Assembly: GCA_965153285.1 (NCBI GenBank)
Contig: OZ229112.1
From: Podarcis tiliguerta
Taxonomy: Eukaryota
DNA: 64,000 nt
Direction: 5' to 3' (one strand)
The position numbers and the translations under genes are program-made. The notes under the pieces are model-generated. The model was not told the DNA's origin. It made no database searches and saw only the letters and a list, made by a program, of their open reading frames with translations. Shown in pieces: positions 1 through 64,000 of the stretch. The first letter of the stretch is position 1; each line of letters opens with the position of its first letter.

Positions 1-707
1 GCTTTGAGTATATCTATTCCTCCCTCTGTGCATTCAAGGTAGCAAGGAGTCTCAGTACAGCAGTGTTCGTCCCCCTTCCGCAGATTATGTTTTCCCCCTT
101 AGGCTGGAAAAACAGGAGGTGTCCTGCGCCTTGCTGTGGCTTTCTTTAATTGATTCTCTCCCCCAGAAGATGGGCTGTCTCTCCCACTCCCGGGACGCTC
201 TCTGGGATCCCTTCGGAGCTTGCTCTCTCCCTCGGACACTGATGGCAGTTCCCTGACACATATTTACCAGAGAGAAGGTTGCATTGAATTCAAGGAGGTC
301 CTATTCCTGCATTGCAAGGAGGTTCCAACTCTGTGATTCTGTGATTCTATGCAGGGGTGAGGAACCGGCAGCCTACCATGTTGGAATCCACCTCCCATTG
401 GCCCCAGTCAGTGCAGGCAGTGGTCAGGGATGAGGGGAGCTGTAGACCAAAACATCTGCAGGGCACCAGCTGGGTACTCCTGCTTTAGATGATGATTTGT
501 ATTGCTTTGGTCACTTCAAAAGGTGGCAAGCTGGCCCAGTTGAGTTTGGGGGCTCGCCAGCAAATTCTGCTGAGTGTGGCCCTCAACCTGTGCTTCACAC
601 TTTGATCTGATGGTACCAGTTGGTGCCAGCCTTCATTCTGCAACTGTACTGTGGTGGTTATAGAAATGGCATGGCATTTGTGCTGCAGTGGGGAGAAATG
701 GATTTTA

Positions 708-968
708 CAGTGGTGCCTTGCAAGACGAAATTAATTCGTTCTGCGAGTGTTTTCGTCTTGTGAATTTTTTCGTCTTGCGAAGCACCACTGTGTATTGACG
801 GTTTCCCATACGAATGCATTGGTTAAAAAAAAAAGGCGCAAGACGTTTTTGTCTTGCGAAGCAAGCCCATAGGGAAATCCGTCTTGCGAAGCAACTCAGA
901 AAACGAAAAACTCTTATGTCTTGCGAGTTTTTCGTCTTGAGAGGCATTCGTCTTGCGAGGTACCACTG
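708..968. mobile_element. Tc1/mariner (Tigger/pogo-like) MITE, CGTCTTGCG-rich family
   Basis: TA|CAGTGGTGCCTTGCAAGACG ... CGTCTTGCGAGGTACCACTG|TA; TIRs with TA duplication; same family at 22534 and 27171. Confidence 0.85.
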
Positions 969-1554
969 TATCTTTAAAGGGCAAAGAAGGAGTAGATAGG
1001 TATTGTTTCACAAAAATGTAAGGGGTGGGGAATGAATTAAACATTTCTAAAACAGCATTGCCATGGTGGAGATGTGCAAGATTGTCTTGCTGACAGCAGT
1101 ACAATGGGTACTATCCAAAGGGAATTTCCCATATGTTCCTCTTGATCCGTGCTGTTTTGTTTGCTAGAAGTTAACAGAAGTATTTGTTATGCTTAGCTTC
1201 ATTCATACTGTCGGTGCTTAATCAGAGCAGCGTCTTAAACTGGATTAAATCTTGGAGTGCTTCCATATTAGCTTTCTTTCAACAGAATGAACAGAAATTA
1301 ATTAGTTAATTAATTTTAATTTAACGATATTTATTTACTGCTTAATGTATTTTTAAATAGCCATCCAAGCTGGTTGCATTAAATAATAGAAAATATACGT
1401 AAGAAAATACAATAATACCAACAGACTTTAAAAAGAAGTAGGCATAATATGAAGATAAAAATGCAGGCAAAACACAATTAACTCACTCAGTTACTCCTGA
1501 GAGTTCAGTTGCCACTCTTCTCAAACAGTTATATTTTGCGGCAGCTGTGGGGAG

Positions 1555-2458
1555 AAAGGCAAATTGCATGCTAGGTATCAGTAACGGAATTGAGTCGAAA
1601 ACTGCTGATATCACAATGCTGTTATGCTGTGTAGTTGGAATACTGTGTACAGCTTTGGTTGTTGTACAATATCAAACATCAAAAATGATATTGTAGAGTT
1701 GGAAAAGGTTCAGAAAAGGGCAAGCAAAATTGTCAAGGGGATGGAGCAACTCCTTGTAAGGAAAGCTTGAACTCACAGATGTCCATGGAGGCGCAGGTCA
1801 ATTCTGTGTCCAGGGCAACTGTGTACCAGCTCCATCTGGTACGCAGGCTGAGACCCTACCTGCCCACAGACTGTCTCGCCAGAGTGGTGCATGCTCTAGT
1901 TATCTCCCGTTGGACTACTGCAATGCGCTCTACATGGGGCTACCTTTGAAGGTGCCTTGGAAACTACAGCTAATCCAGAATGTGGCAGCTAGACTGGTGA
2001 CTGGGAGTGGCCTCCAGGACCATACAACACCAGTCCTAAAGTATCTTCATTGGCTCCCAGTGTGTTTCCAAGCACAATTCAACCTGTTGGTGCTGACCTT
2101 TAAAGCCCTAAACGGCCTCGGCCCAGTATACCTGAAGGAGCATCTGCATGCACATTGTTCAGCCCAGACATTGAGGTCCAGCCCTGAGAGCCTTCTGGCA
2201 GTTCCCTCACTGCGAGAAGTGAGATTACAGGGAACCAGGCAGAGGGCCTTCTCGGTAGTGGCCCCCACCCTGTGGAACATCCTCCCACCAGATGTCAAGG
2301 AAATAAACAACTATCTGACTTTTAGAAGACATCTGAAGGCAGCCCTGTTTAGGGAAGTTTTTAATGTTCGAAGTTTTATTCTGTTTTTAGTGTTCTGCAG
2401 GGAGCTGCCCAGAGTGGCTGGGGAAACCCGGCCTGATGTGCTGGGTATAAATAATAAA

Positions 2459-2511
<53 letters not shown>

Positions 2512-2960
2512 AGCAGTTGGGCCTTTTCAGTTTAGAGAAAAGGTGAATGAGAGGAGACATGGTAGAAGTTTATAAAAATTAAGCATGGCATAGAGAAAGT
2601 GGCTAGAGAAACATTTTTCTCCCTCCCTCATAAGACCAGAACTCGTGAACATTCATTGAAGCTGGTTGTTGGAAGATTCAAGACAGGTAAAAGGAAGTTA
2701 AACTATGGAACTCGTTCCCACAAGAGGCAATGATGGCCACCATCTTGGGTGGCTTTAAAAGAGAATCAGACAGATTTGGGGAGGATAAGGCTATTGGTGA
2801 CTAGTTGCCATAGTAAGTAGATTGGAGGCAGTGACCTTTCTGAATACCCGCTGCTGGAAACTGCAGGAGAGAGCACTCTTGAGTTCTGCTTGTGGGGTCC
2901 CCATAGGCCTTTGCTTGGCCACTGTGAAAATAGGAGACGGTGTTAGATGGGCCACTGGCC
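1555..2960 (+). mobile_element. CR1 LINE 3' fragment, interrupted by an L2-type element
   Basis: Degenerate CR1 ORF2 end (ttggaatactgtgtacag, gagttggaaaaggttcagaaaagggc) at ~1555-1766 resumes at ~2511 (ttttcagtttagagaaaagg...ggaagattcaagacag); similar copy at 31265-31750. Confidence 0.75.
1767..2510 (+). mobile_element. L2-clade LINE 3' fragment with (TTG)n tail
   Basis: ORFs 1767..1949 and 1910..2575 encode L2-type ORF2 C-terminus (VHALVISR/LDYCNALYMGLP, LQLIQNVAARLVTG, LHWLPV, RAFSVVAP) with a frameshift; (TTG)n 2460-2510. Confidence 0.85.
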
Positions 2961-3132
2961 TTCTCTGCATTCAGGGCAGGTGTCTTTCTGTGTGTAGGGT
3001 GGAGACACGTCAATTTCATCACTGCTTTGTTAAGTTTTAAAATTAAGATATTGCAGTGCTGGGGGACACAGATCCTCTCCTTAAGTGTGTTTGTGGGGGA
3101 AGGACCTTCTCCAGGAAGTGGCAATAGCAGTA

Positions 3133-3372
3133 CAGTCGTACCTCGGGTTGAAGTTGCTTCAGGTTGAGTGTTTTCGGGTTGCACTCTGCGGCGACCCGGA
3201 AGTAACGGAACACGTTACTTCCGGGTTGCGCCGCTCGTGCATGCGCAGACGCTCAAAATGATGTCATGCACAGAAGCGGCGAATCGCAACCCGTGCAGAC
3301 GCGGTTTGCGTTCGCTTCAGGATGCGAATGGGGCTCTGGAACGGATCCCATTCACATCCAGAGGTACCACTG
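3133..3372. mobile_element. Tc1/mariner (Tigger-like) MITE
   Basis: TA|CAGTCGTACCTCGGG ... CCAGAGGTACCACTG|TA. Confidence 0.8.
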
Positions 3373-3470
3373 TACTGGTGGTGGCCAATCCAGTCCAGCA
3401 TCCTGTTCCCGCAGCTGCCAACCAGATGCCTGCGGGAAGCCTGCAAACTGGTATTCAGGAGCATGAAGAG

Positions 3471-3780
3471 AGAGCCGGTGTGGTGTAGTGGTTAGAGTGC
3501 TGTGCTAGGACCTGGCAGACCAGAGTTCGAATCCCCACTCAGCTGTGAAGTTCACTGGGTGACCTTGGGCCTGTTGCCATATCTCAGCCTAACCTGCCTC
3601 ACTGGGTTGTAGAACTGTAAAGTTGGAATGTACCCCCCCCCCCAGGCTCATCTAAGTCCAACCCCCTGCAATGTAGGAATCTTAGCTGAAGGTTGGGAGG
3701 ATAAAATAGGGAGGAGGAGAACCGTGTACACCATCTTAGAGGAAAAGGCGGTAAATAAATGCAATAAGTAAATAAATAAA
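3471..3780 (+). mobile_element. tRNA-derived SINE (Squam3-like), with a short internal insertion
   Basis: Box A tggtgtagtggttaga, box B gttcgaatccc, gggtgaccttgggc core, (TAAA)n tail. Confidence 0.7.
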
Positions 3781-4699
3781 GTAATCATGCAAATAACATG
3801 TTTATTTTTTAGCAGTGGCATTTGCAAGGTGGATGCAATTAAGTACAGCTGCCACAGGACAACTACTGTAGCATGAGCCCCTCCTCCCCAAAAAGAGATG
3901 TCATTTGAAACTAAGAAGCTAGCTTCCCCTGAGTTAGGCCACTGGTCCATCTCCCCAGTATTGATTTCTTTTCTGGACCAGGAATGACTCTACAGGATTC
4001 TGGGCACATATCTCCTCCTACATGGTCCTTTTAGCTTGTGATGCATTGAAAGCAGGTGCTCTTAACACATGAGCTATGGTCCACTATCCATCCTGAGGGG
4101 GGAAAACAGCGTGTTGCTCATTTGGAAAGTTGATTGTTGCTTCTGCTTCATTTCTTTTTTGCGCTTAATTATTATCGTTTGCATCCTCTTGCCTGATGGT
4201 TCACTGACCTATATCTGTGTTGCGATTTTCTCCGGAAGGGCAGTTCTGTTCTGTATTATTGCAACGTTGAGCTTGATCTCAGTCTGTCGATTGCATATTA
4301 AAAAAATTTCCTAAAATATATATTTAAGGGGGAGGGGGACAGCAAGCAGCATATGTTCCCAGCTGCAAAATATGGAGCCTCCCACAGCTAAGAAAAATCA
4401 GCACTTTGACACTCTGAAGATTAAGGGAAGACAGCATGAATGGCATGCAATAAATGGGTAGAAACGTTTCCATTTATTGCACTAGAAACTGGTCTTGTGA
4501 TATTACAGATGGCAGGGAGAGGTCATACACAACTGGGATAAGTGTATGCTGGAAATGAAAATGGATTCTACACACTTCTGTCCCAACCTGGCAAATTTGT
4601 GATGGGTTCACCAGCCTTTTCCTGCTGACACAAGTTAGCCATAGCTTGGAGTTCTGCCTTCCTGGTGCAATAAATCCTGCTCTCTGCTTTGCCTTGCAG

Positions 4700-4763
4700 G
4701 TGATGACTGCAGTGACCACTGTAACTTGGCTCATGGAAGCTGTGACGAGGACGGCAAATGCAG
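4700..4763 (+). CDS. DLK2: DLK2 coding exon (EGF1 N-part)
   Basis: ttgcag|GTGATGAC...TGCAG|gtaaag; 64 nt; (G)[20 protein letters not shown](R). Confidence 0.93.
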
Positions 4764-7700
4764 GTAAAGCCATACTTGGGTGCTGTTAAAACAGAGGGCA
4801 GCTCAAACACGGCGTCACTCCAAACCCTGCACATTTTGTGCCAACCACCCCAAGAAGTAGTGTCCTATAAGCTTCTACTCTCAGAGTTGGCCCAATACAT
4901 TTTGCTGCCTGGTGCGACAAAGGACAAGATGGCGTCCCCTCCCATTCAGTGTATAGAAGCTGATTGAACTAGCCATTAGTTTTTATTGCAACACCGGTGT
5001 TGCGACAGCCGTGCCTGAGGACAGCAGGCCGGCCTAGAGGGTGCAAAGTTGGCTGTGTGGCACACACAGATGTTTTCTGCAACCAGGGCCAGCCCACCCA
5101 TGAAGCAAGGGGAGGGGACTGCCTCAGGTAGCAGGATCTGTAGGAACAGCAGATCCAGCCTCTAAGGAATGCGTTGCCCGCTTATGCTGCCACTGCTGCA
5201 ACAGCTGTGGCATGTTTCTTGGAGGTCAAATCTGCTGCCTCCTCAGCAGCACCCCCATGCCACCCCTACAGTGGCCTCTTGTGAATATGAGGTACTGCCC
5301 ATGCCACCCCTACAGTGGCCTCTTGTGAATATGAGGTACTGCTGGCTCACTTGGGAGGAAATGGTGGGTATCTGGTCCACCAAAGGCTGCCCCCTCCCCC
5401 CCACCATTCCCACTTAAACCACCAGGTAAGGTTTATTTTATTTTAAAATAAATATTATTTTTCAGGTTTACAGAGATACAAATCCAATTTTCCCCCAATA
5501 AGCATTTATAGTTTGACTTCCTCCCCCATCCCTTTTGCAGTTTCTTATATTTTATAAAAATTAATACCTTCATTTCCCTCATTATTCCAATTAATGTAAG
5601 GTTGATTTTATTCCCTCCCTTGTTCCCAGTGTAGATCTTCACTCCCCCCTTGCTCCCGATGTAAATTTTTACTCCCCTCTTGTTCCTGATATAGATCTTC
5701 ACTCACCCCTGGATGGGTGGGCGCCATTTTGTTGCTTGCCTCAGGTGTCAAAATGTCTTGGGCCAGGCCTGCTCCAACCCCATGCTGCCACTCCTCCCCA
5801 CCTTCCTGCCTCTGCTGCCTGAGGCAGCTGCTTCATTACTTATAGGTCTGGCCCTGCCGGTTTTTCATCCAAAAGTCCACTTCATAGGTAACATTTTTTT
5901 CTACATTAAAAAAATCTCCATACATGCCAAAACATATGTACATTTTCCTGTGTTAAGTGGGATATTTAAGTTTATCTCACCACCAGTCCATAGATAAGAT
6001 GGCCACTGTGTGCAGCTGTTGTCTGCTTCATGAACAAAAGAGATTGTTTCTCCATATATATCACACTTTCCTAATAGGGATGTTATTTCCATTTATTAAA
6101 AATGTCACATTTGAAGCAACTTGAATGGATGCAATGAACACACTTTATGTTAGCCTTATGAACAAATCAACCAATGTTGCTTGCTCTCATTTAAAGAAAG
6201 CCCCTCCCCTCCAAAAAACTAGAATGGTTGCCCAAATATACCCATGCTGTTCATTTGTGAAAGAAAATTTTGTTGTTGTTGCTAGCCTTTCTAGTTTAGT
6301 TAATCATAGCTAATTCTTACTCACCATAGACAACCAAGCAAGTTGCTATTTACACGTCTGAATCATGGGCTCGGTTTGCATAATCTTGTTTCATTTGCAT
6401 GCTTTCAGTCTGGGAAAAGTGAGTTTATTTCCCCACCTTCGTCTTTTTCACAGCATTTTACAGTGAATGGAAGAGAGTGCTTTGTGTGAGGGTTTTGAAC
6501 CCACTGTGTATCACTGAAGTGTGTGGGTCGTGTCTGAGAGCCAAGGAAGAAGCACAGATCCAAGTTGAAAGAGATTGCTGCAGATAATTGCATATGGATT
6601 TTCTCCATAAACTTGAGGGCTAGAAATTTACTTTGAAATTTAATTAATAGTGATATTTTTCAGGGATCCAAATTCTGGCCCACCCAGAATAATGGAATAT
6701 TTACAGTCCTTTGTTTTGGTAGTCATTTTTAGGGTAGATGTTGACTTGTTTTGCAAAAAATCTCCCTTGAATGGTGAGCATCCTTCTTAATCTGATGGGT
6801 TGTTCTTTTGGTCTCTGGAGAACAGATTATTTAATCCATCTATTTGCATCTGGGCAGAGAGTTCAGTCAACCTGCTATAGGATACTGCAGCCTCAAACAG
6901 CTGCTGAAGAGCAGTGTCAAAGGGCATTGCCCGATCAGCACCTGCTTACACTACTGAAGCTTTGTATTGTTTTTTATGGCATTTTACAGTGCAATAAAAC
7001 ATCCCACATACGACACTCCCCAGAATGGGTGGATAATAGCATTTCAAAAGTTTTATAATTTTATATGACTGTTCTGTGTTACCAGCCAACATTGCACAAG
7101 CTTTCGGATAACATATGCTGATCGCTAGAAGCTGCAGCTAGGAAATACCTGAGCTGCTAGGCTGTTTTTGTCTTTTATTAAATTTACTTTGAATTGCCTA
7201 AATAAAGACCTTGTCTGGAAACCAGGGTTTTCAGCTGAAGACGGGAGAGGCTTTTGCATAGATTCTATTTTAGATCCTACTAAATCCTAGGATTTCAAAT
7301 GGGCTCATTTCCTATGAAACAGCTTAACAGTATCAAAGAAACATGGGTAAGATAACTTGCTACAACACCGCAATAAGTTTCAGACATTATTTTGAGAGTT
7401 TTACAGTTGTAATACAGTACTGTTGCCATCCCTGGGTTGCATGCTTGGAGTAGGCCTCCTTTTCCAACCCAGCGCTGGATTTGGCAGTAGGAAACACATC
7501 CACGCTGCATGCGTCTTGTCCTGGCACACCGTCACTAATACAACAATTTTCAAAGCAAAAAAAAACAGTCATTTACAGAGCAACCCTATATTCACATTAT
7601 GCTGGGGCTGGCAATTTGCCACTGCTGTGTTGGTGCAACAGCCTCTTCATGAAATGCTCAGCCCATGAAGGAAGGGGAAACCACAGCAAATGCATGGTGT

Positions 7701-10700
7701 TGGTGAGGGAGGGAGAGAAAATAGGGAATGGTGCCATCTGAGGGCTCTGCCAGGGCTCATGCCTCAGTCTCTCTCTCCCCCCCCCCCAAGCCATTCACCT
7801 TTGGGAGTTGTAGCAGAACTCTGTGTTTGCGGTGGCTGTTTGTTCTTCTCCTTGCATATGAGCTATGTTCCTACAAAGCAGCTGCAATGGATGCAGAAAC
7901 ACACCTGACATTCTGACAACTATCCGCTCCCATCAAGCACAGATGTTCTTCAGGGCTGGGCAACCTCCCAGATCTTTCCAGATGCTGTTGGATACCAACT
8001 CCCATCAGCCCCAGCCAGTAGCCAGTTGTCAGAGAGGATGTAAGTTGCAGTCCAACAACATCTGGAAGGCTATAGGTTCTTCATTTCTGCACTATAAGAC
8101 GTGTCCCTCTTTCTCTCGCTTACCTGTTCAGAATGCTCTCTCCCTCAATTGTTGGAGAGGAGGTTGGGTGTTTGAACATGGTCCCCTGAGGCAAGGTACC
8201 TGTTAGGGGTCTAGAAGGAGAAGTGTGAGCAGTGTGAGCAAGTTCCCTCGCATGCTCAGGAGATGATGTTTGTGCAAAGTGCCCGCTTTGTGGTCTACCG
8301 GCCAATTTTATCCAGCGTCCGCTGGCTGTTGGGATTGTAACCAAAGAATGGTGCCATAGGTGGCCCCAGCAAAGTCATTTCTTACATTCTTTGACAAGAG
8401 CACATACTCAGGATCACAGACCAGTTGTATTGTGGCTGTTAATAGATACTAGGCATGGACTTATGCTATGCAATTTAGCACACATTGGCTGATGAAGGGG
8501 TTTCTATGTTATATACATGTTTTTTAAGGTAGACCAAAAAGAGGTTGAAGTCAGCCCACCCCTGCCCCACCCTGAAGACACCAGAGACCCAGGACTGATA
8601 GAAAAAGCCTGTGATTGTGTAGTTCAAGATGTACCTCATCTAAGAAGGGCATCTTTCTTCACTGCAGCTGAAGGATGGGGGCAGACGTTGATCTTTCCAT
8701 TGGTCAACAGAGTTGTCCTGTGTAGACCAAATTGGTTTTTTTGTGTGGGGGCCTCACCCTGGACTTTATGTTTTCTGATTTTTATCCCTTCGGCACACCC
8801 ACGGTGGGGTTTTTTAATACAAAGCAGATTTTTAAAACAAAGCAGATTTCTGATTTTTATCCCTTCGGCACACCCACGGTGGGGTTTTTTAATACAAAGC
8901 AGATGCCATTTTTTAATGCTGTATTTCCCCCACTTGGTTTGTGGTTTGTGAAGGGTATACGTCTCGTTTCAGTGATTCCTTTTTTGCAGCTGTGCAAATG
9001 GGCAGCCTGAGCTTGTGCCTCTGCACCACTCCCTCAGAGTGGCAGGAATGTGCAGCCGTGCATTTCTCTGCCATTAAAAGAGAAGAACTCTGTAGGGGAG
9101 GCGCAGAGGAGCAAAATCCCCACCCACAGGTATGGCGCGAAAAAGAAACTACGCCCACGAAACCTGGGCTCAGTCTTTTTGGCACTGACTCACTGATTGC
9201 AGAGTAAACACAGGACTTGCATCTCATTAGTTGCAAGGAACAGAGAGGCATGAGCATAGTATGAATCCCGTGTATCACTGCTTGATCTTTGGTAAGCTTC
9301 AGCACTGGGGAAACCCAGCCAGATGGGTGGGGTGTAAATAATAAATTATTATAGTCTAGTTATAAGTGTGGTGAACAAGGCTTGCCCGTGAGTCATGTCT
9401 TGGTACATCCTTCCATTTTGGTTTTATCTTCCAATATTTTCTCAATATACTTTAAAATATGGGGAGAAAGGTGCTTGATATGTGTGCATTTGCTTAATTT
9501 CACAAAGAAAAAGTAGCCTGCGATATGCCATTGCCAGCAGCCCAGTCTTAGGCAGGTTTACTCAAAAACAGGGCGATGCACTCCTGAGTAAGGGTGTATA
9601 GCAGGGGTGGACAATGTGATGCCTTCGAAAGTTGCTGGACTCCAACTCCCATCAGTTCAAGCCAGCATGGCCAGTGGACAGGGATGATGGGAGTTGTAGT
9701 CCAGCAACATCTTAAGGGCACCACGTTCCCTGCTCTCCTGGACTGCAGCCTTAAGGTTTGGCACCGGCCCATTCCTATTCTCTCTGAAAACAATTCAGGT
9801 GTTACTGGGATAGAAAAGAAACAGTGGTAAAAGCAGAGTTTCCTGCCGACCTTGCACATCAGGTGTACAGCCCAGATTGTCCCTCCTGACCTATGGCAAA
9901 ACCCCAAGGCAAATACCAAGGCTGGAGATTCCTCTGCTGTGCCCACCCACACATTTCTTAAAATAGAGATAATTTTCTCACTGTCCCCAGGCAATCATTA
10001 GACAGGCGGCAATCTTGGCTGGTTGATGCTCTTCACCAAAACTTCTGGTACTCATAAGCCCCACCCCTCCTCTTGCCTTCTGCCCAAAGTGCCTCCATTT
10101 TGCCTCACCCTTGGCTCCATCCCCCTGCTGCTGCTGCTCCCTTCACGAATTCCCCTCTCATTCTTGTGCGAGGTACTTCTTCCTATCATGCCACTGAGAC
10201 CGAAAAGGATCCTGGATCCTGCCTCCACCTATCACCAGGAACAGAGACCGTTGGTGGATCTACACACAGGGGTGCTATAAATAAGTCAGAAATTAAATCA
10301 TTATAACAACCACACACACACACATAAACAAAAAATCACATAGAATATTTTTTTTTGCTCTCTGGCACCATCTGGTGTTGCATGTTATAACGCATTCAAA
10401 ACGTTGTTTTTTGACTAATGCAGCTGAGTCCCATGACTATGAAACGCCAGTCTAATGCCTTGCGATGTTTACTGCACATGGCTTTGTTAGTGCCTTTGCG
10501 TGGTGCCTGCGGTGACGTTCTCCTGCTCTGACTTTCTGGTTTTCCTTCTGCAGGTGTGACAAAGGCTGGGAAGGGGAATACTGTGAACAGTGTGTGAGGA
10601 TGCCAGGCTGCAAGCATGGGACGTGCCACCAACCCTGGCAATGCATCTGCCAAAGTGGCTGGGCTGGCAAGCTGTGCAAGAAAGGTGCGTCACTCCACTT

Positions 10701-12498
10701 GGAACAGGGTGGGGACTTATTGAGGAGAGTGGGGACGACAGGGAAAGGAGGGCACTGCAATAGAAGCTTATTGGGAAGCTGCCTTATACCAAGCCAGAAC
10801 ACATGGGCTGGTACCTGCTCTCCAGAGTTTCAAACAATAGCTTCTGCTGCTGATGTCTTGAAAGGCTGAAACTCGGGTCCTCTGCATACACAACACGTTC
10901 ACTACCGACAAATGATGCCATTTCCAAACTACAGCAATTCAGCCTTAACAGAAGAACCGCACAGCCTTATTAACAGCAGTAATTCGGCCGTCTTCCCATT
11001 TTCTGCTTTGAGGCCTCCCTGGAGAAAACAACTACTTTTGCCATTGACTCGAATACTTGTGGAGGGGAGGTGTCTGGCATGAAAAACCAGCCCTGAGTAC
11101 TTTTGACCTGCATTTTCTCCTCCTCTTTCTCCCCATCTCTTTCAGACGTGCATGTCTGTGAGCACCAGACCCCGTGCCAGAATGGAGCCCAGTGCGTCTA
11201 CGACCGAGATGGGGAATATTCTTGCCTGTGCCTTGAAGGATTCCATGGAAAGAACTGTGAGCTGAAGACGGGGCCGTGTGATAAGGCAGGGTGAGAGATC
11301 CTAGCAGAAATAGATGGGAGGAAAGGCAGGGGCAAGGAGCAAAACCTTTTAAAGGCTCCAGTCCTTTGCCTAGGAGTAAGTCCCATTAAGCTCAGTAGGG
11401 CTTACCTCTGAGTGAACGCCTATAGGATCAGCCATAAAAGGCTTTAAAATGCACCATTTCACGAACAAGGATTTCAAGGCAGCGTTCAGTTTTATGATGA
11501 CTTTTTGTTGTTATTTTTTCCTGTGTGGCTTAATTTTACATGCACCTTTTACGTGCACTTAGAAGCCACTTAGAGTGGCTGGGGCAACATAGTCAGATGG
11601 GTGGAGTACAAATAATAAAATAATAACTGTTATTAGAAATGCTAACGGTTAAGGGGTATTTAAACAGATGAATAAAATGTAGGACGGCCCATATGGGTGT
11701 TGTGATTGCTCCCCATTTTCTCCTTTCAGGTCCCCTTGCAAGAATGGCGGAGAGTGCCTGGACCAGAACGGCTTTGCTAACAACTACACCTGCAAGTGCC
11801 TGGCAGGATTCATTGGCACCCACTGCGAGATTGACGTCGACGACTGCCTGATGCGCCCCTGTGCCAACGGTGCCACCTGCCTCGACGGCATCAACCGCTT
11901 CTCCTGCCAATGCCCCACTGGCTTTGAAGGGCGTTTCTGCAGCATCAACGTTGACGACTGCGCCAGCCAGCCGTGCAGAAATGGGGCAAAGTGCTACGAC
12001 CGCGTCAACGATTTCGATTGCCTGTGTCCCGAGGGCTTTGTCGGCAAGACCTGTGAGCTCCTTGCTCCGGAGCCGACGTGGGTCACCGCGTTTCACCCTG
12101 ATCCCAAGGGGCACGGCAACGACGTCGTGAGAAGCACGGCCAGCAGCAACCCTTGGACAACCCAGTCTGAGCCCGTCCGGGTTGTGGTGACTGGGAAGCG
12201 GGTCACTACCTATAGTGAGAAATCAAACGGGGGAGGGCTCTTGATCTCCGTGAAAGAGGTGGTGACTCAGCAGGACTCGGGGCTGAGTCAGTCGCAGCTG
12301 ATTTTAGTGCTGGTGTTTGGGCTGCTCACGGCCCTCCTAGTCTTGGTAACTGTGTTGGTGCTGCTGAAGAACTGGCAGAGGGGGCGCCGGAGGTGCCAAA
12401 GCCCCTCACAGTCTGCAAGGAAACTCCAGGACCAAGAGTGCCAAGTGGGCATGTTGAGTACGGTCTTGATAGAACCCAGGAAAACGACTGAGCTGTAA
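4700..12498 (+). CDS. DLK2: Protein delta homolog 2 (DLK2/EGFL9), 5'-partial; coding exons 4700-4763, 10554-10684, 11146-11290, 11730-12498 (signal-peptide exon not found, presumably upstream of the window)
   Basis: Exons have AG/GT boundaries with consistent phases and translate to [22 protein letters not shown] / [43 protein letters not shown] / [17 protein letters not shown]... / [16 protein letters not shown]...; six EGF repeats, TM helix ([23 protein letters not shown]), DQECQV motif and C-terminal KTTEL typical of DLK2; adjacent to ABCC10 as in human. Confidence 0.96.
5084..5856. mobile_element. hAT-like non-autonomous element with nested repeats
   Basis: CAGGGCCAG...CTGGCCCTG termini; contains 44-bp tandem duplication (5254-5342) and ~30-bp minisatellite (5610-5710). 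Confidence 0.45.
8772..8903. repeat. Local tandem duplication (~57-bp identical block, period ~75 bp)
   Basis: tttctgatttttatcccttcggcacacccacggtggggttttttaatacaaagcagat occurs twice. Confidence 0.9.
10554..10684 (+). CDS. DLK2: DLK2 coding exon (EGF1-2)
   Basis: ctgcag|GTGTGAC...AAAG|gtgcgt; 131 nt; [20 protein letters not shown]. Confidence 0.95.
11146..11290 (+). CDS. DLK2: DLK2 coding exon (EGF3)
   Basis: tttcag|ACGTG...GCAGG|gtgaga; 145 nt. Confidence 0.95.
11730..12498 (+). CDS. DLK2: DLK2 last coding exon (EGF4-6, TM, cytoplasmic tail)
   Basis: tttcag|GTCCCCTTGC...; open to TAA at 12496-12498; matches ORF 11851..12498. Confidence 0.96.
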
Positions 12499-14869
12499 GG
12501 ACCCCCCTGAGTCGGAGCCTGGCGACCTCTGTACACCCACCAGATGAGTCAAGGAATTCTCCGAGCAGCGTCCAGGGGGATGCTCTGGCCGTCCGCCCCC
12601 AAAGCACCGCGGGCTCTGGTCGAACTCAAGGCCGTGCATCGCCAGGGAAGAGGATGTGCACGAGGCAGCAGAGCCTTTGCTTGAAAGCGGAGTCCTTGAA
12701 TGCATGCAGCTTAAAGCCACTGGCTTGGTGGCAGCGACGTCTTAAGGGCAGCCAAGGGAGTGCTGGGTCACGATAAAGCCAGTGCTGGAAACAGCAAGCA
12801 AGACAGGTGGATGTCATCCCACAAGCACTCCAAGGGAGTTGCTAGAATGAGGCTAAGCATGCCAGGACAGGTTGTAGTATTTGGCTAAGCCCTTAAGGAT
12901 CTGGTAACTCTTGGTCAGAGTCATTGGAGGTATCCTATGGCCTGTCTGTTTACTCAAGGGGGCCCAGGAACTGCTCTGTGTATGCCCCACCACCCTCTAG
13001 CACAGGTGATATGGGACTCCCATTCTGCCTAGAGGCCTTTCAGTCTGTTTTCAAACTCCATAAGCTCTCCTAAGGACCTTGTGGTGCCATGAGCCACTTT
13101 GCTGCCTACATTGACCATTCTAGATCATTGTCTTGCCCATTGTGTCCTGTACTACATCCAGTTCTGATCTGGCTGCAAATGTTTGGAACCTCTGAAACAA
13201 AACCCTTCTCTTCCCCTCCTCCCTGAAGGGTTTATTCAGACCCTGATTTCACACATCGTGCTCCCTAGAACCTCATTTTCTCAGCTCTGGTGTCAGGAAG
13301 GGTCAAAAGCAAGCACTAAGCCAACTTCCCCTTCTCAGTCTCAGATGGTTGGCCTGAGACTCTTCACTTGCCGGAAGAGAAATGGCTGTGTATGAAGCTG
13401 GAAATATGAGGCCTAGCAATCCTGATTCCAAGGCCTGATGTCTGTGAGAGATCAAACTTGGGCGTGAACCAGAAGCAACCATGATAGCACTTTTCAGTAG
13501 CACATGTTGAACCATACTGATGCCTTAAGGCAAAAAAGTATACTTCCGAGGATGTATCCCAAAACATTGGTCCATCAAGCTTGGTAGTGTCTGCACTGAC
13601 AACAGCTGCACTGGCAACAGCTCTTCAGGGTTTCAAATTCGGGGTCTTTCTCAACCCTTCCTGAAGTTGGTGAGGATGGAGCCTGAGATCTTTTGCATGC
13701 AAAGGTTCTGTCACTACAAACAGTTATTCTCCTTCCCTATGTGGAAGTAAAGGCGGTGGGTGATCTCATAAAACAATTCATATTTGGCTACATAGTGACA
13801 GCAATGAAGGCAGTACACACGTTTGGAAAAGAGTGGGAAAACTCATTCAAAGACCCATTTGCTGGAGGGCAAGATAGTCTGTATAGACACTGTCTACGCT
13901 TGCGTGCATGTTCTTGGTGCACGTCAAAATGCAGGTGGTGTCCATGCACACTGTTGCTCGCATCTCGATGCACCCTTATGTGTAGGTAGAGATGCTCATC
14001 TGGAGAGGGGTGCTTGGGGTGCTCTGTTGGCCCTGCCTCCAACTCCCGCCTCTGACTTCCGCCTTCCTAACTTCTGCAGAGAACCTGCGTACATACAGAT
14101 CCAGCATTTATAGGATCACAACACACAATCTGTGCCCTACAAAAATGGAAGGTACAAACTGCACATTCAGAGTCTATTTGCATCGAACTGTATGCACGCA
14201 GTCCCTTGCACAGAATACCAACAAACAGAGGTCACAGGTGGGATCAGTAAGCAGAATAACATTTCAACCCAGGGTTGGGCTTCAGACTGGGGGTAATGCA
14301 GCTTCGAAGTCACGACAGATACCAGTCTGGTTGCCAAGGCAATGGGGACCTGTTCCTCCTGCTGCCTTAAACGTTTCTGCTCCCTTTTGAGGGAACACTC
14401 CCTAGTTTTTTTTAAAAAAACAACCCAAAATGGCATGTGCTCTTTGAGAGGCATAAAAATGATTATAGAACTTTTATTCCCACCCCTGTTTTCAGCTCAG
14501 CCTTCAAATCTCCTGTTTTAATAAGTAACACAACTGAGTCAGACGGCGGTATGGTAAACAGTTCCCTTACCTTCAGTTCCCTTACCTTCAGTGGGCCAGT
14601 TCCACTTCAGGTATACCAGAGACAGTGGTCTTTCTGTCAGGGTTGTCCCTGCGGCTGTGGCTTAGGCACGCCATGCATGTTTTCCTCATTGACCTCCCTT
14701 GTTCTTTCCCCTGTGACCCCAAAATAAGAATACATGAGCACCCTAGTTTCATGGTCAAGGAGGTTACATGTCTGGAAATGCAACTTGAGTAAAGCAAAAA
14801 AAAAGGGGGGGGTTCACCATAAATATTATTTTTGTAATACACAGTTGATGAATGGTTGTAACTTTATAA

Positions 14870-14875
14870 AATAAA
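14870..14875 (+). terminator. Candidate DLK2 polyadenylation signal (AATAAA), implying a ~2.4 kb 3' UTR
   Basis: AATAAA preceded by U-rich sequence with several TGTA elements (14821-14869). Confidence 0.45.
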
Positions 14876-17800
14876 TTCAGGAAATTGAGTATATGAACCA
14901 GCACCTTCCTGCTCCTCCACAGACTTCCCCTCTCTTGGATGATGTCATTCCATGCCTTGTCCCATCACGTACCACTGGGCCCATCTCCAAACCACAATGG
15001 TTCCCCTCTAACCACAGGTCCTGACCTGCCAGAATTGCTATCATCTTTGGCTCACTGTCAGCCCTACGAGAAAGAGGGTGACCTCCTTTGCAAAAGAATT
15101 CCAAATTCCCTACAGAGGGGTAACAAGTGCTTGAAAATCTCTTATGTCCAGATTTCAAGAAAGTACTGCCATTTTGAACTGCTCTAAAAGGTCTGGAGGG
15201 AGGAGGTGGTCCAGCCAAGAAGATAAGAGTACTAAAAGCCATATGCATATGGGAGAGTAAGTAGAGTAATTTCCACTACACTTTTCCATGTACAACTTGC
15301 TTTAGAGTTATTATTTTTAATCAACTGTATCTCCTTCATGTGCTGTAGGTTAAGCAGGGAAATAGAGTGACTTACCCAAAACTATCCAGTATGAAGCATG
15401 ACTTAAATGCAGAATGCGAAACTGTGTACCCCTCCTCCCCTAACTGCTCAAACGCAACACAGCTTTCATGTCTCAGCGTAGATGGCAAAGAGAGCAGCGA
15501 GGAAAGATCCCAGTTACAAATGGTACGGAATGAACAGCTGCCTGGTGCTGCCTGGGCTTGGTTCATTCAGAGGGGAGAGCAGCTATTCAGGCCCTGCGGA
15601 CCAAGCCGCCTACTCATGAGCAGCAAATTCAGAAAGGTGGGGTCCCTTCATGATAGTCACAGCCACGCCCCTTCTCAGATTATACAACCTAAGATTACAC
15701 AATTTTATAATTATAGAATAGTAATTATTTTAAGCATTTAGGATCTATACACCTAGATCTTCGGGGGGGGGGGGCGTTTCTATGCACATATATGGGCAAA
15801 TGATTTGGAGTCATGTTTACCATGAAGTTCCATTGTACATAACCAAACTTGCACGCCATTCTCTTAAAAATGAAACACTTTGTGTTTTCAGCATTCCTAC
15901 ATGCTTAAAAGCCCCCCTTTCATTCTGAGTGGGTGGCACTAAGATGCTGGAGACAGCGAGCCCACTGCACACACTGGGAAAAGTAAAAGCTTGGGAATGA
16001 CCAAAAGCACTCCCAGGCAACCGGCTTGTTGGTCATTCCTTCTGATTTGTTTGTAAGGAGGTCAGAAGACACGGCATCAAAGCAGGTGTCGTCTCACATT
16101 TTCTAGTCTATTCCCCTGTCACTTTCCGTATCGCAAAAAGTCCAGCCTTTGGGGGAAATAGTTGTGCAAGACCTCCACGTCAACTCTAGCTGTGCAACCT
16201 GAATTTGCCAGTATGTGGTTGAATCCCACCTGGAAATACCAACAGCCTGGAAGTGCCGCAAGTGAGAAATGCATCAAGTAACACGGTGAAGTTGAAACTG
16301 CGTCAAGAGAAAGCCGGTTTCTGTAACCTGCCCATACCCTGCAAAATTGCCTCGACCTTTTTGCATGCTTTATTTTCCTTCTGCTAGATGTGGGACAGGC
16401 AAAGAAGCTGTATCAGGCAGTGTCATCCATCCTAGGAATCCTGCCCTCCCTTCCCCAGGTTTTTTCTTCACCAGTTATTGCCTCCGTGCTTTCAAGCTCA
16501 TCCTTGCAGGTTTTACGAAAAAGCTGCTTAACACTATCCTTGCCCCTAGCTGAGGTCCTGAGCAAAGGTGCTGCAATCTGCACCCAGTACCAATGTCCTT
16601 ACTTTTGCTCTGAAAGCATGTAAGAAGTGGCTTTCCTATGGAGGTTGAGAACAAGTCTTTCGGAAATTGGGATTTGAGGGGAAATGTACAGAGTTAAGGA
16701 GCAAACAAAGGGAGGTTGTTCCAAGCATAGGAAGTGGCAGAAAAGAAAGTGAGACTGGAGAAGGGAAGAAAAACAGCTGACGGTAGATGGGGCAGAGCAG
16801 AGGGGAGGGTGCAATGAAGCAAACAAGCAAAGCATCCTTTGAATATGCCAGTTTGCTGTAGGGCTTCATTGTTTGCTAGCGTCAGAGAATAAGTGACACA
16901 CAAAGTGAGAAGAGCTGTTGCATGCTGGCCTTGCTGGTGGGCTTCCTGTATGTATCTGTGAGAAGAATGTGCTGGACTTGATTGGCTTTTGGCCTGATGC
17001 ATCAAAGGTCTTCCTATGCTCCTAGCCATTTTTACCTGTAGAGTGCATATTTTGTGGCAAATTAACTGATGAGATGCACAGCCTGCAGACAAAATGGATA
17101 TCCAATGTTTCCAGAAATCCATTTGGAAGGTGGGGGGAAAGAGGAGTCCTGGGTTCATGGAACAGTAGGCAGCGGTGACAGAAGAGTGATGATTCTTAAG
17201 GGGGAAAGGCAAAAATGTAATGTTTTTAAAAGCATCATAATCTTCTTACAGGAAAATATTAATTTCTTTATTCCTTTATGCAAACACCACCATTCTCCAT
17301 ACACATACTATTCTCAACCCAGAAAGGAAAACCCCTCTTCACAGGTCCCACCTTTTTGAACATGAGGCGTGGCATGAATCTACTTCTGCCAAGCTCTTTC
17401 CAGATTCCAGCTGCACAGCAACTTCCCTGATTATTCTGCAACACCCACTGCTGAACATGTCAGGTTACGTACACACAATCTCTTACTTGCTCTTTAAGAA
17501 CATTGTGGAATTCCAAACATTACTTCAAACATTCCATTAAAGGGTACTTCCTGATGGTGATTTTGCAAGCGGATCTAGTGCACCTCCATTGGTTTCAGTT
17601 TGTACACAATTCCATCCCCTACTGATTCCTGCCTCTCTGCCTATTTACACTGCAGATTGCAGTGAAGATAGGATCCAGAGTGGACATCACAAGTGTGCGT
17701 GCATATACACAGACACACAACAATGTAAAACAAGTACTGTACAGGGACTGTGGGACCCTCCAATGTTGTTGGACTACAGTTCCCATTATTCCTGACCATT

Positions 17801-19832
17801 AACCAAGCTGGCTAGTGCTAATGGGAGCTGGAGTTCAACAACATCTGAAAGGCCAAGTATTTCCTATCTATGGTGTTTCCTATCACAAGTGTGAATTCTC
17901 CTAGTGTTTCCCATATGTAAAATGAACTTGTTGTTTCCCACAATATATCCATGCTTTATCCCTTAAGAATATGTTGCATAAATTTGTGATTATACATGAA
18001 ACTTTGTACATGCAAGCTGCATTGGTGCTCAGCTAGTTGAGTGGTGCACTTTTAGTTCTTTCTTTCTGCATGTGAAACAGCAGAAACTGAATCTGAAACC
18101 ATTTGCGTGCAACACATGTGCTCTACCACTGAACTAGGGCCATTTCAAATTTCTCTACTACACAGTTTATAATACTGGTGTCTTTCATAAGATGATATGC
18201 TTGGGTTCCATTTCCTTCCAGCGAGTTACAAAGAATCAACAGAGGGAGAATCTGCCAAAAAAGCACTTGAACATACTGTATTGCCAAGGTGTGCTTGAAT
18301 GCAGCAGAAGAGTTGTCAGCCAACTTCCTGCATTACTACTTCCAAACACCATTTCACTGGAGTAGCTATCCTTTTGTCAGAGGCATAAATCTTGTACTTG
18401 CATGTCACTGCAAGCCCTGCTTCTGATGCGTTTTGTTCTGACTTTGTGTAGGTCTAAATGTCTTCATAGTTATGTTAATTCATATTAATATTTGGCTTCT
18501 ATAAAGTTAGTTATTCCAGGAAAATGTACTCTTTAAGGGTGCATTCCTGTGTACAGCCAGTCAGCTTGAATCCCATCTATCAAACTGCACAGCACTGCAG
18601 CTTAAGTTAATAGATCAGGGGTACCACCCTGTATAAACTGGTACTGTAATTCGTGTACTCAATTGCACTTTGCATTTCTTCTGGACAGATGGTCCAGAGA
18701 ATAGGTTCAACCGTTCAACGTATTTCAAGTTTAATATGGCAATGGCAGACTCAAACCAAAAGAGTACCATAATGTTTTAAATTCCTTTCTGTTTATCTAG
18801 CCGTATCAGAACGGCTCAAGGTGGGTAACTCCTGAGCCAACAATTGCAACAATTAAACTACACTCATCTCATCCTACTTCTCCATACAGTAGGAGCTTTT
18901 GCACTACTTGCAGACAAAATTCAGTTAAATAGGGTCTAAAACTGTACAGGAACATAGGAAGCTGCTGAACCATCTAGTCCAGCATTTGTCCATGGAACCC
19001 AGTAATGTCTACTCCAGACTTCCCCAGCTAATGACTTCAAGAGGTTTCGGACTACAATTGCATCAGCCCCAGCCAGTGCATGCTGACTATGGTTGATGGG
19101 AATTAAGGTTCAAAACCTCTTGAGGGCACCAGGTTGGGAAAGGCTAATCTACTTTGAGCAGTAGTGGTTGCTAGCATGCACTTACCACCAAGCTATGGAC
19201 CCTCCTCCATATTAGTTTCTGCCCCTTAACAACTTTCTAATGTGTACTATATTTCTTATTTAGTACCTACCTCTCTTGTTTACTCTTGCTCTCAGAGAAG
19301 CTCACAAAAGTATGCACAACTCAAATGATCTTTTCACATTATGAACCGGGCCGATGACACCTTGATGAAAGTTTGGGACAATGAATTGAAATAATCTCAG
19401 AGTGTGTAATTATGTAAGGAGCACCTAGTCAAATGCACAGCGAACAAAACAGATATGCATATTCAGTTTTGAAAGCGAGCATGATTGACATCATCCTGAC
19501 AGTTTAGAACAAGAACAGGTTTACAAAAATTGCAACTGCAAAATTTCTGCCAGATACAAAACCAAAGATTCCGATTCAGCTTGGAAATCATGTCTGAAAT
19601 AAACACAAACACATTAAGGAATTAGGCTTCCAACGTTGTTTGGTGAATACTATTTTATGAATCTGATTATATAAATGTTATTATTAATTTATATACTACT
19701 TCATTTCCAAGATGGCCTCCTACTGGTTTATAAGTATAAAACCAATGATACATAATTAAAACATATAATAAAACAAGTTAAATTAAGGCACTAAAATAAA
19801 CATTCACAATTAAAATATGTAATAAAAATAAA

Positions 19833-20190
19833 GGGACACGGGTGGCGCTGTGGGTAAAAGCCTCAGCCCCTAGGGCTTGCCAATCGAAAGGTCGGCGGTT
19901 CGAATCCCCGCGGCGGGGTGCGCTCCCGCTGTTCGGTCCCAGCGCCTGCCAACCTAGCAGTTCGAAAGCACCCCCGGGTGCAAGTAGATAAATAGGGACC
20001 GCTTACTAGCGGGAAGGTAAACGGCGTTTCCGTGTGCGGCTCTGGCTCGCCAGAGCAGCGGTGTCATGCTGGCCACGTGACTCGGAAGTGTCTTCGGACA
20101 GCGCTGGCCCCCGGCCTCTTGAGTGAGATGGGTGCACAACACTAGAGTCTGTCAAGACTGGCCCGTATGGGCAGGGGTACCTTTACCTTT
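19833..20190 (+). mobile_element. Full-length Sauria SINE (POM-like) with target-site duplication
   Basis: gggacacgggtggcgctgtggg head, box B ggttcgaatccc, (ACCTTT)n tail; AATAAAAATAA duplicated at 19821-19831 and 20191-20201. Confidence 0.92.
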
Positions 20191-20859
20191 AATAAAAATA
20201 AGCCCATTACAACAGCACAACGAAAAAGTTTAAAACAACAGTTGGTTAATAATATAAATTTTAATCAGTCAAATCAGCATATGAATAAGAACAAGGGGAA
20301 CAAAAAGCTATCTCCCTTGGTTTTAATCAATGTACAATGACAATGAGTCAGAGCTGGTGGGGCAGCAGCTTTCCAGGATGTCAAGCAGAAATCTAGCAGG
20401 CAGTGTGAAATATCTCTGTCCAAGACCTTGGGAGCTGCTGACAGAGTAGACAACGCTGAACTAAATGGACAAATATTCTGAGCTGCAATAGGGCACCTTC
20501 CTATAATCGGATTAGAAGAGTCATCCCCCCCCTTTTTATCATTTTAAAATGATACTTTCCGTTTGCATATTTACAACAATTTAGTTTTCATTACGATTTT
20601 TATTATTTTACATCTGAGGACTGATTAATTGGGGGACAGCCTTTTTTGGTCAGCCAACTAAACATTGCAAGCCCCCTGCTTTTCCTCTGAAATCCGCCTA
20701 TATACAGATCAGTGATCAAATGACACGAGAGCCGGAGGAAGCCTGTGTTCTGAATCAGCTGAAATTCTCGCAGACCCCTGTTGAATACAGAACACATCAA
20801 AAGGAGAACGGGAAACTCGGGGTATAGTGCTCTACCGTTTTCTCTCTCTATGAATTCTG

Positions 20860-21480
20860 AGTTACCAGGCCGGACGGAGCCCACTGATATATTTTTGGCC
20901 CCCCAGCGGCCTCTAGCGTCTGGGAGGATGCCTTACATCCCCGGGCAGGCGCAAAGGCCACGTGACTCGAGTTCCGCCGCCGCCATTTTGTAAGGACGTC
21001 GGAAGGAAGCGTCTTCCCAGCCCGCCCACCCACCCCCGATTAAGCAGCGTTTGCGTCCGGTGCTACGTGCGCGCGCGAGGAGCGGGGGCAGTTGATGCGT
21101 GCGCAGAGCGGGGGCTGGGAAGGGAGCTGGCGAGAGCGGCCTTGGCGGCGGCGGAGGCGCTACTCTTGTCGTGATGCACCGCTCCAGCAGCAGCCGTTCG
21201 AGCAAGCCGTCTTCCAGCCGGTCCAAAACCAGCGCATCCAGCTCTAGTTCGGCTCGAGGCCGCAGCTCGCACCGCTCGCGGTCGCGCTCGCGCTCGCGCT
21301 CCCGGTCTCCGCGGAGCCGCCGCCGGCACCGCTCGCCCTCCAGCGGACGCTCTTCGCGCCGGTCGCCGCCTTCGCGCCGCAGTAGTCGGGTACGCTCTGC
21401 CCGTGGCGGCGGTGGCGGAGGCTGAGGGGGTTGCGGGTTGGGGAATTGGCCCGGCCTCAGCGAATTTAAGACGCCTCCGA
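20860..21480. promoter_or_regulatory. CpG-island promoter, probably bidirectional
   Basis: Very high GC and CpG density; E-box CACGTGAC (20959-20966), YY1 CGCCATTTT (20981-20989), ETS CGGAAG (21000-21005), NRF1-like TGCGTGCGCA (21096-21105); overlaps first exon of the ZNF318-like gene. Confidence 0.9.
21174..21389 (+). CDS. ZNF318: ZNF318-like exon 1 (Arg/Ser-rich)
   Basis: ATG CAC CGC TCC (MHRSS, cf. MYRSS); RSRSRSRSRSRSP; donor CGG|gtacgc, phase 0. Confidence 0.82.
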
Positions 21481-24400
21481 GAGCCAGTGTGGTGCAGTGG
21501 TTAAGAGCGGTAGACTCTAATCTGGTGAACTGGGTTCGCGTCTCCGCTCCTCCACATGCAGCTGCTGGGTGACCTTGGGCCAGTCACACTTCTTTGAAGC
21601 CTCTCAGCCCCACTCACCTCACAGAGTGTTTGTTGTGGGGGAGGAAGGGAAAGGAGAATATTAGCCGCTTTGAGACTCCTTCGGGTAGTGATAATCCAAC
21701 CCAAACTCCTCCTCTTCCGCCTCCCCAGCATCCAGGACTGCCTGCTCACCTCAGTACAGTGGTATCTCGGGTTACATACGCTTCAAGTTACATACGCTTC
21801 AGGTTACAGACTCCGCTAACCCAGAAACAGTGCTTCAGGTTAAGAACTTTGCTTCAGGATGAGAACAAAAATTGTGCTGCAGCGGGAGGCCCCATTAGCT
21901 AAAGTGATGCTTCATGTTAAGAACGGACCTTCAAAACAAATTAAGTATTTAACCCGAGGTACCACTGTACCTTCCCCAAGGAGCATCCCCCATCTCTCGC
22001 ACCTAACTGCCACTTACCGGAATAGCCAGCTGTTTTCCTGCCCCCAACTTAGTTTTATATAACATCATGGCCCACATTTCTGGGCGTGCGCCCAGCAATC
22101 TTGAGCATCCCTAAGCAATCTTACCCGTGATCCCAGCCTTTGCTCTGTGGTGATGCGAAGGAGGTCGAAAGGCTTAATGACAGCTGGAGGGGAAGCTTTG
22201 CCTCAAAGTAGAGAAACATGAAGTGTGCAACAGCCCTGTGTATCCTACATCTGAGAGGAAATCACCTTGGATTTAGTAAGACTTCTGAGTAGACCCGTCT
22301 CAGGTTGAGCTGCACGTTCCTTTCTTTCCTTCATTTCTACATGAAGGAAAGTGGCCGGTGATTTTTGCGCGCGCACACAATACCCTTAACAGGTTAAGGC
22401 AATACCTGTAGATTTGGTTTGTGGTGGGGAGGAGCTTAGGTTTATTTTTACCAAAGGTTCGTGGATCGTTGAATGAATTTGAAAAATAGGATGGCTGCTA
22501 AAGCATATTGGGCGCATAAACCTGGTTGGATTACAGTGGTGCCCTGCAAGACGAATGCCTCGCAAGACGGAAAACCCGCAAGACGAAAGGGTTTTCCGTT
22601 TGCAGAGGCGCTTCGCAAGACGAATTTCCCTATGGGCTTGCTTCGCAAGACGAAAATTGACGAAAATTCTTGCGATTTTTTTTCGCTCCAAAACCCCTTT
22701 TTGTGAAGCGCTAAGCTGCTAAAAGCATTTTAGCAGCAAAACCGCTAATCCCTTAAGCCTTAAAAAGCCGTTTTTAGCCCTTAAAATGTCAATAGCGCTA
22801 ATCCGCTAATGGGCTTGCTTTGCAAGACAAAAAAACCGCATGACGAAAAGACTCTCAGAACGGATTCTTTTCGTCTTGCGAGGCACCACTGTACTTGAAA
22901 ATTATTTCAACCAAAATCAACACAGCTAATGGATAGTCATGCTTAGGATCAAACTGTGAATTTCAGAGAAGATTAGCCTTTGGAAGTGATTGTCCTTCAC
23001 TTTTCATATTTGTCAATAACCAAATACTTAAAGATCTTAAAGGCTGGGGAAGAAGAAGAAAAGAGGCTGCATTTGCATGATCAGATCTTGGCCTAATGAG
23101 CTGAGATGTGCATAAATTTACTGAACTCCGCATGCAATCTCTTTGGTCCCCTGTCCCCTTTGTTCAAGTGGGAAACATGCCAGGAAACCATAGTTATTCT
23201 GTTAATTGGAAAGCTGGTCAATGGCTTCCAAGGAGGCTAGAAAATGAAGCCATTGAAATAAAATTTGCTTCCAGTTCCTGTCTTGTTTGGAAGCCAGTGT
23301 TTGGATGTAACAGTACACTGCTGTTAGTTTTGATGCCTGGCTTTAGGAACGGAGCTGAGCAAGCTGCATGTGGATTTGTGACTCTGCACATATCTTGGCT
23401 TAATAAACTGAGATTTGATTATCTAGATAGCAGGAGGAAGCAGAGTGAGGAGATAAAATGCTTCCAAGAGTTAAGTTCACCTATCTAAAAATGTCTATTA
23501 GAACTTGGAAGTGCCCTGTTCCACTGATGGACTATCTCCCTGTTCCATTACTAATTAATTTTAAGAAACAACCCATTCCTAGAATTGACCGCTTTTATGT
23601 GAAAAATGGGGGTGGACAGTGGTTTTTTGGTGGTCTATGTCACTAGCAATAAATTGGGAGGCTTCCTATTCTTCTAAATGGTACAATTGTCAATTTAGCT
23701 GCATTTTCTCATTACATTGTTGGTGTACATATTATCAGATGTCTTCGCTGCACATTATAAACATTAGGTGCATGTAGTGTTTTTCAAATCCACATCAATT
23801 GTAGTAAAATTTGCATACTGCATTAATATTGGCTTATTTCTTAAATAGCATCATGAACCCCCTGCCTCATAGTAACTTACGTGGCTATGAGAATTCTGAT
23901 GTTTTGTTATTTTAATTGTAGAGACGCTCTCCAGGCAAGCGCTCTCACTCTCCGGGCAAGCGCTCTCACTCTCCGGGCAAGCGTTCTCACTCTCCGGGCA
24001 AGCGATCTCACTCTCCGGGCAAGCGCTCTCACTCTCTGGACAAGCGCTCTCACTCTCCAGACAAACGCTCTCCAAGTTTGAGTGATGGGAACAGGTAAGG
24101 CTTCTCTGAATGCCAGTCTCTCATAATTAACCTTGGTTATCTTTCTTGGTACTTGTCGCATGGGTAATATAAAACACCACAACCTGATTGTAAGACGTTG
24201 TGGGAAATGTATAGGACATGTTGGGAATCTCATATAGGACAGACATATTTAACTCTCTTATTGACATATTTTTAATACCTCCCTTGGTATAGATTTAAAA
24301 TGTTAGGAATTAAAGAGCGGCATTGAAAACATGTCTCGGTTTAATTTCATACAGCCTTTTTATAAATAAGAGCAGGATGGAGATGGATAAAAAGTACATA

Positions 24401-27400
24401 GTTCAGTTTTGAAAACCTTTTGTTTGATTGAAATCATTAGTTTTTACATCTACTTCTTTGAATTTTTCTGACAGTTTTGTCTTCAGTGGATTCTGAGGAA
24501 GCCGTGAGAGTAGATGTGGAACTGAAACAGCTTCTTTTCTAAAAATGAACCCCAGTTGAAAAACAAAATGAAATTAGTAAATTTCTTGTCACCTCATGAC
24601 AATTTAGCTGCTATTTTAAACTCACATGTTCCTGCAGGTACAGAAACAGTGTGAAGATCTATATTATAATTTGCTTTCGCTGCCCAAACATCCTGTTTTC
24701 CTAATCCATTTTTAGGGGTGAAATTTCTTCTGCAGATCCCCAACAGCAGGTTTCTATTTAGAATAGGGTTATATACACAGACATGTACATGAAAAAGGGT
24801 ATATTTAGGAAAGATAATTGCATGAATGACAGAAGTTGTAAAACACTTTCACACTGAACAATGAAACTTCCCCGTTGCTTTTACTTCTAGAGCCACTTCT
24901 AGAAGTAGAAGCAACAGGGAAATTTCATTGTTCACTGTGAAAGTGTTAAAGCTATATCAACACTAGAATAAGGAAGACCCAAATTGGACCCACAAGAAAA
25001 TGTTGCCACATAGAGTGCTGCTGATCAGGGTTCTCTCAGTTATTCCATTCCATTCCTCTTTGCACCCCCACCAGTGTCCTGTGCTTTTGCCCCCAACACT
25101 TGCCCAATATTCCATGTTGACAGAGCTTACTCAGTTTTCCTTGGGCTGGTTATTTCTTTATGTCTCTCCTTAGAGTTTTTGAAAATATTTTTTGTGCATC
25201 TGCAAATCTTGGGTTTTCCCTGAACCAAAATATAGCCCGCTCTTAATGTTTGGGCGGTCATTTTGGCTACAGAAGGATTCATTATTAGTTTGCTGTTAGT
25301 ATGTAGAATATGGAAGTATAACAGCAGAGATCATTCAGTGTGTAATTTAAGGGTTAATTATGTTGTAGGTAAGCCATCTAGACAAGAGGGGGTAAGTTGC
25401 GACCAGGGAGGGTGGCATGATCTTCACTGGGATAGTAGCTGCTTTGGTAAGCTGTCTAGCTGTGAGTGAATTTTCTTGTGGGTGTTTCATTGAATCTAAG
25501 ATGCTGTCAACAAGGCCTGTCAAAAGGCAAAACTCTTTCTTTCTGCTGGGCAGGGCTGTCTTACCCATAGGCGCTAGGGTTGCGAGGCACCCAGGTGCCA
25601 GGCCCTCAGGGGCACCAGGCTGAGAGTCTGGGGCTCGAGAGTTGAGTCCGGGAAGAGCCCGACCGTCGGTCGGAGTGCTGCAATGAGCTCTTCTGGGAGC
25701 CAGAGAGCAAGCGAGCAAGTGGGTGGGCAAGCAGACAGACACGCGCCCAGCGAGAAGGAGGAGGACAAGAGGCGGCAGCAACAGCAGCGAGCAGAAAAGG
25801 CGGCAAGCGGCCTCCTCAGCACGCCTTTCCCGCCTCGGCTTTAGTGCCGTCCCTTCGCTCCTGACGGCAGCTCCCTGAGAGAGAGAAAGAGAGTGAGCGG
25901 CTTCGCCTCTTTTTGCCAACCAGGTGTCTGACAACTCTGGGGAACCTTTCCTTTAAAAAGGTCAGCAACTTTGGGGTTCCCCCCAAAAAAGGTTAACAAC
26001 TCTGGGCAACTTGGGGGGGCGCCGGGCGGATCTTTGCACCCCTGCGCCGCATATGCTTAAGACAGCCCTGTGCTGGAGTTTGGTTTGTTCAATAAACTTT
26101 GGCCAGTATTTTATTGCTGGGCACAGTGCTCAGTGTCTCTGCTAACAGGGTACTGTTAAAGTGATTTTAACTCTGTCGTGGTGATAGGAACAATGCAAAT
26201 TACCGTATTTTCCCCACTATAGGACGCACTGGACTATAGGACGCACCTTGTTTTAGAGGGGGGAGAACAAGGGGGAAAAATTCTCCCCCTCTCTGCCCAG
26301 TGTCCCTTCAGCGAAGCAGCAGGAGGTGCTGCACAGAGAGGGGGAGAATTTCCCCCGTCTTGTTTTCCCCCTCTAAAACAAGGTGCCTTCAGGCGGCTAC
26401 CTCGGAACCTCTCCAGGCTTCAGGTTCCTTTCGACCTGCTCTTTGGGGCTGGCGGGGGGAAGCCCACCACCAGCCCCAAAGAGCAGGTTGGGGAGCAGCG
26501 GAAAGGCGTGCAGCGAAGAGGCTGCTGCCATAGCCGCACGTCACCTCTCCAGCTGGGAGAGGGTCGCGGGGGGCTTCTTTAGCCCCATGCGCGCTGTCCT
26601 GGCTGGAGAGGTGGCGTGCAGCTAAAGAGGCTCCTGCCATAGCCGCCCATCACCTCTCCAGCCAGGAGAGGGTCGCGGGGCTATGGCTTCTTCGCTCCAT
26701 AGGACGCAGACACATTTCCCCTTCATTTTTGAAGGGGAAAAAATGTGTCCTATAGAGCGAAAAATACGGTATAACTTTTTTTCAACTGATAGCTTGATCC
26801 TATGAACCGCCCCCCGCCCCCCCTTTTTAAGGGCTTATAATAGCTTGAGCTGGTATAGGTCTGTGTCTTGATGGACAATTTTTTTCAGTTGAATCCAGTT
26901 TCCCATTATAGATCTTATTCTCCTGCAGTATTAGAAAATTAGATATATATGCTAGGTTCCCAAATGGTTCCTTAAACCAAGGTTGCTGTCGTCAAAATGG
27001 AATGCCTAGTTTCCATTTTGGGGCAAGACAGCTCCAGTCTTAGTTTTCAAATGATGGACTGTCCATGATTGATTCTGAGTTAAACTTCTGACTACCTTGA
27101 GCTAGGTTAAGAGCTTTGAGAACTGGAAGAAGACAAGTCACTTGATCCAGGGATAGTCCACATACATATACAGTGATGCCTCGCAAGACGAAAAGAATCC
27201 GTTCCGTGAGTCTTTTCGTCTTGCGGTTTTTTCGTCTTGCGAAGCAAGCCCATTGACGGAGTAGCACTATTAGCGCTATTGACATTTTAAGGGCTAAAAA
27301 CGGCTTTTTAAGGCTTAAGGGATTAGCAGTTTTGCTGCTAAAATGCTTTTAGCAGCTTAGCGATTCAGAAAAAGGGGTTTTGGAGCGAAAAAACACCCGA

Positions 27401-30400
27401 AAATTTTCGTCAATTTTCGTCTTGCGAAGCAAGCCCATAGGGAAATTCGTCTTGCGAAGCGCCTCTGCAAACGGAAAACCCTTTCGTCTTGCGGGTTTTC
27501 CATCTTGCGAGGCATTCGTCTTGCGGGGCACCACTGTATATTGACCTAAATTTACCTCTTTTTCTTAATGGTGACTGTTCCTGCTCAGGCTGCACAGAAA
27601 AAGCAATTTGGTTCCAGAAATTCATTCCGATTGTGCAGATAAAATGTAACTGATAAAATTTTACAGGGTATTAGTGGGATATTAGTGTGTGAAAACAGTC
27701 CAGATCCAATGATCCCCAGATGGTGATGTCGGGTGCCATCCTGGTGCCCAGGCATCTTCACTTGGTTGCAAGTGGTCAAAAGCCAGGGGCAAAATGCGCC
27801 TGGTGCCTGGCTAATTTTGAACACTGCTTTGAACTGATAAGGAAGTTGTCTTCCATATTTTGATATTTTGCTTCAAACTGTTTTTGACATGTTAGGTGCA
27901 TGAAGATCTCTTCACAATTATTGTTGGGAAAGCGTTCAGCAGGCTGAGTGTGATGAACACATGTATTTAGGTTCAATGCTTTCAGCAATCCTCATTTAAA
28001 AACATGCATGGAAGTTATTTTCAGTAGTAATTCTGAGGGGGTTTTTTGTTTTGTTTTTTTGCTAAAGTAACATGCAGAAAACAGTATGTGAAGGAAATTA
28101 TTTGAGGAGTGGAGGGTGAGAAACTTTGCTGAATTTTGAACTACAATATTGTTGCTGAAGAAAGGGGGAATTCTACTACTGTAAAACATACCAAAATGTT
28201 CTGTTGCTTACTTTCCCCCTAGATAGCCAGCAAGACATTTGTGTTCTTTTTTTTTTTATGAGACCATGTAAAAAAGCTAAACACAACCCTAAATGTGTGT
28301 TGTTCAAATCCACCATAAAATAATTGAAGTATGCAGGCCTTTTGTGTAAGATAAATAGACAAACTGGAACCTGAGTGCTCTCAAGTTTGGGCTTCTGTTC
28401 CTTCTGTTCCTGTTGCATGTCTCCTATGCTCATAAATAACAAGACTTCTCAAATGAATTATTTCGCTCACTGCAGCATAGTTTGGACTGTCATGGGGTGA
28501 AGTTATTGCTGAGTATATAAAATCTTCAGAACCAGCCATCTTGGGTTCAAGGCAAGAAGTATTGAGTTGTCATACAAAGGGCACTTTATGCCAGCTGGAG
28601 TTCAGGGGGGGTTATTCCAAGTTGCTGATTTTGTTCTGTACCTCTCTTATTAGGGATGACTTGGCTGATGGTCCAATATTTAGCAGTGGCCTTCCACGCC
28701 CTCAAAGCATTGAGCGGTATTCCTTGAGCAAGGAAACTCCTCCTTCACCTTTCAATACAGGACAAGATGAGGATTATCGCTTTAGAGACGATTTCCTCCA
28801 TCAATCAGACTATAGCACCAGCTATAACCATCTACAATATCTCCCAAAGGAAACGGAAAGGTATAGAATGCTACTTGGGAAGCCATCAGAGGATACAGGG
28901 CAAGACCTAGAACTTCCTAAACATGACAGAGATGACAGACTGCTTAAGATAGACATAGAGCCTGAGGATTTCTTGTCTGGGACGTGGAGCTTCTGCAAAC
29001 AAGATCCTAGTAAGAGCCCAAGCCTGCCATTTCACGATGTGGATTTACGTGTACTTGAATATCCTGGGGGGAAAAGCAAAGAGGAGGAGCTGAGCAGAAA
29101 TTGCAGTCAAGACCCTGAACATAAATATATTTATAGACCTAATGAAATAACAGCAATGCCCAAAAAATCTATTCTGAAGAAACACAGGGATGATCCTTCG
29201 GTGCAGGTTTGGCATGTATTTCTCTCTCTGGTTAAACTGTCCTTTACACTTTTTACTGCTCTTTTATTGAATCTTAAATTTTATTATTAAACTTAATCTC
29301 TGTTAATTCTGGAACAAATACCCTCAGAATAATATCCAGGCTTCCCTCACAGTTGTGGAGTTTGTTTGGTATAACTTGTAGAATAATCAGCATACTGGAT
29401 CCCATTTTTCTTGGAATGAGGACATTTTACTAGTTTTGGTATTTAGAGCATCCCACTTCATGAGCAATTCTACCTTTCAAAAGTTTTCATTCAGCTTATT
29501 CATATAGCTTTAAAATTCACACACAATCAAAATCCTTACTTATTAAAAAAAACCCTAAGCTTTCCAGAAACAGATTTCCAGGCAGTATACATAGGAATTT
29601 AAATATAGGCGATTCCCTGTTAGTGTGGGGGTTGCTTTCCAGGTCATTGTACATGTTAGCAATTGTGCGTAAGCCCATTTTGCTCCCTTCCAAAGCTGAA
29701 AGCAGCGCATGTCTTGGTGGTCACATGTCAGGTAGACAGGTGCAAGGTGATCGCCACCTGTACTACAATCTAAAACAACCGAGAATACAATAAAGTTGAG
29801 AATGGCAGAACTATTCAGCTAGATAATATAACAATTTGCAGTGGCTGGGTTACAGAAACATTTTTACCTGGTTCGAGCACCAGATTCACTATCCTTGGCA
29901 GTGCATTCTGTAGCTGTGATGCTATCACACAGAAGAGCCTCCCACTTGTATATGTGTAATGTTTTTCTCCTATAGATAGAACCTGCGGCAAGGTGCCAGA
30001 AATGTTTTAACACCTTGACATCTGAAGGCAGCCCTGTATAGGAAAGCTTTTTAAGGTTTAATTTTTTACTATGTTTCTATATATATGCTGGAAGATGCCC
30101 AGAGTGGCTGAGATACAAATAATAAATTATTATTGTTATTGTTGTTATTATTAATCTGGACATGATGGGGTTTTTTACCTCTACAGCAGAAAAATCAGAA
30201 TAGTCAAGACCACCAAATTAAGGTGGTTTTTGGAATGGTACATCTGGGATTTGTTTTGAACCATTTAATGGCACTTGCAATGGGTTGAATGCAAACAAAA
30301 TAAGGGTACTATTATTCACATCTGTGTGTAGGCTGAAATTGAAGGGTTGGCAATTTATGCAGTACATTTACCATGTTGTGCATTTTTTTAACCTGCTTGA

Positions 30401-33400
30401 ACCTAATACAAGAATCTTAATACTAGAATTACCTAGTTGGATTGGACTGCAAACATTCTCTCAAACTGGTATGGAATGCTCTGAACAGGTGACATTTCAT
30501 ACTATCATGACTGGATTGTTTTTCTGTTGTGTAGCTGTGGAGAGAGAGCACCTTGGCAGGTGGTTCCAATACTAAATACTGTAAATAAATAATGTTTTTC
30601 AAAACCGTGCCAACTATGATGTGGCAAGTACCTTTTTGGCATCCTGCTCTCTCTATCTCAGGGTTTCATCATATGAAAAAATCAGTTCGTTTCTGATAAT
30701 AGTAACAATATGCCCGTGGGAATTATCTTTTTGTAGCTGCACATAATGCTTGCTTGTGAATGTTTTGGTGCAAAAAACACTTTGGGTTTGGTGCAAAAAA
30801 CACTTTGGGTTTGGTGAAAAATGTTGATTTCAAATCTCCAAAGGTATTGTTTTACATATGTTTGTCCCTGTCCACAGCCACTGTGCTGCTCCTCAGTTAC
30901 TCATTTGACATGGTTTTTCTTCTCCTCTTTTATTGCTGTGTAATCTCAGCAAATCAGGCATTGCAGAATGATTCTCAGGGTACTGCATATCCCCTCAGCT
31001 TTGTCTAAATGACAGTGTTATTCAGGGCAAACAAAGCCCTCTCATTGCCCTCACTGTGAATGAGGGTAGCTTGAGTAGGGGCAAGAATTGCACAGCTATT
31101 ACCAAGGTATCAAGCTGACAAATCTTACCTCGCTGTACTGGCAGTTTTATAGCTCATTAGATCAGTGTTGCAAGCCAGGGTTGGCCTTTAGTGGGGGATA
31201 ATTGGTCACTTTCTCTTCCAGTGCCCTATTAAAGACGATCAGGCAGGAGTGTTGATTGTCGGCAGTGAAAGTGACATGACAAAAGTGTATAAAATTATGC
31301 ACAGCATGGAGAAAGGAGCTAGAGAAAAGTTTTCTCTTTCTCATAATACTAGAACTTATGGACATCCAAGGAAGCTGAATGTTGGAAGATTCAAGACAGA
31401 CAAAAGGAAGTACTTCTTCACACTGCACGTAGTTTAACTGTGGAATTCCTGCCCACAAGAGGCAGTAATAGCCGCTAACTTGGGTGGCTTTAAAAGAGGA
31501 TTGGCAAATTCACAGAGGTTATGGCTATCAGTGGCTGCTAACCCTGATGGATATGCTCTGCCTTCACTGTTGTGTTGAAGGTGGTATGCTTCAGAATACC
31601 AGTTGCTGGAAACTGCAGGTGGGCAGAGGGCTGTTGCTCTCAGCTCTTGCTTGTGGGCTTCCCTTGGGCTTCTAGTTGGCCACTATGAGAACAGGATTCT
31701 GGGCTAGGTGGGCCACTGGTTGGATCCAGCAGACTGTTCTCACATTCTTAAAGTATGGCCCATCCCTAATCAAAATGGCCATCTTATGCAGATGTAACAG
31801 TGTGGTATTTAGGAACTATTTTGTCTCTTTCAATTCCATTTCTATCTTTGTCTTACAGTTTTCGTTAGTGTTATGAACTACTGACTATAAACCCTTTATA
31901 TTAAAGTTATGTCTGTCTTAATAGATTGGGAAAGTGATTAGCCTCCTTGCAAAATGTAGTAACAAATGGCAATTTCTTTCTTTTTAGCCTGAAGTCTTTT
32001 CTAGCAGTTCTGCCTCTCTCAAAGAGCCCCCTCTTCTTTCAGATGATCCTCCTTTTCCCCAGAGAACCAACAGCATTGCTCCTTTTTCAACTGAGGAGGT
32101 GAAATTCCTCAAACAGTTCAATAAAAATGCAGATGTAGAACCTGCAAATACAACATCTGAAGACAATGTGCATAATTGGAAGCTGCATTCTGGCCAAAAA
32201 CAAAACATTTCCCATTATAAACAGAATTTTGGGAGCTTTTTGAATCAGAGAGAGTGTCATGAGTCCACATCAGAGCATGAAGACCAGCACAGTTACTTCT
32301 TGCTTCCCCATGAAAGAGCCAGCCAGGAAGGGAATGGCTTTTCACACATTCTGAGTATGAAAACAGATTCTACCAGCACTCAAGAAAAGAGAAGGAACAG
32401 CCTACTTGATGATGTTGAGGCTGAAGAGAAGTTTCTTTATGGTGATAATGGGGATGACTCAATTTTTATTCAAAGGATAACATTGAGTGGTGATAAAGAA
32501 CATGGATGGAAGAAAATAAGCTCTCCTCCTGCTAGTCTATCTGTAAAATCAGACACTTTAGAAGAATCCAAACCAGAGCATGAGAAAATTTATGACTTGC
32601 TCAAAACTATTGGTCTTGACATTGGGGTGGCTGAAATTGGTAAGCTTGCTGCCCGCACTCAGGAACGCCTCCATGGGAAGAAAGCATCTCGTTCTCCTGA
32701 TCGTCGTTCAGTGGCTTCTCATAAACCTAGGAAAGACTCTAGGGAGTCTAAGGAAAGGCACCGCAGTCAAAGTGACACTCATTCTCCAGAGCCAAGGTGG
32801 AACCACTCTCCCTCTCCTGATTATTTCCCACCATCTAAAGAGATGTCTCCTGCTTCACATTCTAAGCACACTGAAAGCAAAACGGCACGGCAAGATTATC
32901 ATTTCCCACAAGAGCAAGCTGTTGCCATAGCATCTCCAATTCCATCTGCCCCACCTTGTCTTCCTCAAATGTTTCCTGCTCCCATGTATCCCCAGTATAG
33001 TGTTCCATTCTATTTACCATTTGGTGCAACTCCCCTGCCACAAAACTATCCACCTCCTACAATGCCTCCTCCTGGCTATAATCCATATGGACAGTATTTC
33101 ACTTATGCAGCTTCAGGCTGGGCCACGTATCCTCCCCAGCAGGCTCCTCCCCAGCAGGCTGATCCTGAATTTCCAAATGCACCTGAGTATGGTACTCCAA
33201 CAATGCCACCAAATCATTCAGTTTCCAACGTCAGAGTTATTCAGACAATTTCCACAACACGAAGGACTTGTGATATCAAAAGAAAGACATCTATGATTGT
33301 TCAAACCCCTTTCTCTGCTCCTAATTCCAAATTGCTCCCTCAGCCTACCCACAAAGGCGCTAAGGAAAAAATACCTGATGATAGAAATCGAGCTGCTCAG

Positions 33401-35273
33401 AAACAAAAGGTGAGAATGTTTATCTTACAAGCAGATGTATCTTCCTCCTCCCCCCTTCTACCACATTTCCTTTTCCACATAGTAGCAATGTAGCTGCTGC
33501 TATTGAGAAGTGGATAGTATCCTTATAGACTTACTTCTGAATGCCTTATACTGTAGTTTAAAAATATATACAGTGGTACCTCGGGTTACAGACACTTCAG
33601 GTTACAGACTCCGCTAACCCAGAAATAATACCTCGGGTTAAGAACTTTGCTTCAGGATGAGAACAGAAATTGTGTGGCAGCGGGAGGCCCCATTAGCTAA
33701 AGTGGTACCTCAGGTTAAGAGCAGTTTCAGGTTAAGAACGGACCTCCGGAACGAATTAAGTTCTTAACCCAAGGTACCACTGTAATACTTTTTCTACTGC
33801 ACATATTTTCCTAACACATAATGAAATATGAAACCAAGTGCAGAATTGATTCCTTATTTAAGATTACATTCTTGGATTTAAGGTCTGCCGTTTTACAGAA
33901 GTTCAAAGCACATACAATTTTATTTTAACTTTTTTCTGCACTTTTTATTTGACATTGGATTACGTATAGTTTTTTTGAACAGGATGTACCTCTAATGTCT
34001 TGAGCTATCTAATGGCTGTTTTTATGGTACTGTGGCAAGACACACCTTGTTAATTGTTGTTGTTGTTTATTACCTGCCCTTCACCCTAAGGTCTTAAACA
34101 GTCTCTCTTTAAGGATACAATCTACATGCAGTTCCTGCTATTGGAACACTTGGTAACTGAAATCTCGGCCAAACACGAAGAATTATACCCAAACCTCACT
34201 ACACAAGCAGCAAATTCAGATACCCAAGCAGATGGAGTTTGCCTACTTCATGTTTTGCTGGTCAGCAGCAGCCCTTTTGGGAAGAAACCAGGGAGGGAGG
34301 GGGAGAGATCAAACAAATTACGAAATAGAAGTGTTCCCATAGGAAATAATGGAAATCATAAGCTCATTATGTGAACATACGCCTAACAAATGATTTCCTG
34401 GGAACGCATTTTGTTCAGAAAGCAGGACCTGCATGCTTTTAAGCTTTAGTAAGTTTTAGTATGTTTCATGTTTAGTGGCATTTAATATGTTAGGAGCTGG
34501 GTGCAATGAATCACAGGCTGAGTTAGCAAGCATAAGATGAAAATATTTACTTTCAATGATTGTTGTAGTTTTAGTTGGGTTGTAATCCATGAAAGGGGGA
34601 TTTTTAATACCTTCCTTCCCTTCACAAACCTTTCTAGGTATTGGAGGAAAGAGGGAAATTGAAGGCTGAACAAGAAACACGACAGAAGAAACTGCATTAT
34701 CTGACAGTTGAGTTAAACAGACTTACAAAACAGGAAGGTACTGCACTCATTTTATTCTTCCTTTTCCCCTACTATCCTCTAAAGTGGTGATGCTGGACAT
34801 TGCATAATTTGTTTTTATCTCAGGGTATTATCCTAAACAGGGAATTAATTAGGGTGCAACCCAAATCATTGCAAGTAACGTGTCAGTTCTTCATACAGTA
34901 ATGCAAACCCTGCTTCTGTCTTTTGGGTATACCAAAATGGTACCTTATAATTGATTACCCAAAATAATTTTGCATGTATTAATGATTTTCTTATGCTTTC
35001 CACTCTACCACTTTGACTGGCTTAGGGGAGATGATGCGCAAGATGCGTAAGGCAAAAGATCCCTTGCTGGTGGAAGTGAACCAACTACGAGAGAAGATAG
35101 CAAAGGAAGTTGCTCAGCTGCAGATGCATTCTGATGCGGCAGAGAAAAAGCAATCTGAGCTTGATAAGGTAGCTCTGATCTTGGGGATTAACATTTTTGA
35201 GAAACCCCGGAAGCAGTCTTCTGAAAATAAAGACTCATCAGAAAAAGACAAGTCAGAAAATGGAAAAAAATGA
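21174..35273 (+). CDS. ZNF318: ZNF318-like protein, C-terminally truncated (903 aa, no zinc fingers); exons 21174-21389, 23922-24094, 28654-29206, 31988-33409, 34638-34737, 35026-35273
   Basis: Six exons splice in frame (216+173+553+1422+100+248 = 2712 nt). ZNF318 hallmark motifs: MPKKSILKK, FLLPHERASQ, EEKFLYGD, DLLKTIGLDIGVAEIGKLAARTQERLHGKK, NRAAQKQK, KDPLLVEV, AEKKQSELDKVALILGINIF. TGA at 35271-35273. Ortholog versus paralog status is inferred, not shown. Confidence 0.88.
21479..21695 (+). mobile_element. tRNA-derived SINE (Squam3-like)
   Basis: gagagccagtgtggtgcagtggttaagagcggtagactctaatctgg...gggttcg...gggtgaccttgggccagtcac. Confidence 0.8.
21757..21967. mobile_element. Tc1/mariner (Tigger-like) MITE
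   Basis: TA|CAGTGGTATCTCGGGTTA ... TAACCCGAGGTACCACTG|TA; sister copy at 33571-33782. Confidence 0.85.
22534..22891. mobile_element. Tc1/mariner MITE (CGTCTTGCG family)
   Basis: TA|CAGTGGTGCCCTGCAAGACG ... CGTCTTGCGAGGCACCACTG|TA. Confidence 0.88.
23922..24094 (+). CDS. ZNF318: ZNF318-like exon 2, largely a 21-bp tandem repeat encoding KRSHSPG
   Basis: ttgtag|AGACGCTCTCCAGGC (RRSPG, as at start of ZNF318 exon 2)...AACAG|gtaagg; phase 0 to 2 bridges exons 1 and 3. Confidence 0.82.
24842..24947. repeat. Inverted repeat (50-bp arms, 6-nt loop)
   Basis: 24842-24891 is the reverse complement of 24898-24947 at 46 of 50 positions. Confidence 0.92.
25551..26070. mobile_element. hAT-like MITE
   Basis: 13-bp TIR CAGGGCTGTCTTA/TAAGACAGCCCTG; imperfect flanking duplication tgctgg; GC-rich interior. 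Confidence 0.75.
26203..26769. mobile_element. Tc1/mariner (Tc2/pogo-like) MITE
   Basis: TA|CCGTATTTT ... AAAAATACGG|TA, subterminal tataggacgca; related copy at 48100-48473. Confidence 0.82.
27171..27536. mobile_element. Tc1/mariner MITE (CGTCTTGCG family), inverted relative to 22534-22891
   Basis: TA|CAGTGATGCCTCGCAAGACG ... CGTCTTGCGGGGCACCACTG|TA. Confidence 0.88.
28654..29206 (+). CDS. ZNF318: ZNF318-like exon 3
   Basis: tattag|GGATGACTTG (RDDLADGPIF)...MPKKSILKK...GTGCAG|gtttgg. Confidence 0.9.
31265..31750 (+). mobile_element. CR1 LINE 3' fragment
   Basis: DMTKVYKIMHSMEK...KLNVGRFKTDKRKYFFT, CR1 ORF2 C-terminus, followed by 3' UTR similar to 2720-2960. Confidence 0.8.
31988..33409 (+). 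CDS. ZNF318: ZNF318-like exon 4
   Basis: ttttag|CCTGAAGTC...CAAAAG|gtgaga; 474 codons without stop. Confidence 0.92.
33571..33782. mobile_element. Tc1/mariner (Tigger-like) MITE
   Basis: TA|CAGTGGTACCTCGGGTTA ... TAACCCAAGGTACCACTG|TA. Confidence 0.87.
34128..34430. mobile_element. Old DNA-transposon-like repeat; inverted related copy at 38615-39014
   Basis: Shared blocks ctattggaacacttg, gttcccataggaa.taatggaaatca, aaagcaggacctg in opposite orientation. Confidence 0.6.
34638..34737 (+). CDS. ZNF318: ZNF318-like exon 5 (coiled coil)
   Basis: ttctag|GTATTGGAG...GGAAG|gtactg; VLEERGKLKAEQETRQKKLHYLTVELNRLTKQE. Confidence 0.9.
35026..35273 (+). CDS. ZNF318: ZNF318-like exon 6 (coiled coil, ends in TGA)
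   Basis: gcttag|GGGAGATG; GEMMRKMRKAKDPLLVEV...ENGKK*. Confidence 0.88.
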
Positions 35274-35416
35274 GGAGATAACTTGCAACTCAATCCAGGT
35301 AAAATAACAGGTGCACTCACCAAGGGAGTTCAGATAATAATTACTTAATTAGTCTGGATATAAATTAGCCTTTTGCCCATGCATGTATCCCCTTCGCTTC
35401 TCCCTTTGTACAAGCC

Positions 35417-35422
35417 AATAAA
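35417..35422 (+). terminator. Candidate polyadenylation signal for the truncated ZNF318-like transcript
   Basis: AATAAA about 145 nt after the stop codon, with TGTA immediately upstream (35407-35410). Confidence 0.45.
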
Positions 35423-37297
35423 CAAACCAGGAAGTTTTCAATTAACTTCCTATTTTATGAGTCCTATGTTGTGAATTACTGTTTTATGTCTAAAGGAAAG
35501 TAAAATAGTTGTTAAGAAGTTTTGTCTCTTGGGTCTTTGGTTTAAATTAAATGCTGATACAATATAGCAACCCTACCAAATTCACGGAAATAGAAGGTAA
35601 GATATCTCTAAATTTTCTAAGCCGCTCAAGGTTTATCCTAAATCATTATCTACAGTTCCCCCACACCCTCCTTCACAGCTCTGTTGTCAGACTGCAATGA
35701 TGGGAGAAACTTTTTTCACTCCCAGCACTGGGCTGTCAAAACTCAGAAGCCTTTCAGAGGTAGGAGACTTTCACATGTAAAAGGTAGCAGCAGAGAGTTC
35801 TCTCCCTCGTACCACCCCTTTTTATAAATAGCTTTTACTGTTGTAGCAAATCAATAGTGGCGTTTTGTTTTGTTTTGTTTTGTTCATTAAATTTGCATAT
35901 TGCCCTAAATCTATAAACTTGACTAGGGGATAGGAGAGAAATTTGATCAGTTCTCATTGAATGCTGAATCTATCAAATTCTCACTTTCCAAAACAATATG
36001 AAAACTGAAACACAGCCATCCTTTAAATTTCACCCATACCCAAATTTTGCAATGCAGTTCTCCATCCAAACAACCAAATGCATATATTTAAAAAATGCCT
36101 CTGTTGGGGGAAGTGCATAAAAATTAAGATATTAGTAAAAATAGCGTACACGTGATATTAGAGGAAATTGCAAAAATGTGTCCATTAGTCAGAACTGCAT
36201 ACAAAAATCTCTTAATTAGAAGAAATGCACACTAAAGTGCTGATGTATTATTATTATTATTATTATTATTATAATAGCAAATCTTTGTAGAAACTGCATT
36301 TCAGATTAGAAAAATGGGAACAGAGAGAACCAAAATTGATAGATCCTTCCATCCCAACTCTTCTCTCTAGGGCTATATCACCTTATATGCATCTCAGAAA
36401 GGATGTTATGTTATGATGTAGCATCCTTCAGTAAACATTGTGAGGAGAAAACATGGCTCCGTACTCCACCCTTCCCTCCAGTGCACTTAGAAGGATTATA
36501 AGTTGTAACTTAAAGGTAGGGTGCTATAGCCCCATAGAGGATTCAGAGTACCAGCACTGCTTTGCTTTGCTCTGGCTTTGCTATAGCAGCAAATACTTTA
36601 AATAGAAAAAACCCTCTGCTGTAAACCTTTATCCAATTATGTCCCCACCACTGAAAGATCTCAGAAAGACTTGTCAACCCAGATGTAATTCTGTCACCTC
36701 CTTTCCCATTTCCTCTTTGACCTCTTCAGTGCTTAAGGCTCATATTAATTCTACTAAATTGGACTTTTACTCAAATTAGCAATGTATATGTGCGCACACA
36801 TTTTCTCTCTTTTTCTGTGTGCATGGGGGGGGGGCTGATTCAGGGGACTAGGAGAGAAGTGACCAGCAGGATTATGGGTAGGATGGAAACTATCATAACA
36901 GTTTCAAGTACAATAGTTACTATAATATAAATGGTAATGATATAAAATTGTACATAGCAGTACTAGAACATTTAGACCATTCTTATATATCAATAAAGAA
37001 GTTGGGAGGGGGATTCTTTAAAAGAAAAACATTGAAACTCCATTGGTTTGTGTTTCAGTTGCCCTTTGGATATTCAAGAACTGACTAATAACAAACTGAT
37101 CATTTAACATTAACAGAATGCAAAAGACAGATTAAGAGAAGTCTTATTGCAAAGCCCAGTTTTACAAGTGTTATGAGAACCAAGTGACAGTGAGACATCA
37201 TTCACATTGTTACGAGGAATTTGCATCATAGGAGACAAAAGCAATAAAATGTGACTGTTGCAGCCATTCCAAGTATTCAAACAATTGTTAATTATGA

Positions 37298-37667
37298 GTG
37301 GCGCTGTGGTCTAAACCACTGATCCTTTTGGGCTTGCTGATCGGAAGGTCAGCGGTTTGAATCCGCCTGACAGGATGAGCTCCCATTGCTCTGTCCCAGC
37401 TTCTGCCAACATAGCAGTTTGAAAGCACACCAGTACTAGTAGATAAATAGGTACTGCTGCGACGGGAAGGTAAATAGTGGTTCCATGCGCTCTGGCTTCC
37501 ATCATGGTGTTCTGTTGCGCCAGAAGTAGTTTAATCATGCTGGCCACATGACCTGGAAAGCTGTCTGTGAGCAAATGCCGACTCCCTCGGCTTGAAGTGA
37601 GATGAGCGCTGCAACCCCATAGTCACCTTTGACTGGACTGAACTATCCAGGGGTCCTTTACCTTACC
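37298..37667 (+). mobile_element. Older, diverged Sauria SINE
   Basis: gtggcgctgtggtctaaacc...agtagataaatagg...gggaaggtaaa...cctttaccttacc; colinear with 19833-20190. Confidence 0.85.
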
Positions 37668-40600
37668 ATTCTCATTAGCGTGTTTGGGGCTGTAGTCCTA
37701 TTGTGCTGTTAGTAAAAATAAACATTCTAGAAGCTTTTTATGGCTAAGTATCGGGGTAAAAATGCTTAAAATATAAACAAGCATCATAAATATACCAACA
37801 AAAAGGACTGGATTTTGCAATCAGCAAATATGTATTATATCAACATGTATGGTACAGAAAGCCTTTTATAATCATTTCAGCTGTTAATGATTCTGCCATT
37901 GTGCATTCTAGGACTCTAAATGTAAATTAGAAATACACGTATAGATTACTCAGATTGCTACATTATATAATCAGAAAGATACAATTGTAAAATGATCTAT
38001 TTTAACACTTGCTTAGCCAACAACTGAAATTTTCTAAAACAAATTATTGTGCATAGTGATTTTTGCAATCCTAAAAATTATGTATAGATTTGAGTTTTTT
38101 AAAAGATTCATTTTATAGAGGATTTTGTGTACAATCTGGTTTTTCTGCTGATCTGTAACAACATGGCCACGGAAAAATCCATATCTTGACAGTGAGTTAC
38201 TCTTATAGGCATCTGTTTCCCACTTTATCTACATAATTAAGACTTTAACACATGGTTTCCTGTGCATACAATGTGTAACTATTTGAAACGTGCCAATTGG
38301 ATACTGTCAATGTCCACCAAGGAAACTGGCTTCTTCTGGCAACAGGTGTACTGCTGCCAGGCTCAGCATGCCTAGAGGAGCAGCTCAGAAGACAAGAGAG
38401 CAGGCAACTGGAACAGCTGAGGAACAAGCTTTTAAAAATCCATTTAGCTTCTGCTTCTACTTACCTGCCAGGTCAATGGAAGCAGTGGAGAGTAGATCTA
38501 TAGTAAAAAAATGTTTGGAGATTAGCTATAGCTGAGAAAATAACCTATACTGAAAGGAAAGTAAAAAACAGATGCCTTTTATGCCATCTGATGGCCATGC
38601 ATTTCATATACACGCAGGTCCTGCTTTCCCAGTGCAATGCCTTCCTCTGAACAAGAAAATAATTTGTTAGGTCAGCATTCACATGACAAAGCTGGTGATT
38701 TCCATTACTTCCTATGGGAACATTTTTAATTTGTGATTTGTCCAATCTCAATCCCTCCCTGGTTTATGCCTGAAACTGCCACAGCCAATCAGCAAAACCA
38801 AACAAAAGAAAAGCTGATTTGTTCAATCTCTCTTGCTCCCTGATTTGTCTGATCTCTCTCCGTCCCTCCATGGTTTCTGCTCAAAATGGCTGCTGGCAAC
38901 AAGCAGAGCATGAACAAGTAAGGAAGTGGGCAAGCTCCAGCTGTTCAGATATCTTAATCAGCAGTTTGGGCATAACTGAAATTTTTGATAACAAGTGTTC
39001 CAATAGTGGGACCTGTGTGTATTAGTGAAAGGGGTCTACAAAATATGTTATCTGCTTCATCATTACAAATCTAGATGTTGTGACCATGTATACTTCTTGA
39101 TAGTTGGATACTTCAGTTGGAGAAGATGACCTCATTGCGGACAGATGCTGCCCTGCAACCCTGGAAGAATAACATCAGAGAATCCCGCAGAAAAATGAAG
39201 AGGGACAAATAGTATAGGGACATGAATACTTACCAGATATCTGGAGAGACTTCGGGGAGGGGTGTTATGATTATGTTTATTTGTCTAGTTATATTTTGTT
39301 ATATGTATATGAAAACCAATAAAAAGTACTTATAGAAAAAGCAGTGGAGAAAGAGGCATTTGATACAGTAGAATGGAGATTTTTCTTTTATGAACTGAAA
39401 GTATTTGGTTTTATACTCCAATTCTTAACTTGGATTTGCTGAAAGATGAGGAAGTGTGACCCTGTTGATTATATTGATGTGCTTCCAGAGGCAAGGCTTT
39501 TTGTGAACAAGGACATTGTTTTTCCTTTTGAGACTGTGGAACTAAAAGTTACCATCCATACCATGTCAAACTTTTGTGTTCATTTTATTTGATCACTCTG
39601 TTTCCAGTCTATACCAGTGAGTGGATCATGCCAAGATGTGTTTGGAACAAAACAATTCACACTTTGCACCACATCCATCATATCTATCACTTTCCTTTTC
39701 CACTCATGTGTTTCCTGACCATGAATGCATGTATTTCATAGAACTGCATGTGCTTATAAAAAATATTAAAAATTGGAATGCTGGTATTTCAGAACTTTGA
39801 CATTCTGATTGGCCACAGTCAGTTCTCCTTTTCCGACTGTACTTCATTTCTAATCACAATAATTTGTGTGATTGAAAAACAGCCTATGTCTTCTGTACAA
39901 TGACACATGCACACAATGTAACTGGCAAATACCTCCTTTTACTAAAAGTTGGAACATTTATTATGGTCATTCATTATAAAGTGCTAACAGAATTGCTGGA
40001 AACCTTAAATTGCAATTTTTCAAAAAATAAATAATAGAGCTGCAGAAATTTGTCCATATACACTGTGCAAAGGTCTTTAGTAAAGAGATCTCTGCAACAT
40101 TATAAAAGTAGTAACATGCCTGGCAGTAATGGAAAGAAACAAAATTGCATGGATAGTGTGATCAGGTGAGAGCAGAAGAGAAGAGCTGTGATTAAAGGAT
40201 AGCTTTCTGGAATTGTCATTTACCCAAATCAAAACCATAGCCAAATAATTGTAAAGGGTAAAAGAGCAAAGAGGCGTCCATACATAAAGTTATGGATGAA
40301 AGGAAGAAACATCGTGGGATGTTTGCAAAAGGATGACAAGATGGTGTGGATGCCATGAAAAAACCACAGGAAACAGAGGAAAACATTGCACAATGTCTTG
40401 TCTCAAAACACCATTGATGTTTCAGGGGCTTTCAACCATGGCAGCCTTCTGGTTAGGCCCTCTTGAGTTGGAACTGACTCCAGATGGTGGTGTTAGGCAA
40501 TGATTGCTTGACCCCTTGCCAAATGTGCTTTGGGCTCCTGCAGCATTCTCTCATTTCTCCCATGCCATTATACGTTTAGATAAAAGTACTGGGAAAGGGT

Positions 40601-40989
40601 TTTGTAATTACAGAGTGAAACAGTTTAATAATTAGAGTGTGTAAATGGAAACTGCAGAGTTTACCAATGATTCTAGCAAGTATATGTAGAACAGATAGAA
40701 GACCGAAACATATGGTGTGCCTGGTAATTGAGATGTAACCCATGGATGTGAAACTTGTAGCCTTCCAGATGACGTTAGCCTTGCCATCAGCCCCAGCCAC
40801 CATGGGCAATGATTAGAGATTATGAAAGTTGTAGTTCAACATCATCTGGAGGGCTAAATGTTCAGTTTGGGGGGTAGCAGTTGTGCATGGGTTCCTAGGT
40901 GTTTGAAGGTATAGGAGACGGAATGGATTGGAGAAATGTGATTGAGAGAAGAGAGCTACTAGCAATTCAAAGAAGGAGTTCAGGTTCTA

Positions 40990-41550
40990 ATGTTTTTTTG
41001 AGAGTCCATACTCAAATAAGTAAGAGAGGTCAGTGCCCATATTCTCAAACAACCAAAAGAAGGGCTTCTATTTTCTGGCGATCTAGGATGAAGGCACTTC
41101 TAAAGGTGATTATGTTGAACCCCAAGATTGCTCCTCTCTCCATTTTTGCTGCGGATGCCCAGGACCTTACTCAAATGGATCTTCTTATCTGCCTTATCGT
41201 GGCAGCACAGCTTACCATTGCTAGACACTGGAGAACTTCAAATGCTGACCTGTTTGAAGTGTGGTTTATGCAAGCTTGGGACTTAATTTTAATAGAAAAG
41301 GCAACAGCAACGTCAAGACCTGAGGAACAATGCTAAATGAAATATACAACATGGTTTTGGTTTTTTTGTATGCTTTGATGACAGAACATGACTACAGACC
41401 ACCTACAGCTCATGAAGATTTATGGAAGGACACTTTTATTTGACGGGAAATATTTACATGATACTGAATTACTTTGAAATGAGACTGTGCTCTGGTGAGG
41501 GTGTGGGTCTTTATATCTTTTCTTACGTTGCTCAAACAGAAAAGAAACAA
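40990..41550 (+). mobile_element. L1-like LINE 3' fragment
   Basis: ORF 40899..41336 contains LIVAAQLTIARHWR...WFMQAWDLILIEK, resembling the C-terminus of squamate L1 ORF2. Confidence 0.6.
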
Positions 41551-43920
41551 GTAATTTAAATAAACCCAGAACTTCTTATGTCTTTACCCTGCCCCCAGCA
41601 TCGACCATGATGATCAGTCTCACTAGAGTCGATTTTCAGTCTCTAGCTCTACTGGCCAGTCAGCTGCAAGGTGTATATGCATGCATCCAGTCAGCAATCA
41701 CTGTGCTGCTAGGTCCCACCTTGATCTGCAGCTCACAGTTTTTTCAAGCAATTCCTTGTCTTGGAGAATGAGCTTTTAGCAATTTCCATTGAAAATAGCC
41801 TGAGAGGACATTCATCCCTCACCCAGAGTTTCCTTGTGATTGGCAACATTAGCCAATCAGAAGTCATCAGGACACAGCCATTTGCATGGCAGAGAGGTGC
41901 TTCTAACTGATGCCCCCAACCAACCCTGTACTTGCTGTGAAACCTCAGCTTTCTCCAGTTCTTGTGTGCTGCCCCCTAATTGGGTCCTGACTCAGTCACA
42001 CCTCCTTGGGCTGTGGTGGAGCAAGAGCAAAGCTGGATTGCTCAGCTACCTCCAGAGAAGCAGGCAGCCAGAGGTATCGCAGCAAGGGGGAAATCCCTCT
42101 TGCTTTTACAGTCCTCTTTGGAGCAAACCTTTTGAGTTCTCAGTCAGGCTGGATGTTACACAAAAAGCACAGCATGTTGCCACTTTCTGATGTGTCATTG
42201 GATATTTAGTTAAAGTGTTACATGCATTTAAGAGGTCTCAAAGGAGGGGACATTGGTTTCTTGATCCTCTCCTTGATAATGAATATGTTGGCAGGCACAT
42301 AATTTGCTGAGCTATTCCTCATTTCTGTAATGGATGTATATATTTTGTTTTGGTGTGCTCAATAAACATCATTTCTGTCTTGGAAAAGACCTGTGTGAGT
42401 CATTGAGTAAATCTGCCAACATGCATTGATAACATAATTTAATCCTAATACATGAGACTCTTGGAATATGTGTTTAGTAAAAGCATGGTTTTACTCAGGA
42501 GGTGCATCAAATATGGTAGGAGATTTCACATTAACATGATGCTGAATCCAATTCTTGCTAGATGAGTGCGCTTTGGAAGGAGATATGCCCAGAGGTGTTT
42601 GACTTTTAGTTAATCAATAGAGGCAGAGGCAAGATGCAAAAGATAATGGAAGGATGTTGCAAAATTACTGTAGACTTTGAGTCTGATACACACTTTCTGA
42701 ATCTTTATGAGGCTGGAATGGAGTACCAATCTAGTAGCAATTCAGCTCCAAAATCTTGGGTAGGTTTCTGCACTTGGTCAATGGTTGTTTGTCCACCCAT
42801 GGTGTTAACTTGTTTTGGAAGGTGCTGAGTTGTTCAGTTCACATTTGGGGGGAATAATTTTTGCTGTGAACATAGGGTCTACAGGAGAGCCATGGAACAG
42901 AATGGAAGCAAACTGGTCAAGCCAAGTCTGGCTCAGTTCTGAAGCAGGCTGAACTGTCTTTCTGGAGGGCAGCGATCCGTGCAAGAACTGTGAGATCCAG
43001 GAAGACTGACAAAGCTATAGTCCTACGGCAGAAGAATGGACCCCTTTGAGGAGGACATTCAACCATGTAGTTCTAATTCAACTATGTAGCTAGCAGGAGA
43101 CAGTGCAAGGTTCCTGCTGGTGCAATAAGTTCCCCTGCCTTCCCTTTGCCCCCCCCCCAATTGACTTGGAGGTGGGGAGAGTTAGGAAAACTCCCAGAAC
43201 AGCACACAGGAAGGGAGGGGCAGCTCTTTCTGTCAGGCAAACAGAAATGCTTGTGCTGTGTTCTGCCAAAGATGGACAATGATGACCACTAAAGTCGCTC
43301 TTTAACAGGCTTTATTTACAGGCTGAGTTAAATAAGGAACAAAGCAAGAGGAAACGGACATCTTACAGCTCCATCTATGGTTGGAGAATCACTTTCCCTT
43401 TTTGGGCAAACAATGGTTTGAATCCTTATAGGTCTGCACTGAGATTCCTACTGCCCATAACTGGGCTTGCACGTTGGAAAATATCTGGGAATGCCGGTGA
43501 TGCTTGGTCACCTGTGCTTGATGTCATCTTCCCATGACCTTGTCTGCAAGGTCAGAACAGTCAGAACAAATGGTGGACTATAAAGGGATGTGATGGTGAA
43601 GATCTTCACCTGCTACTCTATTCAGCACTGAGTTAATGTGTGGGGATCCAGCTTGCCAGGTCTCCAAAGGACACATGGTCCCATATCTCCCACGCTGTTG
43701 GTCAGATAGGCTTTCTAGAATAAGTGCTGATTCTAGCAAGCAGTGATTAACCCTTACGGATCTCTACAAAGCTGTGCTAGTGTAACTTCTTGCAAGTGCT
43801 AGGTCCAGGCCTGTGCACCTCTGAGGACATTCAAAGGGAAAATTTGCAGAGCATCACATGTAACTCTTTGTAATACAATGGTCTTCGGCATATGTCCAAA
43901 GACAAGCTGATGGAATGTTT

Positions 43921-44194
43921 GTGGGGTTGGCAACCTAAGGCCCATGGGCCACAAGTGGCCCACAGGGGTTGTTTAACTGGCCCATGAGCCGCCCCTGAAC
44001 TGAGCCGCCCACTTGGTGAGTCCCTGCGCGCTGCACTAAAGCAGCGTGGCGCGGGGACACGCTTCCATGGCGCCAAAAATCGCGTCTGCACCGACGCTGG
44101 AAATTGCACCTTTGTAGACACTGGAAATCGTGGGCGTGGAGGGATCTCCGCTGGAGTGAATCGGCCCAGGCGAGGTAAACCTTGCCAACCCCTG
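43921..44194. mobile_element. hAT (Charlie-like) MITE
   Basis: ggggttggcaa ... ttgccaacccctg termini; multiple ggccc subterminal motifs. Confidence 0.7.
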
Positions 44195-46394
44195 CCCTAA
44201 AGCAGTGGAAAGCTTTCTGCAGGTTTCTACCCCCAATCTGTCATTCATCAATACAAAACTGTATTTTAATTTGACAATTTATATACCACTTAATCTGCCG
44301 TCACCTCTAAGTGGTGTACAGAAGACGTAGTACAAAGGGTTGGACCCCAGCCACATGCAGCACAATTTTAGTTGGGAAATAGGATGGAAAGAAATGGAGA
44401 GAGAGAGAGAAGTAGGCAGTCATAAAGCAAAGGGTATCATGGAGTGAAGGAATCGGAGAGAGACCACACCTCTGTGCTAAAGCTCATTTCCCATTTTTGC
44501 TTCTTGTGCTTAGCTCTTAAACTTCGTAGCAGGGTTTCTGCTTGGTCTGGGGGCCTTTTGGATCTCAGCTTCCTGCCCTTTTATTTGTAGTCGTATAAAT
44601 ATTATATTTTTAAGGGAAATGGGGAATGCAATCAGACAAGATGTAATAAACCATAATAAAACAAAACCCTGCTTTCTGTGTGTAGTTTTTTGATGGGGGG
44701 GGGGGCACACCTGGTCATCCAGATCAATCCCAGGTTCATTCATTCAAGCAAATAGATCCTCATATGGAGTCCGTATATCTGAAAACTTTGCATATTTATT
44801 GCACTTACAGAAGGTCACCACCTCAAGTTGCTAGCCAAGTCATGTATTTTGTCCTTTGTATGATGGTGGGTCAGGTGGACCTTTTAAAGTCATGAGTTAA
44901 TTCTCCATGAGTTGGTAGAAAAGGATCCCCTGCCCCCCAGATTACTCGTAATTGTCTGATCTCTGTCGCTGTGCATACTGGCATGCAGTTCTGGTCTATA
45001 CCAGAAGTTGTCATTACAGAATTTCGTGGTGGTGGCAGAGAATGGTGAAGGATTGTTGGGGAGAGTTGTAAAGACTTGCAAAGAAGAAACAGAAGACTGA
45101 AGTTGCAGGATTTTGGCAACTTTGGACTTTCAACCTGCTGAGAACTTGAAGCAAAGACTGAAAACCCTCTCAAGGCTCAGAGAGAGAACCCTTCTTGAAG
45201 CAACTGTATCGAGTGCATTTGTGCTTACTAATTAAAACAACCTCCGATAGAGTTTGTCTGCTGCAGGAATTTTAATCGTTTTGCTGAACTTCTGACTGGG
45301 CAGTAAGCCAACTGATTATTGGGCACAAACTTCCAAAAGCCCTTTCCTTCCATTATTGTGTTAGATAGTGCCCTTAGCCAGTTATACTATCCCTCTGACA
45401 AGTTCCAAAGGACAGGGATACAGTTTGATAAGACACTGACATATTTCGATTTCAAATGAGTTACCAAGATCATGTTTGCGTGGCTGATTACGTGTCAAAA
45501 ATCAGCCAAATAATATGGCATAATATTGCATGTACAGCATTCCAACACCACCACATGCCAGTGCTGCTTGCTGTGTTTGGGGTTTGACATATGCCTACTA
45601 TTGCCTTAGGATATTGTTCAGAACCCATCAGTTTACTCAAAGGGCAGGGGTTTCTGAGGTGTGTGTCAGGGTCAAACAAAGCAGTTAGCAGGTGTTTTAG
45701 TGGTATATACAGCCATTCTGCAGCTGGTGGAAGAGAGCATGCCTCTTTTCATCTGGGAAAGTGGAGAAAGACATCATTTGCATAAATCACAGTTTAATTT
45801 CAATTGTTAATGGGAAATAGGAACCCCATAAAAAGGAGGGGAGAGAGTACCCAGCCTCTTTCGATTGTTTTCCTCTTTGTGGCTTCTATGCTGATCTAAC
45901 TTTTTTATATAAAAAAACCCCCAGAAAACCTTGTTATCGCGTCATTCACTTGTTGGAACAAGGAGTTTCTGTCAAATGACATCATTGTTTCCATACTGAA
46001 AAAAGTACCAGAGCTCTGAAATGCTTATGTACCAAATTTAGGTTGGCTAAGAATAAAACACAAGAAGACACCTTCCTAGGGAAATGGTTTCCCTTTGTTT
46101 CATACATGAACACTAACAGAGATTGCAGATTTGGAGGATAAGGGCTGTTTTTTCCTTCTCTTTAGAGATTTCCACACCTGATGACAACAGGAACAGACTG
46201 CAGTAGAATTTGGTATGGTTCACTTTATGTACTGCTGCATGAAGGAGAGACATGGAAATTGTAACCCAAGTTTTGAATATTGTTTATTGAGTTTGTACTT
46301 CCTTTGAAGAGATTCATTCAAAATTATTATTTCTATTTAAAAACAACAGGGCTGTGCTTCCCTGTACCCCCCCAAACCCCCTGTACCCCCCGCA

Positions 46395-47030
46395 AACCCT
46401 GCTGTGCTTCTATCCACATATCTATTCAATGGAGATGCCTTTCTCACTGTCCCCAGGCAAGCATTAGACAGGCATTCCTGGTTGATTGATGTGCAAAAGC
46501 CCCACCCCAAATTCTGCCTCTTCCCCACAGCTCCCTTTTGCCCCATGCTTGGCTCCACCCACTTAAACCTTCTCACCTGCCTGCTGTTGCTTTCTGCAAG
46601 AACTCTAGCATTCTTATGAGAGGCGCTTGTCTACATTATGCAAGAGAAACTCCCTTCGCTCCCAGCATCATCAAGAATTGAGACTGTGACTGTTAGTGCA
46701 AAACTAATGCCCTATGGCACTGCCCACCCCTTTTCCTATTTTTGCTACTTGTGATATTGTTGTTTTCTTCTTCTGACCCTCCTGTATTCTTTTTGTAGGT
46801 GTGACACAGGCTGGGAAGAGGAATACTGCAAACAATGTGTGGATGCCAGACTGTAGCCATGGGACTTGCTGCTAACCCTGGCAATTCAGTTGCCGAAGTG
46901 GCTGGCCAAGCAGGTTCTATGTCCAAGGTAGGCCACGCCACTTGGGACAGGGTGGGGACATCTTGAATAAAGTCAGGACAGGGAAAGGACACAGTGTTAA
47001 ATGCTCAGCTGCCTTATACTGCCCACATGG
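46395..47030 (+). pseudogene. Degenerate duplicate of DLK2 exon 10554-10684 (pseudo-exon 46799-46927) with flanking intron sequence
   Basis: Aligns by eye to ~9930-10810 (e.g. ttctcactgtccccaggcaa.cattagacaggc; ggctgggaag.ggaatactg; ccacttgg.acagggtggggac). Pseudo-exon has a 2-bp deletion and a CAA>TAA change; AG/GT sites retained. Confidence 0.9.
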
Positions 47031-47240
47031 CCTTGTAGCAAGCTCCAACTGCAGCCCTTGGCAGTCCTGGACAGAGAGTGTTCTGTCACCTGTTCTCAGT
47101 TCGTAAGCTGGACTCTCAGCCGTGTGTGGAGTGCATCTTTCATTAAGCTGCAGATATCAGGAAAGGGTCCCACATTGCAGAGGGGAACATTCCCAGTCGT
47201 GAGGTACCAATTGTCCAGTGTTTGTGTCTCTGCAGGGAGG

Positions 47241-63267
<16,027 letters not shown>

Positions 63268-64000
63268 CTATGGGGAGAGAGAAGATTTCATGGGATGAAA
63301 AAGCTCAGAGGGTTAAGCAAAGAACTGAAGTATCCAAAGAGAGCCAGAGAAAAGCCATTTTAGTAGTTGTGAACAGTGTGATGTGTGCTCAAATGTTCAA
63401 GGGTGTGTTTTAAGTGGACTTCTATTAGGGAGCATTATCTTGGGGTCTATGTCTGAGAAACATCAGCTCAGATTTAACCTTTCTGAGCAAGCTTTAATTC
63501 CTGAACTGTGACAGGAGCCAAGGCTACAAAAGCCTAAGAAAAGGGTAGAGAGTCTGAGATGGGAAGGAAGAAACCATCACTCTGTTGGTTTAATATTTAA
63601 TACTTTAATATTGTCTGCTTTCATATTATGACTTTACTGGAGAGGATTTTTATATTTTTTTATAATAGTGGACAATTGCTTCTTTATTCCTCTTGTCTTC
63701 TAACCGATTCTGCTTTTATATTTGTAATAAAAGAGTAAAGCTTGAAAGACAATGAACCTTGTTTTGTCTAGGCAATGCTCTGTATAGAGTCTGTCTCACT
63801 TGTGAAGCCACTTACTTCTCACATTCCAGGGAAAGCTATCACTCAGGTAGGAGGTCCTTACTTCTGACACTAAAAGCAATTTTATTTTCCCCTTTTTATT
63901 GCTCTTCAATAGCAGCAATGTTTAAAATTGCTGGAAGTTTGCCTGAGCAGTGATACCTTCTGAAGCCTTTGCATACACCATGACAGTTTATTCATCTGTT

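Follow-up and report, generated by a model that had tools for sequence, protein, structure and literature searches.

A 64,000-nt stretch of Podarcis tiliguerta DNA, referred to here as the window, carries an intact ZNF318 copy of 903 codons, which ends after the coiled coil and lacks zinc fingers. This raises the question of whether the locus is a truncated gene in its own right, a duplicate in decay or one part of a split gene. Canonical ZNF318 (TZF-L), a protein of 2000-3000 aa, is a co-regulator of the androgen receptor, and ZNF318 is required for IgD expression and spermatogenesis. In the mouse, IgD expression and male fertility depend on ZNF318; the underlying mechanism is poorly understood. 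The gene in the window is very probably the lacertid ortholog of a short ZNF318 paralog that occurs throughout the squamates.

The coding sequence is distributed over six exons on the plus strand, which sum to 2712 nt, i.e., 903 codons and a TGA stop codon. A CpG island at the 5' side (20751-21750; GC content of 0.61-0.71 and CpG observed/expected of 0.92-1.11 in 500-nt windows) overlaps exon 1 and is presumed to be the gene's own promoter. Exon 1 (21174-21389; 216 nt, 72 codons) contains the ATG and the RS-rich N-terminus, is open up to its GT donor and starts almost identically to P0121, the Podarcis muralis RefSeq "ZNF318-like" protein (isoform X1, 904 aa), which shows 91-97% identity exon by exon and stops at the identical ...ENGKK end. 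Exon 2 (23922-24094; 173 nt) carries a 21-nt coding repeat encoding KRSHSPG heptads, is flanked by AG/GT, ends in phase 2 without a stop and is 91% identical to residues 80-135 of P0121. The initial annotation regarded the core of this exon as replaced; however, long squamate copies possess the same kind of heptad repeat, and only the segment after the heptads is missing. Exon 3 (28654-29206; 553 nt), which reads DDLADGPIF ... MPKKSILKK, is likewise bordered by AG/GT, compatible in phase and 94% identical to P0121. Exon 4 (31988-33409; 1422 nt, 474 open codons; 93% identity to P0121) contains a Pro-rich stretch and three motif blocks, namely FLLPHERASQ..GFS, EEKFLYG and the LLKTIGLDIG...RLHGKK block (LLKTIGLDIGVAEIGKLAARTQERLHGKK). 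Exon 5 (34638-34737; 100 nt, AG/GT) begins the helical or coiled-coil region, which continues into the coding part of exon 6 (35026-35273; 248 nt), where direct reading of the sequence reveals a four-residue deletion (KMRKAKDPLL). An A7 run at 35264-35270 directly precedes the TGA at 35271-35273, and the 3' UTR (35274-35440, plus strand) retains a GT donor after position 35298 and contains AATAAA at 35417-35422. Examined individually, the exons have AG...GT at all internal borders, compatible phases and zero in-frame stops; the intact six-exon frame behind a CpG island described at the outset is thus borne out by borders, phases and GC and CpG values. The RS-rich N-terminus, the LLKTIGLDIG...RLHGKK block, the Pro-rich region and the coiled coil, all listed there as retained, are indeed present: the coiled-coil helix follows the Pro-rich region (KDPLLVEV...AAEKKQSELDKVAQILGI), and exons 5 and 6 align throughout. 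In a structure prediction of exon 6 alone, residues 12-52 form a single helix with a pLDDT of 90-96 over most of its length, and exons 5 and 6 make up the predicted helix or coiled-coil region of the protein.

Single exons or database proteins served as queries for all searches. When five full-length ZNF318 proteins were compared with the window by tblastn, neither of the two matrin/U1-type C2H2 fingers (YYD.GNHWCKDC..., YYCQLC...) nor the long Pro-rich C-terminal exon (~1100 aa or more) was found in it, and there was no credible match past residue ~930-1000 (best E ~1 or worse). A C2H2 pattern scan of the plus strand of the window yielded zero matches, and a search of the entire window for relics of ZNF318 exons 7-10 gave chance-level matches only, in agreement with the earlier statement that zinc-finger exons and a long last exon are absent. 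In a Pfam scan, the short proteins had no match and the long Anolis protein had a sub-threshold match to zf-C2H2_jaz; the database tag PF27978 lies outside the Pfam set used. Exon 6 brings the coding sequence to an abrupt end beside the A7 homopolymer, as would be the case if a single ZNF318 gene had been split or misjoined during assembly and its zinc-finger exons lay on another piece. Such an artefact, which the initial annotation had kept in reserve, is extremely improbable and is contradicted by a DNA contig of the same species, which is identical to the window and extends without a break from 34326 to 36000, covering exon 6, the stop codon and the downstream sequence. Furthermore, the same stop is found in P. 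muralis, exon 4 is only 57% identical to P0207, the long Podarcis copy, and the two-gene state is seen in more than 20 species. A homopolymer error at the A7 run was ruled out by the shared stop in Podarcis and by gap-free contigs of three organisms.

Short genes of ~700-1100 aa occur in more than 20 squamates ranging from geckos to snakes, among them Rhineura, Sceloporus, Pogona, Anolis, Varanus, Python, vipers, elapids and geckos, and the same species possess a full-length ZNF318 of 2200-3000 aa with zinc fingers. The second, full-length copy whose existence had been anticipated is therefore present in squamate relatives. Where contig sizes are given, the two genes lie on contigs of equal recorded size, most likely on one chromosome, as is the case for P0121 (904 aa) and P0207 (2662 aa) of P. 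muralis; in Phrynosoma, the long and the short gene are paired by adjacent locus tags. Between closely related Anolis species, a short and a long copy share only 45% identity; they are thus paralogs and not isoforms, and the proposal of a separate truncated paralog instead of a split gene holds. With phmmer, a match of E = 1e-126 was obtained to the Anolis sagrei ZNF318-like protein of the long type, in which both zinc fingers are present. The window copy shows the traits of the short paralogs, as it ends within old exon 6, has a four-residue deletion in RREKDGHKDPLL and has short copies as its closest relatives. This deletion affects the otherwise invariant KDGHKDPLL motif, is common to all non-gecko short copies and accounts for the divergent KMRKAKDPLL motif reported previously; it is missing from gecko short copies. 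Most short copies end at or just after the old exon-6 border. In non-lacertid short copies, the frame continues to the old end of exon 6 (...NSIK), whereas lacertids stop right after the A7 run owing to a frame change nine codons short of the former end of the exon; the window copy shows no other frame change. The gene occurs throughout squamates, its age probably lies well above 100 million years, and the locus is already represented in RefSeq by automatic gene models named 'zinc finger protein 318-like'; it can thus not be called new, as had been suggested. No paper on squamate or reptile ZNF318 or on 'zinc finger protein 318-like' was found in the literature searched.

The short gene is correctly spliced and transcribed. 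Joints between exons 4 and 5 (33409>34638) and between exons 5 and 6 (34737>35026) were detected in X15 and X17, RNA-like contig runs of two related species, and are absent from DNA runs. In the RNA-like contigs, the genome match begins at 31986, at most 2 nt from the exon 4 acceptor at 31988, and is preceded by 583 or 653 unmatched letters. Of the splice junctions for which transcript evidence had been sought, those between exons 4, 5 and 6 were recovered from both relatives, and the exon 4 acceptor is placed to within 2 nt by the start of the match. Contig depth in exons is several-fold higher than in introns. In X17, one contig ends exactly at 35298, where the depth drops from 120 to 37, and in X15 it declines from 83 to 17 around 35280; because of this contig end and the drop in depth, the GT donor after 35298 may still be in use. 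An acceptor partner for this donor was not found among the joints listed.

Alternatively, the short gene could be a transcribed but decaying duplicate devoid of protein function, i.e., a unitary pseudogene in the making. Several observations would fit such a fate. Divergence accumulates in exon 4 at about twice the rate of the flanking non-coding DNA, its dN/dS among close lacertids is ~0.5-0.8, and the value of 0.71 obtained against a close relative (24.5 nonsynonymous and 9.5 synonymous changes) is not significantly below 1. Column conservation averages 0.52 for short copies compared to 0.81 for long ones, and the last nine codons have disappeared from lacertid copies through the frame change. 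However, a frame of ~900 codons has stayed open in long-separated lineages, the three motif blocks are 70-99% conserved in 28 short copies as well as in long copies, and splicing is correct, with the several-fold higher contig depth in exons. The hallmarks of a pseudogene were searched for, and what was found instead were an intact frame, preserved splice sites and spliced transcripts, so that decay without protein function appears quite improbable. Apart from the retained RS-rich N-terminus, the three motif blocks and the exon 5-6 helix, the short protein seems to evolve fast; within the coiled-coil segment, short copies differ by the deletion and by the changes RTEL to RIEL or TVEL and IMKEI to IAKEV. 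As the initial annotation had argued, an open frame with conserved motif blocks has been maintained across squamates in a spliced and transcribed gene. Selection on it is supported by the motif blocks, but its strength had been overstated, as an exon-4 dN/dS of ~0.7 is not distinguishable from 1.

How often the short gene arose is a matter on which different parts of the sequence give different answers. In the tree, the window copy is the sister of the Podarcis short copy, followed by the short copy of Rhineura, with a support of 100 each. In the tree of exons 5 and 6, the short copies of iguanians, anguimorphs and snakes are monophyletic (support 80/87), and the branching order among them follows the species tree. 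In the exon-4 tree, by contrast, the short copies of a lineage cluster with its long copy, and for this exon monophyly of the short copies was rejected (AU p = 0.002, for a group picked after inspection of the tree). If geckos, lacertoids, iguanians/anguimorphs and snakes had each duplicated the gene on their own, this exon-4 topology would result; clearly recent additional copies of the long gene in Erythrolamprus and the gecko short copies without the four-residue deletion are in line with repeated duplication as well. However, all non-gecko short copies carry the identical deletion, the same breakpoint at the old exon border is unlikely to have been used four times, and iguanian, anguimorph and snake copies fall into a common clade in exons 5 and 6; recurrent duplication is therefore considered unlikely. 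The shared deletion and the common end of most copies at the old exon-6 border point to a single old duplication for the non-gecko short copies. The lineage-wise pairing of short and long copies in the exon-4 tree suggests that exon 4 swapped sequence with the neighboring full-length gene through gene conversion. Lacertoid short copies share 10 of 19 lacertoid-specific long-copy residues (small counts), compared to 0-3% of these residues in geckos, iguanians and anguimorphs and 22% in snakes; no conversion signal was found in snakes. The gecko short copies may stem from a separate duplication, as the four-residue deletion is missing there.

The surroundings of the gene are consistent with such an origin by duplication. 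Upstream lie the last exons of DLK2 (10594-12498, plus strand; exons at 10594-10869 and 11851-12498), which encode EGF repeats, a hydrophobic segment resembling a membrane span and the tail, were assigned by eye and from an earlier label, and look intact. Downstream, between short ZNF318 and ABCC10, tblastn with the window's own DLK2 exon detected a decayed DLK2 exon relic (46837-46989, plus strand; 54% identity over 52 residues, E = 1.7e-12), so that the decayed DLK2 piece mentioned in the initial annotation exists at this downstream position, while the upstream DLK2 shows no such decay. The 3' part of ABCC10 (51053-63267), assigned by eye from open frames with ABC-transporter motifs, follows on the minus strand; the location of the short gene between DLK2 and ABCC10 had been described correctly, with the correction that ABCC10 is convergent with it, tail to tail. 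Eight ABCC10 exon frames of the window were compared with the interval from DLK2 to exon 1 (12.5-21.2 kb), and no ABCC10 relic was found there. The order DLK2, short ZNF318, DLK2 relic, ABCC10 fits a tandem duplication of a DLK2-ABCC10-ZNF318 block followed by reciprocal loss. One block copy would have retained DLK2 and the first six ZNF318 exons, and the other the DLK2 relic, ABCC10 and full-length ZNF318. Loss of the sequence past old intron 6 would have deprived the short gene of its two matrin/U1-type zinc fingers and of the long Pro-rich C-terminal exon.

It is tempting to speculate on what the short product does. The N-terminal part of ZNF318 was reported to mediate homodimerization and androgen-receptor binding (Tao et al. 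2006, as cited in bioRxiv 10.1101/2022.04.07.487460), and the short product could use these protein-interaction modules in common with ZNF318. Having neither RNA-binding fingers nor the C-terminal domain, it would then be a gene-encoded counterpart of the short isoform, and by analogy it might modulate or compete with full-length ZNF318, which we put forward as a tentative proposal. A complex prediction for the coiled-coil segments of P0207 (822-945) and P0121 (781-904) gave a score of 0.14 (mark 0.34), which counts neither way. That the short protein acts independently of ZNF318, for instance as an SR-like factor of its own or as a nuclear-receptor co-regulator, would agree with its diverged coiled-coil segment; it is doubtful, as the best-kept parts are blocks that are invariant in full-length ZNF318 too, which fits shared partners. 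In a more far-reaching and rather unlikely scenario, the short and long isoforms of ZNF318 would have been turned into two genes, with exon-4 conversion keeping them in register and the short protein acting either against ZNF318, as an antagonist, or as its partner in androgen-receptor signaling, in the development of germ cells or in the processing of IgM/IgD transcripts. In squamates, nature has set the N-terminal half, with its RS region, conserved motifs and coiled coil, apart from the RNA-binding fingers and the C-terminal domain, and this half has been retained as a gene of its own for a very long time. The surviving motif blocks mark the constrained parts of the N-terminal half, which are likely needed even without the fingers, and the locus is a tidy case of block duplication, reciprocal loss and probable gene conversion.

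The locus does not represent a new kind of system, as its gene models are in RefSeq already: the squamate 'ZNF318-like' entries have the same six-exon extent, the same loss of fingers and C-terminal exon, and the KDGHKDPLL deletion. With canonical ZNF318 it shares the RS-rich N-terminus, the three motif blocks, the Pro-rich stretch, the coiled-coil helix and the proximity to ABCC10 and DLK2; however, it lacks the matrin/U1-type fingers, the long C-terminal domain and the conserved NLRITVGNDRYG segment after the heptads, and it lies on the 3' side of ABCC10 and not on the 5' side. In the mouse, Zfp318 splice variants of 902 and 2025 aa have opposite effects on the androgen receptor (PMC11520953). 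The short mammalian TZF resembles the squamate protein in length and extent, as it covers the N-terminal half through the coiled coil. However, mouse TZF (902-924 aa) is an isoform of a single gene and has one C2H2 finger at its C-terminus, whereas the squamate short form has no finger and is encoded by a separate locus with its own promoter.

The truncated ZNF318 paralog consists of six exons on the plus strand (21174-21389, 23922-24094, 28654-29206, 31988-33409, 34638-34737 and 35026-35273), which were checked and searched singly, unjoined. All internal borders are AG...GT with compatible phases (0, 2, 0, 0, 1), none of the exons contains an internal stop codon, and the exon lengths add up to 2712 nt, corresponding to 903 codons and the TGA at 35271-35273. 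A CpG island covers 20751-21750 (GC 0.61-0.71, CpG observed/expected 0.92-1.11 in 500-nt windows), and the window is free of N runs. Full-length ZNF318 proteins of Anolis sagrei, Pelodiscus, Rhinatrema, Podarcis and Rhineura match the window at exons 2 to 6 in tblastn searches; past residue ~930-1000 of these five queries, however, only chance-level matches were obtained across the whole 64 kb. Furthermore, a six-frame scan for the C2H2 pattern found nothing on the plus strand, and the window thus truly lacks both the zinc finger exons and the long terminal exon. The locus is real, and the exon coordinates, total length, overall structure and missing 3' part described in the initial annotation are all correct. 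Exon 2 consists of a coding minisatellite with a 21-nt unit (KRSHSPG heptads). Repeats of this type, in other copy numbers, also occur in long paralogs, for instance around 12 copies of SPGRRSR in the long copy of Rhineura, indicating that the repeat is older than the duplication and variable in length.

Transcript support comes from two of four sequencing runs that were compared with the window over 31900-37800. Run X1 shows almost no differences to the window DNA, and one of its contigs is identical to it over 34326-36000, thereby spanning exon 6, the stop codon and 700 nt more. Run X5 is DNA of a relative, organism B, and runs X15 and X17 derive from two further relatives, which are ~3% diverged. 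The joints 33409>34638 and 34737>35026, both GT..AG, are found in X15 and X17 and not in the DNA runs, and contig depth in X15 and X17 is 50-120 over exons versus ~5 over introns. In addition, the genome match of contigs from these two runs begins at 31986, at most 2 nt from the exon 4 acceptor at 31988, and is preceded by 583 or 653 letters placed elsewhere, which fits exons 3 and 2. Two of the five predicted junctions, exon 4-5 and exon 5-6, have hence been seen directly, and the contig start at the exon 4 acceptor fits upstream splicing. The A7 run is covered without gaps by the exon 6 contigs of X15 and X17, which, together with the Podarcis muralis gene model, indicates that the stop codon is real and common to lacertids. 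Past the stop, the donor of the ancestral exon 6 is kept (CAG/GTAAAA at 35298/35299). One X17 contig ends exactly at 35298 with the usual 30-nt overlap with the next contig, and depth drops there from 120 to 37 in X17 and, near 35280, from 83 to 17 in X15. These patterns point to continued use of this donor by most transcripts, which would be joined to a putative downstream non-coding exon; a search for this exon partner did not find it. Such splicing leaves the coding sequence unaffected, because the stop lies just 25 nt upstream. Junctions within 50-55 nt of the stop do not usually trigger nonsense-mediated decay, and neither would this one.

The initial annotation regarded the gene as new. 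Exon 4 was used as the query of an exhaustive phmmer search, which retrieved both short and long relatives; models named 'zinc finger protein 318-like' of ~700-1100 aa were present in Podarcis muralis, Rhineura, Sceloporus, Phrynosoma, Pogona, two Anolis species, Varanus and Elgaria as well as in several geckos, Python, Candoia, vipers, elapids and colubrids. The RefSeq model of the close relative Podarcis muralis (P0121, 904 aa) is almost identical, with 91-97% identity to the exons in the window and the common end ...SENGKK, which places the source of the window in a lacertid near P. muralis yet separate from it. The short gene is therefore neither evolutionarily new nor new to databases; a literature search for papers on a squamate short ZNF318-like gene found none. 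Species with the short gene also possess a ZNF318 of 2200-3000 aa. Both genes lie most likely on one chromosome, since the contig sizes recorded for them are equal where recorded, and in Phrynosoma they have adjacent locus tags. The long protein of A. sagrei contains both zinc fingers and shares 60% identity with turtle ZNF318 over 1260 residues. The short protein of A. carolinensis is only 45% identical to this long A. sagrei protein; the two are thus paralogs and not isoforms. Among the database matches, tuatara, turtles, birds, skinks (Tiliqua, Lerista) and the cordylid Hemicordylus are represented by the long gene only, which for Scincoidea may mean either a loss of the short gene or merely a gap in the annotation. 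In the snake Erythrolamprus reginae, the long gene exists in at least three additional partial copies of recent origin (P0142, P0010, P0145), which in the exon 4 tree fall together with the long copy. Three models, P0003 (Elgaria), P0010 (Erythrolamprus) and P0011 (Eublepharis), share an unrelated, mutually similar tail (...DGVHLS..GNDIFL...) and look like chimeras with another, possibly repeat-derived, sequence.

Exons 5-6 and exon 4 give different pictures of the origin of the short copies. In the exon 5-6 alignment, KDGHKDPLL is unchanged in all long copies from coelacanth to mammals, the only variation nearby being one upstream residue in tuatara, whereas four residues of this motif are deleted in all non-gecko short copies, including that of the window. 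Most short copies also stop at or just past the old exon 6 border (...NSIK). The exon 5-6 tree joins iguanian, anguimorph and snake short copies in one clade matching the species tree and would allow all short copies to share one origin. In the exon 4 tree, however, short copies of geckos, lacertoids, iguanians and snakes are placed next to long copies from their own major lineage, as would be expected from independent duplications, and a single clade of all 28 short copies, a group chosen after the tree had been seen, was rejected by the AU test (p = 0.002). As a tree-independent check, residues fixed in and unique to the long copies of one lineage were counted in the short copies. Lacertoid long-copy residues occupy 10 of 19 cells in lacertoid short copies, compared with 0-3% in those of geckos, iguanians and anguimorphs and 22% in those of snakes; the same tendency towards the own lineage is seen in geckos (33%) and anguimorphs (30%) and is absent in snake short copies. 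The simplest reading of these sequences is one old duplication, at least before the divergence of non-gecko squamates, after which exon 4 of the short copies would have exchanged sequence with the long copies by gene conversion. The alternative is that the short copies arose by separate duplications, above all in the geckos; the four-residue deletion common to the non-gecko short copies and the truncation point shared by most short copies argue against this.

The neighbourhood of the gene suggests how an old duplication could have proceeded. Two DLK2-like exons at 10594-10869 and 11851-12498 (plus strand), assigned by eye from motifs together with the label of the initial annotation, look intact and encode EGF repeats, a hydrophobic segment and the tail. 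ABCC10, recognized in the same way, extends on the minus strand from ~51 kb to the window end, so that its 3' end and that of the short ZNF318 face each other. Between these two genes lies a relic of a DLK2 exon (46837-46989, plus strand; 54% identity over 52 residues, E = 1.7e-12); a search of the interval separating DLK2 from exon 1 of the short gene found no relic of ABCC10. The human order, in the same orientation, is DLK2(+), ABCC10(-), ZNF318(+). The order DLK2, short ZNF318, DLK2 relic, ABCC10 is what would be left by a tandem duplication of this block followed by reciprocal loss, which would have placed the short ZNF318 beside DLK2 and the DLK2 relic beside ABCC10. The AT-rich spacer from the short gene to the relic also holds a 145-codon open frame (40899-41336, plus strand), which on visual inspection looks like the C-terminal portion of a retroelement ORF. 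Very high-copy interspersed repeats are located in introns and downstream of the short gene (33476-33869 and 37219-37800), with summed contig depths of up to hundreds of thousands to millions. ORF fragments similar to these repeats are found at 21594-21902 and 22473-22706, and such translated fragments (...LQDENKNCAAAGGPIS) recur through the window.

Mean column conservation of exon 4 is 0.52 among 28 short copies versus 0.81 among 24 long copies. Three blocks, DFLLPHERASQDGSGFS, EDEEKFLYGD and 37 residues around LLKTIGLDIG...RLHGKK, are 70-99% conserved among the short copies and invariant in the long ones, and exon 6 folded alone is predicted to form a single helix (residues 12-52, pLDDT mostly 90-96). 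At short range, selection on exon 4 presents a looser picture than this long-range motif conservation. Between the window and organism B, 34 changes were counted codon by codon over 31988-33203 (24.5 nonsynonymous, 9.5 synonymous), giving a dN/dS of 0.71, which these counts do not distinguish from 1; rough values from incomplete difference lists are 0.78 for X15 and 0.50 for X17. The same stretch differs by ~2.9%, compared with ~1.3-1.5% in the flanking intron and intergenic DNA (33757-36011 and 36283-37322), which could reflect relaxed constraint, adaptive change, fast protein evolution or conversion tracts from the long paralog. Several of the exon 4 differences lie close together (32884/86/88 and 33186/90/91), and a 12-nt deletion is located at 33131.

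Taken together, the short gene has a promoter of its own and is correctly spliced; its reading frame has stayed open for a long time and encodes conserved N-terminal motifs and a helix, with neither zinc fingers nor a C-terminal domain. As a truncated paralog it is a well-founded yet unremarkable case that holds moderate interest for ZNF318 biology, and to it this analysis adds transcript support, a map of lasting conserved motifs, evidence for an old single origin (the common deletion and truncation point), the block-duplication layout with its DLK2 relic, and signs of gene conversion. In mouse, Zfp318 proteins of 902 aa and 2025 aa repress or enhance androgen receptor activity (PMC11520953). 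According to a preprint (bioRxiv 10.1101/2022.04.07.487460, citing Tao et al. 2006 and others), ZNF318 homodimerizes, binds the androgen receptor via its N-terminal part, carries fingers of the matrin type, which bind RNA, and has been connected with the HUSH complex. By analogy, it is possible, if somewhat doubtful, that the squamate short gene encodes a counterpart of the short isoform: such a protein would engage the same partners as full-length ZNF318 and, unable to bind RNA, would modulate or compete with it. The short mouse Zfp318 (902 aa) is an isoform, whereas the squamate short gene (903 codons in the window) would be its gene-encoded analogue.
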